From a virus (lineage: Duplodnaviria > Caudoviricetes), in the IMG/VR virus record IMGVR_UViG_3300042905_004154, positions 1,217 to 65,216 of that record: a stretch of DNA of 64,000 nt. The stretch is one strand, 5' to 3'. Within the stretch, counting starts at the first letter, position 1. Each line of letters begins with the position of its first letter. The notes under the pieces are model-generated. The model searched no databases and was not told where the DNA came from. It worked only from the letters and a program-made list of their open reading frames with translations. Below are positions 1 to 64,000 of the stretch, in pieces. Made by a program: the position numbers and the translations under genes.

Positions 1-7
1 CACATGA

Positions 8-245
8 GCGGACACTTCGATCGGCCTCCAACCTGCACAAGACAGTACGGACACATGTTGTCGAGGGTCGCCCTATAGGAGAGGTGGTCTTGTTGCCCTC
101 GGCCCCCCCCTTCATCCTCCTAAGAGACTTAGGAATAAAGTGTCTGTCCTGTCTTATCGGCGTTGTACCTACTTCTAAGTGTCTGTACATCTGTCTGCTA
201 TGTGTCTGTAAGTGTCTGTTAGGCATAGAAAGAGGAGAATACACA
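8..245. repeat. Candidate replication origin: iteron-like A(A/T)GTGTCTGT repeats in an AT-richer non-coding tract
   Basis: AAGTGTCTGT at 138-147, 177-186 and 210-219; ATGTGTCTGT at 200-209; imperfect inverted copies at 8-17 and 47-56; tract visibly more AT-rich than the rest of the window. Confidence 0.5.
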
Positions 246-305
246 AGTAGCTCACGACGGAGGGTCGGCGTCGAGAGGAATCTTCAACTATTTGTGCGCG
301 TACCC

Positions 306-334
306 TTGCGGGCTCATTTGTGCGCGCATAGTAT
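306..334 (+). promoter_or_regulatory. sigma70-type promoter
   Basis: TTGCGG-17 nt-TAGTAT, upstream of AAGGAGG RBS and ATG 378; ATTTGTGCGCG occurs twice around it (possible operator). Confidence 0.55.
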
Positions 335-377
335 GGTGGTGTGGGGAGCGAAACCAACCCCGCAAGGAGGAACGAAG

Positions 378-629
378 ATGACCACCCCCTACACCTTCTC
401 GATCTACTCCAACGGCGCCCTGGTCGAGAACGTCTACGGCGCAAAGGGAACGGCGACTCGCGGCGCCGCTCGCAACCTCGCCGAGGCGCTTTCCTTCGCG
501 CAGATGGCGGCCGATGCGGCGTGGCGCTCTCCCGCCCTGTCGGTGATGATCTGGCGCAACGGCCGCGTGGTGAACACCCCGTCCTCCTTCGACCTGCGGG
601 CGCTGACGTTCGCTCGGCGGGCGTCGTGA
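378..629 (+). CDS. Hypothetical phage protein
   Basis: Strong RBS (AAGGAGG) before MTTPYTFSIY...; GC3-biased codons. Confidence 0.65.
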   Translation: MTTPYTFSIYSNGALVENVYGAKGTATRGAARNLAEALSFAQMAADAAWRSPALSVMIWRNGRVVNTPSSFDLRALTFARRAS

Positions 630-998
630 GCGGCCCGGTGACGTGCGTCTGCGGGCGGCGGCTCCGCGCGGTGCCGCTCGGGGCGGCGGCGACCTTCGTG
701 GTTCGGCGCACCTGTCGCGGGTGCGGCGCGGCGTGGGTCATCGTGGTTCGCCCGCTGGCCGCGAATGTCCACCTACATGTCCATCAGGCAGACATGACCT
801 GCACCCGCGGCGCGCGGGCTTCGTCATGACCGGCACGAGCCGCCTGTTCGTGAGCGCGTGGGCGCGAGAGGCTCGCATGGCCGGGCGCTGGCGGGCGAGG
901 CTGGACGCTGCCCCAGAGTGGGCGCGCCGCATCTGCCGGAATCACGCGGAAGAGTGCGAGGCGAACGCTCGCGGCCTCACGTGGCTGTCGGTGTTCGG

Positions 999-1187
999 AT
1001 GAGAGGCCGCCCGACCACGACGGGCCGCGGGCGTACCGCGGGAGCGAAGGAGGCGCGGGCATGGCTCAACGCCGACGAGTGGGCCGCGCTCACCGCGAGG
1101 GTGGAGGCCGAGGGCGCGACCATGGGCGAGGTCGTGCGGCGTGCGATTGCCGCGTACCTGCGCCAGCACGACCAGGCGAAGCCGTGA
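999..1187 (+). CDS. Ribbon-helix-helix (CopG-like) DNA-binding protein
   Basis: ...ARAWLNADEWAALTARVEAEGATMGEVVRRAIAAYL is a typical RHH pattern; ATGA overlap with upstream ORF. Confidence 0.65.
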   Translation: MRGRPTTTGRGRTAGAKEARAWLNADEWAALTARVEAEGATMGEVVRRAIAAYLRQHDQAKP

Positions 1188-1495
1188 GCGAGGGCCTCGA
1201 TGAGCGGGCGGTGGCCGTGCTCACGCGAATGCTGGAGAGCCGCCGGACGCTTCGGGCTCTCGCTGGCGACCGCTACGCCGACAAGGTGGGGCCGATGGTG
1301 CGGCTGATTCGCGCGAAGGCTTCGGCGGATGGCACGGCCGATGGTTCGTCGGTGCTCGAGGCCGTCACGGACCTCTGCGCGCAGTCGGTCGCCAACGGGC
1401 ACCCCGGCCACGTCATGGGCTGGCTGGCGGCTGGCGTCGAGATAATCGCCACGCCCTCGCCAGATGTGGCCGCATGGCTGGAGGCCAATCCGTAG
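1184..1495 (+). CDS. Hypothetical protein
   Basis: GTGA-coupled to the RHH gene; converges on the D5 helicase. Confidence 0.5.
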   Translation: MSEGLDERAVAVLTRMLESRRTLRALAGDRYADKVGPMVRLIRAKASADGTADGSSVLEAVTDLCAQSVANGHPGHVMGWLAAGVEIIATPSPDVAAWLEANP

Positions 1496-1542
1496 GGCGA
1501 CGGCATGGAGCGCGCGTGGAGCGCGCGTGGGCAACCGCCGCC

Positions 1543-3237
1543 CTACCCCCCCTCGAACATCCCGCCTGCTCGCGCCTTGACGCGGAGGCCGAGTCCCTTC
1601 CAGCGCCTGCCGAGCTCGCGGTTGGGGTCTTGCTCGAAGTCGTGGCGCTTCATCTCCTGACTGAACCACTTGTGGGACTTCGGCCGGAGCCCGTTGTCCT
1701 TGGCCCACTCTTGGTAGCTGGCGAACATGGGCGCGTTGTCGGCGGAGAGCAGGGAGTTGACTTCGCAGCGGTCCTCGATGAAGTCGGCGAGCACGTCCAT
1801 CTCGCGCTTGTAGAACTCGCTGGCTTCGGCGACCGGCGCGGGGGGGGAGAGTCCGATGCGCCGCCACTCCTTCATGCCGTCGATGCACCACTTGAGGATG
1901 GCGGAGTACTCGGAGACGAGCTTCTTCGGCAGCTCGCGGTCGCGCTCTTCCTTCGGGATGCTGACCTCGAAGGGGACGAGGCGGAGGCGGCGCCAGATGC
2001 CGGGGTCGGTGCCGGTGATCATCGGCTTGTGGTTGGTCATCATCCACAGCTTGAAGATCGGGATGTAGTCGAAGAACTCGCGGTTGAGGAAGCGGGCGGT
2101 GATGGTGTCCTCGCCGGTACACATCTTGATGAGCCCTTCGTCCAGCTTGGCGCCCTCGTTGGGCTCGGAGCAGAGGATGAAGCGTGCGCCGGCGAAGGCG
2201 GCGAGGTCGTTGGGGATGGCGCCGGCCTTGCGCTCCATGAAGGTGGCGACCTGGGCTCCTTGTGCGTAGCCCCCGAGGATGGCTTTCAGGGTGTTGAGGA
2301 ACACACCTTTGCCGTTGCCGCCGGTGCCGTAGGCGATGAACATGCACTGCTCGCTGGCATCGCCGGTCAGGGCGTAGCCGGCGGCGCGCTGGAGGAAGGC
2401 CACGAGGCCGACCGCGCGAGCGTTCTCGGGGTCGGCGTAGGCTGCGTCGAGGTCTGCGGTCAGGGGGGCGAGGGAGGCGTCGGTCGGGTTCACGATGCGG
2501 GGTCCGCCCATGATGCGGAGGAGGAACGCGCGCCAGATCGGACAGTCGGTCAACGTGGCCGAGGTGGCGGTGCTTCTTGTGATGAGGTCGGAGCGCCGGG
2601 GCGTGTACCGCTTCGCCGTCCGCAGGTTGTAGGTGGCGTCGGGGGTGTTCACCACGAGGGGGTCTTTGTCCCATGCGTCGATGTCCACTGCGATCGTCGG
2701 GCGCGCTTGGAGCATCTCGAGCATGTTCCGCACGCCTCGTGCGCTCTCGCAGGCGTTGGCCCATGCGAGCATCTTCTTCCGCAGTTCCTTCGCTTCCTTC
2801 TCCTCCTTGTTGAGTACGAGGTGGCCGGCGTCGAGTTCAGGCGGGGCGCGGCGGCGCCACTCGCCGCTCACGATGTCGGTCAACTGGTAGACGCTGCGCT
2901 TGGTGTCTGGCTTCCAGCGGTGGCCGTCCCAGAGCATCCAGCCTTGCCCTGGCATGGCACCGCACCACCGCACGTCGTTGCCTGCGAGGCGCACGAGGAT
3001 GCGGGCGTTGCCGAGGTCGGTGCAGCGTTCGCTGTCGGTGTCGAGCAGGTCGACCACCACGCCGCCTTCGCCGTCTTCCGCGCCGTCGAAGCCCTCGTCG
3101 CTGCGGATCAGCTCGAGGCCCTCGCGGTCGTTGTCGGGCTCGTGGATGAGCTCCGCGGAGAGGAGCAGTTCGGCGAGGTCAACGCCTTGGGCGTACAGGT
3201 CGGAGATGTCGGTGCGCGGGGGAGCGAAGGGAGGCAT
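1543..3237 (-). CDS. P4-family/D5-like SF3 helicase (phage/plasmid primase C-terminal part)
   Basis: D5_N-like TDLGNARIL...WDGHRW; Walker A GTGGNGKG; ARFLNREFF and TNHKP motifs; C-terminal winged helix; start taken at MPPFAPP. Confidence 0.9.
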   Translation of the reverse strand: MPPFAPPRTDISDLYAQGVDLAELLLSAELIHEPDNDREGLELIRSDEGFDGAEDGEGGVVVDLLDTDSERCTDLGNARILVRLAGNDVRWCGAMPGQGWMLWDGHRWKPDTKRSVYQLTDIVSGEWRRRAPPELDAGHLVLNKEEKEAKELRKKMLAWANACESARGVRNMLEMLQARPTIAVDIDAWDKDPLVVNTPDATYNLRTAKRYTPRRSDLITRSTATSATLTDCPIWRAFLLRIMGGPRIVNPTDASLAPLTADLDAAYADPENARAVGLVAFLQRAAGYALTGDASEQCMFIAYGTGGNGKGVFLNTLKAILGGYAQGAQVATFMERKAGAIPNDLAAFAGARFILCSEPNEGAKLDEGLIKMCTGEDTITARFLNREFFDYIPIFKLWMMTNHKPMITGTDPGIWRRLRLVPFEVSIPKEERDRELPKKLVSEYSAILKWCIDGMKEWRRIGLSPPAPVAEASEFYKREMDVLADFIEDRCEVNSLLSADNAPMFASYQEWAKDNGLRPKSHKWFSQEMKRHDFEQDPNRELGRRWKGLGLRVKARAGGMFEGG

Positions 3238-3248
3238 GGCGGGTGGTC

Positions 3249-4235
3249 CTACTTGGCGGCGAGGGTGGCGGAGAAGCGTGAGGGTCGGACACGGTGAACG
3301 CGCCGGCGTGGGTAGTGGGCGGCGACCTTGGCGGCGTAGTCGTCGCCTTGCGGGTCGTCGTCGGTGGCGAGGATGAGGTCGGCGGTGTCGGGCACGACGA
3401 TGTGGGCGAAGGCTTCGGTGCCGCCGGAGGTGAGTCCGAGCACGACGATCGACGGGTTCGCGGCCGCCCAGCAGCTCGCGGCGAGCCAGTCGGTCAGCCC
3501 TTCGCAGACGAGCACGAGCGAGGCCTCGGCGATGGGTCGCTGGTTCCAGAACACGAGGCCGCGGGCGTCGAGGTTCTTGCCCCAGAGCGTCTTGATGCGG
3601 CGGCCGCCGAACTCTGGCGGCTCCACGACGGCGCGGCCATGGAGGTTGACCGCTCGGGGTTCCGCGGCTTGGGGCTGGTCGACGGGGTTGCGGTCGCGGT
3701 CGACGGGGGCGAACAACCATCCACGGGTCACCAGCCGCCATGTGTCGGCGCGGCCTTGCGGCCACCAGTCCGGCCACAGGTCTGAGGCTCGAGGGGGAGT
3801 GAAGCGCGCAAGGTTGGGGGGCACGTTGAGCAGGCGGCGCTCGGTGAGGAACGGGTCACCGCTCGGGCACGGATGGCACGCGCTCCAGAACGACGCCACG
3901 TCGGCGTAGCGGGCGGGCGCAGGCGCGGGGACGGGGAGAGGCGGGGCTGCTTCGCCGCACCAGCCACGAACGCGCGCACGCTCGTCCTGCGAGGCATCGC
4001 GCAGGCGCTTGCCGGTGAGGGCGTAGGAGAGGTAGTCGAGCCCATCGCCGACGGCGCTGCAGCGGTAGCAGTGCCAGCCACCACCTGGTCCAACGACCAC
4101 TGCACCCCGGCGGTCGTCTCGCTTCTCCTCCCCGCAGGCGGGGCACGGGTAGCCGCGGCGGGCATCTCCACCACGCCCAAGGCCGACGGCGACTTCGTCC
4201 ACCGTGCGGCGCTGCCTGTCGATCCACCCTGTCAC
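3249..4235 (-). CDS. DNA primase-like protein (Zn finger + TOPRIM)
   Basis: CPACG...WHCYRC zinc finger; VCEGLTDWLA and ATDDDPQG TOPRIM motifs; adjacent to the D5 helicase. Confidence 0.8.
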   Translation of the reverse strand: MTGWIDRQRRTVDEVAVGLGRGGDARRGYPCPACGEEKRDDRRGAVVVGPGGGWHCYRCSAVGDGLDYLSYALTGKRLRDASQDERARVRGWCGEAAPPLPVPAPAPARYADVASFWSACHPCPSGDPFLTERRLLNVPPNLARFTPPRASDLWPDWWPQGRADTWRLVTRGWLFAPVDRDRNPVDQPQAAEPRAVNLHGRAVVEPPEFGGRRIKTLWGKNLDARGLVFWNQRPIAEASLVLVCEGLTDWLAASCWAAANPSIVVLGLTSGGTEAFAHIVVPDTADLILATDDDPQGDDYAAKVAAHYPRRRVHRVRPSRFSATLAAK

Positions 4236-7200
4236 GGGGCCACGAACGTCGGGCGGTCGTAGGTGTCGTCGGCGGCGGCGTCAGGCGCAGGGGTGGACGC
4301 ATTGATGAGGGCGCGCCAACGATCGAGCAGTCCGCCTTCGGTGCGTTCGGTCGATGTGGTCGAGGTCACCGGCTCCGTGGTGGTCGACGTGGTCGACGTG
4401 GTCGACGTGGTCGAGGTCTTCATCGCCTCCGCCCATCCGCCGAGGAGAGGCGGTGCGTGCTGCCCCTTGCTGATCCGAAGCGACATGATCTTCAACTCGA
4501 GGATCATGCTCGCCTCGCCCTTGCTCAGCCCGGCGCGTCGAACGCCGAACTTGGCGAGCGTCTCGACCTGCTTCTCGCTGGCGGCAGCGCGCATCCACTG
4601 CTCGGTGTAGTCGCCGGGGGTCATGTCCGAGACGGCGGCTTCGCACTCGGCGAACGTGCCGACGGCGGCCAGTCGGATGGCCTCACCGTTGCGGCGCCAC
4701 GCTTCCCACGTCGTCTCGTCGCGGTGCCGGATCATGGCGGACTCGTCGCGGTCCTTCCCCTTGGCGACGAGGTGCTTGTGCTTCTTGCTGTCGGTGTAGG
4801 TGTACCAGCCGAGGCGCTGCCCCTTGGTGGGCTCCCCGAACAGGGAGATCGAGAACTCGTTGACGCCGATCACGGTGGGGTTGATGACGATCTCATCGTC
4901 GTTCGCGGTCTTCAGCGGAGGCTTCACGAGGAGAAGGTTGCGCGCCTCCTCTTCGACGGGCTCGCCGGCGACGATGCCGAGGTCGGCCGCACCCTGCTTC
5001 CAGAGCACCATCGCGGTGCCTTGCTCGTCGTTGCTCACCCAGCCATCGACGGACTCGACCAGGCCCTTGCTCTTCGCGGCATCGCGGCGGTGCCGGACCT
5101 CGGCGCCCGGCTCGATGCGCGGGAGGTCGGAGTCGGGTCGCGACAGGTCCGCAAGCGAGGCGAGGTCGTGGGTGTCGCTGTTCGCCACGAAGTCGATCAC
5201 GAGCCCTTCGACCTTTCCCGGCGCCTTGCGGGTGGCGCGGCCGACCTGCTGGGCGTAGAGCCCTCGGCTATGGGTGGGGCGCACGAGGAGCACGGCGCCG
5301 ACGGGCTTGTGGTCGAAGCCCTCGCTGAGCAGGTTGTTGTTGCAGAGCACGTCGATGGCGCCGGCCTTGAACGATCCGATCTTCCGGGTCCGCTCCTTGT
5401 CGGTGCCCCAGACCGGCTCGGCGACGATGCCCCACTTGCACAGCTCGGTCGCGAGGTTGCGGGCGTGGGCGATGGTGCAGGCGAACACGATGGCCTGCTT
5501 GCGAACGCCGCCGACGATGAGGGTGCGCGTCACCTCGGTCGGCTCGTCGCTCTCGCCCCACGCTTCGGCCACCGTGAAGTCGGAGCGGTCGCCGCCACTG
5601 ACGCAGTGGGCGACGTAGGTTTCGGCGACGACGCGGTTGCGGTCGGGCGTGTCGATCAACTTCTCGAGCGCGTCTTCGTCGTCGGGGTCCACGCCGGTCA
5701 GGTCGATCTCGGTGCGGACCTTGATGCCGCGGAGCGGACAGAGCGCCCCCTCGGCGATGGCGTCGGCGAGGCTGTACTCGTAGGCGAGGCGCGGGAACAC
5801 GAGGCCGAGGCCTGCGGTCTTGCCACCGCCCGCGTTGCGGAACGGGGTCGCGGTCAGGCCGATGTGCTTCCACTTCGGGTTGACCTTCTCGCACCTCGCG
5901 TAGACGGCCCTGTAGCTGCGGCTCGGGGAGTGGTGCGCTTCGTCTGTGATGACGTAGTCGAACGGGAAGCGGTCGAGGTCATCGAGGCGCTTGCCCTTCA
6001 TGGTCTGGACGCTGGCGAACACGGCGTGCCGGTCGATCTCGTTGAGCTTCGCCTTGACCTTGCCGGCGTAGAGCGCGGGCTCGATCGCGATGGCGCGCTC
6101 CATCACGTCGTTGATGAGTTCGTCCATGTGGACGAGAAACAGGATGCGCTTGCCGGCGCGGGCGGCCTTGACCACGAGGGCGGCAGCGAGGGTGCCCTTG
6201 CCGGTGTTGTGGGTGACCGTGAAGTCGTCGAGCAGGTAGCGGCGATCCCCGTCGAGCGCGAAGCCGTAGTAGTCGTCGCGCTCCAACATCTCGACACGGA
6301 AGCCCGTGCGAAGCACCGACTTGATCTGCCGCCGCGGCTCTGCCTTCTTCCTTTGGATACGGATCGGAAGCGCCGACATGTCTCCGCTGATGGAGACGCG
6401 CCAGTACACGCCGCCGCCGAACTGCGACCACTTCTCGGACGGCGTCATGTAGGCAGCGAAGCCGAGGCTTCGTGCGAGGCGCGTGACATCCTCCGCCAGC
6501 CCACGCCCCTTGGCGATCCAGTCGTAGCCGCCACAGGTGAGGTGGCCATCGCTGTCGATGAGCCCGGCGAGCAGGGCCATCCGATCCTGGCGCGGCCCGA
6601 ACAGGTACGCATCTGGAAGCCGGCGATGTTCGCCGATGCACCTGAGTCCGAGTGATGCCACGGCACGCACGAGCCGGTTGTTCGTGGCGACCCCGGCAGC
6701 GCGTGGTTGAACGATGCGCCACTGAGGAACCCCCGCGCCGCTGGCGTACTCACGAACGGAGAGCCCGAAGTGTGCCGCCAACTCCTCGCACGCCGCGCGA
6801 ATCTCCGGGTCGGGCTTCGTCACCGAGATCGTCCCGCCACCGAGCACGCCGTCGCCGATGAGCATTCCGAGGTGGTAGGCGTGGACGGGGCGCGTCTTGT
6901 CGGGCGTGGGCGGGTATTCCACGGCGCGACGAACCAGCTTGTGCAGGTGCTTCGCGTTCGGGCGCCACGCCAACCACTCACGCACCGTCACGTCAACGAG
7001 GCCGTCGTCAGCTTCGGCGCGGGTGTCCACCAGCGACAGCACATGGTCGATGTTGACAACCCACGGCTCGCCCTTGACGGGTACGATGCGGACCATCTGG
7101 TCGTGGCCGCGCGCCAGCGACAGCACCGTGCGGGGCGTGGAGTCCGGCCCCATCAGGCGGTCCCCCACCACCACGTCCTCAACTGCGACGAGGCGGCCGT

Positions 7201-7375
7201 CGTGCCGCATGATCATCTGGCCGCGCGCGTGGCACCCGGTGGCCGCGCTCACCAGCGTCTCGGGGAACTCGCGGAGGTCGCGCCGGATCGCGAGCATGGC
7301 CTCGACCTGCCAGCGGAGTGGCGTCATGCCGGGCGCGAGCGGCACGATGGACGGGTCGGTGAGGTTCATCTTCAT
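4232..7375 (-). CDS. SF2 DEAH-box helicase, intein-containing
   Basis: Walker A SAATG|TGKG split by the intein; DEAHH, GLTATP, LSEGFD and QQVGRATR motifs. Confidence 0.92.
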   Translation of the reverse strand: MKMNLTDPSIVPLAPGMTPLRWQVEAMLAIRRDLREFPETLVSAATGCHARGQMIMRHDGRLVAVEDVVVGDRLMGPDSTPRTVLSLARGHDQMVRIVPVKGEPWVVNIDHVLSLVDTRAEADDGLVDVTVREWLAWRPNAKHLHKLVRRAVEYPPTPDKTRPVHAYHLGMLIGDGVLGGGTISVTKPDPEIRAACEELAAHFGLSVREYASGAGVPQWRIVQPRAAGVATNNRLVRAVASLGLRCIGEHRRLPDAYLFGPRQDRMALLAGLIDSDGHLTCGGYDWIAKGRGLAEDVTRLARSLGFAAYMTPSEKWSQFGGGVYWRVSISGDMSALPIRIQRKKAEPRRQIKSVLRTGFRVEMLERDDYYGFALDGDRRYLLDDFTVTHNTGKGTLAAALVVKAARAGKRILFLVHMDELINDVMERAIAIEPALYAGKVKAKLNEIDRHAVFASVQTMKGKRLDDLDRFPFDYVITDEAHHSPSRSYRAVYARCEKVNPKWKHIGLTATPFRNAGGGKTAGLGLVFPRLAYEYSLADAIAEGALCPLRGIKVRTEIDLTGVDPDDEDALEKLIDTPDRNRVVAETYVAHCVSGGDRSDFTVAEAWGESDEPTEVTRTLIVGGVRKQAIVFACTIAHARNLATELCKWGIVAEPVWGTDKERTRKIGSFKAGAIDVLCNNNLLSEGFDHKPVGAVLLVRPTHSRGLYAQQVGRATRKAPGKVEGLVIDFVANSDTHDLASLADLSRPDSDLPRIEPGAEVRHRRDAAKSKGLVESVDGWVSNDEQGTAMVLWKQGAADLGIVAGEPVEEEARNLLLVKPPLKTANDDEIVINPTVIGVNEFSISLFGEPTKGQRLGWYTYTDSKKHKHLVAKGKDRDESAMIRHRDETTWEAWRRNGEAIRLAAVGTFAECEAAVSDMTPGDYTEQWMRAAASEKQVETLAKFGVRRAGLSKGEASMILELKIMSLRISKGQHAPPLLGGWAEAMKTSTTSTTSTTSTTTEPVTSTTSTERTEGGLLDRWRALINASTPAPDAAADDTYDRPTFVAP
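6206..7234 (-). mobile_element. Intein with LAGLIDADG homing endonuclease (~343 aa)
   Basis: Begins CHARG, ends FTVTHN followed by Thr(+1); block B VNIDHVL; LGMLIGDG and LLAGLIDSDG endonuclease motifs. Confidence 0.93.
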
Positions 7376-7854
7376 GCCACACCCTGAACGGCAGCGCGTG
7401 CGGCGCGGGTCGAGGCGTCCACCCTGACTGCTGCGACCCAGTCGCCCCCAGCGCACGCGAAGCCATCGGCTCGCACGACGGTGGCCGCGGTGCCGAGGGT
7501 GTACCACCGCCGCCACTTCCACCGGATGTCCGGCCACGCGATCCATGCATCACCGTCGGCGGTGCGGAGGTAGAGGCCAGCTACGCCACCGGCCGCCTCG
7601 AATGCGTCGAACGCCTGTGCCTGGTGCGGCTTCAGGAGGTGGACAGACCACGATGCCGAGCGCGTCGACTTCGCGTCGAAGAGGAGGGCGAGCGCATGGC
7701 CGTCCGTGAGCCCGACCGCGAGGTAGTCGGGGGGCCCCTTGGTGCGCCGGTCCTTCGGGTGGTTGCGCTGGACGTACCAGCCGGAGAGGCCGTGGTGGAA
7801 TCGGTCGAGGTCGCGTTCGAGCGCAGCGCCTGCTGCTTGCTGAGAGATGCCCAC
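7372..7854 (-). CDS. RecU-like Holliday junction resolvase (PD-(D/E)xK)
   Basis: PPDYLAVG...FDAKST...LKPHQ...GGVAGL motif spacing. Confidence 0.75.
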   Translation of the reverse strand: MGISQQAAGAALERDLDRFHHGLSGWYVQRNHPKDRRTKGPPDYLAVGLTDGHALALLFDAKSTRSASWSVHLLKPHQAQAFDAFEAAGGVAGLYLRTADGDAWIAWPDIRWKWRRWYTLGTAATVVRADGFACAGGDWVAAVRVDASTRAARAAVQGVA

Positions 7855-7990
7855 AAACCGCTCCGCGGGGGCACGGGCGATGCCGCAAACATCGCCCGTG
7901 CCGGGGTGGCCGTCCGCGTGGCGGAGTCGGCTTTGCGTGGACTCCGCCCGGACGTTTGCGGCGCCGGGAGAGGATGTGGGGAACGAGGAG

Positions 7991-8019
7991 AATCTACCAA
8001 GTCACGGCGCCGGGGTCAA
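7991..8019 (-). promoter_or_regulatory. sigma70-type promoter of the replication operon
   Basis: TTGACC-17 nt-TAGATT on minus strand, TG extension. Confidence 0.7.
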
Positions 8020-8465
8020 GCCTCCGTGCGAAGTTGCAGAACATGCCGCCCCACCGCCGAGAACCGCTCCACCCCCACCGTCGGCGTCGGCCCGAACAGC
8101 GCGTCATCGTTCCAGATCATGCTGAACCCCCGCCAGTAGTTGCCCCGGTCGAGCAGCACCGCAGTCATTGCGTCTCCGATCCGAACGACGCACCGCCTGC
8201 CGTTGTAGACCGCGGGCACGTTGACCCCCGCCTCCTTCGCCCCGGTCGGCCAGCAGCGGACTCGGCCGGCGTGGGCGAACAGACGGTCGAGGTGCTGGCG
8301 ACACCGGATGCGCCCCTGCACGTCGGCCGGTGCGTTGCCGGCGAGTTCCCACAGCCTCGCCGCGATGTCGCGCGCCGCGTGGGGTGGGAGGGTGACGTTG
8401 CCCACCTGGATGTCCCCGTTCGGGAGCGCGGTGGGCACCATCGTCGCGAGGGCGATGGAGGTCAC
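8016..8465 (-). CDS. Hypothetical protein
   Basis: GGAGG then GTG; coherent ORF in the leftward gene run. Confidence 0.5.
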   Translation of the reverse strand: MTSIALATMVPTALPNGDIQVGNVTLPPHAARDIAARLWELAGNAPADVQGRIRCRQHLDRLFAHAGRVRCWPTGAKEAGVNVPAVYNGRRCVVRIGDAMTAVLLDRGNYWRGFSMIWNDDALFGPTPTVGVERFSAVGRHVLQLRTEA

Positions 8466-8547
8466 CTCCGCACCACCGTGGACGCGATGCGGTCGAGCGA
8501 CTGCTCGGCGACCTTGCCGCGGTTGGCGTGCGAGGATGGGCGGCGGC

Positions 8548-8943
8548 TCACGTCGAACCCTTCGACGCAATCGAAGAGTTGGGCTCCGCCACCCGCACAT
8601 TCAGCCCCTTCGCCCTCGCCAACGCCACACATCCAGCCGTCCCGGCCCCACCGGGGAACGCGACTACGATTCCGCCGAGGCGCGCGCAGAGTTCGACCAT
8701 CACCGCGTTTCGCTTGTGCCCAGCCGCCTTGCCGTAGTTGTCCCACAACGCCGGGACTTCGCAGGTATGCACGCCGTTGGTCACAGCCCACGAGCGCGCC
8801 ATCTCGTCGGCGCCGCGCGCGCCGCCCTGGATCACGAGGCCGGGGCCGATCTCCATCAGCACGCGGGAGACGTTGGCGCGGTCGGCGTAGTCGCGACCAC
8901 CCGTGACCAGCACGATGGGCCGCGGGGTCAGAACGGATTGCAT
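8548..8943 (-). CDS. SLOG/YspA-like (DUF2493-type) nucleotide-binding protein
   Basis: VLVTGGRDY...IQGGARGAD...YGKAAGHKRN...VAFPGGAGT. Confidence 0.85.
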   Translation of the reverse strand: MQSVLTPRPIVLVTGGRDYADRANVSRVLMEIGPGLVIQGGARGADEMARSWAVTNGVHTCEVPALWDNYGKAAGHKRNAVMVELCARLGGIVVAFPGGAGTAGCVALARAKGLNVRVAEPNSSIASKGST

Positions 8944-9412
8944 TGACAGTCCCCCACCAGCCCTGTGCCGAGTCCACATTGCGGGCACCGCCAGTTCCGC
9001 GCGTGCTTGCGTTCGGCCTGCATCGCCCGCAGTCTCCGCAGCCGACGCTGCCAGGAGTGTCCACCCAGCGGCGCCCCCACCGGGGACAGCGTGCGTGCAA
9101 TGGCCCGAATGGTTGTCCTCGTCGGCTCGCGCACACGGTCGATGGCCAGCATGAGCGCGCGCCCCTTTCGGTCGCCGTGTGGGTAGCCGGTCAGGTAGCC
9201 GTGAGCATCGAACACGCGGCACCCGTCGAGGTCGTAGTCGTCGTGCCAGAAGTCGTCCTCGGCGCACTCGCAGGGCGAGGCACCGCAGGCGTGGCAGTCC
9301 TCGTCCTCGTCATGGCACGAGCAGTCGCACGGGTCCGCCTCACCGTCGTGCAACGGTCGGCCGTAGCGGATGCGCGCGCAGTCGTCAGCGTTGGGGGAGA
9401 TGCAGGCGCAGG

Positions 9413-9721
9413 TCATGGTCCCACCTCCATCACGAGCGTCCGCAACGCCGCGCGAAAGCACACGCGCACCCAGCTCGCCGCCGCGGAGTCGCCCAGCCCT
9501 TCTGCGTACACGAGGCCATCCAACGCCTCCTGAATCGCATCGGCCCGAAAGTCGCGGCCGTTGTCGAGCCCGAGCGGTCGCCCGTACTTCGCGATGCCCT
9601 GCTCACGTCGAGCGGCGAACAGGGCGCGCAGTGTGGCGTCCTCCTCGCGGGCGATGATGGTGGCCCACAGGTCGCCGGCCTCGTTGGTGGGCGGCGGTTG
9701 TGGGGTGAGCAGGTCAGACAT
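9413..9721 (-). CDS. Putative all-alpha NTP pyrophosphohydrolase (MazG-like superfamily)
   Basis: RREQGIAKYG...NGRD..ADAIQEALDGLVY pattern. Confidence 0.55.
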   Translation of the reverse strand: MSDLLTPQPPPTNEAGDLWATIIAREEDATLRALFAARREQGIAKYGRPLGLDNGRDFRADAIQEALDGLVYAEGLGDSAAASWVRVCFRAALRTLVMEVGP

Positions 9722-9923
9722 CGGCCGCCCCCAGCTTCCCCGCCCTACGCAGGCTCGCCTCAATCGCGGCCATCTCCACCGCGCCCACGGCCACGGTAAA
9801 CGCCTCCCCATTGGGCCGGCGCAGTCTCCACCGCTCGCGCGATGCGAGGCCGAGCACGCGACAGGGCTGGCCGGCGATGTGCGCGACCCAGCCGCGGGCG
9901 AGGGGGGAGATCGTGGGGGTCAT
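9714..9923 (-). CDS. Hypothetical protein
   Basis: Overlap-coupled small ORF. Confidence 0.45.
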   Translation of the reverse strand: MTPTISPLARGWVAHIAGQPCRVLGLASRERWRLRRPNGEAFTVAVGAVEMAAIEASLRRAGKLGAADV

Positions 9924-10426
9924 GGTTGCACCGGCATCGAGGCCCCAAGGTGGGCGTCCTCGTAGCCATCCAGCCGCAGTGCATCCAGCGCGGTGGGGTC
10001 AGCCTCACAGGATGGGCAGATGGCGTTCGGCCCGTCGATGCGCTCGATCCGTCGCCATCCCGGCTCCAACACCGTGCCATCGACGCGGCCCTGTACGCTG
10101 CGGTCACAGCATCGACAGGTGAACAGCGTGGCGCGGGGGATGCGGTCGGCCACCTTCGCCACCTTCGCGCTCAGCATCTCCACCTCGGCGAGATTGGCCT
10201 CTGCATCCTCCGCACGCTTCCACCACCCTTCGCACTCCGCAAGCTCCTGCCACAGCGCAGGAGCCAGCGGCAGGAGCGATTCGAGCGTGGTGGCCTTGCG
10301 CTGCAGCACGTTGCCCACGAAGTGCCACCACTCTCCGCCGGCCTTGCGCATGGACACGATGTGTGCGTCAGATCCGCCCTTCCCGTAGGTGGGCATGACG
10401 TAGACCTCCGAGATGCCGTCGTTCAC
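9920..10426 (-). CDS. Hypothetical protein with C-terminal CxxC pairs
   Basis: CRCC...CPSC; overlap-coupled. Confidence 0.5.
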   Translation of the reverse strand: MNDGISEVYVMPTYGKGGSDAHIVSMRKAGGEWWHFVGNVLQRKATTLESLLPLAPALWQELAECEGWWKRAEDAEANLAEVEMLSAKVAKVADRIPRATLFTCRCCDRSVQGRVDGTVLEPGWRRIERIDGPNAICPSCEADPTALDALRLDGYEDAHLGASMPVQP

Positions 10427-10607
10427 AGCGTCACCAACGCCGCCGTCACGGCCCCGTCAAGCGACCCGTCGCCGTGGTGGTGCTTGTCCCCCACCGTCAC
10501 CGACCAGCCGCGCCCGTCACCCGGATCAGCGTCGGGGTGGTAAACGATCTCCAGGATCAGGCCGGTGGCGACGCAGTGGCACACGAGGGTTTCAAGGTTG
10601 GCGGGGG

Positions 10608-10922
10608 TCACGACCGCACCACCATCTTGATCGGCTGCTCGGCGTCGAACGGCACGCCATTCGCCTCCAGCCACGCGAGGTACGCCGGCTCCGGCTCGCC
10701 CAGTTCGTAGGCGGTACGCCTGCCCCACGCCACGCGCCCCTCGGCCCCGTAGATGTGGCCGGTATCGACGGGGTGGCCATCCGGTCGGCCAGGGTAGCCG
10801 TAGACGTTGCCGCGGAGGAAGATGCGGCTGCGCGGGTCTTCGGGCGCCTTGTACGGATCGACCTGCACGGACCACTGCTCGATGCGAACGAGTCGGTCAG
10901 GGCGGGGGATGTTGGGGGTCAC
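10608..10922 (-). CDS. Hypothetical phage protein (DUF6634-like)
   Basis: LRGNVYGYPGRPDGHPVDT...YELGEP pattern. Confidence 0.5.
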   Translation of the reverse strand: MTPNIPRPDRLVRIEQWSVQVDPYKAPEDPRSRIFLRGNVYGYPGRPDGHPVDTGHIYGAEGRVAWGRRTAYELGEPEPAYLAWLEANGVPFDAEQPIKMVVRS

Positions 10923-11227
10923 TCGACCTCCGCGAGCAGCAGGCACGCCGCGATGATGTCGCCGTGCCCACGCTTGGCGAGGGCCACCGCATCCACACGA
11001 GCGGCTTCCGCACGAGCGAGGGCGTTCGCGTCGGCGTAGTGCCGGAGGATGGTGGCGGTGTCCACCTTGCCCTCCATCAGCGCCTCTGCGATGTCGCTGC
11101 GCGACTCGCACCACCGCGTCAGCGCATCGGCTTCCTCACGATGTAGGCGGGCAGCCCGTTCGCAGGCGAGTCCGAACTCGCCGACGGCTTCCTCGATGGC
11201 GCGGCGTTGCTTGGTGGAGGGGGTCAT
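10919..11227 (-). CDS. Hypothetical protein
   Basis: AAGGAG RBS; helical ORF. Confidence 0.55.
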   Translation of the reverse strand: MTPSTKQRRAIEEAVGEFGLACERAARLHREEADALTRWCESRSDIAEALMEGKVDTATILRHYADANALARAEAARVDAVALAKRGHGDIIAACLLLAEVE

Positions 11228-11500
11228 TCGGGCTCCTTCAAGACGGGTAGTTGTCGGGGTCGTCTTTCATCGGCGGCGCGGCCGGCTCTTGTCCGAGCAC
11301 TTCCGCCGGCCATTGTTCCAACGCGAAGCTGAGCGACGCGCCGAAGTTCTCGCAGTAGTAGAACCCGCACCGCGGGCAGTGGTAGGACATTCAGTAGGGG
11401 CCGTCCACGCCGTAGCAGGAGTCGAGGTGGAGGTGCTGACAGGCGGCGGCTTCCTCGGGAGAGAGCGGCCACGCGGGGTCGTTCGTGCCGAAGGGGCGAC

Positions 11501-11761
11501 TCACGACCGCACCGCCCGCTTGGCCACGTTCTGCGCCGCCCTCTCCGCCGCGTAGAGCTTCCGCAGCTTGCGCGCCATCGCCGCGGGCATGTCGAGCCCG
11601 ACGAGGATGCGCGCCATTACCGCCGGCTTCGGCAGGCGCCCGGCCTCATAGTAGTGCCACGAGCGCCGCGACACACCAACGGCTTCGGCCGCCTCCTGTG
11701 TCGAGAGTGGGCCGCGAATCCACGCGAGGAAGGTGGAGACATCGGTCGGTTCAGTGGTCAT
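11501..11761 (-). CDS. XRE-family HTH transcriptional regulator
   Basis: STQEAAEAVGVSRRSWHYYEAGRLP. Confidence 0.85.
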   Translation of the reverse strand: MTTEPTDVSTFLAWIRGPLSTQEAAEAVGVSRRSWHYYEAGRLPKPAVMARILVGLDMPAAMARKLRKLYAAERAAQNVAKRAVRS

Positions 11762-12036
11762 GCCGACACCGACGGAAACGCGACTGCCCGGTGGGGGTCG
11801 GTCGAGTCAGGCCCGTAGTTCACCGACATCGACCCGCGGGGGAGGATGTCCATGGTACGCCGGCCCTCGATGTCAACGTACACCCAGCACGCCACGATCT
11901 GCGGCGTGCCGTAGCGAGGATGACGCACGAGGCGCGACAGACCATCGCGAGCGGCCTCGATGGTGAGGAAGGGGCCGGAGAGGGTGTCCCCTTCCTCGTT
12001 GTCGATGCGGTAGGCGTTGGGGGGCGGGTTGGTCAT
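11758..12036 (-). CDS. Hypothetical protein (probably leaderless)
   Basis: ATG 6 nt downstream of TAGGCT -10 box. Confidence 0.55.
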   Translation of the reverse strand: MTNPPPNAYRIDNEEGDTLSGPFLTIEAARDGLSRLVRHPRYGTPQIVACWVYVDIEGRRTMDILPRGSMSVNYGPDSTDPHRAVAFPSVSA

Positions 12037-12042
12037 GCTGGT

Positions 12043-12135
12043 AGCCTACTCCAGAGCGACGGGAACCGCAAGCGAACGGGCGCGGAAACTTTCGCGCACT
12101 ATTTGTTGGACACCCGACAGGCAACGGGGCATGAT
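12043..12135. promoter_or_regulatory. Divergent promoter pair 1
   Basis: Minus: TTGCGG-17-TAGGCT; plus: TGGACA-17-CATGAT; GAAACTTTC at 12085-12093 between them. Confidence 0.65.
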
Positions 12136-12172
12136 GGGGTGGCAAGGCATTCCGCCGAGCATGGAGCGTTAC

Positions 12173-13558
12173 ATGCGAATCTCAGCCCTCACCGTTCAGA
12201 ACTTCAAGGGACTCCGCAAGGTCGCCATCGACTGCGACAAGGAGGTCATCGTCCTCGCCGGCAAGAATGGCGCCGGCAAGTCCAGCGCCCTCGATGCCAT
12301 CACGGCCCTGCTCATGGGCAAGTCGGCCATCCCCGCCGAGCCCATCCGGCGCGGTGAGAACGAGGGCGAGATCGTCGCCGTGATCGACGGCTTCACCGTC
12401 CGCCGCACCTTCACGCGGAAGGAGAACGGCGACATCGGCGGCTCCCTCACCATCACGTCCGCCGACGGAATGCGCGCCCCGTCGCCGCAGACCTGGCTCG
12501 ACGCTCGCATCAACGCCCTCGGCTGCGACCCGATCGCCTTCATGGCGTCGAAGCCCGCAGAGCAGGCGGCGACCCTCCGCACGATCGCGGGCGTCGATAC
12601 CACCGCGCTCGACGTGAAGCGCAAGGCGGCGTTCGACAGCCGCACCGACATCGGGCGCACCGGGAAGGACGAAGCCGGGGCGCTTGCCTCGATGGCGCAC
12701 CACCCCGATGCGCCGGCCGAGGTGGTCGAGCCCGTCGTGGTGACTCCGGAACTCGTGAGCGCGAGCGACATCGTGGCGGAGTTGGCCGTTGCTGACGCGA
12801 CGGCGCGGGCGAAGGAGGCGGCGACTCGCGATGCCGCCAACGAGTCCCGCGTCGCCGATACCCTGCTCGACATTCACAGCAGCGCATCCGGCAAGGTCGG
12901 GATGCTGCGTCGCCAACTCGCCGACGCCGAGGAGGAAGAGCGTGTGGCGGCAGGCAAGGCTACGGCGAAGCGTGAGGAGGCCACGCGCCTCGCCAGCGAG
13001 GCCAACGCTCTCGTTGTCACCGACCCCACCCCGATCCGCGAACGCCTTGCCGACGTGGAGCGCGCCAACGCCGAAGCCCTGCGCCTCGCCGCCGAGCAGA
13101 ACGCCGCCGCGCGCAAGGAAGCCGACGCCCTCAACGCGAAGGTACGCGCCAACGCCGCCCGCAAGGCGCAGGAGGAGAAGGTCGCCGCCGGCCGGAAGGA
13201 GTACGCCGCCAAGACCGCTGAGATCGCCGCCCTCGACGCCGAGCGCGCCGCGATGCTCGCCGCCGCCACCTTCCCCGTGAAGGGGCTCGGCTTCGACCTC
13301 GACGGCAGCGTGACCTTCGACGGCTTGCCGCTCGCCCAGGTCAACGAGGCCAAGCGGATCGAGGTGAGCATGGCCATCGCGCTCGCCGGGGACAAGCCGG
13401 TCAAGCTGGTGCTGATCCGCAACGGGAGCCAGTTGGACGAGGAGAACATGCAACTCGTGGCCGACATCGCCCACGCAGCCGGAGCGCAACTCTGGCTCGA
13501 GCGTGTCGGCGTGGCCGATGCTGGCGCGGTTGTGATCCGCGATGGGGGTGTGGCGTGA
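12173..13558 (+). CDS. SMC/RecN-like AAA ATPase with coiled coil
   Basis: QNFKGL...LAGKNGAGKSSALDAI; long coiled coil; degenerate Walker B region LVLIRNGSQLD. Confidence 0.85.
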   Translation: MRISALTVQNFKGLRKVAIDCDKEVIVLAGKNGAGKSSALDAITALLMGKSAIPAEPIRRGENEGEIVAVIDGFTVRRTFTRKENGDIGGSLTITSADGMRAPSPQTWLDARINALGCDPIAFMASKPAEQAATLRTIAGVDTTALDVKRKAAFDSRTDIGRTGKDEAGALASMAHHPDAPAEVVEPVVVTPELVSASDIVAELAVADATARAKEAATRDAANESRVADTLLDIHSSASGKVGMLRRQLADAEEEERVAAGKATAKREEATRLASEANALVVTDPTPIRERLADVERANAEALRLAAEQNAAARKEADALNAKVRANAARKAQEEKVAAGRKEYAAKTAEIAALDAERAAMLAAATFPVKGLGFDLDGSVTFDGLPLAQVNEAKRIEVSMAIALAGDKPVKLVLIRNGSQLDEENMQLVADIAHAAGAQLWLERVGVADAGAVVIRDGGVA

Positions 13559-14535
13559 GCGCGCCCACCGACACCATCGGCAGCAGCGCCGTCGCCGCGA
13601 TCCTGGGCCTCTCCCCGTGGCAGTCGCCGCACGAGGTCTGGGCTCGCCTCGTGGGCCTCACCGCCTACAGTGACAAGGACACGCCAGTGATGAAGCGGGG
13701 CCGGATGATGGAGCGGGCGCTCCTCGGCTGGCGAGAGGAGGAGTACGGCGTCACCATCCACCGTGGCCCGCCGATCACCGGCGAGCCTTGGCGCCCGGTG
13801 GAAACCCCGACGTGGCGGCACTCCCGGCCCGACGGCTTCGCGATCATCGAGGGCACCGTCGCCGAAGGGGCGCCGACCCCCGGCAGCGTGGTCGATCTCT
13901 TCGAGGTCAAGACCGCCCGCGACTTCTCCGGGTGGGGCGACGAAGCCGAGGGGCTGGCCGGCGTGCCGCCCTACTACGCCGCTCAGGTGCTTTGGCAGGC
14001 CGCCACGACCGCCGCCATGGGCATCACCGTGCGCCGCTCCTACCTGCTCGCCTTCTGCCCCATGCGCGAGGAGTTCCGCGCCTACACCATCGAGCGGGAC
14101 GACCGCCGCGAGGGTGCCTTGACGGCCCACATCCGGGGCTGGTGGGAGCGTCACGTCCGCGACCAGGCGATGCCTGCGATCGACGGCAGCGAGGGCGCCG
14201 CCCGTGCGCTGCTCGCCCTGCACCGCGCGCCCCGGCCGGAGTTGCGCGAGGCCACCGAATCGGAACGTGAACTCGTGGAGGAGTGGCGCGCCGCGAAGCT
14301 CGCCGTCGTCGCCGCCGAAGCCGCCGAGACGGCAGCGGCGAACCATGTGAAGGCGGCCATCGCCGACGCCCGTGGCCTCGCCGGCCTCGCGGACTGGCGC
14401 CCGACGAAGGGGCGCGTCTCGGTCAGCGTCGGCGACATCCAGAAGAAGGCTCCCGCCCTGTTCGCCCAACTCGAAGCCGCCGGACTCATCAAGACCGGCG
14501 AACCCACCCGCACCCTCGTCAACCTCAAGGAGTAG
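13555..14535 (+). CDS. YqaJ-like viral recombinase exonuclease
   Basis: IGSSAVAAILGLSPWQSP, SRPDG, EVKT and YAAQVLWQ motifs. Confidence 0.9.
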   Translation: MSAPTDTIGSSAVAAILGLSPWQSPHEVWARLVGLTAYSDKDTPVMKRGRMMERALLGWREEEYGVTIHRGPPITGEPWRPVETPTWRHSRPDGFAIIEGTVAEGAPTPGSVVDLFEVKTARDFSGWGDEAEGLAGVPPYYAAQVLWQAATTAAMGITVRRSYLLAFCPMREEFRAYTIERDDRREGALTAHIRGWWERHVRDQAMPAIDGSEGAARALLALHRAPRPELREATESERELVEEWRAAKLAVVAAEAAETAAANHVKAAIADARGLAGLADWRPTKGRVSVSVGDIQKKAPALFAQLEAAGLIKTGEPTRTLVNLKE

Positions 14536-14538
14536 CCC

Positions 14539-15435
14539 ATGGCCACCGAAGAACTCGTCACCCGCCCCGCTCAGCAACTCACGCCTGCCCAGCAGTACGG
14601 CCGCAGCGTCGAAGCCCTCGCCATGCGCGAACTGGAGAAGGTACTCGGCAGCGAGGAGGGCAAGAAGGCCGCCGCTCGCACCGCGCTCGCCTTCCGCGCC
14701 ACCGCGCTCGCCAACCCAGCCGTCTACGAGTGCGACGCCGGCAGCGTGGCCTCGTGCGTCGCGATCTCGGCGCTCACCAACCTCATGCCCGGCGGGCCGA
14801 ACCCGGATTGCTACCTCGTGCCGCGGCGCGTGAAGGGGCAGCAGACGCTCAACTGGATGATCAGCCACCGCGGCTTGCAGAAGCTCGCGACCCGCGCCGG
14901 CTACACGGTCAAGGCCCGCGTGGTCTACACCGACGAGGTGTTCGAGTACGAAGAGGGCGAGACGATCCACATCAAGCACGTCCCGAACCTGGATCGCGTG
15001 GAGGAGAACTGGGAGGAGATGCGCGGTGTCATCGTCCGCGTCTACCGCCTGAGCGACGGCAAGCAGGTCGGCGTGGAGTACGTCAACCGCGGGCAGATCG
15101 AGAAGCGCCGCAACCAGTCCGACGCATACCAGCGCGGCGCGAAGCCGGGCGCCGACGAGTGGTCGAAGTCGTCGCCGTGGTTCAAGTGGGCGTCTGAGAT
15201 GGCGCTGAAGACCGCGATCAAGTACGCCTTCAGTCGCGGCGGCATCCCGATCGACGACATCGCCACGCGCGAGGCACTGAGCCACGACCACGACGACGCG
15301 ATCGACGTGTCCGCCGTTGTGGTCCCGCCGTCCGTGGCGAGCCGCCCCGCCATCGGCAGCGGTGCGCTGGACGACGCGCTGGGCATCCGTGAGGAGCAGG
15401 CCGTGGTGGTGCCCGCCGACGGGGGTGAGTCTTGA
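14539..15435 (+). CDS. recT: RecT-family ssDNA annealing recombinase
   Basis: CYLVP...ISHRGL..LA.R...VYTDEVF...SPW...EMALKTAIK; follows YqaJ. Confidence 0.85.
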   Translation: MATEELVTRPAQQLTPAQQYGRSVEALAMRELEKVLGSEEGKKAAARTALAFRATALANPAVYECDAGSVASCVAISALTNLMPGGPNPDCYLVPRRVKGQQTLNWMISHRGLQKLATRAGYTVKARVVYTDEVFEYEEGETIHIKHVPNLDRVEENWEEMRGVIVRVYRLSDGKQVGVEYVNRGQIEKRRNQSDAYQRGAKPGADEWSKSSPWFKWASEMALKTAIKYAFSRGGIPIDDIATREALSHDHDDAIDVSAVVVPPSVASRPAIGSGALDDALGIREEQAVVVPADGGES

Positions 15436-15761
15436 CCCCCCGCGAACTCCTGGCCTCGCTGCCGGAAGGCGCTACGCCGGGGCCGTGGTACGTCGCCAAG
15501 GACGGACAAAGCATCCTGCAAACGTCGCACATCACCCGCGACGTATGGACGATCCCGCGCACCGATGCCGACATGCACCTGTGCGCCGCCGCCCCCGCTC
15601 TCCGTGACGCGCTCGCGGAGGTGCTGGCGGAGAACGAGCGGTTGCGGGCGCTGCTGGACGAGGCGCGGGTTGCCGTTGGCGATGTCCAGATGAGCGACGA
15701 CGACTTGCACGATCTGGTACTCCGCATCGAAGCGGCTCTCGTCGCGTCCGTATCCGAGTAA
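15432..15761 (+). CDS. Ead/Ea22-like phage protein
   Basis: ATPGPW...LCAAAP motif plus coiled coil. Confidence 0.55.
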   Translation: MTPRELLASLPEGATPGPWYVAKDGQSILQTSHITRDVWTIPRTDADMHLCAAAPALRDALAEVLAENERLRALLDEARVAVGDVQMSDDDLHDLVLRIEAALVASVSE

Positions 15762-15952
15762 GGGGGCCGCCAACCTCCAAGCGGCGGCCGGCTCCGTCGC
15801 GGATTGACCGAAGCCGGCGACCTCGGCGGCCCTCGTGGGTATTCGTGGGGTCGCCAGCAACCGGGGGAGTTGGTTCGCCCCCACAGCGGCCTGAGTGAAG
15901 GCGCTCCCGAGCAGGGGGCACACGCAGCGGACCACCACACCTTGGAGTCACG

Positions 15953-17107
15953 ATGAGCAAGCCGCGAGCGTTCTGCGAGTTCCCCGCCGGGCTCGCGTCG
16001 GTGTCGCTCCGCCTTCACGGCGGCGCCCACTGCCGCCCGCCGATTTCACGGATGGGCAACAAGGCCGGCTACGCTGCCGTGATCCTCGACGCCCTCGGCC
16101 TGCGCTCCGGCGAAGGTGCCGACGCCTACCTGTGGGCCGAAGCCGATCCCGATGTCCGCGCCCTACTCCGGGCCTACCCCGATGCCGCGATGCTCACCCG
16201 GATCGCCGAGATCATCCGAGGCTGGGCTGACGAGGAGCCCCGTGCGCTGTGGGAGCGGCTGCGGGCGGAGCGGAAGGCTCGGGGGCCGGTGAGCGACGAT
16301 CTCGCCGGCTGGGTGATCTCCTCGATGTGGAGTTACGAGCAGGGCAACGTCCGCACCGGGTTTGTTGGCCCCGGTGAACGCCGCCAAGATACGTCCGCCG
16401 CCTGCAAGAACCTTGCCGCCTACGCCACCATCGCCTCCAGCAACCGCCTGATCAACGTCGCCGGCCCCGACCTGATGAACACCGGCAAGGGCGGGACTCG
16501 GTTCGGTGGGGAGTTCGCCACGTCGCCGGAGGTGTTGGCGGGGGCGTTTGAGGATGTCGCCAAGTGGGCGCTCCTCGGTCAGTGGTCGTACCGCCGCGGT
16601 GTCCCCGAGAGCGGATTCAACGCTGGCCTGCTCGAGGACCGCGAGCCCACCGACACGGGCGGCGGCGGGGCCAAGGCGCGCACCTGCGAGCAGGAGGCGG
16701 GGCTGTGGTCCACCGCGGCTCGAGCCTCCCGCTGGCCCCCCGTCGCCGTGCTGCCCACCATCCCCGCCGCGGCCGATGTCGCGCGCTGGCTGGGCACGCC
16801 GGGCGATCTCTCCGGCGTCGTGGTCTACATGGATGGCCCCTACGAGGGCACCACAGGCTACCTCCACACGTTGCCGCGCGCGGAGCAGGTTCGGCACGCG
16901 CTCGACTTCGACAGCCTCGGCGCGACCGTGTGCATGAGCGAGGCAGTGCCAGTGGTGGAGTTGACGGCGCTCGGCTGGCACGCGACGGACATCACCGGGG
17001 GGAGGCGTGGTCAGCGCAGAACTTTTGCCAGGGTCGCCACTGAGGCGCTGACGATGAGCCGCCCGCCAGCCCACACCGTCGCCGTTCAGCACCGCCTGTT
17101 CGGCTGA
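15953..17107 (+). CDS. Atypical Dam/D12-class DNA adenine methyltransferase-like protein
   Basis: FCEFPAGLASV (motif I-like), PISRMGNK (motif X-like), VYMDGPYEGTTGY (DPPY-like), MSEA. Confidence 0.65.
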   Translation: MSKPRAFCEFPAGLASVSLRLHGGAHCRPPISRMGNKAGYAAVILDALGLRSGEGADAYLWAEADPDVRALLRAYPDAAMLTRIAEIIRGWADEEPRALWERLRAERKARGPVSDDLAGWVISSMWSYEQGNVRTGFVGPGERRQDTSAACKNLAAYATIASSNRLINVAGPDLMNTGKGGTRFGGEFATSPEVLAGAFEDVAKWALLGQWSYRRGVPESGFNAGLLEDREPTDTGGGGAKARTCEQEAGLWSTAARASRWPPVAVLPTIPAAADVARWLGTPGDLSGVVVYMDGPYEGTTGYLHTLPRAEQVRHALDFDSLGATVCMSEAVPVVELTALGWHATDITGGRRGQRRTFARVATEALTMSRPPAHTVAVQHRLFG

Positions 17108-17305
17108 CTCACCTCCGCCTCGCCTCCCACCTCGCGCGCAGCTCTTGGAGGACGATCCCTTGGTAGTCCCCCACCGGCTGCCGAGCGAGCGACCGCAGCT
17201 CGCGCCAGTCGGCGAGCCAGCGGCGGTCCAGGATCGCAGACAGGTTCGGCGCGAGATCGCTGCCTCCACGGCCGGGGTAGTCGAAGGTGGCGAAGGTGGG
17301 GTTGC

Positions 17306-17572
17306 TCAACGGCGCCCCCGCCTCACCTTCAACCGTCGCCCCTTCGCCGGAGCCTTCGGAGGATCCCACCGATCCGCGATCCGCCGCAACTGCTCGGCGA
17401 ACTGCCGGTTGCTCGGCCGCCACTCGTCGGCGTTGTCCATGACCTCCCACGTCCACGCGAAGTGACCGAGGCCGGGTGTGCTGCCGACATCGGTGGCGAT
17501 CACGGTGAGCACGGACGCTGCCGGACGCCGCTTCGCTTTCTCGGCGAGAAGGTCGATCACGTCGTCGCTCAC
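17306..17572 (-). CDS. Hypothetical protein
   Basis: Coupled ORF in short leftward operon. Confidence 0.5.
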   Translation of the reverse strand: MSDDVIDLLAEKAKRRPAASVLTVIATDVGSTPGLGHFAWTWEVMDNADEWRPSNRQFAEQLRRIADRWDPPKAPAKGRRLKVRRGRR

Positions 17573-17805
17573 CCCCGCACCCTCCGTACCCCACCAATCG
17601 GCCCACCCACCCGGTAGCCCAGCCGCCGGATCGCCGCCCTCACGGTGTGCTGCGTGTACCCGGTGAGCGTGGCGAGTCGGCGCACGGTCATCGGTCCGCT
17701 CACCAGGAGGTCACGCACGGCGACATCTGATGGTCGAGGCGGTGCCGGCTGCCAGTCCACGGTCACGGGGCCGTCGGCGTGGCTGAGCCATGCGCCCCAG
17801 CTCAT
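17569..17805 (-). CDS. Small winged-HTH protein
   Basis: GPMTVRRLATLTGYTQHTVRAAIRRLG. Confidence 0.55.
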   Translation of the reverse strand: MSWGAWLSHADGPVTVDWQPAPPRPSDVAVRDLLVSGPMTVRRLATLTGYTQHTVRAAIRRLGYRVGGPIGGVRRVRG

Positions 17806-18326
17806 CGGCGCACCATCGCGCGGTACTGCTCCAGCGTGATCGTGGGCCGGCGCTCGAACTTGCCGAGCCCCCGATGCACCGCGCCATTCCACGCGGCGAG
17901 CCCCGCCAGTTCGGCGCGGTAGTCGCTCCACCGCTCCTCCCACGTCGCCGGGTCGGTCCCGATGGCGCCCATGTCGGCGAGTCGGCGCGAGTCCCGACGG
18001 CAGGCGCCGTGCGACGAGTGCGGGCGGTCGCAGCCGGGCCAACGGCACATCTTCGGCGGGCAGGGCACGCGCACCTTGACGACGGGCGCGGGCTTCGGCG
18101 GCTTCGGGGCAGGCGCGATGACGACTGGCGCGACGACCACCGCGGGCAGGTCGATCACCAGGGGCGCCAGCGCGACGAGGGCACCGCCGTTGGCCTCGCG
18201 GAAGCACGGGCCGCACCGCTTGCCGGGGTAGCTGTACGGGCGCTCGCCGCACAGGATGCAGCGGGTGACGCTGCGGGTCAGGCCGTAGCCGTGTGGGTCG
18301 GGGCGGTGGGGCGTGTCGTTGGCCAA
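17802..18326 (-). CDS. Cys-rich zinc-finger protein
   Basis: GGAGG + TTG start; CILC...CGPC; CRWPGC...HGAC. Confidence 0.55.
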   Translation of the reverse strand: MANDTPHRPDPHGYGLTRSVTRCILCGERPYSYPGKRCGPCFREANGGALVALAPLVIDLPAVVVAPVVIAPAPKPPKPAPVVKVRVPCPPKMCRWPGCDRPHSSHGACRRDSRRLADMGAIGTDPATWEERWSDYRAELAGLAAWNGAVHRGLGKFERRPTITLEQYRAMVRR

Positions 18327-18453
18327 GTGTCCTCCGTTGGTGTGGTGCGCCGGCTGCGTCTCCGCAGCGCATCGGGCCGGGCAGGCCCCGCGGACTCGAC
18401 CACCCGGATTGGACGGAAGGCGAAACCGTGCCCCGTGAGGGCGGCGCGAGAGC

Positions 18454-18546
18454 AGCTTACCACCACGCGGGGGGAACGTCACGCGAACGGGTGGCGAAAC
18501 TTTCTTGCACGTTTCTCTTGCCGCGCGACGGGCAGCGGAGCATACT
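18454..18546. promoter_or_regulatory. Divergent promoter pair 2
   Basis: Minus: GTGACG-17-TAAGCT; plus: TTGCCG-17-CATACT; GAAACTTTC at 18496-18504. Confidence 0.65.
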
Positions 18547-18580
18547 GAGGTGCGGGATGGACCCGCGACAAGGAGCCACG

Positions 18581-18856
18581 ATGACCCCCACCGAACTCAC
18601 CGCCACCGCCGAAGCGATGCGCGCGTTTCTCGACGCCCACCAGATCGAGTACATCATCGGCGCCAAGCTGAGCGCCTACAAGCCTACGCTCCACCTCCGC
18701 TTGGAGGACTTCGCCCGCGTCTACGCCGGCAAGGCCGTGCCGGTGGAAACTACCACGGGGTACGACCATCTCCGGATGCCCTGCGACGGCTTCGACGTGA
18801 TGGCCTGCCGGCCCATGCCGATGGTGATCGGCCCGCGCGTCGAGGTGATGCCGTGA
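18581..18856 (+). CDS. Hypothetical protein
   Basis: AAGGAG RBS; first gene after promoter. Confidence 0.65.
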   Translation: MTPTELTATAEAMRAFLDAHQIEYIIGAKLSAYKPTLHLRLEDFARVYAGKAVPVETTTGYDHLRMPCDGFDVMACRPMPMVIGPRVEVMP

Positions 18857-19398
18857 GCGCCGACGACATTGGCGACCGGTTTGATCGGCTTGACGCGTTC
18901 ATCGCGCGAGGCGCGCTCGTCCGCCACGAGTGGGGAGACGGGCAGGAGCGAGCTTGCCTTCTGCTGGCCATCGCTCCCGAGGTGGGGGCGGGTAACGTGG
19001 CCGCGTGCCCGGCGGCGGTGCTTCCGCGTTGGCTCGCGCAGCTTGCGCCGAGCATCGACGACAACGGCACGGCGGTGGCGTGGCCGGCGATGGTTCGCCG
19101 CTTCTCCGCCGTCGTGCGTCGCGGCGCCGAGCGGCGCGACCCCGCCGTATGGCGGCGCGTGCTCGCACGGTTCATGATCGCCACGATGGGCGAGGCTGGT
19201 GTTCGGGACACCAGCGGCTCTTGTGAGCGCGTCGCAGCACTCTGGCGGCGCGTGATCGACGGCGACGAGCCAACTGCCACCGAGTGGGCGGCGTCGGGGG
19301 CGGCGGCGTGGGCGGCGGAGGCGCGGGCGGAGGTGGGGGCGACGTGGGATCGTCTCACCACCGCCCTCCTCGACGCGATCGAGCTGGAGGCCGCGTGA
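18853..19398 (+). CDS. Hypothetical phage protein
   Basis: GTGA-coupled; W/C-containing helical ORF. Confidence 0.55.
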   Translation: MSADDIGDRFDRLDAFIARGALVRHEWGDGQERACLLLAIAPEVGAGNVAACPAAVLPRWLAQLAPSIDDNGTAVAWPAMVRRFSAVVRRGAERRDPAVWRRVLARFMIATMGEAGVRDTSGSCERVAALWRRVIDGDEPTATEWAASGAAAWAAEARAEVGATWDRLTTALLDAIELEAA

Positions 19399-19492
19399 CC
19401 GCCGACGACTACCACGACCGCATGCTGGACCGCTACGCCGCCGACTTCTACGGCGGCGATGAGGACGAAACCGAAACCGACGAGGACAGCGA

Positions 19493-20188
19493 ATGACTAC
19501 CACCTTCTTCCTTACCCCCTCCGGCGCCGTCACCTACGGCACCCCTCCCGACGGCGCCACCATCATCCCCTACGAGGGGGCCGCGCCGTTCTCCGGCCGC
19601 GTCGTTCTCGCGGCGGCGCTGGCCGTCATCCTCCGCCTGCAAGCCGAGTGGGTACCGACGCAGTGTGACGTGGTGCCTGCCGGGCGCCGGGCCGACCTGC
19701 GCGGAGCCAACCTGAGCGGGGCCGACCTGCGCTGGGCCGACCTGCGCTGGGCCGACCTGCGCGGGGCCGACCTGCGCGGAGCCAACCTGAGCGGGGCCGA
19801 CCTGAGCGGGGCCGACCTGAGCGGGGCCGACCTGAGCGAGGCGGTGGGCGTCGCCACTCCCGAAGAAGAGGAGGCCACCCTCACCGCCGCCATCGCCGCC
19901 ATCGCACGCGAGCCGGCGCTGTGGAATCAGGGCCTGTGGCACGATGCCGGTTACGATGCCGAAGCCGCCCCCGACGTCGGAGCGTGCGGGTCGGCCCACT
20001 GCCTCGCGGGCTGGATGCAGGCGCAGCTTCCCATCGGGCATGAGCTTCGCAAGGTTGATGCACAGTTGGCGGGGACGGCGCTCGCCCCTCGCGCCGCCTC
20101 CGCTGGGTGGTTCTCGTCGGATACGCATCCCGACCTCCAGGCTCGGGTGGACGCTGCGCGGGCGAAGTTGGCGGTGCCCCGTGGGTAA
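19493..20188 (+). CDS. Pentapeptide-repeat protein
   Basis: A(D/N)L(R/S)(G/W) repeats at ~19690-19840; C-terminal [10 protein letters not shown]. Confidence 0.85.
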
Positions 20189-20957
20189 CCGCGTCACCGC
20201 CGAGGAGGCGCGGGGGTTGTTGGAAGCCGCCACGCCCGGCCCGTGGAGTTCTCGGGTGGCCGGGATGTCGGATCGAGTCCTCGCCGAGCCCGACGAGGAC
20301 GGCTACACGATCGTTTGTGCCCAGCCGGGCGGACGCCGAGGGGCATGGGGCTACAACGCCGCCCTCATCGCCGCCGCTCCCGACCTCGCGGCCACCGTCG
20401 TCGCCCTCGAAGCCGACCTCGCCGCCCTCCGCATCGAGCACGAGGCGCACGCGGTGCTGCTGTCGCTCGCGAGGCGCGACCGTGACGAGGCGCGGGCACG
20501 CATCGCCGTGCTGGAGGAGGAGCAGCGCCGCGACATCGCCGACGTGGAGCACTTCCGCACGATGGCGCGCGGCTACATGGATGAGCGTGACGAGGCGCGG
20601 GCCACGGTCAGCGCCTGCATGGGCGCTATCCCCGTCACCACCGTAGCCTTCGACGGCAACGTGCCGCTGTACATCCGGTCGTGCTTCGATGCCCACGATG
20701 CCACCATGCAGCGGTCTATCGACGGGGCTGCCGAGCGGATCGCGGAGCTGGTGGCCGAACGCGACGAGGCGCGGGCCGAGCGCGACCGCCTGCGCGACAT
20801 TCTCGCCAGCCTCGTTGACGATGAACCGTGCTGGTACGATCATCACGGCGGGTGTCAGGCGCACGGGTTTCTTAGCCTGAAGCGCGACGAGGTGTGCCCG
20901 ATGAAGGAGGCTCAGATGGTTGTAGCCGCCGACCTCGCCGCGAAGGCCACCCCATGA
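20181..20957 (+). CDS. Ead/Ea22-like coiled-coil protein
   Basis: ATPGPW...NAALIAAAP; ERDEARA repeats; C-terminal [12 protein letters not shown]. Confidence 0.6.
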
Positions 20958-21265
20958 CGCCCCTGCCCTTCATCGTCAAAGGCACTCGAGTCCGCGCCCG
21001 CTGGTTCCAGCCGAAGCCGCTCGGCAGCTTCTCACTGGCCGGCTGCCAACTGAAAACCACCGGGTCGTTTGTTGAGATCGTCGGCACCTGTCGGCACTTT
21101 CGGGGTGACGACCCTGTGAGCCCGACGAAGGTTCGCGTGTACGTCGAGCCCGAGGGTGACGTGGCCGAGTACGTCGCGCGCCGCCGACCCCACGGCTGCA
21201 CCTGCGATGGGCACGAAGCACTGGTGGAGATGAATCCCGACCACATCGTTGAGGTGCTGCCATGA
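20954..21265 (+). CDS. Hypothetical protein
   Basis: ATGA-coupled; starts MTPL. Confidence 0.55.
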   Translation: MTPLPFIVKGTRVRARWFQPKPLGSFSLAGCQLKTTGSFVEIVGTCRHFRGDDPVSPTKVRVYVEPEGDVAEYVARRRPHGCTCDGHEALVEMNPDHIVEVLP

Positions 21266-21792
21266 CGCCCCTCGTGCTCACGGGCGCCATTCCTGGCCTC
21301 TTGCGTCGGGGGAGTCCGGTGCGCGTGCAACTCGCCTCCGACACCGAGATCGCGGGCGTCCATCAGTACGGCCGCGTCATGGTGCAGGATGGCGGATTGG
21401 CCGACATCTACGGCATCGGCACCGACAGCGAGGAGGTGGCGCCCGAGGAGGTGCGGCTCGACCTCACCGACCCGCTCGGCCTGCACACGGCGATCCTCTG
21501 GCTGCGCGAGCGGGGGCACAATCTTCGCTGGGCTGATGCGCGGCCGGATGTGATGACGTGGTCGGTGTTGAGTGTGTCGCGCGGCGGCGTACCCATTCAG
21601 GGCGTTCGCGCCGTGAGTGACCCGCCCGTGTACGTCAACGAGGCATGGCTGCTCAACGGCTACCCATTCGCCACCCGCGAGGAAGCCGATGCGGAACGCG
21701 CTCGCGTTCGGGCTCGGCTTCTCGAAGCCAACTACGCCCTGAAGAACGACGACGGCTCGCTCACCCTCCCCGCCCTTTCGGTGCTCCCATGA
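21262..21792 (+). CDS. Hypothetical protein
   Basis: ATGA-coupled; starts MTPL. Confidence 0.6.
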   Translation: MTPLVLTGAIPGLLRRGSPVRVQLASDTEIAGVHQYGRVMVQDGGLADIYGIGTDSEEVAPEEVRLDLTDPLGLHTAILWLRERGHNLRWADARPDVMTWSVLSVSRGGVPIQGVRAVSDPPVYVNEAWLLNGYPFATREEADAERARVRARLLEANYALKNDDGSLTLPALSVLP

Positions 21793-21995
21793 CGCCCCTG
21801 GTCCTCGACTCCTTCTCAGCGTGGGTAGCCGTCTACGACGCCGCCGTAGCCGCTCACGCCGCCGGCCTCGTCACCGGCACCCGCCCGTCGTGGGCCGACC
21901 TCGACCCCGACGAGCTCGTGAGCCGCAGCGAGCGCAACGCGATCGAGCAAATCGCACGACAGCGCGTCGAGGGCTACCAGCCCGCGGCGTACTGA
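21789..21995 (+). CDS. Hypothetical protein
   Basis: ATGA-coupled; starts MTPL. Confidence 0.5.
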   Translation: MTPLVLDSFSAWVAVYDAAVAAHAAGLVTGTRPSWADLDPDELVSRSERNAIEQIARQRVEGYQPAAY

Positions 21996-22107
21996 CCACA
22001 TCCCCATCAATCCCGATGGGGTCACGGGGGGCCGACTCGGTGCAGGGAAGGCCCCCCGTGTAACTCTCCCTTTAGTCTCCCACCCTCGACACCGATCAGG
22101 ACTGACC

Positions 22108-22479
22108 ATGACCATCACCAACCTCACCCACGACGCCCACGACACCGCCGTAAATCATGGCTGGTGGGATGGCTTCTACTCGCCGGGCCTGTTCGGCGAC
22201 CAGATCGACCGGGCCGCGGTGCTCGCGACGGTGCCGGAGAAGCTGTGCCTGATTCACTCCGAGGTGAGCGAGGCGCTGGAGGACTACCGCGTCGGCAAGC
22301 TGGTCACCACGCTCCGCGACGACGGCAAGCCCGAGGGCCTGCCCAGCGAGCTCGCCGACGTTGTGATCCGCATCGCCGACCTGTGCGGCGCGCTCGACAT
22401 CGACCTGCAAGCCGAGATCATCGCGAAGCTCGCATTCAACAAGACGCGCAGCCACCGCCACGGCGGGAAGGTCTGCTGA
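22108..22479 (+). CDS. MazG-like nucleotide pyrophosphohydrolase
   Basis: LIHSEVSEALE...ELADVVIRIAD...KLAFNKTRSHRHGGK. Confidence 0.85.
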   Translation: MTITNLTHDAHDTAVNHGWWDGFYSPGLFGDQIDRAAVLATVPEKLCLIHSEVSEALEDYRVGKLVTTLRDDGKPEGLPSELADVVIRIADLCGALDIDLQAEIIAKLAFNKTRSHRHGGKVC

Positions 22480-22907
22480 TGGCCCGCACCATCGAAGTCC
22501 GCCACGAAGGCGGCCTCGTCTACTGCGACGGCCTCGGCATGACCGCCGCGGAAGCCGACAGCCTCGCCCGCCTGCTGCAAGCCGCTGCGAGCGATGCCCG
22601 CGAGTGGCGCCACCGCGTCGAGCAGCGGGAGGCGCGAGCCGCTGAGATCGCGAGGCTGGAGGCGTCGGGACTGACGCACATCACGGAGGACGTGCGTTTC
22701 TACGCGCGCACCGCGACCTACTATGCTCGCCGCGCTGGCCTGCCGGTCGTCCTCAACAGCTTCGGCGAGACGCCCGCCAGTTGGCCGCTTCAGGTAGGCC
22801 CCGGCCCTGCGCTGGAGGCTCGCGTGTACGGCGGCCGTAAGTGGCGTCCGTTCGCGGAGCTGTCGACGCACCAGCACGTCAGCGCGTGGCGCGTGGTGAC
22901 GCCGTGA
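22479..22907 (+). CDS. Hypothetical protein
   Basis: TGATG-coupled to the MazG-like gene. Confidence 0.55.
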   Translation: MARTIEVRHEGGLVYCDGLGMTAAEADSLARLLQAAASDAREWRHRVEQREARAAEIARLEASGLTHITEDVRFYARTATYYARRAGLPVVLNSFGETPASWPLQVGPGPALEARVYGGRKWRPFAELSTHQHVSAWRVVTP

Positions 22908-23064
22908 TCGACCCCTTCGACCACGCCGTATCCGCCGCGCTCGCGGCTCTCGTAGCCGGGCGTGCGCCGTCGGTCGCGGAGATGGACCCGCGCGGGGAAA
23001 TGGACGTGTGCTTGCTCGTGCTCGCGGCGAGCAGGGCCAGGGATGAGCTCACCCGGAGCACGAC

Positions 23065-23502
23065 ATGAGCCAGGATCGCGAACTCGGCCGCCGATGGGTG
23101 GAGGCGCTGGGAGACAAGGCGTGGGCGCCGGGGATGCTATGTGCATGGGACGACTCGCCGCCTCGTCGCCTGAACGATGCGGAAGTCAAGTACGACCGAT
23201 GCCGGTTCGGCTGTGTGGACGGCTGGTACGAACGGCGCCCGTCAAACGGGGCGCCCGACCTCAACGACGGCGCGACCCTCGGCGCGATGCTGGCGATCGT
23301 GTGCAGGCTGGTGGACCCGATCGCGCACCTCGTGCCGACGTGGAGCACGCCCGCAGGTGACCTGACGTGGTGCGTCCTCTCCCGAGACGGGCGCCTACTC
23401 GGCTGCGGGCCAACGGGCGGCGCTGCCCTCGTCGCGGCGGCGGAAGCGTGGCGACGTGAGCTGACGGCGACCACCACCAACCGCGGCGACCACCGCGAGT
23501 AG
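23065..23502 (+). CDS. Hypothetical phage protein
   Basis: WAPGML...PDLNDGATLGAMLAIV; last gene of the rightward run. Confidence 0.55.
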   Translation: MSQDRELGRRWVEALGDKAWAPGMLCAWDDSPPRRLNDAEVKYDRCRFGCVDGWYERRPSNGAPDLNDGATLGAMLAIVCRLVDPIAHLVPTWSTPAGDLTWCVLSRDGRLLGCGPTGGAALVAAAEAWRRELTATTTNRGDHRE

Positions 23503-23503
23503 C

Positions 23504-23707
23504 CTACCCCTCCCCTCTGATCTCCCCCAGCGCCGCCCTCGCGCCCGCCAGCCGCCCCTCCTGCGCGGGCGTGCGCTTCGGCAGCGCCTCCAACCGCGCG
23601 ACCGTCGCCGTCCACTGACGCACGAGGCGAGCGCGGCGGATCGCAGGGTCGGGCGTGGGGATGAGCGCGACGACAGCGCCGACAAGGCCGACGATGGCGC
23701 CGATCAC
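23504..23707 (-). CDS. Small membrane protein (lysis region)
   Basis: N-terminal hydrophobic helix VIGAIVGLVGAVVALI. Confidence 0.45.
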   Translation of the reverse strand: MIGAIVGLVGAVVALIPTPDPAIRRARLVRQWTATVARLEALPKRTPAQEGRLAGARAALGEIRGEG

Positions 23708-23916
23708 TCGCCGGCCGTCGGTCGGCTGGTGCCGCTGGGTCGCCACGTCTCGCCGCCCACAAACGCGATGATCGCGCCGAGGGCGATGCTGACGTGCTCG
23801 GCTGGGACCGTGATGCCGAGGCGGATCGCGAGCCCTTCGCTCATCACGAATAGGACAGCGACGGCCAGCCACCGTTCACGGCGGCCGAGGGACGGGCGAG
23901 AGGGTAGTGCGTTCAT
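23704..23916 (-). CDS. Holin-like two-TM protein
   Basis: Two hydrophobic segments; downstream of the endolysin. Confidence 0.5.
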   Translation of the reverse strand: MNALPSRPSLGRRERWLAVAVLFVMSEGLAIRLGITVPAEHVSIALGAIIAFVGGETWRPSGTSRPTAGE

Positions 23917-24073
23917 CGGGTCACCGTGGAAGCGATGCGGTGGGGGGGCTTGCCGGGTAGCGTAAGCCGCGGCGCTCGCCACGACATCGGCCCCTGCTCC
24001 TCCGTGTAGAGCGAGAACGGCGGCACCCCGAGGCCGGTGGCCTGCTCCTCGCGAAGCTCGCGCTTGCGGCGGT

Positions 24074-24604
24074 TCATCCGTGCTCCAATGCCGACCACGC
24101 GGCGAGGCTCATGCGTTCCCACCCGCTCCCACCGCGGAACGGACCACCCACAGCGCGTTCCGTCGCCGGCCCCCACACGCCATCCGGCTCGACGCCCGCG
24201 GCCACCTGCGCGAGCCGAACGCGCTGCTTGACGGGCACCTGCACATGGGGGCAATCCACGAGGCCGGCCCACGCGCCGCCCCATTCCAGGCCATGCGCCA
24301 CCGCACACACGCCCCAGCGTGCCCACGCTGGATCGGACGCCTTCGCGACGTACTTCCCGCCGCGGAGCACCGCGACATCGGCCGCGAGCGCGGGAGCGAA
24401 CTGGTGCAGGCTCAGCCGGTTCACGCCGTCGGCTTTCGACCGGCCCTCCGCGAAATACTTGGCCTGCGTCGTGGTCGATCGCACCGACTCCACCAGCGCG
24501 ATTGTCTCGCCAGCGGGAGCCGACGCGCGCCAGTCTGCGAGCGCATCGGCCACGCGCTGCCGAAGGTAGGGATGCATCGCTTCGAGGTGCTCATGTTCCG
24601 TCAT
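24074..24604 (-). CDS. Endolysin, M15-family peptidase with short PG-binding tail
   Basis: ESVRS...Q, SLHQ..LAAD, LEWGGAW..DCPH; DGVWGPAT PG-binding motif; TGgTAGAAT -10 box 7 nt before ATG. Confidence 0.85.
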   Translation of the reverse strand: MTEHEHLEAMHPYLRQRVADALADWRASAPAGETIALVESVRSTTTQAKYFAEGRSKADGVNRLSLHQFAPALAADVAVLRGGKYVAKASDPAWARWGVCAVAHGLEWGGAWAGLVDCPHVQVPVKQRVRLAQVAAGVEPDGVWGPATERAVGGPFRGGSGWERMSLAAWSALEHG

Positions 24605-24696
24605 GGCCGCGATTCTACCACGGCCAACATTCTCTTGCACAGTGGGCCGATCGTGTGTTACCCGTGTGCTGTCCAATCAAGGACGTGGAGTCACCC

Positions 24697-25067
24697 ATGA
24701 TCGACATCGACAGCCTCACCCTCGGCGAGATCAAGCAGATCGCCGCCCTCACCGTTGCCCCCGTCGCCACCCAGCCCTTGGGCGACTACGCCCACCTCGT
24801 CGGAAAGGACGTGACGATCCGCCACCACCTCAGCGGCGTGTGGATGGGCCGCCTAAATCGCGAGACGGCGAACGTGCTCGCCATCACCGGTCGCCGCATC
24901 TACTACTGGAAGGCGATGGACGTGTCGGCGCTCGCCGTCGACGGCCCGAAGCCGGAGAGCAAGGCGACGGTGGAGACTACTGTGGTGCTGGAGCGGTCGA
25001 ATCTGGTCGAGGTCCACGCATCGACGCCCGCGGCGGTTGGGCGACTTGCCTCGCTGCCGGTGTCGGC

Positions 25068-25071
<4 letters not shown>
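24697..25071 (+). CDS. DUF6948-like phage protein
   Basis: IDSLTLGEIKQIAAL...VTIRHHLSGVWMGRL...RRIYYW...SALAVDG; followed by a Gly-rich ORF as is typical. Confidence 0.6.
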
Positions 25072-25336
<265 letters not shown>

Positions 25337-25340
<4 letters not shown>

Positions 25341-25486
25341 CGCGACATCACATCACCCTGAGCGCGCCCATCCTTGCGCGCGTGGCTGCGTTCCGCGAGG
25401 CCAACGGCATGGGCCTCGCGGAGGCCGTTCGCGTCCTGCTCGCCGAGGCGCTGGACGCGCGGGAACGACGGAGAGCGGCGCAGTAG
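25337..25486 (+). CDS. Small RHH-like protein (not in ORF track)
   Basis: MTRHHITLSAPILARVAAFREANGMGLAEAVRVLLAEALDARERRRAAQ*. Confidence 0.55.
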
Positions 25487-25727
25487 ACCTCGGGGGCGGT
25501 AGGTTGCGCCGCCCTGACGGCCTACCGCCTCGCCCCTGCCGCCCGTCGCCGCTCCACTCCCGGCGGTGGGCCGGGCCGGCGCCGCCGTTCGATCCGCGCA
25601 TCGCAAGAGCAGCCCGCCGGGCACACGCCGAGTAGCGCCAGTCGGATCGCGTCGGCCGTATCCGGCGGGCACGCCTCGCCCCGGTCGAGCGCGCACGCAA
25701 CGAGGTAGCTCAGCGCATGCGGTTGGA

Positions 25728-26144
25728 TCACGGCGATGCCCTCCCGAGTAGCCACGTCGCCAGCGTGGTGAGCGCCGTGCTCGCTACGCCAATGACGGCG
25801 AGCGCGACAGGCTGTGTCAAGACCTGCCGCGTGGTCGCGTGTCGCTCGGTGGCCTGCTTGGCCTCGAGGAGCAGGCGCGCTTCCCGGTCGGCCTCGGCGC
25901 GGGCGAGGTCGGCGAGGATGCTCGCCCGAATGTCGCGGCCGAGGGCATTGCTCGCGGCCATCGTCTCGGCCATCGAGAGGACCAGGGCTCGGAACGGGTC
26001 GGCCGACTGTAGCGCATCGACCCGCGCGAACAGGCTGTCTATCGCACGATCGAGCACCGCCGCCGATTCCGGCGCCACGCCTCGCACGGCGGCGAGCGCC
26101 GAGCGCACCGCGACGACATCGACCGACACCGCGGGGTCAGCCAC
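25728..26144 (-). CDS. Coiled-coil protein with C-terminal TM helix
   Basis: VALAVIGVASTALTTLATWLL; lysis/late region. Confidence 0.55.
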   Translation of the reverse strand: MADPAVSVDVVAVRSALAAVRGVAPESAAVLDRAIDSLFARVDALQSADPFRALVLSMAETMAASNALGRDIRASILADLARAEADREARLLLEAKQATERHATTRQVLTQPVALAVIGVASTALTTLATWLLGRASP

Positions 26145-26433
26145 GGTCCCCCCACACGGTCACAACCAGCAGCGAGAAGCCCACGGCGGCAGCGGCGAGC
26201 GCGAGCAGGGCCGGAGCGGGCATGACGGGATGGTATCGTTTTTTGCGTCTATTGTCTATGGCACCTGCACCTGCACGAGCGCGGTGCCCTTGTAGTATCG
26301 GATGCACCTGTCGCCGGATGCGCCGGCCTCCACCTTCACCTTGCCCTTCATCGTCACCAGTTCGAGCAGGAGATCGGCAGGCATGGTGACGCGCGTTGCG
26401 CCGAGTTCGGTAGCCACGGCTATGATCATGGCC

Positions 26434-27393
26434 TCAAGCATGGACGAGGCCCATTACGTCGCAGTCCGCCGCATCCGACCCGCCGATCGCGTACATCGAT
26501 CGCACGCCAGCGGTCAGGATGTTGAGGCGCTGCCGAGATCGCCCTGTCCTTCGGATGCCGCGGAGCTCCCCGACGAGGTTGTTCGTCGTGTTGTCGCGAT
26601 ACCACGAGGGAATCCGCGCCCACTTGCCGCTGTTGAGCACTCCCATTCCCGCCGCGCTGGAACTCCGCGTAAACTCCCGCACGAGTTGGAGCGAGGTGCT
26701 GGTGCCGGGCTGGAGATACCATGCGTGCGCGCTTCCGTTGCCCGTGTTGTGCCCCCACCACGAGGTGCCCGACGCCTCGAAGCTGGTAAGGATGGCTGTT
26801 GATCCGCTCGTCACGATTCCGTACACGCGACCATCGCTCTCAGCGTCGAGGGAGTCGCTACTGTAGGGGTCGAGCGTGATCGTGCAGAAGCCGTACCAGC
26901 TTGAAGCGCCGACGCGGGCCATGACGCAGATTTGCTCGGCGCATTCGTACACGCAGACGAGGCCGGTGCTGCTGCACGCCGCTGACGCGCGATTGTAGGG
27001 CACGAAGTTGATCCCCGCTCCGAGCGGGTCGCTTCCGCCCGTGCCGTCCCACGTCGTGAGCGTGCCGCCGTTGCTGGAGCACAAGACGTGCAGGGCGTTG
27101 GAGAGGTAGGTGTCGGGGGACTTCATCAGCGGGGTGCGTGCCCCGTTGAACCCGGCCACGATGACCTTGGAGTTGCAGCCGCTTCCGCTCGGCGGGGAGA
27201 GCACACAACGGTCCGTCGGTGCGCCGCCCTTGGTGCTCGACCACGCCCGCCCGGTCCCCGCCGTGCGTGCGCTGCCATCCTCGTAGGTGGTGGCGCCGAG
27301 CGCGGTGTGGATGGCGTCGAGGTAGTTCTCGACGTTCGCCGCGGAGACGGTGACATCTGCGATGCGCCGCCATGTGAGGGTCGTAAGGGGCAT
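26434..27393 (-). CDS. Putative virion/tail structural protein
   Basis: G/S/T-rich beta-type composition; late operon position. Confidence 0.6.
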   Translation of the reverse strand: MPLTTLTWRRIADVTVSAANVENYLDAIHTALGATTYEDGSARTAGTGRAWSSTKGGAPTDRCVLSPPSGSGCNSKVIVAGFNGARTPLMKSPDTYLSNALHVLCSSNGGTLTTWDGTGGSDPLGAGINFVPYNRASAACSSTGLVCVYECAEQICVMARVGASSWYGFCTITLDPYSSDSLDAESDGRVYGIVTSGSTAILTSFEASGTSWWGHNTGNGSAHAWYLQPGTSTSLQLVREFTRSSSAAGMGVLNSGKWARIPSWYRDNTTNNLVGELRGIRRTGRSRQRLNILTAGVRSMYAIGGSDAADCDVMGLVHA

Positions 27394-27396
27394 GTT

Positions 27397-28089
27397 CTAC
27401 GCCTGCGTGACGGTTGAGATTACGTCCATCGAGGACAGGTCGAACGCCTGAGCGTCGAACGCGAACACGGAGAGCGACACGCTGAGCGCGGTCCATACAA
27501 CCACGCCGCCCACTACGACGGGCACGGTCCCCTCGGCGCCGACCGGCAACCGAGTAGGGACACCGCCCCGGCGGATCAAGATGTCCTCGTTCGTCGTGAG
27601 CGCCGACTCCAGCATGTACTGCGTGTGCGGGTCGCCGGCCGCGACGTGAGCCGCGATGCCCGCGGCCGAGGTGCCGACTGCGTCTGCCCCCACGCTCGCC
27701 GCCGTGGGCGCCGTCGGGCTCCCATGGGTGTGGTCCTGGCGCGCGTAGTTCGTGCTCACGCCCACCGCAGGCGCGATACCGTAGGTCGTCTCGCTCGTGA
27801 CCGACACCGCAGGGGTGCCGCTTCCACCGGCCTGCCACGACACGCCCAGTGCCGCCGTCGAGTCGGCCGTGAGCACCTGGCCGTTGCTGCCGACGGGGAT
27901 GCGCGCGTTGACGGTGGAGAAGCCCCACAGGTCGCCCTTCGTCGTCAGAACGGACGCCCACCCCTCGAGGTTCACCGTCGACAGGTCCGTGTGTTGGACC
28001 GTCAGGAACCCGCTGGCCGCGTCGTTGAAGAGCAGCAGGTAGCCGTTCGGTGGCGCTGACGGTGTGTCAACGGAGGGCAGGTAGCGCAT
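27397..28089 (-). CDS. Putative tail fibre protein
   Basis: TTKGDL...RIPVGSNGQVLTADS; ARQDHTH; HVAAGDPHTQY fibre-type motifs. Confidence 0.7.
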   Translation of the reverse strand: MRYLPSVDTPSAPPNGYLLLFNDAASGFLTVQHTDLSTVNLEGWASVLTTKGDLWGFSTVNARIPVGSNGQVLTADSTAALGVSWQAGGSGTPAVSVTSETTYGIAPAVGVSTNYARQDHTHGSPTAPTAASVGADAVGTSAAGIAAHVAAGDPHTQYMLESALTTNEDILIRRGGVPTRLPVGAEGTVPVVVGGVVVWTALSVSLSVFAFDAQAFDLSSMDVISTVTQA

Positions 28090-28095
28090 GGCTCC

Positions 28096-28482
28096 CTACG
28101 CGAGAATCTCGAACGAGAGGACGTAGCTTGCGGTGTTGTCGGCGCCCGCATCCCATCCGCCCACGAGGTAGACGTTGCCGTTCGCGTCGGTGAAGTCCAC
28201 CGCATCGGCAGGCGCGGACGGGTTCACGTCGATCAGGCTGGCGACACCGGTAGCCGACCCCAGCCACACCTTGTTGACCGACGTGGACGCCGCGCCCGTC
28301 AGGTTCACAATGTACGGGGTGAGGTTCGCCGCAGTACCGGCCACCCGCTTGACCTTGACACGGCGCAGGCGGAACTTGACCTGCGATGTGCCGAGCGCGA
28401 TCGTCGTCTCGGTCGACGCACCGCTGGCTGCGGTGGTGCCGACCTTGAACGTGACCTGGGTGCGAGAGACGACGCTGGACAT
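28096..28482 (-). CDS. Putative structural protein
   Basis: Beta-rich 128 aa ORF in late operon. Confidence 0.6.
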   Translation of the reverse strand: MSSVVSRTQVTFKVGTTAASGASTETTIALGTSQVKFRLRRVKVKRVAGTAANLTPYIVNLTGAASTSVNKVWLGSATGVASLIDVNPSAPADAVDFTDANGNVYLVGGWDAGADNTASYVLSFEILA

Positions 28483-29097
28483 TTACGGCACCCGCACGCC
28501 GAACACGGTGATGACGGCGGCGTTGTTTCCGCCCGCGCGAACGGTCACGAAGCGAATGGTGGCGGCCGCCGAGACAGTCCAGAAGGCATCATCGATGGTG
28601 GCCGCGCGAGCCGTTCCGGTGTCCGTGGCGTTGTTCATCGCATCGGTGATGGCGTTGCCGCCGGTGCCGTTGTGCATCGCGATCGAGTTGCCGGCGTTGC
28701 CGGCGCCGCCGGTCTTGGTGTAGACCACCTCAGTGACGCGGAACTTGTAGGGCACGCCGGTGAAGTCTTGGTTGCCAGAGGCTGCGTCCGCGATGGCGAA
28801 CTGCATGACCACCGGGATGCCGACCATCGCCGCGGTCATCGCGCCGGCGGCCGCGGTGGTGGTGTCCTTCGCGACGAGCGCGGAGAGGGTGTTGGCCACG
28901 ACCATCGCCTCGGTGACCTTTCCGGCCCCGATGGTGACGGCGCCCGATGCCGCGATGCTCACGTCGCCGCTGACGCTCTTCCACAGCGGGGAGGACGTGG
29001 CGCCCTGCGCGACGAGCACCTGCCCGGAGGTGGAGCCCTGAAGCGCGAGGGCGCTCACGGCGGCGGGCTTGATCATGCTGCGGCGGATGTTGGCCAT
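28483..29097 (-). CDS. Putative fibre/structural protein
   Basis: GQVLVAQG...VSGDVSIAASGAVTIGAGKVT fibre-like repeats. Confidence 0.6.
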   Translation of the reverse strand: MANIRRSMIKPAAVSALALQGSTSGQVLVAQGATSSPLWKSVSGDVSIAASGAVTIGAGKVTEAMVVANTLSALVAKDTTTAAAGAMTAAMVGIPVVMQFAIADAASGNQDFTGVPYKFRVTEVVYTKTGGAGNAGNSIAMHNGTGGNAITDAMNNATDTGTARAATIDDAFWTVSAAATIRFVTVRAGGNNAAVITVFGVRVP

Positions 29098-29181
29098 GGT
29101 CGGATTCCCCTTACCCGCCGAGCATACCCGAACGGTGGTCGACAGGTGGCAACATAGTGGCGTTTCCGCTATCCTGTTGGC

Positions 29182-29370
29182 ATGGTGGAGCGGAACTACC
29201 GCCGTGGCGAGGACCACGGGAACTCACGCCTCGACGCCGACCAGGTACGGCAGATTCGGGAGGACGCCGCCGCCCACTTTCCCCTTCGCCAGCTCGCCCT
29301 CCGCCACTACGTCAGCCACACCACCATTCAGATGATCGTGAAGCGGAGGACGTGGCGGCACGTTGAGTAG
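29182..29370 (+). CDS. Stand-alone HTH resembling the C-terminal DNA-binding domain of phage HNH endonucleases
   Basis: RGEDHGNSRLDADQVRQIR...LALRHYVSHTTIQMIVKRRTWRHV; TATCCT 6 nt before ATG. Confidence 0.65.
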   Translation: MVERNYRRGEDHGNSRLDADQVRQIREDAAAHFPLRQLALRHYVSHTTIQMIVKRRTWRHVE

Positions 29371-29373
29371 GCG

Positions 29374-32300
29374 CTACTCCGGCGCATCGCCGCTCGTGAT
29401 CAGGCGCTCGCCCTCGGCCCCGCGGGAGATGCCGTACTGCGGCAACTGCGCCTTCACCCACGCAGTCCGTTCGCCCACTTCCTTCAGCCCAGCCATGTTC
29501 TCCACGGTGGGCGTAGAGAACCCGAGGGACTGGAGAAGGATGCGAGCAACGTCCGGCGCGTAGGCCTCGCCCTTGCTGCCTTCGTAGGTCAGCGCCTGCC
29601 GGTTCAAGTCGGCGATGCCGGGGAACGACCCGATCAAGGCCGCCACCTCAGGGCGGAAGGTGTAGACGACGGTGCCGCTCTTGTCGTCAATCTTCACCCC
29701 CGGCGTGGCGTCTCGCCAGTCCCCGTCGGCGACACCCGATCGCACCATGAAGCCGGCGATGGCATCGCGCACAGCGTCCGCCGTCTTGGGAATCGACTGG
29801 GCCACCCGCTGCGGGGACCGGCCGGCGGGGTCCATCGACGCGATCAGCGACCCGAGGGTGGGCGACGACCGAGGGTCGAGCATCGGCGCGAGTGCCTCAC
29901 CCGGCGTGTTCATGCTCAGCCAGTCACCCGAAACCCCAAGAGTCTTCAGACCGATCGCACCGGCGGCGAGGGAGCCCGCCGTCACCATCGAGAACCACTC
30001 CATCGACCCGGCGAGGCCAGAGTGGGGGGCGACCGCGTGCCACGTCTCGGTGGGCACCACCTTCCCCTCGGTGGTGACCGGGTGCTTCATCCGAACCTGC
30101 GTCCGGTCGCGGAGGTAGGACCGCGCCATCTGCTCGCTGTACCACGGGGACAGGTAGGCGCGGATGATGTCCACGTCGTCCGGCTCGAGCCATGCCTCCT
30201 TGGGGATGGTGGGGTCTTTGGCCCACTCCATCGTCACCGGCACCGTAGGGTTGCTGCGAAGGAGGATCGCGTTCCAGTTCTCGGGCGTGAGGTCGGGGTT
30301 GACCGCCTCCGCCAAGGCGCGGAACCGCCTGAACCGGTCGTAGTGCTTGACCTCGTCCGCGAGCATGAAGGTGTTGAGAATGCCTACGTCGTCCCCTTCC
30401 GTGGTGGGCGCCTCGGCAGCCATCTCCTGCGCCTTCTCGCCGACCTGGTGCGTGACCCTCAGTCGGTACGCGCCCATCGGCGAGGCCACCGAGTTGATGA
30501 CCAGACGGTTCATCGACTTCTGCCACGACCAGAACGGGAGAAGCACCTGACGGAGCCAGTGCTGCTCCCCCTCGCTCAGGATGGCCCGGTAGTCGAACAG
30601 CGCCTCAACGGTTGCGCGCCCGGCCTGCGCCGGCTGCATTCCTTCCTCGATCAGGACCGTGTAGAGGGCGAGGCGCTTCCGGAGCGACACCGTCTCCGCG
30701 ATCGAACTCACGCCCTCGGCGGGAACCCGGAACAGCTTACTGAGTCCGTTCACGGACTGCACGAGCTCGGCCCGGTCGAAGCTGTCGTACACGCCCGTCT
30801 CGATGGCGGTGCGGCGCAGTTCGCTCGCCTTCCACACCCTGTCGCCGATGGTCACCAGTTCGTCGCCACCGTCCATGATGGTGCTGATCTCGACCCGCAT
30901 CGCGCCCATGCCGAGCATGTTGGACACCTTGCCGGCGAGCGTCTCCCCGACCGCACCACCGGCGTGGATCAACTTGGCGATGGCGCCCTTGTTCTTCCCG
31001 GCAGCGTAGGCGAGGAACACGCCGAGTCCGAAGTCCACACCGCCCTGCACGACCGACCGAACTACCGGCGCGACGGCATCACCGATCACCGCCCGCGCGA
31101 CGTGGCCGGCAACGCTCGGGATCGCGGACCGAAGGATCGCCACCACCGAGGAACCCTCGGCGCGAACGGCAGTCTTGAGCGCCTGCTTCATTCCGACCGC
31201 GATCATGATCTGCTCGGTGTCGCCGGGCATGTTGTTGAGCATGTAGCCGGGCTTGCTGGCGAGTACCCCGCGGGTGTTGGCGAGCTTCCACACGCTCAGC
31301 ATGTTGTTCCCGCCGTAGGTCTGCGGGGTGAACGTGCGCGCGATGGCGCCCGTCATGCGCTCGCGGACCATCCGCGGAACGTAGATTTGCTCGGTCATCA
31401 CGGCGTTGTAGAGCCCGATCCGCTCGGCGGCCCTCGCGTCCTGGCGAGCACCCGGAACGCCAACCTTGCCGCCAACCTGCACATCCTTGCCGCCGATGCT
31501 CTCGATCTTGGGAGCGTCCAGCGCCCCGGCGCCCACCATCCGGTTGGAGGCGACGGCTCGCTCCACCATGGTCGCGGGGCTGAGCGCCCGTATCGTCTCC
31601 TCATCGAACCGGCCCCCCGCGAGGGCACGGATCGCATCGGCGTCCTGCTTGGTGAACACGATGCCGTCGCCGAAGCCCTTGTTGAGCAGCACGACGTTCT
31701 CGGCCTGCGCGGCGATCCAGCCCGTGGTGATCCGAGTCCACGCCTCGGGCACTTCGCCGTCACGGGTGAACCGCTTGGCGGTCGTGTGCAGTCGCTCCAT
31801 GAACTCGGCCGCGTCGATCTTGCCGGCGCGGGCGGCCTCGAGCGTGGACTCAAACGCCTTCCAGAACGGTAACTTGGCGCCATCCTGCTCTGGGCGCCCG
31901 GCGATTCCGGCTCCCGTGAGGCTCTCGAGCGTGCTCTTCGCCTGCATGTCGGTCGAGAGAAGCGCGTCGAGGTACTGGTCCACGTCTGCCTTCTGCACGT
32001 TCACGAGGTTCGTGAACACGTCGAAGCGGTCCATGCCGGTGGTCAGGAGCCCCTTGCCGGCGCCCCCTGGCTTGCCCCGTAGGAAGTCCGCCGCCTCGTC
32101 CAGAGACTCCATCTTGCCTACGTCGCCCGCGATGGCGTCGAGCCGGCGCTCGGCGGCGAGGGTCCACTCCCGCGCCTCCTTCGACAGCCCCTCCTTCGCC
32201 CACGGCGCCATCTCGTTGCCGCCCATGAAGACCAACTTGACGGCTCGAACCGCGCCGTTCTTCAGGTCGCGTAGCAGGGTGGGGTTGGCCTTCACGCCCC

Positions 32301-35300
32301 GGAACCGGCTCGCGCTCTCGCCGAGGAGAATGCTCGGGGCCGCCGAGCGAAGCGGGCTGACGCGCCGAGTTGCCTCGGCCGCCTCGGTCGCGTAGGTCCG
32401 CATCAGGGCGTCCACGTCGCCCATCATCTGCGGCGTGATCTGGTCGACCGGTGCCGTCGCGAGCACCTTGTCGACCGCCGCCTCTGCGCGTGCGAGGGTG
32501 CCCTTGCCGACGAGGGTGCCCTCGAGCTGGAGAACGGCCGCGTCACGGAAGGCGGCGCGCTGAGCCGGCGTGACCGCAATCCCGCCGTTCATCACCTCGC
32601 GCACTGCCTTCTCCAGCCGCGGAGTGACGGCCTTGAGCGCCTTCGCCAACCGCTCCCCGGTGAACATCCGGCGGGCAGCGTCTGCGGCCGCTGCCGCGTC
32701 GACCAGGGCCTTCGTCGCCGGCGTCGGGGGCGTGGACCCCACCGCCTCCACGAGCGCCCGCACCGCGCCCTGTGACGCTGCCGGGGCGATGGCCTCCTGC
32801 GCGCCGAGGGCGAGCTCGCGTGCCGTGGTGGCCGCGCTGTCGAACAACCGCTCCGCGTAGGCTGCAGCCTCGGCCGGCGTGAGCTTGGCCGCGTTGGGAC
32901 CGGTCGACGTGGCGAGCGCGGCCACACGACGCAGTCCTTCCGCGAAGCCAAGGGCGGCGAACTGGCTGCTGGCACGTTCCGCCCGCGCCTTCTGCTCGGC
33001 CTTCTCCGCGCCCTCCAGCGTGCCCTTCATCGGGGTGGCGCTGTACTGGACGGAGCCGGGCGACTTGACACGGGCGGGCGGGGCGTAGAGGAAGTCGTCG
33101 CTCTTCTGGGCGACCTGTGCTGCATCATCCAACAGCGAGCCGAACACTGCCTTGCTCAACGCTGGCGGAACGCCGTTTCCGATGATGGTGGTCGCGAGCG
33201 CCGCATTCGTTGGCAGAGGGTAGTCGTCGGGAAGCCCAGTCAGACGCGCCAGCACCTGCGGCGTGACACGCTTCACCCGCCCGTCGGGCAGGATGATCCG
33301 ATGAAGTTCGCCGGGGGTGGCCTTGATGGTGGGCGCCGCACCACCCGCGAAGGCGTGTGGCACGGTCGTACTCCCAGCGCTTCCGCCCATCACAAGGAGC
33401 GGCTTCTCGACGCGATCGGGATCAATGCCGCGGGCCTTCAGACGCTCGCGCGCCCACGGGGGAACGGGCGTAGCGTCTGGTAGGTCGTCCACGAGGTCTG
33501 CCACGGTGCCGTACCAGTCGACATGCGGCTGCGCGCCGCGCGAACCGTGCGTAGGGACAGGGGGCGGCGGAAGCGTCCCGCCCTTGACGGCCCGCAACAG
33601 AAGCCGCTTTCGGCTGGTTGGGGCGCCGAAGTCGGCGGCGTCGTACACGAGCGCGTCGAAGGTGTAGCCCTCCTCTCGAAGCGCATCCTCCACGAGGCGC
33701 ATGGCCTCGGAGTTCTGGTAGCCCTTGACGTTCTCCAGCGTGAACACGCGAGGCTTCGTCTTTCGGATGGCGTCGGCAGTAGCCTGGGCGGTGAGGAGGT
33801 CGAGGGGCTGCTCGCCGTCTTCCGTTACGACCTTGGCGGCGCTGAAGTTCTTGCAGACCGGCGAGGCGTGCAGGTAGTCCACGTCGCCGGCTTCCCCGAT
33901 GTCGACGTTCCGAACGTCGTCAATGCGGACATGCCCGCCGTGAGCCGCCTTGTAGTGCGCGCCGATGTCCGCGTTCGCCTCGACCGCGAACACCGGATCG
34001 ACCTGTCCGCGCAGGCCGACCTCTACGAGCCCGCCGCCGCTGAACATGGTGGCGGTGCGGGGCTTGCCGCCAGCGCCGCGGAAGGGCGTGGGACCAGAGC
34101 CCTTCTGGCGCGCGTACAGGGCGTCCGCCGCCCTCCGCCCAACCACGCCCTCGATCTCCGGCACTACCCGCGGGTCCATGCCCGCCTCTGTCAGCGCCGC
34201 CTTGTAGGCCTCGACCTCCTTCTGGGCGCCCCCCACCTTCGGGTGCTCCACCAGCCACGCAAAGTCGGTGGTGGGCGACTTCGCCTGCACCGCCATGGCG
34301 GCGTCACGAACGCGCGTGGCCCATGGCGACGTGTCCGACGCACGGATGACCGTCGCCGACCCACCACCCTCGCGGATGATCGTCTGCGTGTTGGAGAGAA
34401 CGTGGCCGAGGGCGTCCGTGTCGCTGAACCCGAGAATCTTCGCCATGGTGGCGACGAACGAGTCCCACAGGGAGCGAGACGACTCGCCGCCCGTGCCGAG
34501 TACGATCTCACCGTCCTTGACCGTGACCTTGACCTCGCGCAGAAGCGCCTGGAACTCGGGCGACGACAGCGCCTCTGCCACGAACTCGTCGGTGTTCTTG
34601 AGCCCGTAGATGCGGCCCATGTCCTCGATGCCGGGGATGCGGCGCACGAGCTCGTGCAACTGCCCGAGGTTGCGAACGGCCCTCTGGACCGCAGGCGAGT
34701 ACAGGTGCGGGTTCGTGAGCGCGTTGTGCGTGATGACGTGGGCAGCCTCGTGAACCATCGTCTTCGCGGTGGCGTTCGTGGCGAGGTCGATCACCTCGAC
34801 GCCGGGGTCGTAGCGACCGACCGCTGAGCCGGGCAGGGCTACGTCCGTGCGAACGACGACCGCAGCGAGGTCATCGCCGCGAGTCTCGGCGAGGTGCTTG
34901 GCGACTGCCGCAACGGCCTCGTCGCCACTCTCCGCTGCTGCCGTCGCCACGTCCGCGAGCACGGTGTTGGCGCGGCCGGGCTTGGGCGCCCAGTCGGACC
35001 AAATCTCGAAGCCCTCCAAGGGGCCGCCTTCCCTGACCGCTGCTTCTGCCTCGGCGCGGGTGGCGAACGTCGTCTCGATGGCGTCCTCGGCCTCGCCAAT
35101 GGTCTTGCCGCGGTAGCCGACCTTGATGGGGAGGGCGCCTTCGGCTACCTCGAAGAGGTCGTCGCCGGGATCGAAAGGACGAACCTCACCAACTCCTTCG
35201 GCGACATCGACTCCCGCTGCTTCTCCATCTGGACCCAGTGGTCGTCCAGATGATCCAGCGCGTCCACGTCGCTCGGCCACAACTCGCCGCGCGGCTTCAT

Positions 35301-38300
35301 CGAATGCGATGTCGGCGGTTTCTCGGGCACCGAGTTCTCCATAGAGCCTCTTCTCGTAGTACCACAGAATGGCCTGGATGTCCGCAAGCGACGTGGGCAT
35401 CCCCTGCTTCTTCAGGATCGCCTGCGCTTCCATCGCGGCCTCGCGCATGAACTTCCGGTCTGCGCCGCCAGTCGGGGCGTCGGCCAGTTCGTCAAAGGCC
35501 GCCTTCCACACGGTGTTCGCGGCCACCTCCGCCTCGGTGCCCTCCTTGAACCCCTTGGCCTCGTAGGACTTGCGGAGCGGAACGGTGGCGGACAGGACCG
35601 CATCATCCGTCATCGCGGGGTCGCCAAGCAGTACCTTCATGCGGTCGAGCCCCTCACGGGTGGGGCGCTCCAGCAGGGTTCCGCGATACCGGTTGAACGT
35701 GCGCGACCACCACCGGTCCATGGTGAGGTAGCCCTCGGCCCCCATCAGGTTTGCGTAGAACGCTCCGAGCTTCGGCCCGAAGAGTGACGCTGCCGTCGGA
35801 ATACGCGCGCTCACCAGCTCGCCCGCAATCTCCTTCCTCTTGGTCGCCCGTGCCTGCTTGTTGTACTGACCGACGGTGATCTCATCGAGCAGCCGCTTGA
35901 AAGCAGGGGCGCCGCCCTCGTCGTGCAGTTCCTGAATCACGGCGAGCGACTTGTCGATGCTCGACTGCCGGACATGGCCGATGGGCGTGGAGAACTTGCC
36001 GGTCTTCCGGAAGTTGTCGTAGATGTCCGCCGCCATCTTCATGTTCGGCATGACCTTGTTGCCGTCAGAGGTGACGGCCACCAGCGCGGTGAAGATCATC
36101 CTCGCTTCTGGGTCCGACGCGAGCTCTGGGAACTCCTCCGCCATCGTGTCGATGGCACGCTGATACTTCTCCGAGTACCACCCAGCGCCCGACCGTCCGG
36201 CCTGCGCCTTCTCGAACGCGACCTCCTCCGCCATCCACTTCGCGATCTTGCGGCGCGCGGCAGGGCTCTGGTCCTTTGCGTCGATCAGTCCGTACTTCTT
36301 GCGTTGACGAGCCTCCAGTGCTGCGGCCACCTCGCGCGTCGTGTACTTCTTCTTGCGTGGGGGCAAGCCGAACTTGGCGAGCGTCTCCTCGCCCTTTCGG
36401 ACCGTCACCGTCTGGTACAGGTGCCGCGGGTCTTTCGGGTTCCACGTCCCCACGTTGCCGGTGGCGGACTTGACCTGGGTGGGCTCGAAGGCGACCCAGT
36501 GCTCGGTGTCGGGGTTGATGCCGGGCATGCGCTGCCCGAACTTCCGGCCCGCGCCGAACTCCTTGTCCGCACTGATGACGATGCCGTCGAAGCCCATCTC
36601 GCGGTAGACATCCTGCAGGAACTGGCCGGGGGAGGAGCGCTCACCGTCCGCGTACCAGTCCGAGCCAACGCGGCGCACGGCCTGCTCGAGGTCCGCCGCG
36701 GTGAAGCCGTCGGGGTCATCGAGTACGGAGAGCACCTCGTCGGCGAGGTTGTCGTCGTCGTAGTCGCGGGCCACGCGCTGGATGGCCTCCTTCGCCTGCA
36801 CGCCGAGCCCCTCCTCGCCGAGGAAGTCCTCCCCATCTTCCGACCACTTCGTCTCGATGTCGAAGCGCGTCACCTTGCCGGGGCGCAGGTCGACGGGCTT
36901 CTTGATGGCGGCGTACAGGGGCAGAACGGCGCCGCCGTGCTGGCCCGCAATCTGCTGCTCGGCCTTCCACCGGGTCACCTCGTCCAGCAGGCGCGGACCA
37001 GCCGACACCGACTCGGGGTCACCGACGGCGGCCCGGAGCACGTCCGCGTCCGCCTTTCGCTCAGGGTGAGCGGCCGCCCACTCGTCCACGAGCGAGCTGG
37101 CTTCGTCAGGGTCGTCCCAGACATCGACCATCTCTTCGTGGCGACTCTCGATACGGCTCTTGATGTCCGCGCCCTGACGGGTGGCGTAGTTGGCGCCCAC
37201 ATCCTCGGCGGAGGAGGTCAGGTAGATACCGCGGCCGTGGTGGTTCTCGACGTTGGCGAGGGTGGGGTTGAACGCATCGAACTCGTGCGTGGTGCCGTGG
37301 TAGAGGCGCTTCGGGGCGCCCTCCTCGTCCACGGCCTTGGTGCCCTCGATGAAGCGCTTGAAGGCGGGCGTGTCGGTCTGGTCGCCGGGGGTGCGCCGAA
37401 CCGGAGCCCCCCCTCCCTCCGCATACAGCACCCCACCGCTCGCTCGCTTCGCTGCTGCGGCCGGCTGGGCCGCCTCCACCGCCGCGCGCTCAGCCTGCGT
37501 CCGAACCCGAGCGGCGTCCGCAATGGCATCCTTGGCGCTCTGCGTGAGCGGTTTCGTCATCTGCTCGGCCTCGTCCGCCGCCTTCCTCAACGCCTCAACG
37601 ACCTCGTCCTCCGTGGCGCCCTTCGCGATCAGGTCGCCGAAGTACGCCGCCTTCTTGTCCGCGTCGACCGCCACCGTCGACACGTCCTTCTCCGCCCGCA
37701 GCAGTTTCTCTTCCTTCGACACTCCGATGGGGGCGCCCGCGGCCTTCGCCCCGTAGACCAGGAGCTCGAGCGGGCCAGGGGTGAGCAGGCTCGCGACGAA
37801 CGCACTGGCCCCCACATTGAAGTTGAGGGACTTGCCGCCCACATACTCGGCCGCGTCCGTCACCGCGTCGGGAGCGCCAACCGTCTCGCCCGCCGAACGA
37901 AGCAGACGACGCCCTGTCCCCTCGACATCGGCCTCGCTCTTCGCGCCGAAGTAGTCCCGGCGCGCCCGGATGGACTCAGGGGACATCGGAACGGTGATCC
38001 CGGCGATCTGACCGTAGTCGTAGGTGGGCAGCTCCTCCCCCGGCTTGTCGCCGAACAGACCACGGAGAAGGGCGGCTGGGAGCCCGGTCGAGACGATCGC
38101 ATACTCGGTCGACCCACCAATGGCGTCCAGTGCGTAGGACGGCAGCGACTGCACGCGGGCGACCGGCTCGCCCGCCTCGTTCACGCCGATCACTTCCGCC
38201 GTCGGCTTGAAGGCGTCGATCACGCTGGTGGGGTCGCGGTCCGCAGGCATCAGACCCTTGGGGCCCCACATTCCGACCGTCTTCAGGGTCGCCAAGTCCT

Positions 38301-39294
38301 CCATTGCGTCTTGCTTTACGGCCAACCGGTCAGGGTGGTCCTCGGGGAGGTCCGCGAGTTTCTGCCCCTTCGGCCGGAGCGCATCGACCTTCGACAGCCG
38401 GTAGCGGTAGTAGCGCTCGTACTGCGGGTCCGATGCGTTCACCAGCGCGATGCCGAGGTCTTCCAGCGGCGCGTCCTCGGCCACGCCCATCGCATTGCGA
38501 AGCCCCACGTCGTTGATCAGCCGCTCCGCCCGCGCGCGAACGTCGGACCGAAGGGCGGCCGTAGCCACCTTCGTTTCCGGCGACGGCATCAACTCTTTGG
38601 CAAACTTCTTCTGGACAGGCTCCACCTGGTCCTTGAAGAGGGTGCGCGCGAGCAGTGCCACCACAGGGTTCGTGTGGGGCAGGGGCAACCCACCCGTTCC
38701 GATCGCTTCGACGGCCTCGACCTCCTTCTTGGTCGGCTTGGGCAGGACCGCCCTCTCCATCTCGCGCTCAGGCGGCCCGTACACCGGCCCAGTCGGCGTG
38801 CCGACCTCGCCCAGCGTGCTGGACTTCGGCAGGCTGGCGGCGGCGTCCTGTAGTTCCCGCACCGTCCCGAACGTCGGCAGCGCATCCACGTAGGCCTGTG
38901 CGGCTTCCGGGGTGGCGCCTGTGTCGATCTGCTCGTAGTAGCCCCACGGCATCGCCGGGTCGCCTTCGTAGGGCGCGGTGACGGGCTTGGGCCCCGCCTT
39001 CTTGACCACCACGACCGGGTCTGCAACCTTGGGGGCGGACGGCGCGACACGCACGGGCGCAGGCGTTGCCACAACTGGTGCCGGGGCGGGCTTCGCGGCA
39101 ACGACCGGCTCCGGCTTCAGCCCGAGCAGTCGATCGCGCCGGCTCTGCCCCGAAGGCGCAGGCGCTGCCTCGGCAACGGGTTCCACCACCGGTTCGACCG
39201 TTGGCTCGACCACGGGCGTGGCCACGGGCTCATCGGACGCAGGAAGCCCAAGGAGCCTCTGACGACGTGCTTCCTTGCTGGCTGCGTCACTCAT
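29374..39294 (-). CDS. Giant (3306 aa) polyvalent putative ejection protein: ART-like, HhH-glycosylase-like, zincin and C5-MTase domains
   Basis: LYHGT...GRGIYLTS...FDGI...VAFEPTQVKSATGN; GWY...TSDG...GPKLGAFYANL..TMDRW...QAILW; HEAAH...EFVAE; FSGGG, SPVC, ENV, RKR, GNGVPP; last of the internal-virion-type genes. Confidence 0.85.
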   Translation of the reverse strand: MSDAASKEARRQRLLGLPASDEPVATPVVEPTVEPVVEPVAEAAPAPSGQSRRDRLLGLKPEPVVAAKPAPAPVVATPAPVRVAPSAPKVADPVVVVKKAGPKPVTAPYEGDPAMPWGYYEQIDTGATPEAAQAYVDALPTFGTVRELQDAAASLPKSSTLGEVGTPTGPVYGPPEREMERAVLPKPTKKEVEAVEAIGTGGLPLPHTNPVVALLARTLFKDQVEPVQKKFAKELMPSPETKVATAALRSDVRARAERLINDVGLRNAMGVAEDAPLEDLGIALVNASDPQYERYYRYRLSKVDALRPKGQKLADLPEDHPDRLAVKQDAMEDLATLKTVGMWGPKGLMPADRDPTSVIDAFKPTAEVIGVNEAGEPVARVQSLPSYALDAIGGSTEYAIVSTGLPAALLRGLFGDKPGEELPTYDYGQIAGITVPMSPESIRARRDYFGAKSEADVEGTGRRLLRSAGETVGAPDAVTDAAEYVGGKSLNFNVGASAFVASLLTPGPLELLVYGAKAAGAPIGVSKEEKLLRAEKDVSTVAVDADKKAAYFGDLIAKGATEDEVVEALRKAADEAEQMTKPLTQSAKDAIADAARVRTQAERAAVEAAQPAAAAKRASGGVLYAEGGGAPVRRTPGDQTDTPAFKRFIEGTKAVDEEGAPKRLYHGTTHEFDAFNPTLANVENHHGRGIYLTSSAEDVGANYATRQGADIKSRIESRHEEMVDVWDDPDEASSLVDEWAAAHPERKADADVLRAAVGDPESVSAGPRLLDEVTRWKAEQQIAGQHGGAVLPLYAAIKKPVDLRPGKVTRFDIETKWSEDGEDFLGEEGLGVQAKEAIQRVARDYDDDNLADEVLSVLDDPDGFTAADLEQAVRRVGSDWYADGERSSPGQFLQDVYREMGFDGIVISADKEFGAGRKFGQRMPGINPDTEHWVAFEPTQVKSATGNVGTWNPKDPRHLYQTVTVRKGEETLAKFGLPPRKKKYTTREVAAALEARQRKKYGLIDAKDQSPAARRKIAKWMAEEVAFEKAQAGRSGAGWYSEKYQRAIDTMAEEFPELASDPEARMIFTALVAVTSDGNKVMPNMKMAADIYDNFRKTGKFSTPIGHVRQSSIDKSLAVIQELHDEGGAPAFKRLLDEITVGQYNKQARATKRKEIAGELVSARIPTAASLFGPKLGAFYANLMGAEGYLTMDRWWSRTFNRYRGTLLERPTREGLDRMKVLLGDPAMTDDAVLSATVPLRKSYEAKGFKEGTEAEVAANTVWKAAFDELADAPTGGADRKFMREAAMEAQAILKKQGMPTSLADIQAILWYYEKRLYGELGARETADIAFDEAARRVVAERRGRAGSSGRPLGPDGEAAGVDVAEGVGEVRPFDPGDDLFEVAEGALPIKVGYRGKTIGEAEDAIETTFATRAEAEAAVREGGPLEGFEIWSDWAPKPGRANTVLADVATAAAESGDEAVAAVAKHLAETRGDDLAAVVVRTDVALPGSAVGRYDPGVEVIDLATNATAKTMVHEAAHVITHNALTNPHLYSPAVQRAVRNLGQLHELVRRIPGIEDMGRIYGLKNTDEFVAEALSSPEFQALLREVKVTVKDGEIVLGTGGESSRSLWDSFVATMAKILGFSDTDALGHVLSNTQTIIREGGGSATVIRASDTSPWATRVRDAAMAVQAKSPTTDFAWLVEHPKVGGAQKEVEAYKAALTEAGMDPRVVPEIEGVVGRRAADALYARQKGSGPTPFRGAGGKPRTATMFSGGGLVEVGLRGQVDPVFAVEANADIGAHYKAAHGGHVRIDDVRNVDIGEAGDVDYLHASPVCKNFSAAKVVTEDGEQPLDLLTAQATADAIRKTKPRVFTLENVKGYQNSEAMRLVEDALREEGYTFDALVYDAADFGAPTSRKRLLLRAVKGGTLPPPPVPTHGSRGAQPHVDWYGTVADLVDDLPDATPVPPWARERLKARGIDPDRVEKPLLVMGGSAGSTTVPHAFAGGAAPTIKATPGELHRIILPDGRVKRVTPQVLARLTGLPDDYPLPTNAALATTIIGNGVPPALSKAVFGSLLDDAAQVAQKSDDFLYAPPARVKSPGSVQYSATPMKGTLEGAEKAEQKARAERASSQFAALGFAEGLRRVAALATSTGPNAAKLTPAEAAAYAERLFDSAATTARELALGAQEAIAPAASQGAVRALVEAVGSTPPTPATKALVDAAAAADAARRMFTGERLAKALKAVTPRLEKAVREVMNGGIAVTPAQRAAFRDAAVLQLEGTLVGKGTLARAEAAVDKVLATAPVDQITPQMMGDVDALMRTYATEAAEATRRVSPLRSAAPSILLGESASRFRGVKANPTLLRDLKNGAVRAVKLVFMGGNEMAPWAKEGLSKEAREWTLAAERRLDAIAGDVGKMESLDEAADFLRGKPGGAGKGLLTTGMDRFDVFTNLVNVQKADVDQYLDALLSTDMQAKSTLESLTGAGIAGRPEQDGAKLPFWKAFESTLEAARAGKIDAAEFMERLHTTAKRFTRDGEVPEAWTRITTGWIAAQAENVVLLNKGFGDGIVFTKQDADAIRALAGGRFDEETIRALSPATMVERAVASNRMVGAGALDAPKIESIGGKDVQVGGKVGVPGARQDARAAERIGLYNAVMTEQIYVPRMVRERMTGAIARTFTPQTYGGNNMLSVWKLANTRGVLASKPGYMLNNMPGDTEQIMIAVGMKQALKTAVRAEGSSVVAILRSAIPSVAGHVARAVIGDAVAPVVRSVVQGGVDFGLGVFLAYAAGKNKGAIAKLIHAGGAVGETLAGKVSNMLGMGAMRVEISTIMDGGDELVTIGDRVWKASELRRTAIETGVYDSFDRAELVQSVNGLSKLFRVPAEGVSSIAETVSLRKRLALYTVLIEEGMQPAQAGRATVEALFDYRAILSEGEQHWLRQVLLPFWSWQKSMNRLVINSVASPMGAYRLRVTHQVGEKAQEMAAEAPTTEGDDVGILNTFMLADEVKHYDRFRRFRALAEAVNPDLTPENWNAILLRSNPTVPVTMEWAKDPTIPKEAWLEPDDVDIIRAYLSPWYSEQMARSYLRDRTQVRMKHPVTTEGKVVPTETWHAVAPHSGLAGSMEWFSMVTAGSLAAGAIGLKTLGVSGDWLSMNTPGEALAPMLDPRSSPTLGSLIASMDPAGRSPQRVAQSIPKTADAVRDAIAGFMVRSGVADGDWRDATPGVKIDDKSGTVVYTFRPEVAALIGSFPGIADLNRQALTYEGSKGEAYAPDVARILLQSLGFSTPTVENMAGLKEVGERTAWVKAQLPQYGISRGAEGERLITSGDAPE
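35145..35342 (-). CDS. Candidate nested (overprinted) 65-aa gene inside the giant ORF
   Basis: MENSVPEK...LWPSDVDALDHLDDHWVQMEKQRESMSPKELVRFVLSIP; AGAGG SD-like motif; host-frame GC3 collapses over this interval. Confidence 0.55.
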   Translation of the reverse strand: MENSVPEKPPTSHSMKPRGELWPSDVDALDHLDDHWVQMEKQRESMSPKELVRFVLSIPATTSSR

Positions 39295-42092
39295 TGCCGT
39301 ACAACTTCACGCGCGCGACGAAGAGCGGCAACGCGAAGTTCATCTTTCTGCCTCCGGCCCTCCGCTTCGAGCTCGGCGGCGAGGTCGCGCACTTCACTCC
39401 GGCCGGCGATGGCTGCTCGCTCGGCTGCTGTGGCCGCATCACGCTCAGCCTTGATCCGGTCAGCCTTGGCGCCCTCGACGGCGGCGAGGCCTGCCTCTTC
39501 CAACTCGGTGCCAAGGTCGCGAGCCTCACGGCGGGCCACGGTGCCGGAGCGCTCCGCCGCGGCAGCCTTCCTCTCGCGCTCAGCCTTCGCAGCCGCAACA
39601 GCGCCGGCGCCGGCGCCCTCCAACTCGCGCTCATGCTCCGCCAGTTCTCGACGCGCCACGATAGCGGAACTCTCTGCACCCCGAGTTGCCGCAGCGTCTG
39701 CCTTCATCCGCTCCCCACGAACGGCATCCACCGCTGCGAGGCCCGGCTCCTCCAACTCCCGCCCGAGGGCGCGCACGGCCGCCCGATCTCGCATTCCCTT
39801 GATGATCTCCGCATCCCGCTTCGCCTTCTCGGCGTCGACTGCCCAGCGACCGGCGATAGCGAGGTCTTGTCCCTCGGCCTCCACGTCAGCCATCGTGATC
39901 TTGGCCGCCTGCTCCGCCTTCTCAGCCGCCACTGCGCCAGGTGCCGGGCGCTCCTCTGGCACCGTGGCGAAGTCGTCCACCACGCCATCCAGCGGGGATG
40001 GGCCCATCTTCCGGCGCGCGATGACCTTCGCACGGTCCGCGTCCTTCATGTACGCCTTCTCGTCCTTCTTGAACGCGGGCGAGTCCGTGACGGCTGATCG
40101 GTCGTTCGGGTCTTCGTACACGATGCCGCGCTCGGCTGCGTCCCGCTCGTGCATCCGGCGGGGGACCGCACTGCGCTCCTCTCGGCTCATCGGCGCGTCC
40201 GCGTAGAACTCGGCCTCGTCCTTCTTGAACGTGGGCGAGCCCGTGACGGGGGGGGACTCGTCGCCATCCCGATAGAGAGCCGTGGGGGTGCGCGGCCCGA
40301 TCCTCACGGGCGGCTCGTCCTTGGGCGCCATCTCGGCCATGATCTGCCCCGTGGGCCGACCCTCTTCGCCGCGCTCGCCGAACCCGTCTGGGTCGTTCGA
40401 CTTGTCGGTCGTCTTCGGCCGCTCCGCGACCGCCTTCGTCCGATCCACGACATCGTCCGCTTCCGGCAAGTCCTCTGGCTTGATGTCCGGCTTCTGCTTC
40501 GCGTACCCCGCGTACTTCAGCGAGGACACGTCGCTGTCGACCTGCCACGCCGCATCGGCGTTCGCGCGGCGCAGGGTGACGATCGACCCGTCCGGCTGTC
40601 GGATGTGGGCGACCGTGTCGGGGTCTTCACCATAGGTCGGCAGGCGCCGCTTGCCGGCGATGACCACCTTCGGGGGGAGGGGCATCAACAGGTCTTCGGC
40701 TTCCGGGGTGAACGATTCGTTGTTCAGGTCGATGGGCCCACCCTCGAGGATCGCACCCTTGCTGAGCGGAGCCATGCCCTTGAACCCGAGGGGGCGGGGG
40801 GCCGCCTCCGTCTCTCCAGCCTCCACGTCTGCCGTTCGCTTCGCATCGGCGGCGTACCGCTCCTCGAGCGACTTCGACAGCCAGCGTCCGGCCGCGTCCT
40901 TCGCGGGGGTCGTGGTGCCCGCCGCGAGGTCGAGGTACTCCACGCTGCCGTTCGGGTTGACGGCCCACACCGACATCAACTTCTTGTCGTTGATGCCACT
41001 GCTCACGAACATCTGCGGGCCAGAGTTCCCGCCAACCACCTCCACCTCGTCCTCGAAGTCGCCGCCGAACCGGTTGACCGAGTGCTTCATGCCGCGCTGC
41101 CGGATGATCTCCAGCAGCATCCGGTCCGTGTCCTTGCCGGGAACGAAGCCATTGCTCTCCAGCGAGCCGAGGTCGCCGAACCCGTGCTCCTTCGCCCACC
41201 GACGCAGGCCAGGGCGCTTCACCATGTCGCCGATCTCGTCGTCGGTCAGCCCGTACCAGCGACCTTCCTTCACCGTGGCTACGTCGCCACCGGCCACCCC
41301 CGCCATGAGCTCGGAGAGCTCCTTCTCCAAGGCGCTCGGAGCGCTGTCCGGCCGAATGACATCGTCCGCCGTGATGTTGGTCGCGAGGATCGCGTCGTTC
41401 TTGATCTTCTCGAGGTCCGGCTTCGTGAGGCTCCCCGTCTCGATCTTGGAGATCAACGCCATGTTCGCGGAGTCGTCCCGGCCCTCCTGCGTGATGCCGT
41501 CGAGGTAGGCCTGCCACGCTTCCTCACCGATGAGTTCGCGCAACTGCTCCGGCTTCCACAGCCCGAGGTCGAGGACGTGCTGGGTGAGCCACGGCCGCTG
41601 CTTGGAGTCAAGCGGAAGCGCCGCCGTGTCCATGAGGTTGGTGAGGATCGTGGGCTTGGACGCAAAGGCATTGGTATAGGAGCCGGGGTCGCCAGCGTTC
41701 TGGTCTGCGCTCTGGCCGGTCTTCTTGATCCAGTCGCGGAACAGCGCCTCGCCGCTCGCCATCTTCTTCCCTGCGGCGCCCGCGCCCGACGCGGCGCGCA
41801 TCGCTGTGGCGAGCAACCGCTTGTCGGCGTTCGACAGGCTCACCTCGCCCGCCGAGTAGCGGTCGTAGATTTTCTGGATCACATCTGCGCGCTTCCGGGC
41901 GGCCTTTCCCTCCTCCTCGAAGCGGCGCTCCCACTCCTTGATGTCGGCCGCCTCGCGGCTCTTCTCCAAGACGGAGCGGTACTCCACGAGGCTGCGGAGG
42001 ATCGCCACCATGTCCTTCGGCTCGGCGCTCGACAGCATCGACTGCATCTGCGCCTTGAAGCCAGAGGCGGGCATCGTTTCAGGGGTGGCCAT
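39291..42092 (-). CDS. Putative internal virion/ejection protein
   Basis: 933 aa, Ala/charged helical, internal repeats; between nozzle-region genes and the giant protein. Confidence 0.6.
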   Translation of the reverse strand: MATPETMPASGFKAQMQSMLSSAEPKDMVAILRSLVEYRSVLEKSREAADIKEWERRFEEEGKAARKRADVIQKIYDRYSAGEVSLSNADKRLLATAMRAASGAGAAGKKMASGEALFRDWIKKTGQSADQNAGDPGSYTNAFASKPTILTNLMDTAALPLDSKQRPWLTQHVLDLGLWKPEQLRELIGEEAWQAYLDGITQEGRDDSANMALISKIETGSLTKPDLEKIKNDAILATNITADDVIRPDSAPSALEKELSELMAGVAGGDVATVKEGRWYGLTDDEIGDMVKRPGLRRWAKEHGFGDLGSLESNGFVPGKDTDRMLLEIIRQRGMKHSVNRFGGDFEDEVEVVGGNSGPQMFVSSGINDKKLMSVWAVNPNGSVEYLDLAAGTTTPAKDAAGRWLSKSLEERYAADAKRTADVEAGETEAAPRPLGFKGMAPLSKGAILEGGPIDLNNESFTPEAEDLLMPLPPKVVIAGKRRLPTYGEDPDTVAHIRQPDGSIVTLRRANADAAWQVDSDVSSLKYAGYAKQKPDIKPEDLPEADDVVDRTKAVAERPKTTDKSNDPDGFGERGEEGRPTGQIMAEMAPKDEPPVRIGPRTPTALYRDGDESPPVTGSPTFKKDEAEFYADAPMSREERSAVPRRMHERDAAERGIVYEDPNDRSAVTDSPAFKKDEKAYMKDADRAKVIARRKMGPSPLDGVVDDFATVPEERPAPGAVAAEKAEQAAKITMADVEAEGQDLAIAGRWAVDAEKAKRDAEIIKGMRDRAAVRALGRELEEPGLAAVDAVRGERMKADAAATRGAESSAIVARRELAEHERELEGAGAGAVAAAKAERERKAAAAERSGTVARREARDLGTELEEAGLAAVEGAKADRIKAERDAATAAERAAIAGRSEVRDLAAELEAEGRRQKDELRVAALRRAREVVRQ

Positions 42093-42637
42093 TACTTCCC
42101 CTTCTGCTTGTTGAGGTAGTCCAACTCCGACCCCTTCGCGGACGGGGCCTTGATCGCACCCGTCGCCTCGCCTGCCGCTTCTTCGATCGGCTTGAACACG
42201 CTCGCCACATCGGCCTGCGTCTGCTCAGCCCGCTTCGTGACCCGGCCGAGCGCGTCCAACTTCAGTTGCCGCGCCGACTGTGCCGCCATGCTCTCCACCC
42301 CGGCCCGCGTGCTGCCGGCCGTCTTCTCTGCATCGCCGGCGATCTTCTGCCCGGAGAGGTCCGCGGTGCCGAACCCGCGAGCCGCGCTCTGGCGGGCCGA
42401 CTCTGCGCGCTGAGCCTGCGCCTGGTTGCGGGCGAGCTGGACCGCGTCCTGCGTCATCTGCTCCTTCTGCCCGCGGGTCGGCCCGAACTCGTTGCGCTTC
42501 AGAGCGTCGATGTCGGCGGTCGCTTGGCGGTCCTCGGCCTGGCCCTCGGCGGACAGCTTGCGCGCCACGATGCCGCCGAGCGCCCCAACGGTGCCGGCGC
42601 CTGCCTTGACTGCAGATGCGATGAGGAGAGGATTCAT
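42092..42637 (-). CDS. Putative small ejection (pilot-like) protein
   Basis: N-terminal Gly/Ala hydrophobic segment then Gln/Ala coiled coil. Confidence 0.55.
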   Translation of the reverse strand: MNPLLIASAVKAGAGTVGALGGIVARKLSAEGQAEDRQATADIDALKRNEFGPTRGQKEQMTQDAVQLARNQAQAQRAESARQSAARGFGTADLSGQKIAGDAEKTAGSTRAGVESMAAQSARQLKLDALGRVTKRAEQTQADVASVFKPIEEAAGEATGAIKAPSAKGSELDYLNKQKGK

Positions 42638-42653
42638 GGTGGCCCCTACGGTA

Positions 42654-43409
42654 TCACGGGAGAGAGACGATGGACGCCGCCCGAATCCCGAAACGGATGC
42701 GGTGCATGAGACTGTGGTTCACCGTGGCCACGCCCCCGTCGTACAGCGGGTAGATTTTCTCCACGCCGGTGTTCGGGATGATGAGCAGGCCGAGCGCGAC
42801 ATCGTGCCACCCCTCATCGAGGGCGTTCCGACAGTCCACGAGGTCGTAGTGCTGCGTCATCACGCTCTCGCGCGTGTAGAACGAGGCGGCGGCGCCCGTG
42901 AAGTTGGATGGATACCACGTCGTCGGGAGCGAGCGACGGGAGTGGGCCACCATCTCCCCATCCACGAACATGGCAACGTACATGTCGGGCCCGTTGTCCA
43001 GCTCGGCGTCCTGCGGCTCCGGCGAGGTGGCCTGCCGCACCCGAAAGTTCGACGCGAACGCCGAGACGTGGAACAGATTGGTGGCCCCGCTGCCCCACGG
43101 GATGTACATGCGCCTCGCGCAGCCGGGGAGCATGACGAAGGCGGCCTCGGAGTAGGTGGGCGAGAACACCAGTTGATACCAGTCCTGCGTCTGCCGATCT
43201 CCGCCCCACTCCGCCCTGAACCCCTCGAACTGCCGAATGTGGCGGGCGTCGACCTGCTCTCCGAGGGCGAAGTTCGCGTCCTGAATGTGCCCGTTGAGCT
43301 CGCCGTAGATGCTGATGCCGTTGGTGCTCGACCACATGTCGGTGTTCCACCCGGCGGTGTTGAACGCGAGTGCGTTCGTCGGGATGTACCCCAGAGTGAT
43401 GTCGGCCAC
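42654..43409 (-). CDS. Putative tail structural protein
   Basis: Late operon; ELNGHI motif resembles RLNEHN in the upstream gene. Confidence 0.55.
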   Translation of the reverse strand: MADITLGYIPTNALAFNTAGWNTDMWSSTNGISIYGELNGHIQDANFALGEQVDARHIRQFEGFRAEWGGDRQTQDWYQLVFSPTYSEAAFVMLPGCARRMYIPWGSGATNLFHVSAFASNFRVRQATSPEPQDAELDNGPDMYVAMFVDGEMVAHSRRSLPTTWYPSNFTGAAASFYTRESVMTQHYDLVDCRNALDEGWHDVALGLLIIPNTGVEKIYPLYDGGVATVNHSLMHRIRFGIRAASIVSLP

Positions 43410-43416
43410 GGCGCAC

Positions 43417-44952
43417 CTACGGGTAGAAGAGGATGACGAAGAGCGACCCCCGGTCCCACTCGATCGATCCCGCGTGCCACGCGGAGATCAGCAACCGGAC
43501 GTAGTCCACCGGGCCGCCTGCAGGGGGGGCGCTCCGGAAGTCGTAGTAGCTCAAGATTGGCATGTCGGTGTCGCACCGGTTGATCGACCACGTCTGTTCG
43601 TCCACGGCGGGAATACCGCTGAAATAGGCATTGCTGTTGTTCGTCCACACCTGGTCAGGCGGGTCGAGCGACGTGGCTCCACCGGAGTAGGTCAGGCCCG
43701 CGCCCAGCACCGCGTAGTGGCACGGCAGGCGGTCGACCGCTGATGCCGGGGTCACGACGCTCGAGTTCACCCTTCGCAGACTCACGTTGCCGAGAATGAG
43801 CATGAACGCGGGGTTGTTGGTGAAGTTCCAGAACCCGGAACCGTCGTTCAACTTCACCCGGAGACTCGTACCGGCCCCGTCGTCCACGAGGCTCCAGTCG
43901 CCCGCGCCCACCACGCCAAGGTTGCCCCACCCCGGATACAGCCGACTCGTGGTCGCCCCGGTCGTGATCCGCGCCTCCTTCAACTCGCGTGTCTGCGTTC
44001 GCGTCATGTGCTCGCGCCGGAGCCCGCCGCGGAGAATGGCGTCCGCCGGGAGCGCGTTCGCCGCGGTCACGATCGGCTGAAGTTGGCTCGTGTTGGTGTT
44101 CGCAGCGTTGAACGCATCGCCGTCGACCGGGTACGTCACCGACACGGGCGCCGAGTCCTGCGCGTCGGCCCCGCCGAGCTTTTGCTCCACCACCAGCATC
44201 CGGCGGTTGTAGACGTACACGTCCGGCGGCGCAGACCCTACGGCGCCGAGCGGCGGGTCGTCGTTGATCACGCGCCGGGCCACCAACTCCACGGTGTTTG
44301 CCCCAGACGGTAGTTTGATATTGCACTGAATCCGCATCGCGCGGACCGGCCATGACATCGCGCCGGCGCCCCGCAAGGACTGGTAGTCGATGCTCTTCAC
44401 GTCGACAGTGCTGACGATCGGGGTCAGCGGCCGCATGGGACGCGGGGCCGGGTCGTCTGGGCGCTCAGTGCCAGTGATCGTGTCGTCCGCAACGGTGCCG
44501 TTGATGCGGATCGCGAACTGAATCCGAGCCTTGTCCCGTGCCGAGTCGCCGAGCGTGAAGCCGAAGACCGACTTGTACTGGATTCCGTAGTAGAAGCCAG
44601 TGAGGCACCACGCGACGTGATCTCCGGTGGTGTACTCCACCGTGATGTCGCTCACGGCTTGCCAACCACCGGAGTCCTCGATCTTGAAGGCGTTGGGGTC
44701 GGCGGCGTCGGGGTAGTCGGGGTTCGTCGCGTTCGTGTCGATGCCTCCGTCCACGCTGACCGACTCGTAGTGGAAGTCGTAGAGGAACGACGGTGCGAAC
44801 CGGGTGGTGGCCACAAGGTCGTTCTCCACGACGTTGTGCTCGTTCAGTCGCCCCGCGAACTCCTGCGCGGCGCCGGCGATGGCCTCCCGAAACAGGCGCG
44901 GGTCTGGCGGGTCGCGGTCGGTCAGCTTGCGCTTCGGCTGTCGGTATCCCAT
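43417..44952 (-). CDS. Putative tail structural protein
   Basis: 511 aa beta-rich; late operon. Confidence 0.55.
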   Translation of the reverse strand: MGYRQPKRKLTDRDPPDPRLFREAIAGAAQEFAGRLNEHNVVENDLVATTRFAPSFLYDFHYESVSVDGGIDTNATNPDYPDAADPNAFKIEDSGGWQAVSDITVEYTTGDHVAWCLTGFYYGIQYKSVFGFTLGDSARDKARIQFAIRINGTVADDTITGTERPDDPAPRPMRPLTPIVSTVDVKSIDYQSLRGAGAMSWPVRAMRIQCNIKLPSGANTVELVARRVINDDPPLGAVGSAPPDVYVYNRRMLVVEQKLGGADAQDSAPVSVTYPVDGDAFNAANTNTSQLQPIVTAANALPADAILRGGLRREHMTRTQTRELKEARITTGATTSRLYPGWGNLGVVGAGDWSLVDDGAGTSLRVKLNDGSGFWNFTNNPAFMLILGNVSLRRVNSSVVTPASAVDRLPCHYAVLGAGLTYSGGATSLDPPDQVWTNNSNAYFSGIPAVDEQTWSINRCDTDMPILSYYDFRSAPPAGGPVDYVRLLISAWHAGSIEWDRGSLFVILFYP

Positions 44953-44960
44953 CGTCCCTC

Positions 44961-47087
44961 CTACGACACGGTGCGGGTGGGGCCGGGGATGCGGCTCGCT
45001 TCGTCACCGATCGGCTCCGCGATGATCGCGAACCCGAGCAGGTTCATGCGCCGTCCCGCCGCGATCGACAGCGAGAAGTAGAACCCGGTGGTGGTGGTCA
45101 CGTCGATCTTCACGCTTCTCCATACCACGGCTGGGTCGCGGTAGTACGCCTCGGCCGCGTTCAGCGTGACCTCCCCGAGCGCCCAAGTCGTCCCGAAGTC
45201 CTGCCCAACCAACTCCGCGGTGTAGCTGACCCGGTTCGCCGTCGGCGACGTGCCCACCTTCCGGCTCGTCTTCCACACCGTGACCGTCAGGCCAGGGTCG
45301 TCCGTCCGGCCGTCCGACTCGAGGAACCCGATCAGCAACTCCCGAACGCGGAACGGGGTGCGCCCCTCCTTGTCGTAGCGAATCTCGACGCTCTCGTAGA
45401 GGCTCGCCGCGCCCACCGCGCCCGAGATGAAGGAGGGGCTGTCCCAGACCATCACGTTCTCTGACCCGCCCGCAGGCGCGGCTACCGCGCACAGGAGCGT
45501 CCCCGCGTAGCCAGAGCATGCGTGGAACGCGAGCACCTGCTTCTCGGCATCGTACTCGCGCCACCCATCGGTCCGAATGTCGTAGGAAAGCACGGTCGTG
45601 TTCGTCGCCGAGTTGATCGGCACCGCCAGCAGGTAGTTGCCGGTGGCCGGGTCGACTGCGCCCGCGATGAGGCCGGCGACCGATACGTTCAACTTCGCCA
45701 ACTTGTCGAGGATGTCCTCTCCGATCTCAGTGGTGCTCGTGCCGTCGTGCATGTAGGCCGAGGTGCGGGACAGCCATGCCATCTTGCCGTTCGGCAGAAT
45801 CTGCACCGATTGCGGGGCCACGCACCCCACCGAGAACACGGGCTCGGGCTCGGGCAGCCCAGAAACGCCGATGCGGAAGCGGAACACCTCGCGGTCGGTC
45901 AGGACGTAGCAGTAGCCGGCGAACGCCCGCAGCCCGGTCACCTCCGACCCGCCGGGGGCGATGACGTAGCAGTTCTCCTCAAACGTCCCGATGGCGTTCG
46001 GCTGGCTGATGCGGACCATGGATGCGTTCGACGCGAGGTTGCCCACCACGAGGCGCCCTTGGTACTCACAGGCCACTTGGAACGGCTCGACCGGCACCAC
46101 CTTCGTGGGCACGTCGCCCGCGAGCACGGTGCCGTCGCTCGCACTGTCCGAGTACCCGAAGGACTGCCGCCCCTCGATCCGACTCAGCAGGTGGAGCTCG
46201 CCGTCGCTGTGAAGGGTGTCCGTGGTCCGGTACAGACGGACCGCCTTCACGTTCTCCTCCCCCACGTCGATGCCGCGAAGGAAGAAGCCCCGCTGCAGCA
46301 TGTCGAGGTGGTTTCTGCGCGTGTAGAGGACCGCGCCGGCGGTGGGCGAGACGTAGCCGCACGACTGCTCCACGATCGTCGCGGCGTTGCTGATCGGCGA
46401 CAGGGGCGACAGGTTCCCCCACGGGTCTTCCCACTGCACTGCGTAGAAGTGGCACGACGCGAGTAGCGACCCGTCCTCCCCGTTGAACTGGCTCACCGTG
46501 CCGATGTTGCCGGGCACCGAGTAGCCCGACCAGTTGGGGGGCACGCTGCCCGCGCCGGCGCCGATCGAACCACCGCCCGACGTGACCGTGTCCCCCAGCC
46601 CAGGGCTCGGTGAGAGCGCGACGGGCGCGCTCGGACCTTGATCGAACCCCAGCGGCAGAACGACCCGCCCGTCGGTCCTGCAGTCGATGATCAGGGGGCG
46701 GTTGATGCCGTCGCACCACACCACGAGGCCGTTGATGGGCACGAACACATCGGGGTAGCGCGGGTTCGCGTCGTAGACGAGCCCGAGCTTGAGTGCGGAC
46801 CACGACCGATCCCACCCCTGATGTCGAAGGATCGCCGTAGCCTTCCGGATGAGGGTGACTTGGTTCGCGCCGCCGAACGTCTCCACATGGCAGATGCCAC
46901 TGACCGGGTCCGTGAACGAGATGGCCCTCGGCTCGAAGGTCGACAGTCCTCGCCACGTCTCGAGCGACCCCTCAACCGTTCGGTTCAGGTTCACGATCCG
47001 GCGCGCAATGGAGTCCGGCTGGTAGAGCACGCCCGACTGGAACAGGCTCAGCCCGAGGCCTCTGACGCGGCGGTCCCCGACGCCCAC
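44961..47087 (-). CDS. Putative tail nozzle / DNA-stabilisation (P22 gp10-like) protein
   Basis: Beta-propeller-like; GCVAPQSV, YQGRLVVG, GNLSPLSP and RLYRT motifs; follows adaptor. Confidence 0.6.
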   Translation of the reverse strand: MGVGDRRVRGLGLSLFQSGVLYQPDSIARRIVNLNRTVEGSLETWRGLSTFEPRAISFTDPVSGICHVETFGGANQVTLIRKATAILRHQGWDRSWSALKLGLVYDANPRYPDVFVPINGLVVWCDGINRPLIIDCRTDGRVVLPLGFDQGPSAPVALSPSPGLGDTVTSGGGSIGAGAGSVPPNWSGYSVPGNIGTVSQFNGEDGSLLASCHFYAVQWEDPWGNLSPLSPISNAATIVEQSCGYVSPTAGAVLYTRRNHLDMLQRGFFLRGIDVGEENVKAVRLYRTTDTLHSDGELHLLSRIEGRQSFGYSDSASDGTVLAGDVPTKVVPVEPFQVACEYQGRLVVGNLASNASMVRISQPNAIGTFEENCYVIAPGGSEVTGLRAFAGYCYVLTDREVFRFRIGVSGLPEPEPVFSVGCVAPQSVQILPNGKMAWLSRTSAYMHDGTSTTEIGEDILDKLAKLNVSVAGLIAGAVDPATGNYLLAVPINSATNTTVLSYDIRTDGWREYDAEKQVLAFHACSGYAGTLLCAVAAPAGGSENVMVWDSPSFISGAVGAASLYESVEIRYDKEGRTPFRVRELLIGFLESDGRTDDPGLTVTVWKTSRKVGTSPTANRVSYTAELVGQDFGTTWALGEVTLNAAEAYYRDPAVVWRSVKIDVTTTTGFYFSLSIAAGRRMNLLGFAIIAEPIGDEASRIPGPTRTVS

Positions 47088-48520
47088 TACAACCTCGCCT
47101 GCGGCCAGCCCGTGTTGGCGCCGCCACCGTCCCACGCTTCACGCGGCACGATGCCGGTCGGGTTCGCATGCCTCGACCGGTACTTCTCGAGCACCTCGGC
47201 CGCCTTCGCCTCGTAGAGCTCCGCCGTCTTCACGTCCTTGTCGTGCCGCGCGATGTAGGCCACGAGGTAGAAGGTCAGCGCGTCCTCGCACGACGGCACG
47301 ATCCGAGGGCTGTCGTTGCCGTTGAGCAGCGGGGCCGGGCGACGGGTGGCCCGGAGCTGGTACTCCATCGCCTGCTCGTCCGTCGGCAGCGGCCACATCG
47401 ACCACCCGTAGTACCCGTGGATGTCGTTCAGTCGGATCGTGTAGTCCGGCACGATCGAGCCGTTGTCGGTGTACGAGGTCGTGATGTCGTCCACGTCGGC
47501 GAGGAACTGGAAGACGTTGGGGTACTCGATCGACGGGTTCGACCCGCCCGTCGTGCTGATCCGACGGCGGTAGAGCCGCTTCTTCCACCCGCTCTTCCCG
47601 TAGCGCAAGGTTCCGCTGTCGCCGTAGTTGAGCTGCCACGCCACGTTCGGCAGCGTGAGGACCACCACCTCGCCTGCGTTCGTGATCGTCGCAGAGGCCG
47701 AGGTCGGCGAGGCGCTGGACTCGAACAGGGGGATGTAGCCCCCAGACGGGGACTTCCGGTCCGCCTCCTGGTAGCCCCAGATGTAGGTGAAGCAGTACTC
47801 GAACTCGCCCCACGGCTCGTCGCCCCACGCGCCCTGCTCTTCCTCCACCGCCACCAACGGAGCGATGTTCGGCGACGGGTGCTGGTAGTGGTTCTCGCGG
47901 CGGAGCTCGTCAGGGTAGCCCCACTCCCGGCTGTTCTGGTTGCTCCACTGGTCGTGGAAGATGGCGGTGCCGATGGGCGTGGTGGTGAGCGGGCTCCCGT
48001 TGCTCCCGAAGCGCTGCCCGAGGAGCACCTCCTCGTAGTCGTCGCGCAGCCACAGGTAGGGGACGTGGAGGCGGTAGTTCGCGTTGGACAGCGCAGTGAG
48101 CGTCCACGGCCGGTCGATCGACACATACCGGTTCGTGCCGCCGACCGTCCAGAACTCGCGGCACTGCCCGCGCCACAGGCTCCCGTCCGGCAGCGTGATC
48201 TCGAGCCAGTACGCGCCGTTCCACGTTCCGTTCTCCACCGGGGCGAAACTGGACGTGGCGAGCGGGGAGAACTCCAAGACGAAGGGGTCGGCCGTCCCGC
48301 TGATGGTCGAGTCGACCGCCTCGCCCGTGCCTGAGACGTAGCTGGCCGGCAGCGTGCGCCGAATCTCGTCAGGGTAGAGCGCCGTTGGGCACTCGCTGCC
48401 CACCCGCTTGTAGGCGTCCCCGGTGAACCGCACGCACAGAGCCGTGAAGACCGGGTCCGTCACGTCCCAGTTGAGGATGTCCTTCGCCGCCTGAATGAAC
48501 TCGGTGCGATTCTTCGCCAT
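47087..48520 (-). CDS. Putative head-tail adaptor with inserted beta domain
   Basis: Helical N- and C-termini (WPLP...DSPRIVPSCEDALTFY) with ESSASP/RLYRR insert. Confidence 0.55.
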   Translation of the reverse strand: MAKNRTEFIQAAKDILNWDVTDPVFTALCVRFTGDAYKRVGSECPTALYPDEIRRTLPASYVSGTGEAVDSTISGTADPFVLEFSPLATSSFAPVENGTWNGAYWLEITLPDGSLWRGQCREFWTVGGTNRYVSIDRPWTLTALSNANYRLHVPYLWLRDDYEEVLLGQRFGSNGSPLTTTPIGTAIFHDQWSNQNSREWGYPDELRRENHYQHPSPNIAPLVAVEEEQGAWGDEPWGEFEYCFTYIWGYQEADRKSPSGGYIPLFESSASPTSASATITNAGEVVVLTLPNVAWQLNYGDSGTLRYGKSGWKKRLYRRRISTTGGSNPSIEYPNVFQFLADVDDITTSYTDNGSIVPDYTIRLNDIHGYYGWSMWPLPTDEQAMEYQLRATRRPAPLLNGNDSPRIVPSCEDALTFYLVAYIARHDKDVKTAELYEAKAAEVLEKYRSRHANPTGIVPREAWDGGGANTGWPQARL

Positions 48521-48597
48521 TGACTCCCCCTAACCGACGAAGGCCGCACCGAGTCACCCCGATGCGGCCTCCACTGTGGCGCGAGTGCCGCGTTGGC

Positions 48598-49113
48598 TCA
48601 GGCGATGTCGAGCATCACGAAGCCCTGCGTGCCCGAGTCATCGGTCAGCGCGTAGGCGAAGGCGGCCGAGAGCTTGGTGGCGCTCGCGGTGGGGTCCACG
48701 GTGTAGACGGCGCCGGCCGTGGTGGTGCCGTAGCTTCCGATCGCGGCGCCGGCCGCCACGCTGCCGTCGGTCACGACCGCGCTGTTGTAGCCCTTGATCT
48801 GGACCCAGCCGTAGGAGCCGGCGGGGATGGCGCTGGCCGCCACACCGAGCAGTTTGCCGGCCCACACGTCGGTCGTGGCACACACGATGCCGGTGCCGGC
48901 GCTCGCCGTCGCCGCCTTGCGCTGGATGAGGTTGCCAGCCGCAAACGCGGTGGAGGCCTCGCCGTTCTTGACGTAGCGGTAGAGCTTGCCACCAGAGGTA
49001 GCGCTCGTCCCGTCGCCGTCGCTGGGCACCTCCCGCTCGGTGCCGAGCGGGTAGTTCTGGGTGGTGCTGTATTCGGTGACGGCTTCGAGCCATGCGGCGC
49101 GAGAGATTGCCAT
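48598..49113 (-). CDS. Putative capsid decoration/cement protein
   Basis: YPLGT...YRYVK...GVAASAIPAGSYGWVQIKG directly after the MCP. Confidence 0.65.
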   Translation of the reverse strand: MAISRAAWLEAVTEYSTTQNYPLGTEREVPSDGDGTSATSGGKLYRYVKNGEASTAFAAGNLIQRKAATASAGTGIVCATTDVWAGKLLGVAASAIPAGSYGWVQIKGYNSAVVTDGSVAAGAAIGSYGTTTAGAVYTVDPTASATKLSAAFAYALTDDSGTQGFVMLDIA

Positions 49114-49177
49114 GGGAGACTCCTGAGAAGTTGCTGAAGGGAAGGGGGGAAGGGCCGTTTCCGGCCCCGCCCTTGGG

Positions 49178-50254
49178 CTACGGGATGCGCGTGCCGCCGA
49201 TGACGGCCTGCGTGTTGAAGCGGAGGCAGATCGGACCCATGTCGATCACCATCTTGCCGAGCAGCGCATCCTGGTTCGGGATGTCGTCGCGGAACTCGGG
49301 GGTGACGGCCATCTTGTAGTAGGGCACTTCCCAGTCCTCGGAGTTCACGAAGTACACCACGCCGCCGGTGATGTCCGACGTGGAGTAGCCGCTCGCACCG
49401 CTGAACGAGGCGTTCGTCGGGTCGAGGTTGATGCTGTTGTAGACCTTCGCCTTCTTGTACGGCAGGAAGGAGCGCGTCTCGGCGCCGAACACCGGCTTGT
49501 CGGTGTCGGTGATCCGCACGCTGTCGGACGAGAACGACACCATGTTCTGGTAGCTCAGGTCGTCGGCGAACCCGAGGTCAGGACCGGTGGTCGTGTACGC
49601 GGCGGCGCGGTCGTAGGCCTTGCCGATCTGGGTCATGCCATCCGACGCGAAGCTGGTCACCAGCCCGTACTGGTTGACGTTGCTGATCGCGTTGCTCTTG
49701 GCCACGCCCTGCACGGTTTCGGTCTGCGAGGCCGGGGCCGTGAAGTCGAGCAGCCCGTTGGCAGCGCCCGAGTAGTTGCCGTTCAGGGTGGCGCTGCCGT
49801 CGAAGCCGGGGGTGTCGATGACCGACACGGCGGCGTCGCGGTAGGCGGCAGTGAGCAGCCAGTACTCCCAGTCGAGCCAGTACTCCTTGACCGTCATCTC
49901 GGGGTACATCTTGATCAGCTTGATCACGCCCTGCTTCCCCTGGTTCCGGTCGGCTTCGACCTGAGGGATGTAGATCGGGATGAAGTGGCGGGTGCTGACG
50001 ATCTGGAACTTGCGGGTCTGCGAGATGCGCTGGATGTTCGCGACCTCGTCCCCATTGTTGATCCGGATGCCCTTGGCGGGGGAGCCACCGGCGAACGACC
50101 GCTCGATGTAGGTGCCGCCGACGGACTCCTTGTTGACCTTCTTCATCTGGATGAGCTTGCTCATCAGGGGAAGCGACTGCGCGTGGTTGAGAACGAGGTC
50201 GCTGCCGAGGTCGGCGAGGGTGGTGTTGAGCAGTTCGGTCGTGGGCTGAGCCAT
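49178..50254 (-). CDS. Major capsid protein (HK97 fold, putative)
   Basis: ~358 aa; after scaffold; GGTYIE and VYFVNS...PNQDA motifs; strong codon bias. Confidence 0.75.
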   Translation of the reverse strand: MAQPTTELLNTTLADLGSDLVLNHAQSLPLMSKLIQMKKVNKESVGGTYIERSFAGGSPAKGIRINNGDEVANIQRISQTRKFQIVSTRHFIPIYIPQVEADRNQGKQGVIKLIKMYPEMTVKEYWLDWEYWLLTAAYRDAAVSVIDTPGFDGSATLNGNYSGAANGLLDFTAPASQTETVQGVAKSNAISNVNQYGLVTSFASDGMTQIGKAYDRAAAYTTTGPDLGFADDLSYQNMVSFSSDSVRITDTDKPVFGAETRSFLPYKKAKVYNSINLDPTNASFSGASGYSTSDITGGVVYFVNSEDWEVPYYKMAVTPEFRDDIPNQDALLGKMVIDMGPICLRFNTQAVIGGTRIP

Positions 50255-50461
50255 TTGATCCCCTTGGAAGTTGCCCCGAACTAGCAAGATTCGGCGAGGA
50301 CCGTCTGTGTCTCATGGGAACCCATGAACCGGTAGGCGCACCTTGAGGGGTGCTGACAAGAGCGAGTCGTTCGCCTCATCGTCGCCTACCTTGGTTCCTT
50401 CCTGCGCTCCCGGTTAGGGGCTACGCTCTCTGGTTCGCAAGGCTCGATTCGAGTTGTCCGT

Positions 50462-50506
50462 ACTGTATGTTGACCCGCTACAGGCTGTCAATACTTCCGG
50501 GTCAAC
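50462..50506 (-). promoter_or_regulatory. Capsid-gene promoter within a 9-bp inverted repeat
   Basis: TTGACA-18-TACAGT; GTTGACCCG (50469-50477) / CGGGTCAAC (50498-50506). Confidence 0.55.
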
Positions 50507-50512
50507 TTTTTT

Positions 50513-51412
50513 CTACCCGCGCCCCAACGTCTGCGCGGCCCGGTTCACCGCCCACTCGAGCCGCTGGTCCATCGTCATTCCAGCCGGCGCCACCGTCGAT
50601 GCGTGCGGGCCGTCCCCCGCTGCGGCGTTCAGTGCGGCCGCGGGAACCTTCGGTGCCTTCGGGACGAACTTCTCGCGGACATACGCCGCGGCCTCGGCCT
50701 CATCCTCGTTGGCCTGGATCAGCCGCTCGAAGCGCTCGGCCGCCGTCTCGTTCGCGAGAATGTCCGCGTAGGTGGTCCGCAACCGCTGCGCTTCCTGTTC
50801 GACCGCAGCCTCATACGCCGCCGCGGCCTGCTTCTTCGATGTCTCCCGGTAGGTGCGGAGCTCACCCAGCTCGCCCTCCAGCGCCTGCTTCTCGCGCTGG
50901 TACTCGGCCTCGCGCGCGGCCATCTTCGCCTCGAAGTGCTCCTGCGCCGCCTTGCCGTCCTCGTTGCCGAACAGGTCCGCGAGCAGGGCTGCGTCGTCGC
51001 GCAGCCTCCGCACCTCGGCAGCGTGCGCCGCCTTCAGCGTGGCCATCTCGGCGCTGACCTTCGCCGCCTCGGCCGCCGCGGTCTTCCGGAACTCGGCCAC
51101 CTCCTGAAACTTCTTGCCGTAGCCGCTCTCCCATGTGGCGTGTTTGGCGCGCAGGCCTTCCCGCACGACGCTCTGAGCGTCCGGGGGCAGCGTGGAGAAC
51201 CACGACTGCGTGGCGATCTGCTCGAGTTCACCCGACCACGCCGGAGCGGCGTTCGATCCTTCGCTGGACGGTGCCGGGTCGGGGGCCGGCTCGGCAGCGG
51301 GCGTTTCAACCTGAACGTCGGCCGACGCCTCCGCCACGGGCTCGGCAGCGGGTTCTCCGCCACCGTCGCCGCCAGAGGCCTCTTGGCTGTAGAGGAAGGA
51401 TCGAACGCGCAT
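50513..51412 (-). CDS. Capsid scaffolding protein
   Basis: Acidic Pro-rich N-terminus; LPPDAQ...YGKKFQEVAE coiled coil; before the MCP. Confidence 0.7.
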   Translation of the reverse strand: MRVRSFLYSQEASGGDGGGEPAAEPVAEASADVQVETPAAEPAPDPAPSSEGSNAAPAWSGELEQIATQSWFSTLPPDAQSVVREGLRAKHATWESGYGKKFQEVAEFRKTAAAEAAKVSAEMATLKAAHAAEVRRLRDDAALLADLFGNEDGKAAQEHFEAKMAAREAEYQREKQALEGELGELRTYRETSKKQAAAAYEAAVEQEAQRLRTTYADILANETAAERFERLIQANEDEAEAAAYVREKFVPKAPKVPAAALNAAAGDGPHASTVAPAGMTMDQRLEWAVNRAAQTLGRG

Positions 51413-51414
51413 GA

Positions 51415-51870
51415 CTACTCCTGGGGTGCCTTGCCCATGACGGCGCTCGGCTCACCTTCAGACGCGATGGCCCCCATGGGGAACTTCCCGCCTTTGGTGC
51501 ATTCCGTGCGCTCCTCAGGGCTCATCTTGTTCCACACGTCGGTCATCTTCTTGAGGTTCTCGGGGCCGACGAGCCCCTTGTCGGCGGCGGACATCTCGGC
51601 TGGGTCGCCGAAGTTGTGGAGCAGGCGGAGCACGCGCTCCTTCTCGGGGCCCGTGACCTCCCCCTTGCCCTCGCCCTCCTCGACGCCCTCCTCCTCCACG
51701 ACGGCCTCTTCCTTGCCGGCCATCTCGTCCAGCTTGGCGGCCTCGCTCATGATCTCAGCGGCGAGGTCGGTGCCCTCTTCTTCCTTGGGCTCCCCTTCCT
51801 CCTTGCGGCGCATCGCGCCGGGGAAGTGGTCCTTCATCATCTGCTTCATTTCGGGGTCGGACTTGAACAT
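51415..51870 (-). CDS. Acidic hypothetical protein
   Basis: E/K/M-rich ORF with GGAG RBS. Confidence 0.55.
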   Translation of the reverse strand: MFKSDPEMKQMMKDHFPGAMRRKEEGEPKEEEGTDLAAEIMSEAAKLDEMAGKEEAVVEEEGVEEGEGKGEVTGPEKERVLRLLHNFGDPAEMSAADKGLVGPENLKKMTDVWNKMSPEERTECTKGGKFPMGAIASEGEPSAVMGKAPQE

Positions 51871-51892
51871 GGGAACTCCGTAGAGGTGAGGG

Positions 51893-52282
51893 TCAGAGCC
51901 GGCTTCGTTCGATCTGCTCGGCAATGTGGTGCATACCACGGCGGCGAGCCTGCGCGATGTTCGCGTGCTTCGTCTCCTCCATTCTGGCCTTCCTCGCTCG
52001 AGGGGAGTCGCCCTCCGTCATGCCGTTGAGGTCTTCGTCGTGGTTGTGCTTCCAGTCGCGGCAGATGCCGGCCCACGCCTCGCGGGTGTCGTACCGAACC
52101 CCTCCGAAGGTCACGGGCACGAAGGCGTCCGCCTTGCGCCCCTGCTCCCCGCTCATCAACTGCTGGGCCCCGTAGTAGGTCGCCGTCGCGCCGCCGCACC
52201 GGCATCGGAAGTCGTCGCCGCAGTACTCATCGAGGTAGATCGAACCGCACGTCACGCAGCGCAGATCACGGAGCCGGTTCAC
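51893..52282 (-). CDS. Zinc-ribbon protein
   Basis: CVTCG...CRCGG. Confidence 0.55.
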   Translation of the reverse strand: MNRLRDLRCVTCGSIYLDEYCGDDFRCRCGGATATYYGAQQLMSGEQGRKADAFVPVTFGGVRYDTREAWAGICRDWKHNHDEDLNGMTEGDSPRARKARMEETKHANIAQARRRGMHHIAEQIERSRL

Positions 52283-52959
52283 GACCGACCCGCCGCGAGG
52301 ATGGCCTCGGCGCGCCGGCGCGCCTTCTCGAATGGGTCGACCACCGGCGCGGCGGCCGCTGGTGGGGCGAGGAGCGGCGGAGCCTTGGCTGCGGCCTCGC
52401 GCTCCATCTTCTGGCGCACCTTCCAGTGCAACTTCTTCTCGGGCTCGGCCGCGGTTGCGGGCTCAGGAGCGGGCTCAGGAGCGACGACCACCGGCTCGAC
52501 GTGCTCGACGGTCGCGACGGGCTCGCTCCCCCCGTAGACCACTCGGTTCACCAGGTCCACGAGGTGCGCGTACTGGACGTGGGTGCCGAACGCATCGGGG
52601 CGCTTCGTGGCCCACACGCGGGCCGCGCGAATCACCTCCGCGAGCGCCCACCGCTGCGCGTCCGCCTGCGGGTTGTACTTCTTCCGGCGCGGGCTCCGGT
52701 AGTGGTCCCACGCCATCCGGTGGATGGCGACCAGCACGTCGTCGGGGGGCACGGTGCCGTGGGCCTCGCGCAGGTTGCCGACCGCGTTCGTCACCATCCC
52801 GAGGATCACCTCGTCGCTGCGGATGTCCTTCGGCATCGGGGCGTAGGGACGCCCCAGAACGCCCACCGCCCGGTAGAGGGCCACGGGGCCGGCAGACGAG
52901 AACGACTGCGGGGGAGGCGGCCGGTTGCTCTCCGGCAAGATGGTGTACTGGACGGTCAT
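52279..52959 (-). CDS. Hypothetical protein
   Basis: ATGA-coupled to portal; AGGAG RBS. Confidence 0.55.
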   Translation of the reverse strand: MTVQYTILPESNRPPPPQSFSSAGPVALYRAVGVLGRPYAPMPKDIRSDEVILGMVTNAVGNLREAHGTVPPDDVLVAIHRMAWDHYRSPRRKKYNPQADAQRWALAEVIRAARVWATKRPDAFGTHVQYAHLVDLVNRVVYGGSEPVATVEHVEPVVVAPEPAPEPATAAEPEKKLHWKVRQKMEREAAAKAPPLLAPPAAAAPVVDPFEKARRRAEAILAAGRS

Positions 52960-54584
52960 GCTCCTGCTCCTTGGGCGGCGTTGAGGAGGGCCACGGCCTG
53001 AGGCGGCAGCGACTCGGGGGGCCCGGCGGTGACTTCCTGCGTGGGCGTCTCCGGGTCCACCGGAGCCTCTGCGGGAGGAGGAGGCTGCGGCGCCATCTGC
53101 GCGGCCGCAGCCTGTGCCATCTGCTCGCGCTCCTCCTCCGAGTAGAGCACCCGTGGCGACATCCCCATCACGTCCACGAACTCCTTGTCGACCTCGTTCT
53201 GCTTGAACGACTCGGGGCGCCCCGACATGATCGGGTACGCCTGCAGGAACCGCTCGCGCAGCACCTCCCGGTTCATCGCCATCGGCGAGTAGGCCATCAT
53301 GTTCAAGTCCCAGACATCCGGCCAGTCGGTGTAGGTGTGGCGCCCGAGTTCGATCGCCTTCCGGGCAGCGTCTTCCCACGCCGAGTTGAAGCGGCTCACC
53401 CGGTGCTGCAGGCGCGTCTTGTCCTTGCTCTCGATCACCGCGAGCTCGGTCGCCGTCTTCGCGCCCACCACCTGGCCGCGCGCCATGTCCGACATCGCCG
53501 TGATGAAGGAGACGATCTGCTCGAGCTTCTGCATGAACTCGATGATGTTCGGCGGCACCTGGTTGACGGGGAGCTGCTGGATCGCCGACAGCGGGGGCTG
53601 GCCGTTGGTCTTCACTGCCACGAACGAGCCGGGAGCGGCACGGGCGATCTTCGTCACCTCGTTCTCGTCAATCCGGGTGGAGTCGTACACGGTGATCGGC
53701 ACCTGCCGGCGGATGATCTCCGCCCAGTACACGAGCAGGCGGTTGATCGCTGCGACCGTGTCCTCGACCAGCGTGACCTCCGACAGCCCCCGGTTGTCCT
53801 GCCCGTTGAGGTTGAGGTTGTAGATGCTGTAGGGGTTGTAGTAGTTCTCGTCCTTCCACTCGCACAGAGGCTCGTCCACCCCTTCGATCCAGTGGGTGAC
53901 GATGCGGTTCGCGGTGTCGACCACCTCGTAGATGGGAACCCACTGCTGCCCCGAGGTCTTCGACGCGGGGCCGCTGAGCCACTTCGGGTACGCGGTCGCG
54001 AAGCGTTCCACGTCGTTGACCGTGTCGGGCAACTTGTAGACCGCCGCCTTGCTGCCCACCCTACGGAGCCGCTTTCGGAACGCCGTGATCGTCATCGGGC
54101 AGAACTCGATGAAGTAGCCGATGTCGCAGGGCCGGCGAACGGCGAGGTCGAAGTACACGCGCCGGGGGTCCACCGCACGAATCTGCGGAAACCCGTTGGC
54201 GGAAGGCGTCGTCTTCAGGATGCTGCGACCGGTGAGCATCGCGTCGACCATCGACAAGCAGGCCTCGCCCCGCCAGTCTCCGAGCCGACCCGCACGGGTG
54301 AGGAAGTCCTCCCAGACCGTCGCCGGCGTCTCCGCCTTCTCGTAGACCGTGAACGCGAGCTGGGTCGGCACCGTCGCCGCGGTGGCCGTCTCGATCACCG
54401 CGAACAGAAGGTTGTAGGTGACGAGCTTCAGGACGCCATCCTTGGCGGCGCCCCGCTCCTCCGCGCCCCAACTGTCGCCCCGGTACATCTTGTGGGCCTT
54501 CTCGACCTTCGCCTCTTCGTCGTTGGAGTACGACTCGCGGTGCTTCTGCACCACTTCCATCCAGTTCGGTCCGTCCCACGCCAT
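52956..54584 (-). CDS. Portal protein
   Basis: 542 aa; YNLLFAVIET, VDPRRVYFD, KTATELA motifs; between TerL and scaffold. Confidence 0.8.
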   Translation of the reverse strand: MAWDGPNWMEVVQKHRESYSNDEEAKVEKAHKMYRGDSWGAEERGAAKDGVLKLVTYNLLFAVIETATAATVPTQLAFTVYEKAETPATVWEDFLTRAGRLGDWRGEACLSMVDAMLTGRSILKTTPSANGFPQIRAVDPRRVYFDLAVRRPCDIGYFIEFCPMTITAFRKRLRRVGSKAAVYKLPDTVNDVERFATAYPKWLSGPASKTSGQQWVPIYEVVDTANRIVTHWIEGVDEPLCEWKDENYYNPYSIYNLNLNGQDNRGLSEVTLVEDTVAAINRLLVYWAEIIRRQVPITVYDSTRIDENEVTKIARAAPGSFVAVKTNGQPPLSAIQQLPVNQVPPNIIEFMQKLEQIVSFITAMSDMARGQVVGAKTATELAVIESKDKTRLQHRVSRFNSAWEDAARKAIELGRHTYTDWPDVWDLNMMAYSPMAMNREVLRERFLQAYPIMSGRPESFKQNEVDKEFVDVMGMSPRVLYSEEEREQMAQAAAAQMAPQPPPPAEAPVDPETPTQEVTAGPPESLPPQAVALLNAAQGAGA

Positions 54585-54585
54585 G

Positions 54586-55005
54586 TCAGGCCCCCACTCG
54601 TTCGGCCGATTCTACTCGCTTGATGGCCTCCGCGGGCGAAATCCCTGCGGGAAGGCGCGGACCGCCCAGCCGCATGCGCTCGTCGCCGACGACGATCTGC
54701 GTGCAAGAGCCCGTCATCGCGCCGTTCCGGAGCAGCAGGAACATGCAGACGTAGCGCGACTCCGCGGTCGCCGGCCCGCCCCTGCCGTCGGTCACCACCC
54801 TGACCCACCGCGCATCCATCTCGGGCATCTCGCCCGTCGAGCACTGCATCCCCCTCGTCCGCGCGTAAGCCACCAGCGGGTGCTCTTCCGCGAGGCGCAG
54901 CACGAGGTCGCCCACCTCCCTCGTCACATCCACGCCTCGAGCGCGGGCGGCGCGGTGCGCCTCGTGAACGCGGGGCGGCAGGCGAAAGCGAAGCGGATGG
55001 TTCAT
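54586..55005 (-). CDS. Hypothetical protein with RHH-like N-terminus
   Basis: LRFRLPPRVHE...VDVTREV; TTGACA-18-TACATC just upstream. Confidence 0.5.
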   Translation of the reverse strand: MNHPLRFRLPPRVHEAHRAARARGVDVTREVGDLVLRLAEEHPLVAYARTRGMQCSTGEMPEMDARWVRVVTDGRGGPATAESRYVCMFLLLRNGAMTGSCTQIVVGDERMRLGGPRLPAGISPAEAIKRVESAERVGA

Positions 55006-55085
55006 TCGCAGAAGATGTAGCCCAATGTGTGCCTCATTGTCAAACCCGCCAACAGATTGTCCGATCGTGGGCTACACTGTGGCCC

Positions 55086-55388
55086 ATGCTCATCCTCCTC
55101 CTTGCCTGCCTCACCCCCGACTCCTACCTCGCGGAGTCGAGCCGCATCTACTGCGAGAACGCCTCCCGCTGCGCGGAGGTGTGGGGCGACTCCTCGGTCG
55201 AAACCGACGTGGCCGTCTGCATGGAGAAGTGGGACGCCGTCCACCCCACGGTCTGCAGGTCCACCCACTTCGACGCCGAGAGCGCCCAGTCCTGCCTCGA
55301 CTACCTCAAGGGGATCGACTGCGAGGAGTACTACGCCCTCGACGCCAACGCGGGCTGCGCGGATGTCTGCCTGGCCATCGAGGACTGA
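55086..55388 (+). CDS. Cys-rich lipoprotein (moron-like)
   Basis: MLILLLAC lipobox, multiple further Cys, acidic; TACACT 7 nt before ATG; opposite strand to packaging genes. Confidence 0.7.
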   Translation: MLILLLACLTPDSYLAESSRIYCENASRCAEVWGDSSVETDVAVCMEKWDAVHPTVCRSTHFDAESAQSCLDYLKGIDCEEYYALDANAGCADVCLAIED

Positions 55389-55427
55389 CGGACGGCTACT
55401 GACGGACGGCTACTGACGGACGGCTAC
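55384..55427. repeat. 3 x 14-bp tandem repeat ACTGACGGACGGCT
   Basis: Exact copies at 55384, 55398 and 55412 between convergent stop codons. Confidence 0.9.
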
Positions 55428-57706
55428 AGCCCCGACTGCCGAATCGTCGGCTTCAACAGCCACGACACCGGCAGTTCGATGTTCACGATCGGACCCGGCG
55501 CCGGCGCCTTCGGCCTCAGGCGGTTCAGCCGCTCGATCATGTCCGCCGCCATGATGTAGGGCAGCACCCTCGCGTTCCCAGCGTTCACCGGCACGTCCGG
55601 GTTGCCGTCCCACGCGAGGAGGTGCTGCCGGCCCTCCCGGCTGCGAACCTCCATCACCTCGGTCGTCAACAGCCGAGACAGCGAGGCCACGGCTCGCTCC
55701 GTGTCCGACGTGTTCCGCCACCACCCCGGCCGCATCCGCACGTTGTCCGAGTCCTGCCACACCCTCGAGTACCCAGTGCGGGTCGCCTCATCCACCGTGC
55801 CAGGCGCTCCGTTGTGGATCACAAGGAACGCATCGTTGAACCTCGACGCCACCGCCACAAGAACATGCGCCCACTCCCGCACGTCGCACGTCCCCATCCA
55901 CGACCCCACCTCCTCCGCGGTGTCCGCCCGGAACAAGGTCCACGAGCAGTGCGCGCCCGTCGCCGGGTTCGGCCCCGCGCACAGAACGTAGGGCACCCCG
56001 TTGGTCGCACGGAACCACTCCCCGTCCTCCGGCTGCACCATCGGCCCGTCACCCACCAGCACGCTCGTCGCCGTCATCCACTGCGGGTCCACGATGCCGC
56101 CCATGCCCCACTGCGCCCCCATCAGCGCCGCAGCGTCGACATCGTCGTCGTCCGTGCCGTTCGCACGCATGTGGAGCCACGACTGCTTCACCTCGCGTAC
56201 CCACGGCGCCACGTCCTCCGACGGCAACACGATGTTGCACCCCAAGATCAACGGCTGCAGCGCCACACGAGCTCGCTCGATCTTCGAGCGCACCCCCGTC
56301 GGCACCAGCACGATGCCGGGAATCTCCGACTGCAGGTCCGACCGGATCATCGGCCCCGCCGCCGCCTTCTCCACCCGAATCCGCCTCGTCGCTGGCCACT
56401 TGTTCTTCATCCACCGGAGCGCCGCCTTCATCTCGACGTAGTTCATCCGCCGGCAGTCCCGGTCGAGCAGGTAGAACTTCGCGGGGCCAGCTCGACCCCA
56501 GCAGTGAATCGCCACCCGGTCCGCGTTCTCCGTCGAGTCGAAGGTGAAGTCCGCCGTGATCATCAACTCGTCGCACGACCGGCCCACCTTCTGCGCGTCG
56601 TCGTCGTAGGACTCCAAGGCCGACAACTGCGCCTCGGTCACGAACTCGCTCGAGGCCCGCCGCGGCCGCTGGTTGTACTGCGCCTCGTACTGCGCGAGCC
56701 CAAGGTCGCGAACGGCGTCCGCCCTCGTCGCGTCCGTCTGCAGCAGTTTCGTCACCCGCAGGCCCGTCGCCGGGTCGATGTACCACCCGACCAGCACCTC
56801 GCCCGCCACCGTCCGAGGGTCTTCCGGCTGCTGGTACACCGGGTGCGCCGGGTCGTACTCCATCGGAATGCACACGATCTTCCACTTCCCGTCCCGAATC
56901 GCCGTCCCCATCGGGTCGTCAGGGTCGAGGCGCTGCGCCACCATCGTGCGCGTGCTCAACTCCCGGTCGTTCACGCGCGTCGTGTAGAGATACCGCGCCT
57001 TCACGTCCAAATCCTTCATGTTCGCCGCGATCGAAGCCGGAGAACCGCCCCGAATCTTCTCAAAGTCGACCGGGTCGTCAATCGTCAGGTCGTCGCCTCG
57101 CTCGCCCGTCGACCCCGCACCCATCGGCATGCACTGGCGGCTCCCGAGCTGGTCGTTCGCGAAGTTCTCCTTCACGTCCTGGTCCTTCGCGAAGTCCCAC
57201 CGAGGGTAGCGGTGGAGCGACGACCCCTTCGGCTGCTTCTTCCCCACCTCGTGAAGGAACCGCACGATGTTCCGGTAGCCGCACCGGTACTCCGCCCCAG
57301 GTTCAGGCGGCTCCCACCCGTCGCTCTTCAGAATGAGCCTCGTGAACCGGCTGTCCCGGCTCGCCACGCTGTCAGAGGTCGAAACGTACAGCATCCGCGT
57401 CGTCGGGCGCCGCAACATCAGCCACGCCGACTTCAGCACGCTCAGCATTCGCGATTTTGCGGTGCCGGGCGGCTGCATCACGAGCAACCACCGGTACTCA
57501 GGGTCGCCCTCCTGCTGCTTCTGGACGTAGTCGCAGATCACGTCCATCCACCAGCCCCAAATCAAGGGCTTCGACGGCTCAACCACATGCCAGAACGCCC
57601 GAACGAAGTACGAGAACGACTGGTAGCAGTCGATCATGTGCCCCGCCCTCGCAATCTCCAGCTCCGCCGCAGCCTCCGCCGCAGGATTCGGCTTCGCCGC
57701 CCTCAC
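55424..57706 (-). CDS. terL: Terminase large subunit
   Basis: QPPGTAKS Walker A; TGERGDDLTIDDP; VAQRL; ADFTF/VEKAAAG/DDDVDA nuclease; extra C-terminal domain. Confidence 0.9.
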   Translation of the reverse strand: MRAAKPNPAAEAAAELEIARAGHMIDCYQSFSYFVRAFWHVVEPSKPLIWGWWMDVICDYVQKQQEGDPEYRWLLVMQPPGTAKSRMLSVLKSAWLMLRRPTTRMLYVSTSDSVASRDSRFTRLILKSDGWEPPEPGAEYRCGYRNIVRFLHEVGKKQPKGSSLHRYPRWDFAKDQDVKENFANDQLGSRQCMPMGAGSTGERGDDLTIDDPVDFEKIRGGSPASIAANMKDLDVKARYLYTTRVNDRELSTRTMVAQRLDPDDPMGTAIRDGKWKIVCIPMEYDPAHPVYQQPEDPRTVAGEVLVGWYIDPATGLRVTKLLQTDATRADAVRDLGLAQYEAQYNQRPRRASSEFVTEAQLSALESYDDDAQKVGRSCDELMITADFTFDSTENADRVAIHCWGRAGPAKFYLLDRDCRRMNYVEMKAALRWMKNKWPATRRIRVEKAAAGPMIRSDLQSEIPGIVLVPTGVRSKIERARVALQPLILGCNIVLPSEDVAPWVREVKQSWLHMRANGTDDDDVDAAALMGAQWGMGGIVDPQWMTATSVLVGDGPMVQPEDGEWFRATNGVPYVLCAGPNPATGAHCSWTLFRADTAEEVGSWMGTCDVREWAHVLVAVASRFNDAFLVIHNGAPGTVDEATRTGYSRVWQDSDNVRMRPGWWRNTSDTERAVASLSRLLTTEVMEVRSREGRQHLLAWDGNPDVPVNAGNARVLPYIMAADMIERLNRLRPKAPAPGPIVNIELPVSWLLKPTIRQSGL

Positions 57707-58059
57707 TCCGCGCCCGCCGCCCGCGCAAGAACCACAAGGTGAGCTCGCACCTCCGGCCGAACCACCGCGTCGTCCATGTGCCGTAGCAAAGGCTCCCTCG
57801 AGAACCGCTCCACGAAGTCGAGCACCAGCGCATCCTCCAACTGCTGCATCTCCGCAACCAGCGCCGACCGGTCCTCCGTGCCACGCACGAGGTTCCGCAG
57901 GTTCGGCACCACCACGTCCGATGGCAGCGCCGCATCCATCAGCCGCGCCACAATGCTCGGCGGCGGACCCGCGGCCGCACAGTCGCACGACACGTCGCCA
58001 AGCCTCATCGACCCGCACGAGGGGCAGAAGGTGGGCATCACTGCTTCGATGGGGGTCAT
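57703..58059 (-). CDS. Hypothetical protein upstream of TerL (possible TerS)
   Basis: Position and GTGA coupling only; CPSC. Confidence 0.35.
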   Translation of the reverse strand: MTPIEAVMPTFCPSCGSMRLGDVSCDCAAAGPPPSIVARLMDAALPSDVVVPNLRNLVRGTEDRSALVAEMQQLEDALVLDFVERFSREPLLRHMDDAVVRPEVRAHLVVLARAAGAE

Positions 58060-58535
58060 GCGTGCTCCATGTGGGCCACAGGTATCACGACAACGCTCCG
58101 CCACGCGCGGACGAGGGCGAGGAGCGACAACTCCCCCGAGTCGCCATTCACGCCCACGGGGAAGCCATCCTTGGGCTCAAACGTCGCGTACCACTGGTGG
58201 TAGTAGCCCGCCTCCAAGGTCCACTCCTCGTTCGCGCCCTCCCAGTAGAAGCGGACACCCTCGGCTGCGGCTTTCTCGCTCGCCCCCAGCCGGATCGCCA
58301 GCCTCCGCACAAAGGCGGCGCGGGTGTCGGGGTTGTCCAACGCCACCGCGCACCGCTTGGCCGGCGCGCACGCCCCATCGCAGAAGAGCACCATGCCGTG
58401 CTCCGCGTCGTCGCAGATGCGCGTGAACGCGCTGTCGCCGTCGTAGAACAGCGCCCCCGCCCACACCGGAATCCCCCGCGCTTCTTCCTTCCAGTCAGCC
58501 ACCTTGAGCCTCCACAAGTAAGTAGCCCCCCTCAC
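58056..58535 (-). CDS. Hypothetical protein
   Basis: Coupled ORF in leftward accessory run. Confidence 0.5.
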   Translation of the reverse strand: MRGATYLWRLKVADWKEEARGIPVWAGALFYDGDSAFTRICDDAEHGMVLFCDGACAPAKRCAVALDNPDTRAAFVRRLAIRLGASEKAAAEGVRFYWEGANEEWTLEAGYYHQWYATFEPKDGFPVGVNGDSGELSLLALVRAWRSVVVIPVAHMEHA

Positions 58536-58800
58536 GAAGCCGGGCGTCGCACCATGCTTCGGCTTCGGCGCGAGATGCGAACGATGCAGACGGACAGATC
58601 GTCGTCCACCCGATCCACGTCCCTGCCGGCTCCGCGCACTCGTTCACCGACGCGCGATCCCACCCGGCAGACTGCCGACGGCTCGCGTGCTCCACGCGCT
58701 CCCACGCCCCCGCGATCTTCACCCCGCTCGTCAAAACCGCCCACAGCACCGCAGGCCGGCGCAGGACTTCGGCGAGGAGGTCGGGGTCAGACATCGTCAT
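58495..58800 (-). CDS. Hypothetical protein
   Basis: Coupled ORF; FASRAEAEAWCD. Confidence 0.45.
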   Translation of the reverse strand: MTMSDPDLLAEVLRRPAVLWAVLTSGVKIAGAWERVEHASRRQSAGWDRASVNECAEPAGTWIGWTTICPSASFASRAEAEAWCDARLREGGYLLVEAQGG

Positions 58801-59745
58801 TCTTGTGCTCCTCGTTCCAATGCTGTCGCCACAGGGTTCCCACGAGAAAGATCAGCGCCTCCGCGCTCGCACACTCCGCTACCGAGCGGCTCGTGACCAC
58901 GGCGGTCGCGCAGTACGGGCAGAGCCACGCATCGCCCGTGACGTTTCGCTTCAGGTATTGGAGCGCCCGGTGGTCGCCAGGATTGAACGCGCCCCGCACG
59001 ATGCCAGACGGGTCACCCACCTTCCACCTCCACGACTGTTCCGTCTGCCAGCGTCACCACATCCCCAGCGATCAGCGCCCCCAAGGCCATGAGGGGCAGT
59101 ACGACCCGCGGCGGAATGGGCTTCGACGGCGTGATGACTCCCGACGACGGGTGCCGCAGCATGCACGCCACCCACGGCGCGTGAGGAAAGGAGCACCACT
59201 TGCACGCCGTGTGGTCAGCCACGAAGCACCGCAAGCAGAACCATCACCACCCCAAGGATGGGCACCACCACCGACAACCAGAACCACCACCACGGAATCA
59301 CGGGGCCACTACCAGGCGCGCCCATCAGACCCCTCCCTTCGCGAGCAGCGCCAGCACCTTGGACGGACAGAGGTAGTACGGACAGCCGCCCGTCGCGTAG
59401 GGCGTGCCGCAGTGGGGGCAGTGGTAGAGCGTGACGGGGCCGAAGGGGGTCATTCCGACACCTTCCCGCCCATCGCCTTGATCGCGTTCACGGCGGACCT
59501 TCCGTCGATCGTCACGACAAGATGCTGCCATCCGCCGTACCCGTCCTTCTCGGACACGCCCTCTGCGCCGATTCGCGCAGCCAGCAGGCAGGGCAGCGAG
59601 CAGTAGTTATCGTAGTCCGTGTCGCCCTCGATGGTCGAACGCACCTCGATCGGCATCGACGGCGCCTCCGCCGCGCAGTGGTCACAGACGACTATGGACG
59701 ACTGCGCCTTGCCGCAGGCCTTGCATGGATCGACTCTCTTTGTGC

Positions 59746-61449
59746 TCATCCCCGCCTCCAAACCACCACATCCGAGAAGGGGGCTGTGATGGAGGTGATG
59801 CGACCTTCCCACCCCCGATCGTCCCACGCCCACGGCAGCGACGTGACCATGAACGCCCCCTCTCGTGTCGTGCCCACCATCCCGATCTTCGCCTCCGGAG
59901 GATCGCCGCCGACTACGGAGGTGGGCGAGCACTCCGGGCAGTCCGCCTTCAGCGTTCGCGGCCACCCCATGTGGGCGTGCAGAAGGCAGTAGCGGTCGGG
60001 GTCAAGGCAGCCTGGGCAGGTCACGGGAGAGGCGACGGGCGTGTACGGGCCACGAGGAAGGAACCCACACGCCGCCTTCTCCGCGTATGCGCTGGCGAAC
60101 TGGTGGACGACATCGCCGCCCATGGAGTGCCGGAAGTGTGAGCCGCCCGCCACCCGGTCATGGCCAGGCTCCCACCGCAGCCGCTCGTTCCCCGGCTCCG
60201 CCGCGAACGCCACCCACTGCTTGCCCAGCGTCCGGTAGCCGGGCACACCCTCGTGCTCCGAGTAGCCCCACACCACCCCGCCGGCCGTGACCTTGACGTA
60301 GAGGTCGCCCACCTGGTTGCTGCTGTACACGCGGTAGAAGCCGGGGGAGGGGGCGACGGAGGCCATGCCGTGACTCAGCCCGCCCACCCCCATCGGCCAC
60401 GAGGTGCGCCTCAACTCCACACCGTCGTCGCGAATGCAGCGGCCGCTCGCCGTCTCCACCCCCGTCACGGTGCCGCGCATCGCGGACGACGTGCCCAGAG
60501 ACGATGCCGGAGAACCCACCTCCCGTCGCAACTTCTCCGAGAACAGGTCGAGCGCCCGCTCGCCCGCGCGCTGCTCCTCGTCCGACCAACCCGGAGAGAA
60601 CGGATCGAAGTCACCCGCGAGCACCGCCGCCCACTCCATCGCCTTGTCGTGACCGCGCTTCTCGGCCGACTTCTCGCGGCGCCCGCCTTCTTCCCACGCT
60701 GCGTCGTGCGCCGCCGACCACGCCTCACTCGTGCCCAACCGCTGATTCAACACCGCCAGCGTCGCCGCATGAGCATCGTACTTCGCCGCCTCGAAGTCCT
60801 CCAGCGACACCCCGATCCGCTTCCGCACCGCGTCCATGCAGCGGCGCAGCGCGAGCACGTCGCCGTAGGATGCCGACCATCCGTAGTCGCCCGGCTTGAC
60901 CTCCTGCTCCACGCCGCCGTCCATCGCGGCGACGCCACAACCGGCGAGTTGAACCTGCAACTGCTCCGCTTCCGCCTTCCACTTCTGCGACGCCTCGACA
61001 TACCTCCCCACCATCGAATCCGCCGGCTCGTTGTCCACCCCACACCCGAGCAGCGGCGCGAGCTGGCGGCGGATGCTCAGCGACGAAGCCTTCGCGTCCT
61101 GCAACTCCTGGCGTAGCGAGTGGAGTTGCTGGGCGATGTCCTTGCCGGCGTTGAAGCCCAGCACATATGCGCGCGAGTGTCCGTGACCGTCCGGCAGTCG
61201 GCCACCCATGCCGCCCGCATGGAACCCGCGCGCACACTCGGCGTCACCCAGAATCTGCGCCCGCAACCTCACCCCCTCCTCCCGCCCCTTCTCAATCGCC
61301 TCGCACGTCGTCTCCGGCGCAGGCTCACCCGCGAGGCCGGAGCGCAGCCCGCTCAACTCCATCTCCACCTCGCCAAGACGACGCGCCGCCTCGCGACCAC
61401 CATCCGCCGCGACCTGAAGCCGCGCTACCTCATCGAGAATGCTCATCAC
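59746..61449 (-). CDS. Large mosaic hypothetical coiled-coil protein
   Basis: 567 aa, GC3-biased; QLAGCGVAA...YGWSASY segment; C-terminal CxxC. Confidence 0.65.
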
Positions 61450-62536
61450 TACTCCACAGGTTCAGGCTTCATTGTCTTCGCCATCGCACGCCACGCATCG
61501 CACTCCTGCCGCCACATGTCCCGATCCAGCCGGTAGTGAACCGCCGCCACGGCAAGCGCGCAGGTGGTGAGGAAGAAGAAGGCGGTCATGCCCGCACCCG
61601 GACGACGTCGAGCCGCGACGTGTCGAGGGCGCCAGCCAGCACCTCCAACTCCACCACATGCTCCCCCGCCTCGGCCGGAACGAAGATCGTTGACCACGAC
61701 CCCGTGCCATCCAGCGTGAACACGATCCGCGTCGTCGGCTTCGGCTCGCCGTCCACCACCAGGCGCACGTCCAGTCCTGCGCGACCGCCGACTCGGACGG
61801 AGACGACCAGCGCATCGCCGAGGGCGGTGACCGCACGAACAGGCGAGCACAGACCCGACTTGTCGATGTTGAGATCAGACACCACGCACCCGGCAGTTGC
61901 AGTACGCCGCCTCAACCGCGCGGATAGCCTCGCGGAGAGTAGGCCGCCGCGCCACCACCACGCCGTCAAGCACCGCCTCAAACACCCCGATGTCCACCAG
62001 CGCGTGAACGTACAGGATCGCCTTGAACTCAGGTTCGTTCTCGCAGATGGGGCGATCCCACTTGACGGGCCGGCACCACTCCGACTCAAACTTGGTCGAG
62101 GGCGCCCACCCTTCGGGCAACGCAGGCTCAGGTAGGCGGTGAAGGTCAGCCATCGGCCACACACGAAGCCGTCCACCCGCGGCCACGCTGGTGTTCCCCG
62201 GCCGGGCACGTCGGCCACGTTCCGACCCATAGGAGGAACGCGAGGACGACGGCAAACACGAAGAGCGCGGCGCCGAAGAGGAAGATGCGATCAGCCACCA
62301 CGCACCTCCTTCGCCTTCTTGAACGCATCCAGCAGCGGACTCGACCGCGAGAACGACTCCGTGATCCTCCGCCGCACCTCGGCCACGTACTCCGGGTGCG
62401 CGTCCAGCCAGCGGTTCGCCTCCTCCTGCTCCTCGACCGTGAGCGGGGGATCGTCTACGATGATGCTCGGCTCAGACACCACGCACCTCCCTCGGGATCA
62501 ACAGCCACGATGCCGTGATGAAGCTCGGACCAGACA

Positions 62537-63025
62537 TCACGCCTTCCCCGTGAGCAGGAACCGCTCCATCCGGTCGCCCATCTCATCCATCGCCAGCACC
62601 GCGCGCTTTCCGATGTAGTCCGCGATGTTCGTCGGCTTGCACGTCCGAAGCCGTTCGCGCTCGGCCGCCGCCTCCCTATCGTGCGCCTCCCCTACGGCTA
62701 CGTCCTCCGGGCGATCCTCCAACATGTAGTCGCCGAACGTGTGCCCCGCGGCGGTAAGCGCGCCCGCCCACTCCTCGCGTTCCTTCTCGCCAACCGACCA
62801 CTTCGACGGAGCCAGAATCCACGGCGAACGGATCGACGTGCCGTACTCCAGCACCCCGCGGTCGCACAACCGTCCCGCCTTCGCGATCAGCAGGCGCTCG
62901 GGGAAGGGCAGGCGGGTATACCAGCGCTCGCCATACTCGCGACGAACGGACGCACGATGGTCCTCTGCAATGGCAAGAAGAAGGTCGGCCGACGGAACAT
63001 CCTTCGTTTGAAGACGATTCTTCAC
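62537..63025 (-). CDS. Hypothetical protein (winged-helix-like)
   Basis: PERLLIAKAGRLCDRGVLEYGTS. Confidence 0.5.
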   Translation of the reverse strand: MKNRLQTKDVPSADLLLAIAEDHRASVRREYGERWYTRLPFPERLLIAKAGRLCDRGVLEYGTSIRSPWILAPSKWSVGEKEREEWAGALTAAGHTFGDYMLEDRPEDVAVGEAHDREAAAERERLRTCKPTNIADYIGKRAVLAMDEMGDRMERFLLTGKA

Positions 63026-63204
63026 TCGCGCACCTCCCTATCCGGCCCCAACGCCACCAGCCCCGCGCCCACCACCTCCCGCCACACCTCCGCCAGCGTC
63101 ACGCGACGATGCGGATTTACCTTCTGCCGCTCGTCCTGAAGCAGCAGCACACGATCGTGCATCTCGCGCGGAACCTCGAAGTGAGCCACAGGGAGCTTGT
63201 CCAT
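63022..63204 (-). CDS. Small RHH-like regulator, probably leaderless
   Basis: AHFEVPREMHDRV...TLAEVWREVV; TTGACA-17-TAGCAT-6 nt-ATG. Confidence 0.6.
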   Translation of the reverse strand: MDKLPVAHFEVPREMHDRVLLLQDERQKVNPHRRVTLAEVWREVVGAGLVALGPDREVRE

Positions 63205-63210
63205 GCTTCG

Positions 63211-63239
63211 ATGCTATCGAACGCTTCACCGTGTGTCAA
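63211..63239 (-). promoter_or_regulatory. sigma70-type promoter
   Basis: TTGACA (63239-63234)-17-TAGCAT. Confidence 0.7.
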
Positions 63240-63344
63240 GGTGTTTGACGTTGTAGCGGAGGGAGGTGAGGGGAGGAGGGAGATGTTTTTTGGGGAGGGG
63301 GTGGTACCCCAGAACTCAGGACACTCAGACGAAGTGGGGTAGGG

Positions 63345-63700
63345 GGGGTCGACTCGACCGACCGACACGACTCGACCGACACGACCGACCGCAGCGACCG
63401 ACACCGACCGCCCGACCGCCCGCAGTGGGGTGGGCACCTCCCCCCCCTCCCCCTCTCACGCACGACCGACCGACCGCCCGCCTCCGCCGCGCGCCGCCTC
63501 TCCTCCCCCCGTGGCGCCGAACCTCGCCGACCGCCGCGGTGCCGCCCGCCGCCCGCCGCCCGCCGCGGTGCCGACCGGGGGCGCCTCCCCTTGACCGATG
63601 CGCCGGCGCCCGAGGCGGCGCCCCCTCCCCCAGAGCCGACGCCCGACGCCCGACGCCCGACGCCGGCCAGGCGGCGCCCCAGCCCTGGCCCAGCTCGGCG
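63345..63700. repeat. Strand-skewed CGAC/CCGAC/CCCGCCG low-complexity tract
   Basis: Many imperfect CGACC/CGACAC/CCGACGC units; apparently non-coding. Confidence 0.65.
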
Positions 63701-63862
63701 AGCGCAGGCCGGAGAGGCGGCGCCGCCCGTAGCTGCCTCACCTCGAGGGGGCGCCTCACCTCGAGCTCGAGCCGGCGCCCCCACCTGCGCGCCTGTGCAG
63801 TGCCGACCTGCACGCCCGTTCACCCGTCGCAGGGGGTGCCTCTTACTGACAAACGTCAGCGA

Positions 63863-63930
63863 GAAAGTTTCGACTATTTCGCGCAATGTCTTACGCTGGC
63901 CTTGCGGTGTCATACACGGTGGGCTAATGT
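63863..63930 (+). promoter_or_regulatory. Promoter with upstream GAAAGTTTC box
   Basis: TTGCGG (63902-63907)-17-TAATGT; GAAAGTTTC at 63863-63871. Confidence 0.5.
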
Positions 63931-64000
63931 AGTTGTGTCGGGCGGGACAACATCCCCCGCCCGCACCGAGCTCCTCAAATGTCCGCTCCCAGCTCCGCCC

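Follow-up and report, generated by a model that had tools for sequence, protein, structure and literature searches.

Does the linker that follows a DNA-glycosylase-like domain in a giant phage polyvalent protein encode a second, overprinted protein, and is that protein a partner of the domain it follows? The locus lies in the window, a 64,000-nt stretch of viral DNA from a genome of 68% GC. A preliminary description had placed here a 65-aa ORF in an alternative frame on the same strand as the giant gene, preceded by an AGAGG motif, and the sequence confirmed these elements. The nested ORF lies on the minus rather than the plus strand, in the +1 frame relative to the giant ORF, and the positions needed to follow the argument are these:

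29374 to 39294, minus strand: host polyvalent-protein gene, 3306 aa, from the ORF list, translation and Pfam.
35145 to 35342, minus strand: nested +1-frame gene, 65 codons plus TAG, placed in its family by comparison of homologues.
35347 to 35351, minus strand: AGAGG Shine-Dalgarno-like (SD-like) motif read from the sequence, with a 4-nt spacer to the ATG (AGAGG-ctct-ATG).
35298 to 35300, minus strand: second in-frame ATG read from the sequence, giving a 51-aa product.
35167 to 35286, minus strand: host-frame linker rich in G, R, A, S and P, the dual-coding core, with reversed GC by codon position.

The nested ORF begins with an ATG at 35342..35340 and ends with a TAG at 35147..35145, and its 65-aa product (MENSVPEKPP...SIPATTSSR) lacks both Cys and a signal peptide. 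The TAG falls in host codons E-V-A, directly past DDLFEV, which is the cassette junction at which the ORF had been said to stop. The AGG-CTN-TAT-G arrangement at the start also occurs in the homologous loci L001, L005, L014, L015, L032, L042, L061 and L066; the second ATG is one codon off the commonest start of the family, in which host Tyr20 is read as TAT-G. Independent contigs from three other runs, spanning all or part of 35098..35885, showed zero differences and zero indels, so an assembly frameshift is unlikely. No close variant of the window copy's own lineage was found for testing.

The codon usage of the host gene is reversed over this ORF. The host frame was described as mostly G/C-ending elsewhere, with about 38 codons ending in A or T here; our recount gave 38 of the 67 overlapped codons, and sliding GC3 put the deepest dip of the gene at this position. 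Host GC1/2/3 was 0.88/0.55/0.43 in the overlap vs 0.69/0.49/0.86 in the whole gene, and in the 40-codon stretch at 35286..35167 it was 0.93/0.62/0.30, with the next lowest GC3 among 40-codon windows being 0.62. Read in the nested frame, the same stretch has a coding-like GC of 0.62/0.30/0.93, a pattern unique within the host gene. Across the 19 coding-like ORFs of the 64,000-nt stretch, GC3 was 0.30 or lower in 16 of 11827 40-codon windows, and the remaining dips fell within 5' stop-to-stop extensions that overlie a neighbouring gene. The open frame itself is a different matter: from the host protein and its codon usage, a stop-free +1 frame is expected here with P=0.64, so that in the window openness is uninformative and the case is carried by the codon-phase flip and the homologues. 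This expectation is what one would predict if there were no second gene at all and the ORF had arisen by chance in a high-GC genome, with the low GC3 reflecting a rare-codon cluster (a translational pause at the domain boundary) or the G/R-rich composition of the linker. The host gene also has much longer alternative-frame ORFs opposite it (434 and 976 aa), which fit this explanation as well.

The comparison covered viral and metagenome contigs with 117 unique homologous loci, in which the host domain is 38-61% identical and whose carriers are phages of freshwater and marine bacteria. Openness was scored over codons +31 to +62 past the WYYEKRLY motif, with expectations from synonymous resampling; because the loci share phylogeny, these tests against expected counts overstate independence. 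The +1 frame was stop-free in 103 of the 117 loci (67.4+-4.3 expected), as would follow if homologous cassettes kept the frame open, and in 100 it was both open and preceded by an in-frame ATG (33.6+-4.5 expected). Among the first 70 loci, the +1 frame was open in 58 vs 31.8 expected, while the +2 control frame was open in 2 vs 13.6 expected and contained 187 stops. Open +1 frames were also found in low-GC relatives with a GC3 of 0.36-0.6. An SD-like 4-mer was present 4-13 nt 5' of an ATG in 53 of 98 loci (12.1+-2.5 expected), and in loci with GC3 above 0.70 TAT encoded host Tyr7 in 26 of 55 cases and host Tyr20 in 29 of 52, vs 20% TAT locus-wide. In bacterial genomes and MAGs, an HMM of the peptide matched 6 of 11 motif-bearing loci, and only in the +1 frame.

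These start signals bear on whether the +1 frame is entered by +1 ribosomal frameshifting or through indel variants, giving a truncated polyvalent protein whose tail folds onto the domain in cis. Three database proteins (P0127, P0178 and P0232) do run from the host frame into the +1 peptide, and a cis tail would account for the contact predicted below. The search that yielded these three fusions, however, was enriched for broken genes, and assembly indels may account for them. Both the ATG and the SD-like motifs are kept by host-synonymous codons, about ten loci have a +1 stop two codons 5' of the ATG that leaves scarcely any room for a shift site, and the usual -1 slip would lead into the stop-filled +2 frame. 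We regard frameshifting as improbable.

The GC3 dip follows the ORF among the relatives: it was present in 49 of 50 high-GC loci with the ORF (0.43 vs 0.80) and absent in all 5 high-GC loci without it (0.77 vs 0.85). The genome-typical GC3 is carried by the nested rather than the host frame in high-GC loci, and the host reading resembles typical alternative-frame low-complexity sequence. Both features would be expected of a relic, left when two genes fused through a formerly free-standing small gene that was out of frame, or when a frameshift was compensated, and no longer expressed. A dead frame, however, would gain stops and lose its ATG and SD-like motif, and all of these persist at 38-61% domain identity, low-GC loci included. 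Nor was a free-standing homologue found beside the terminal version of the domain or in five records that lack the ORF. A relic is, in our estimate, very improbable.

The preliminary description had seen selection on the second frame in the codon pattern of the window, and the substitution patterns among homologues bear this out. Within the domain, a 17-sequence clade varied most at host position 3. Within the overlap it varied most at host position 1, which is nested position 3, and least at host position 3, which is nested position 2. Over 50 independent pairs, the upstream domain differed at host positions 1/2/3 by.143/.087/.382 per site, the overlap by.252/.249/.224 (chi2 p=1e-85). Host-synonymous changes were suppressed where they would alter the nested product, as synonymous conservation had been expected to reveal: the host-synonymous/nested-nonsynonymous rate was.235 in the overlap vs.551 upstream. 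The dNN/dNS of the +1 frame was 0.76 (0.65-0.86) vs 0.92 for the +2 control, which is only modestly under the 0.87 of the same +1 frame in the non-overlapped domain.

Conservation of the peptide itself was clearest at depth. Over 630 deep pairs from 36 representatives, the mean alignment z was 2.06 in the +1 frame, 0.73 in the host frame and 0.43 in the +2 frame. The window copy aligned at z above 4 with 24 of 101 loci in the +1 frame, 8 in the host frame and 1 in the +2 frame, and its alignment with one relative (L144) reached z=7.4 in the +1 frame (0 of 2000 shuffles reached this value) and 0.8 in the host frame. When the window copy was left out of the HMM, the window ORF scored 10 bits with E=0.067, yet ranked first among 976 six-frame ORFs; the window copy is a divergent member of the family. 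Among near-neighbour pairs no frame was clearly better conserved (identity 0.540 host, 0.566 +1 and 0.538 +2; 28 pairs favoured +1 and 20 favoured host, Wilcoxon p=0.12), and this result favours a chance ORF. A pause or a compositional bias, on the other hand, predicts neither the deep conservation of the +1 peptide nor open frames at low GC3, and neither the kept ATG and SD-like motif nor the low variability of nested position 2, and we give the absence of a second gene very little credence.

Together, comparison across the family, in which about 100 homologous loci keep the open frame, ATG, SD-like motif and peptide family, shows frame, start, RBS and peptide all to be held by selection, as far as sequence can tell. 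A conserved overprinted gene is well supported on these grounds, and we consider it very probable that the nested gene is real.

We then asked what the nested product and the domain before it look like. The relevant positions are:

35172 to 35243, minus strand: helix-turn-helix hairpin of the nested product, residues 34-57, from AF2; conserved core and predicted contact surface.
35302 to 36285, minus strand: all-alpha domain with an HhH-GPD DNA-glycosylase-like fold, host residues ~1004-1331, from AF2 and VIA-align.
35764 to 35778, minus strand: invariant G-P-K-L-G hairpin, domain residues 233-237, from alignment A2 and the 117 loci; part of the predicted contact surface.
35716 to 35718, minus strand: invariant Asp, domain residue 253 in YLTMDRWW, found in 117 of 117 loci.

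The +1 peptide family had no Pfam or PHROG match, and none of 66 nested peptides matched a Pfam profile at E<=0.01; an identity as TnpV (PF14198) was rejected on this basis. An embedded o-spanin of the Rz1 type was also rejected, as the 65-aa product has no lipobox Cys. AF2 on the peptide alignment (A1) predicted helices at residues 34-45 and 48-57 with a pLDDT of 88-95. In 8 of the 117 loci the nested ORF is extended by a second conserved module (...DPIE.AM...P.LTRE.A.EMA..FGF), confined to the +1 frame, and in Limnohabitans phage DC33 the second module is present and the first absent.

The host protein comprises an ART-PolyVal domain, the HhH-GPD-like domain, the linker and further cassettes including a C5 DNA methylase. 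At E<=0.01, Pfam matched ART-PolyVal (residues 656-711) and DNA_methylase (1748-2054) and nothing else in the whole protein. The upstream domain thus had no Pfam match, and Foldseek gave none for it at E<=0.001. The name glycosylase-like given to this domain was supported at the level of fold: its AF2 model (pLDDT 90.4) aligned in VIA-align ranks 1-23 exclusively with HhH-GPD-type enzymes or their structural relatives at Z 6.7-10.4, values that helical models can reach by arrangement alone. These included Ogg 3n0u (Z 10.4, rmsd 4.1, 192 aligned), NTHL1 (9.7), MagIII (9.0) and EndoIII (8.9); after rank 23 the matches fell to Z 6.0 over 83 residues. By analogy with the EndoIII motif, D253 is a candidate catalytic residue and GPKLG a candidate HhH hairpin.

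Co-folding of the domain with the nested peptide gave a score of 0.70 (runs 0.70/0.68/0.72) vs 0.15 for the best of 3 controls. Of 80 solved complexes, 58 attain this mark, as do 2 of 110 mismatched pairs, counts that apply only roughly here because custom alignments were used. The runs had at least 52% of contacts in common and a partner pLDDT of at least 55. Hairpin residues 34-61 of the nested product were predicted to pack against domain residues 175-219 and 227-239. The predicted contact is the one that would be expected if the earlier suggestion of an effector domain paired with its own nested inhibitor or chaperone were right, and it supports, short of showing binding, a role for the nested product as binding partner of the domain. 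On this modelling we put binding at slightly below an even chance.

The comparison speaks against an obligate pairing. The 15 of 117 loci without the ORF retain all 27 checked invariant domain residues, including K235 and D253, and no HMM-detectable homologue was found downstream in 17 of 19 loci of a family whose protein ends with this domain, 33-54 aa past the motif, so that an intact domain is not always accompanied by its partner. Conservation is also lower at the predicted interface residues (0.53) than in the remainder of the domain (0.62), and all three observations count against an inhibitor or immunity role. It is possible, though we think it unlikely, that the nested gene is real and its product acts elsewhere, unrelated to the glycosylase-like domain, as a small regulator, a DNA-binding protein, a helper in packaging or processing of the polyvalent protein, or an anti-defence peptide; the linker would then be used because its disorder tolerates overprinting and gives co-expression. 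The ORF-less intact domains and the domain-terminal family agree with this, as does the second +1 module, which points to a small protein of modular build that has a function of its own. Against it, the co-fold exceeds its controls and uses exactly the conserved hairpin, and the nested gene always follows this domain, whereas the cassettes 3' of the linker vary among homologues.

We compared the locus with known systems. In phage lambda, Rz1 is wholly embedded in Rz in the +1 frame on the same strand with its own start, and the two products bind. Here too a small gene is embedded in the +1 frame on the same strand with its own start, and binding is predicted. Rz1, however, is secreted as a lipoprotein and carries a lipobox Cys, unlike the nested product, and the host here is a polyvalent protein overlapped on a disordered linker, not on a functional domain. 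In polymorphic toxins and colicins, a small partner gene directly follows an enzymatic effector module and is co-expressed with it. The present locus shares the placement, a presumed co-expression and a predicted binding, but its partner lies inside the same ORF in another frame and the pairing is non-obligate. Polyvalent proteins are themselves compared with such systems in Iyer et al. 2017 (PMC5512222).

Ugi and p56 are small phage inhibitors of uracil-DNA glycosylase (PMC3239192, PMC3794593), and like them the nested product would be a small phage protein that blocks the DNA-binding face of a DNA glycosylase. They are free-standing genes directed against host UDG, whose fold is a different one; here an HhH-GPD-like domain of the phage itself is the predicted target, and its inhibition would be a further step. 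An inhibitor or immunity role is plausible but doubtful.

A short regulatory peptide gene, comS, lies out of frame within the giant multidomain gene srfAB of Bacillus subtilis. We know of no proposed interaction of ComS with the product of its host gene. The present gene is likewise short and out of frame within a giant multidomain gene, but comS is known from a single lineage and the nested gene belongs to a deeply conserved family.

Taken as a whole, the probable explanation is a gene overprinted in the post-domain linker whose product is a predicted partner of the domain upstream. Such a coding gene would lie +1 on the low-complexity linker after the HhH-GPD-like domain of a phage polyvalent protein, with its own ATG and RBS made from host-synonymous choices (Tyr TAT, Arg AGG), and the late mRNA of the giant protein presumably serves for its translation too. 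Its product of 51-65 aa would consist of a disordered basic N-terminus and the conserved two-helix hairpin, and this two-helix hairpin may bind the preceding domain at a surface taking in the invariant GPKLG hairpin. As a co-expressed partner, it could mask or inhibit the domain in the producing cell, or instead help it to fold or assemble.

The preliminary description had proposed a small gene overprinted in the linker that follows the glycosylase-like domain of a giant phage gene. The window is part of a virus record of 65,216 bases. The alternative-frame ORF with its AGAGG motif was indeed found, in frame +1 relative to the giant ("host") frame, with the following features:

29374 to 39294, minus strand, giant host ORF of 3306 codons (from the ORF list)
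35342 (ATG) to 35145 (TAG), minus strand, nested ORF of 65 aa in frame +1
4 nt 5' of the nested ATG, minus strand, AGAGG, a Shine-Dalgarno (SD)-like motif read from the sequence
35300, minus strand, second in-frame ATG of the nested ORF

Because Pfam matched ART-PolyVal and C5 DNA methylase in the giant protein, we count it among the polyvalent proteins described by Iyer et al. (2017; PMC5512222). Contigs of three other runs showed 0 differences and 0 indels over the region, and the overlap was identical (0 differences) in all four runs.

Over the overlap, 38 of 67 host codons ended in A or T, in agreement with an earlier hand count of about 38. For positions 35286..35167, host GC at codon positions 1/2/3 was 0.93/0.62/0.30 compared with 0.69/0.49/0.86 for the whole gene, and a sliding GC3 analysis identified this as the deepest dip of the gene, the next lowest value being 0.62. 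Read in the nested frame, the same bases gave 0.62/0.30/0.93, the order of a coding frame in this genome. The nested product was abundant in D, E, K, Q, H, L and V, unlike GC-rich off-frame sequence, which the host reading of the overlap (RRGRAGSSGRPLGPDGEAAG...) resembled. The genome is 68% GC, a composition at which open alternative frames arise easily, and carries alternative-frame ORFs of 434 and 976 aa opposite the same giant gene. With the host protein and its codon usage taken as fixed, chance alone would leave the +1 frame free of stops over this stretch in 64% of cases, so the window alone proves nothing beyond an odd codon phase.

Other GC3 dips in the window, at 57734..57853, 3340..3459 and 42093..42212 (-), lay in long stop-to-stop ORFs. 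Dual coding was rejected for all three, as they were 5' extensions over the preceding gene at gene boundaries, and their +1 frame read like the end of that gene. At the end of the host-frame linker (window about 35152..35181, host residues about 1372-1381) we also observed a P.GEE.F-like motif that recurs in homologues and reads PGDDLFEV here. It coincides with the nested stop and with the end of homology between giant proteins, and could mark a junction or a site of processing.

Relatives of the giant protein number in the hundreds and are 1800-5800 aa long; apart from identical sequences, the closest are 57-61% identical over this part. The relatives share a common plan in which a domain ending in ...DIQAILWYYEKRLYGELGARQTADISYEEAA is followed by a low-complexity linker of ~35-45 aa and then by differing cassettes. 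We fetched 80 viral, 80 metagenome and 13 genome loci; of the first 160 plus the window, 157 carried the motif WYYEKRLY with enough flank and yielded 117 unique sequences. Over codons +31 to +62 after this motif the +1 frame was stop-free in 103 of 117 loci (67.4 ± 4.3 expected from synonymous resampling), which answered the question of whether homologous cassettes keep the frame open, and 100 of 117 also had an in-frame upstream ATG (33.6 ± 4.5 expected). The control +2 frame was open in 2 of the first 70 loci, against 13.6 expected. The nested ORF was kept in low-GC relatives as well (GC3 0.36-0.6).

Signals for initiation were similarly enriched. An SD-like 4-mer preceded an ATG in 53 of 98 loci (12.1 ± 2.5 expected), as in a clade with GGAAGGAAAGCAG-ATG or in the window's own group with AGG-CTN-TAT-G, and the Tyr codons that create the ATG were TAT in 26/55 and 29/52 high-GC cases, compared with 20% TAT overall. 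Since the loci are related, z-values overstate their independence; the excess of open frames, starts and SD motifs was large and present in separate clades.

The peptide could instead be a tail reached from the host frame by +1 frameshifting rather than the product of a separate gene. Three host-to-+1 fusion proteins in the databases would fit such a tail, yet the ATG and SD are maintained and stops lie just 5' of the ATG in about ten loci, and for these reasons we consider frameshifting unlikely. In the fusions (P0127, P0178 and P0232), the host frame runs straight into the nested peptide through an indel or frameshift near the domain end; they could result from misassembly, be pseudogenes or represent genuine trans-frame products. 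The stops stood two codons before the nested ATG in ten homologous loci (L002, L006, L007, L019, L021, L035-L037, L041 and L043). Several of these had a minimal start-stop in the +1 frame at codons +17 to +20 after the motif (ATG-stop-GYT-ATG), which could be relevant to re-initiation, and L019 and L043 had the stop alone. A compensated frameshift or out-of-frame insert limited to the window's lineage was also rejected: the host-frame linker was like the linkers of its homologues, the host-frame proteins from 120 homologues contained nothing that matched the nested peptide, and the +1 ORF was family-wide.

We then looked at substitution patterns. Within a 17-sequence clade, host position 3 was the most variable codon position in the domain and the least variable over codons +30 to +66, where host position 1 (nested position 3) became the most variable. 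Across 50 independent pairs, per-site differences at host positions 1/2/3 were.143/.087/.382 upstream versus.252/.249/.224 in the overlap, and changes that are synonymous in the host frame and alter the nested product fell to.235 per site in the overlap from.551 upstream. For the +1 frame, dNN/dNS was 0.76 (0.65-0.86), compared with 0.92 for the +2 control and 0.87 for the same statistic in the non-overlapped domain; host dNN/dSN was 0.93. Amino-acid identity between near pairs did not differ significantly by frame (p=0.12), and the near-pair selection signals were modest. The GC3 dip accompanied the nested ORF in 49 of 50 high-GC loci (0.43 vs 0.80) and was absent from the five high-GC loci without it (0.77 vs 0.85). 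No close variants of the window's own lineage were found for a substitution test, as its 90% cluster contained only identical sequences with differing start calls and its best non-identical relatives were ~60% identical.

The +1 translations formed a recognisable family with a basic N-terminus (MKKQ...) followed by the patterns [VIL]xDPxDP[LIVM][WH]xx[LI] and, after it, [ML][ST]Px[EQ]R...L..L. Among 36 representatives less than 70% identical in the host domain (630 pairs), the mean alignment z against shuffles was 2.06 for the +1 frame, 0.73 for the host frame and 0.43 for +2. The window copy was divergent (10 bits, E=0.067 with an HMM built without it) and was nevertheless the top match among the window's 976 ORFs. 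Aligned to 101 loci, it exceeded z of 4 in 24 cases in +1, 8 in the host frame and 1 in +2, and against the distant L144 it reached z 7.4 in +1 (0 of 2000 shuffles reached this) and 0.8 in the host frame. Together with the open frames, the ATG and SD-like motifs and the codon-position switch, this conserved family strongly supports the suggestion in the preliminary description of selection on the second frame. Neither a rare-codon pause nor a composition effect with no second gene accounts for the conserved peptide, the ORFs of low-GC relatives or the start signals, and these would not persist in a relic frame that is dead. For the family, an overprinted gene that is conserved and has its own initiation is well supported; for the window's own divergent copy the support is somewhat less direct.

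In a search of 1.84 billion proteins, the family profile matched 51 small predicted proteins at E≤0.001, most of which bear the N-terminal signature of the overlap; P0164, P0167, P0169, P0172 and P0173 have other N-termini. In a search for free-standing homologues, scanning viral contigs with P0147, P0164 and P0172 gave no match. Neither Pfam nor PHROG matched the nested product or its family; the only Pfam match below threshold, F_actin_bind for P0126, was dismissed (17 bits against a 23.6 cut-off), and the best ESM Atlas score was 0.82, below the usable range. On genome contigs, the peptide HMM matched 6 of 11 motif-bearing loci, solely in +1, one of them in the genome of a Polynucleobacter isolate. 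In that isolate (Polynucleobacter sp. UB-Piko-W3, L241), a possible experimental system, the domain and nested ORF lie within a 1.75-Mb chromosomal contig, presumably as a prophage. The family occurs in prophages of bacterial genomes and in phage contigs from freshwater and the sea, about a hundred in number. GenBank phages gave no match by DNA and three distant matches by protein (27-31% identity).

The 396 residues upstream were modelled as an all-alpha domain (pLDDT 90.4). Foldseek found no PDB match at E≤0.001. In VIA-align, each of the first 23 rows was an HhH-GPD glycosylase or a structural relative of one (Z 6.7-10.4 over about 165-217 aligned residues, falling thereafter to Z 6.0 over 83 residues), scores that helical models may gain from arrangement alone. 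A GPKLG sequence and a downstream Asp, which may correspond to the EndoIII motif, were invariant across loci. Modelled by itself, the peptide was disordered over its N-terminal half and formed a confidently predicted two-helix hairpin at residues 34-57. Co-folded with the domain it scored 0.70 (0.70/0.68/0.72), the best of three controls scoring 0.15, with at least 52% of contacts common to the runs and a partner pLDDT of at least 55. Of 80 solved complexes, 58 attained the co-fold mark, as did 2 of 110 mismatched pairs; these counts hold only roughly here because our own alignments were used. In the predicted interface, the peptide's conserved hairpin faces residues 175-219 and 227-239 of the domain, which include the GPKLG hairpin. 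This single co-fold supports a putative binding of the nested peptide to the upstream domain.

Of the nested inhibitor envisaged at first, the predicted contact is supported by the co-fold; the evidence speaks against an obligate immunity pairing. The ORF was missing in 15 of 117 loci (three with shortened forms) that kept all 27 invariant domain residues checked, and five such records had no copy elsewhere, their only matches being to the part overlapping the conserved host motif. In a family of ~920-aa relatives (L165-L183; P0215-P0229) the domain sits at the extreme C-terminus (...WYGEKYRMKEFGS...GLLQ*) without linker or nested gene; the protein ends 33-54 aa past the motif in 17 of 19 loci, and no nested-gene homologue was detected downstream (best E=0.07 in 19 loci). 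Conservation was also lower at the predicted interface residues (0.53) than in the remainder of the domain (0.62). The intact domains of ORF-less loci, the lack of a homologue in the ~920-aa family and the less conserved interface all oppose an obligate immunity role.

In some relatives a second conserved module, ending ...[YF][DN]PIE.AM...P.LTRE.A.EMA..FG[FY]*, extends the nested ORF to 100-170 aa. Its HMM matched 8 of 117 loci (L063, L073, L078, L137, L145, L155, L157 and L159), only in the +1 frame after the motif, and it was absent from the whole window (best E=0.81). The cultured Limnohabitans phage DC33 (L163, PQ492659) has only the second module in its +1 frame, and the giant CDS is the sole one annotated over the stretch. 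Its record is filed under Inoviridae, which looks like a mis-assignment (39-kb phage, CDS ~9.4 kb). That the nested gene is real and has a function unconnected with the domain is a serious alternative, and both the second module and DC33, which has that module alone, speak for it.

That the nested product partners or inhibits the glycosylase-like domain is a supported hypothesis. A more specific proposal, which we regard as doubtful, casts the nested protein as a factor dedicated to self-protection. Within the producing cell, its helical hairpin would lie over the DNA-binding hairpin of the HhH-GPD glycosylase-like effector that the phage itself encodes. Being a separate polypeptide, the nested protein would not accompany the giant protein through packaging and injection, so that the effector would reach the next host unmasked, and effector and inhibitor, sharing the same nucleotides, would be inherited as one unit.

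To our knowledge, few long overlapping genes on the same strand have solid comparative support in phages or bacteria, and such genes are discarded by gene callers. We found no description of this overprinted gene in the main text of the literature searched, and the available main text of the founding polyvalent-protein paper (PMC5512222) contains 0 occurrences of "overlapping" or "frameshift". A whole small-protein family is encoded within the linker of giant polyvalent proteins, and it offers a candidate, open to testing, for the regulator or inhibitor of a glycosylase-like phage effector that is itself uncharacterised. The "disordered linkers" of multi-effector proteins can be dual-coding, and linker sequences should therefore not pass as neutral spacers.

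Follow-up and report, generated by a model that had tools for sequence, protein, structure and literature searches.

What might a phage do with a 3306-aa protein that carries four enzyme-like modules back to back in its centre? The gene in question (P0001; 29374..39294, on the minus strand, as are all features given below) is a single open reading frame with a GC3 of 0.86. It lies in a 65-kb virus record (IMGVR_UViG_3300042905_004154), of which a stretch of 64,000 nucleotides, the window, was analyzed. Its ATG overlaps the stop codon of an upstream 933-aa gene. The central modules are, in order, an ADP-ribosyltransferase (ART), a domain here called M2, a zincin-like metallopeptidase (M3) and a C5-cytosine DNA methyltransferase (MTase). 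Their limits were set by BLAST against relatives and by purpose-built HMMs, and differ by only tens of bases from the four modules placed by a sequence-only reading of this DNA. No 19-aa window anywhere in the 3306-aa protein has a Kyte-Doolittle value of ≥1.5, which gives no indication that it spans a membrane. We conclude that P0001 is probably a genome-ejection protein of the polyvalent kind from a podovirus-like phage, with conserved N- and C-terminal scaffold regions and a swappable four-enzyme centre. The protein belongs to the already published “polyvalent protein” class; the novelty would lie in the glycosylase fold that structure prediction assigns to M2, a widespread but unnamed phage domain.

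Two of the modules are recognized by curated profiles. Module 1 (aa 626-960; 36415..37419) matches ART-PolyVal (PF18760, E 3.3e-19) with 70.5 bits against a cut-off of 31.2, in two pieces separated by a ~190-aa insert. The H-Y-D triad of this family (Iyer 2017, PMC5512222) is intact as H666, Y691 and D903, and its members are conserved in 21, 15 and 24 of 24 relatives, respectively. Module 4 (aa 1729-2063; 33106..34110) matches DNA_methylase (PF00145, E 3.3e-30) with 106.1 bits against a cut-off of 22, covering positions 4-322 of the 324 in the profile. It also matches M.HhaI (E 4.7e-6), and P-V-C1814 falls on the catalytic region of that enzyme. The catalytic Cys1814 (codon 33853-33855) is the sole cysteine in 3306 aa, and in the relative L110 the sole cysteine is likewise the MTase nucleophile. 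Both enzymes had been called from raw sequence, and the motifs then quoted are all in place for the ART (LYHGT 664, GIYLTS 689, FDGI 902, VAFEPTQ 934) and for the MTase (FSGGG 1751, SPVC 1811, ENV 1854, GNGVPP 2039).

M3 (aa 1421-1671; 34282..35034) carries the zinc-site motif H1515-E-A-A-H1519 (nt 34738-34752) and a third ligand, E1570, in N-T-D-E1570-F-V-A-E. An HExxH motif occurs in the translations of 24 of 25 relatives; in domain numbering, E103, H106 and E157 are invariant and H102 nearly so. The structural model has strands at 66-70, 80-83 and 88-92 and helices at 97-114 and 155-164, which is the zincin arrangement of an HExxH helix, a downstream Glu and a core of a three-strand sheet plus helices. 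The M3 profile matches solved ejection proteins (E 3.5e-23 and 6.3e-16) and a virion RNA polymerase chain (E 1.3e-5). No curated Pfam peptidase family matches aa 1331-1728 at E ≤ 10; the best Pfam match of the core is Tox-MPTase4 (E 0.3), and the relatives give only weak SprT-like, DUF6782 and ATLF matches. The zincin call of the sequence-only reading, for which it had cited HEAAH (1515) and DEFVAE (1569), is thus upheld by profile and fold but not by a curated Pfam family. That reading had also counted the zincin among four effectors, and here we differ, as it is more likely a processing domain or a native ejection-protein domain (Iyer 2017, PMC5512222).

In polyvalent proteins, zincin metallopeptidases and H-Y-D ART-PolyVal domains act as hubs, and packaging and injection with the DNA, followed by autoproteolytic release by the zincin, have been predicted (Iyer, Burroughs, Anand, de Souza, Aravind 2017, PMC5512222). 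Like these proteins, P0001 joins at least two disparate activities, has both hub domains, and is phage-encoded beside virion genes. The main text of that study names N6-adenine methylase-helicase modules, whereas the methylase of P0001 is of the C5 type, has no helicase attached and is accompanied by a glycosylase-fold module. In that main text, ‘glycosylase’, ‘endonuclease III’, ‘AlkA’ and ‘base excision’ do not occur, and ‘cytosine’ occurs once, in the references.

M2 (aa 961-1353; 35236..36414) is an all-alpha, cluster-less domain of the HhH-GPD fold and a divergent relative of DUF7178. Its predicted model (pLDDT 90.9, pTM 0.88) has the two-lobed all-alpha architecture of EndoIII, MutY, Ogg and AlkA. 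In a fold search (VIA), all of the best 23 rows belong to HhH-GPD glycosylases and structural relatives of theirs, and 20 of these 23 are DNA glycosylases; Foldseek against the PDB gave no match at E ≤ 0.001. The hairpin G1173-P-K-L-G1177 is followed by a Gly-rich loop, M-G-A-E-G-Y, and then by D1193 (codon 35716-35718). In M2 numbering, the model runs from helix 207-212 through the hairpin to helix 214-223, the loop, and D233 (= D1193) at the start of helix 234-244. This is the HhH-GPD signature of helix-hairpin-helix, Gly/Pro-rich loop and a conserved Asp ~20 residues past the hairpin. Across 63 aligned M2 sequences, G213, K215, G217, F219, N222, G225, D233, R234, W235, R238 and R242 are invariant, as are S116 and N124.

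The Pfam HhH-GPD model (PF00730) does not match M2 at E ≤ 10, in a search for which 14 of 14 control genomes were positive, nor any of the 63 family members at E ≤ 0.01. The sole local hhalign match to E. coli EndoIII, over EndoIII residues 108-148, is non-significant (Prob 0.07, E 0.69); it pairs D233 with EndoIII D138 and F219 with K120. Only DUF7178 (PF23802) has any Pfam signal in M2, at 21.1-21.8 bits, which is under the curated cut-off of 27 and spans just positions 60-142 of 193. DUF7178 matches 30 of the 63 family members at E ≤ 0.01, exceeds its cut-off in the relatives P0009 (86.7 bits) and P0061 (27.3 bits), and is found on 14-33% of members of the ESM-Atlas clusters nearest to M2. 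A literature search found no paper on DUF7178. The HhH/EndoIII-glycosylase-like label that had been given to this module, with GPKLG (1173) and TMDRW (1191) among its motifs, therefore holds by fold and by the hairpin, Gly-loop and Asp signature, but not by the Pfam family. Unlike known HhH-GPD glycosylases (EndoIII/Nth, MutY, Ogg, AlkA, MagIII, AGOG), which are ~210 aa long and share 7-14% identity with it, M2 spans ~390 aa and resides in giant phage proteins. Its hairpin reads G-P-K-L-G and, unlike bifunctional members, it has Phe1179 at the lyase-lysine position, so M2 is predicted to be monofunctional.

Does this fold imply DNA base excision? Fold kin of M2 with non-glycosylase chemistry include DUF2419 and PaMx11 gp46. 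DUF2419/Qng1 queuine-salvage enzymes hydrolyse a free nucleotide, and PaMx11 gp46 is a transferase that adds a group to a modified base in DNA. M2 might do something of either kind, and a free-nucleotide substrate would be, for example, a modified nucleotide or one that serves as an immune signal of the host. We regard this as possible but doubtful, given the predominance of DNA glycosylases in the fold search. The invariant G-P-K-L-G hairpin, the many invariant Arg and Lys residues and a net charge of +12 (the remaining modules are acidic or neutral) also fit binding to the DNA backbone. Base transfer is further disfavored: in a non-exhaustive scan of the ORFs in this record, estimated to be 76% complete, genes of thymidine hypermodification (hydroxymethylase, kinase) were not found. 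A non-catalytic M2 that serves to hold or guide the DNA end on entry, its fold kept and its chemistry lost, is unlikely. Such a role would suit the sequence-independent DNA binding of HhH motifs and the moderate fold match, but the Asp at the presumed catalytic position stays the same in 63 of 63 sequences at identities down to 28%. This Asp sits in a block of invariant polar and aromatic residues (S116, N124, N222, D233, R234, W235, R238 and R242), which exceeds what binding alone would call for. As a putative glycosylase, M2 would bind DNA through its hairpin, a base would be flipped, and Asp1193 would cut the N-glycosidic bond.

At least 1,500 protein clusters contain the M2 domain, nearly always as part of giant phage proteins; a query of M2 plus M3 retrieved 1944 representative proteins at E ≤ 1e-3, of which 1509 reached E ≤ 1e-10. 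Together with the Pfam scores of the ART and MTase and the M3 profile matches, these numbers exceed chance resemblance. A cultured relative, Limnohabitans phage DC33, has M2 in a protein of 3125 aa. The pairing of a C5-MTase with a glycosylase-like module had been singled out as an unfamiliar combination. The two occur together in only 1 of 158 other M2-bearing giants and so do not form a functional pair. Between M2 and M3 lies an acidic linker (aa 1354-1420; 35035..35235) that is predicted to be disordered. Residues 394-420 of the M2 model have pLDDT <50, and the net charge is -13 over aa 1354-1433.

Where would these enzymes act? The terminase, portal and tail-fibre-like genes are on one strand with the giant gene, in the order terminase, portal and, further on, the 181-aa, 933-aa, giant and tail-fibre-like genes. 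The three consecutive candidate ejection genes are flanked by tail-tube-like and fibre genes, and P0001 is the last and largest of them. The order 181 aa, 933 aa, giant is like that in T7 and N4, with T7 gene sizes as the comparison. The 181-aa gene (42092..42637) is a candidate for the small ejection protein and the 933-aa gene (39291..42092) for the middle one; the 933-aa product has no Pfam, PHROG or PDB match. Downstream are genes of 244, 128, 230 and 319 aa (26434..29217), of which the 230-aa product matches a tail fiber family (phrog_9851, E 1.1e-7). Cysteine exclusion is confined to the three consecutive genes (1/3306, 0/933 and 0/181 residues; 27 other ORFs have 132/10,863, or 1.2%; binomial P = 1e-16 for P0001), and Cys makes up ≤0.1% of residues in 182 of 195 related giants. 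The ejection operon of the Schitoviridae has been described as marked by such suppression (PMC11445570). The gene order, the exclusion of cysteine and the relatedness of M3 to solved proteins of the ejectosome indirectly support the earlier description of P0001 as a putative ejection protein and, judged from sequence, it is most likely shot into the host along with the DNA.

The giant protein could instead be an external tail or baseplate-like part, or a non-virion protein in a late operon. Searches of the scaffold against solved ejection proteins (phmmer and two profiles) detected no similarity outside M3, and M3 does not identify the scaffold because it is itself a mobile module. We consider a non-ejected protein very unlikely, since cysteine exclusion in just three consecutive genes matches the ejection-operon signature (PMC11445570) and the position of the giant gene is conserved among related contigs (the 128-, 230- and 319-aa genes stay behind it in L101, L110, L111, L126, L133, L135 and L137). 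Furthermore, scaffold relatives (L113, L121) bear an N-terminal M23 peptidase and phage lysozyme, wall hydrolases that parallel the T7 gp16 transglycosylase (ΦM1 paper), and the MTase and ART are intracellular enzymes that would be pointless on an outer fibre.

Ejected proteins of known phages offer partial parallels. N4 gp50 and DEV gp71, virion RNA polymerases, are ~3,400-aa ejected proteins encoded after small and medium ejection genes, all three genes being nearly cysteine-free and having a zincin-like motif (PMC11445570). P0001 shares their size, gene order, cysteine scarcity and zincin-like motif; no RNA polymerase domain was detected in it, and its central cargo is ART, glycosylase-fold and MTase modules rather than an N4-type polymerase. 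It is 2.6 times longer than the tetrameric ejection protein of T7-like podophages (PhiM1 gp48, PDB 8VB2; T7 gp16), shows no detected similarity to it outside M3 and, unlike it, bears cytoplasm-acting enzymes. Delivery in the virion has precedents in P1 DarB, a DNA methyltransferase that protects incoming DNA, and in T4 Alt, an ART whose targets are host proteins. However, DarB joins an N6-adenine methylase to a helicase, and Alt is a single-domain protein of a different ART clade (Iyer 2017, PMC5512222). With its scaffold at the position held by T7 gp16 and N4 gp50, the giant protein would be packaged in the head and exit via the tail before the DNA or alongside it, accompanied by the proteins encoded by the two cysteine-free genes that precede its own. 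Once in the cell, the zincin may cleave the polyprotein at disordered linkers to free the effectors, or it may work in maturation. The H-Y-D ART would modify host targets, and the C5 MTase would methylate incoming phage DNA, shielding it from restriction.

It is most unlikely that the modules are inactive, decaying passengers of earlier domain shuffling, as the split ART match and the sub-threshold Pfam scores of M2 and M3 might suggest, since every catalytic motif is intact, the modules are 64-81% identical to counterparts in other giant proteins, and the retention of a lone cysteine as MTase nucleophile in both P0001 and L110 points to selection on activity. They are true cassettes, because relatives retain the N- and C-terminal scaffold yet swap the centre; the comparison of homologous giants proposed in the sequence-only reading finds the scaffold constant and the centre variable. 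The N-terminal scaffold (aa 1-625; 37420..39294), delimited by BLAST and HMMs against relatives, starts Pro/Ala-rich with a repeated R-x-R-L-L-G-L motif and has no Pfam family above cut-off; a conserved region of ~520 aa within it is common to P0001, P0003 and P0004. The C-terminal scaffold (aa 2064-3306; 29377..33105) is 77% and 60% identical to those of P0003 and P0004, respectively, and has no sequence match in Pfam or PDB. These two relatives have only the N- and C-terminal scaffold in common with P0001. Conversely, none of 69 M2-bearing viral loci has a P0001-type scaffold. A conserved C-terminal core (aa 2623-3178; 29761-31428), with the motifs P-F-W-S-W-Q-K and E-T-G-V-Y-D-S-F, is present at 40 viral loci, always as the C-terminal part of frames of 1,400-4,100 aa. 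Among 38 proteins with this core, M3 is found in 17, the MTase in 3, the ART in 3-4, and M2 in P0001 alone.

The 3306-aa giant protein of the window (P0001; 29374..39294, minus strand) carries four back-to-back modules between conserved N- and C-terminal parts, referred to here as the scaffold. Pfam was applied to the entire protein and to frame-correct pieces of it, and module limits were set by BLAST against 60 long relatives. The limits obtained (ART, 628-960; the glycosylase-fold module M2, 961 to ~1350; the zincin M3, ~1414-1646; the methyltransferase, MTase, 1726-2055) agree with the positions at which the sequence-only reading had placed four consecutive enzyme modules, and the scaffold extends to ~620-669 on the N-terminal side and over 2064-3306 on the C-terminal side. 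The module read as ART-like scores above the Pfam cut-off for ART-PolyVal (70.5 bits vs 31.2) and has the H-Y-D triad described for the ART-PolyVal clade by Iyer et al. (PMC5512222). In 24 relatives, D903 is always kept, H666 in 21 cases and Y691 in 15 (otherwise W or H). An acidic insert of ~190 aa (aa ~715-900; within 36415-37419) splits this module between Pfam profile position ~53 and the C-terminal half. The C5-cytosine MTase call also holds, as the Pfam DNA_methylase model is matched at 106.1 bits vs a cut-off of 22, over profile positions 4-322 of 324, and alignment with M.HhaI (E 4.7e-6) retains the Pro-Cys nucleophile as P-V-C1814.

The third module had been called a zincin. Aa 1331-1728 match no Pfam family at E ≤ 10, none of 8000 candidates was a near-length relative of M3, and a single-sequence scan of viral contigs gave no match; M3 loci in viral contigs were obtained by an alignment-based scan, with three of 28 (L077, L079, L095) left out of the M3 alignment A4. 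HExxH is found in 24 of 25 relatives. Across 26 aligned sequences E103, H106, N154, E157 and F158 are invariant and H102 nearly so, giving HExxH followed by N-x-D-E-F-V-A-E. The M3 profile matches solved proteins annotated as an ‘internal virion protein’ (9sfn_G, 3.5e-23) and the ‘tetrameric ejection protein gp48’ of Pectobacterium phage PhiM1 (8vb2_A, 6.3e-16), with weaker matches to gp10 (23sg_S, 3.1e-6), a virion RNA polymerase (1.3e-5) and anthrax lethal factor (1.3e-3). Four solved phage proteins matched by the profile keep both HExxH and the downstream Glu. These matches and conserved residues bear out the zincin call, and a Foldseek search of the PDB with the M3 model gave no match at E ≤ 0.001. 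Iyer et al. (PMC5512222) describe a zincin-like MPTase fused to N4-like virion polymerases and propose it as a processor of polyvalent proteins. Judged by its sequence, M3 is this zincin-like MPTase.

Is the giant protein ejected? Its gene lies within a late block that, by PHROGs, is all on one strand, and its ATG overlaps the stop codon of the 933-aa gene. In transcription order the block comprises the large terminase (55424-58018, minus strand), a portal-like gene (52956-54584, minus strand), several unassignable structural genes, the 181-aa, 933-aa and giant genes, and then genes of 244, 128, 230 and 319 aa, the 230-aa one being tail-fibre-like; PHROGs recognised neither a tape-measure nor a tail-tube gene there. 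In T7-like podophages, the ejection genes run small, medium, giant, and are followed by fibres. The 181-aa, 933-aa, giant, then fibre-like order of the window is that of T7-like and N4-like podophage ejection genes, and the N4/DEV gene sizes given in PMC11445570 follow the same small, medium, giant order. The 128-, 230- and 319-aa genes keep their downstream position in seven related contigs, and upstream synteny is conserved in one (L099). In the cultured Limnohabitans phage DC33 (PQ492659.1; locus L139), a 3125-aa M2-bearing protein likewise follows genes of 203 and 562 aa. The taxonomy of the DC33 record is Inoviridae, whereas the genome is 39 kb long with a giant M2 protein in a podophage-like structural block, and the record is probably mislabelled.

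Cysteine usage is the strongest new line of evidence for ejection. The giant protein has a single cysteine in 3306 residues, and cysteine is absent from the 933-aa and 181-aa proteins (three consecutive genes, 29374-42637); 27 other open reading frames (ORFs) have 132 in 10,863 residues (1.2%; binomial P for the giant, 1e-16). Cysteine makes up ≤ 0.1% of residues in 182 of 195 related giants. In Schitoviridae, Lokareddy et al. (PMC11445570) tie cysteine suppression in three ejection-operon proteins to passage through the periplasm. The otherwise cysteine-free 3306 aa indicate that the giant protein would cross an oxidising compartment. Since its sole cysteine (C1814) is, as in the related locus L110, the MTase nucleophile, this pattern argues for selection that keeps the predicted MTase active, and makes the residue a clean natural marker. 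Outside M3, no homology of the scaffold to solved ejection proteins was found by sequence. Neither scaffold profile (A5, A6) matched anything in the PDB, nor did the neighbouring 933-aa protein, and Pfam assigned no family to the C-terminal core of 35 sequences. No Kyte-Doolittle window in P0001 reaches 1.5, as a membrane-spanning segment would.

The sequence-only reading had described an effector array in a putative ejection protein and interpreted it as an anti-defence kit co-injected with the DNA; the observation is confirmed and the interpretation supported. The polyvalent protein class is already published (PMC5512222), and P0001 appears as a new member of this polyvalent/ejection class. 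Three of the four modules are recognised types. What is new is solely that M2, a very common cargo domain, is assigned a glycosylase fold.

An M2+M3 query retrieved 1944 representative proteins at E ≤ 1e-3; at least 1509 clusters at 50% identity match at ≤ 1e-10, and 379 representatives do so at ≤ 1e-30. In all 150 matches listed the best-matching stretch is query residues 1-466 (M2), and the M2-matching proteins among the matches listed are mostly 2,000-4,500 aa long. M2 is encoded at 69 IMG/VR loci, none with the N- or C-terminal scaffold of P0001; 13 were left out of alignment A2 as duplicates or partial (L005, L006, L013, L033, L038, L041, L042, L044, L057, L058, L063-L065). In uncultured phages M2 ranks with the most frequent cargo modules. 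In cellular genomes it is rare: scanning species genomes gave 13 loci, mostly on MAG contigs plus one Polynucleobacter isolate. The Pfam match of aa 961-1330 to DUF7178 is sub-threshold (21.1 bits vs a cut-off of 27), 30 of 63 M2 relatives reach that family at E ≤ 0.01, and in the nearest ESM-Atlas clusters 14-33% of members have DUF7178.

Is M2 then a glycosylase? The 63 aligned sequences (28-60% identity to the query) share invariant S116, N124, G213, K215, G217, F219, N222, G225, T231, M232, D233, R234, W235, R238, R242 and G245; these positions count from the start of M2, 960 less than in P0001. The AlphaFold2 model built from them (pLDDT 90.9, pTM 0.88) is all-alpha, with a tail disordered from residue 394. 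It places in order a helix (207-212), a G-P-K-L-G hairpin, a helix (214-223), a M-G-A-E-G-Y loop and D233 opening helix 234-244, reproducing the helix-hairpin-helix/Gly-rich loop/Asp signature with a hairpin-to-Asp spacing of 20 residues. Foldseek against the PDB returned nothing at E ≤ 0.001; its weak rows of highest probability are DUF2419 (0.54) and archaeal AGOG glycosylases (0.35-0.41). In a VIA wide search, each of the top 23 rows is an HhH-GPD glycosylase or a structural relative of one. Alignment of the M2 family profile with E. coli EndoIII by hhalign gave a single local, statistically insignificant match (Prob 0.07, E 0.69), which lays the hairpin-to-Asp stretch on EndoIII 108-148 and pairs D233 with D138, N222 with N123 and F219 with the lyase lysine K120. 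Against PDB sequences, the M2 profile found only a chance-level histidine-phosphotransfer match (E 0.092). The proposal of an HhH/EndoIII-like glycosylase survives in the modelled fold and signature but not as a PF00730 (HhH-GPD) match, since M2 fails that model and no candidate for it occurs anywhere in the 65-kb record. M2 contains no cysteine and therefore no Fe-S cluster. M2 is thus, with high probability, a divergent member of the HhH-GPD superfamily whose catalytic Asp is intact, and it is predicted to be probably monofunctional. A more tentative proposal is that M2/DUF7178-like domains form a family, new and very large, of HhH-GPD DNA glycosylases that lack the cluster and are carried in the capsid and injected with tailed-phage genomes.

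A phage strikes first with its polyvalent ejection proteins, and their cargo reveals the host systems hit before phage gene expression. If the family proposal is true, M2-type glycosylases would constitute a type of injected effector not recognised until now. Their targets would be DNA bases within seconds of the start of infection; they might, for instance, damage host DNA or remove defence-related base marks. The M2 assignment gives a DUF a testable function, that of an N-glycosidase-type enzyme for which the catalytic Asp is named. Were M2 active as a DNA glycosylase, phage-host conflict would gain a new theme, base excision by injected enzymes, and new DNA-editing enzymes could be drawn from it. 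The main text of PMC5512222 makes no mention of glycosylases or C5 methylases. In the open-access and bioRxiv literature searched, we found no mention of DUF7178, no link between polyvalent proteins and glycosylases, and nothing related for HhH-GPD with phage, virion and ejection.

Comparison of homologous giants, suggested earlier as a way to detect cassette swaps, shows that scaffolds are kept while central modules are exchanged. The relative P0003 (2453 aa) lacks ART, M2 and MTase, and is 66% identical to P0001 over aa 1-669, 40% over M3 and 77% over aa 2064-3306; P0004 (2800 aa) has only the two scaffolds in common with P0001. The C-terminal core (aa 2623-3178) occurs at 40 viral loci, six of which were left out of profile A6 and the inventory (L106, L118, L120, L124, L125, L131), and in all 34 examined it ends an open frame of 1,400-4,100 aa as its C-terminal portion. 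Among these 34 frames plus P0001, P0003, P0004 and P0014 (n = 38), M3 occurs in 17, MTase in three, and ART in three by phmmer and additionally, by Pfam, in L133, while M2 is confined to P0001; the Pfam inventory covered the 14 of 34 frames that are complete at the 5' end and within the size limit. Module order differs in L110 (M3-MTase-ART). Two frames with the same C-terminal core (L113:4970-12223, L121:4142-11893) have an N-terminal Peptidase_M23 or Phage_lysozyme2 plus a GNAT-like domain replacing ART/MTase.

In the compiled pool of 158 other M2-bearing proteins of at least 1500 aa, 28 have a similar ART, two M3, one the MTase and none the P0001 scaffold. The C5-MTase beside a glycosylase-like domain had been noted as non-standard; the combination is indeed rare, but the two modules are not adjacent here. 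A functional pair that methylates and then excises is thus rejected as a general rule. That MTase and M2 share one protein is a rare chance meeting of independent cassettes and not a conserved pairing, because MTase accompanies M2 in just one of those 158 and M2 is confined to P0001 among the 38. M3 lies directly upstream (< 150 aa) of a C5-MTase in P0001 (33106-35034) and in three of six other proteins with both, which is only suggestive of a linked dyad; proteins named for this layout are the relatives P0012, P0013 and P0014, and L110. The N-terminus of P0001 (aa 1-65; 39100-39294) is Pro/Ala-rich with R-R-x-R-L-L-G-L repeated twice, a motif also in the consensus of P0003 and P0004 that might act as a signal for packaging or targeting.

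The virus record is a single contig of 65,216 bp, classed as linear, with a completeness estimate of 76%; the window spans its bases 1217-65216. Terminase identity to any cultured phage is ≤ 29%, by which measure the phage appears distant from all of them, and scaffold coverage reaches at least 80% in none of 53 matching INPHARED records. The large terminase (864 aa; 55424-58018, minus strand) is matched over residues ~111-633 only, leaving N- and C-terminal extensions. Pfam found no family for 25 of 27 further window ORFs. The early region encodes a 231-aa pentapeptide-repeat protein (19493-20188, plus strand; PF00805, E 8.8e-21), which may be a further anti-defence factor because pentapeptide-repeat proteins can mimic DNA. 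Consecutive genes for an SbcC-like ATPase, a RecE-like exonuclease and a RecT-like annealing protein (12017-15435, plus strand) are a phage recombination module.
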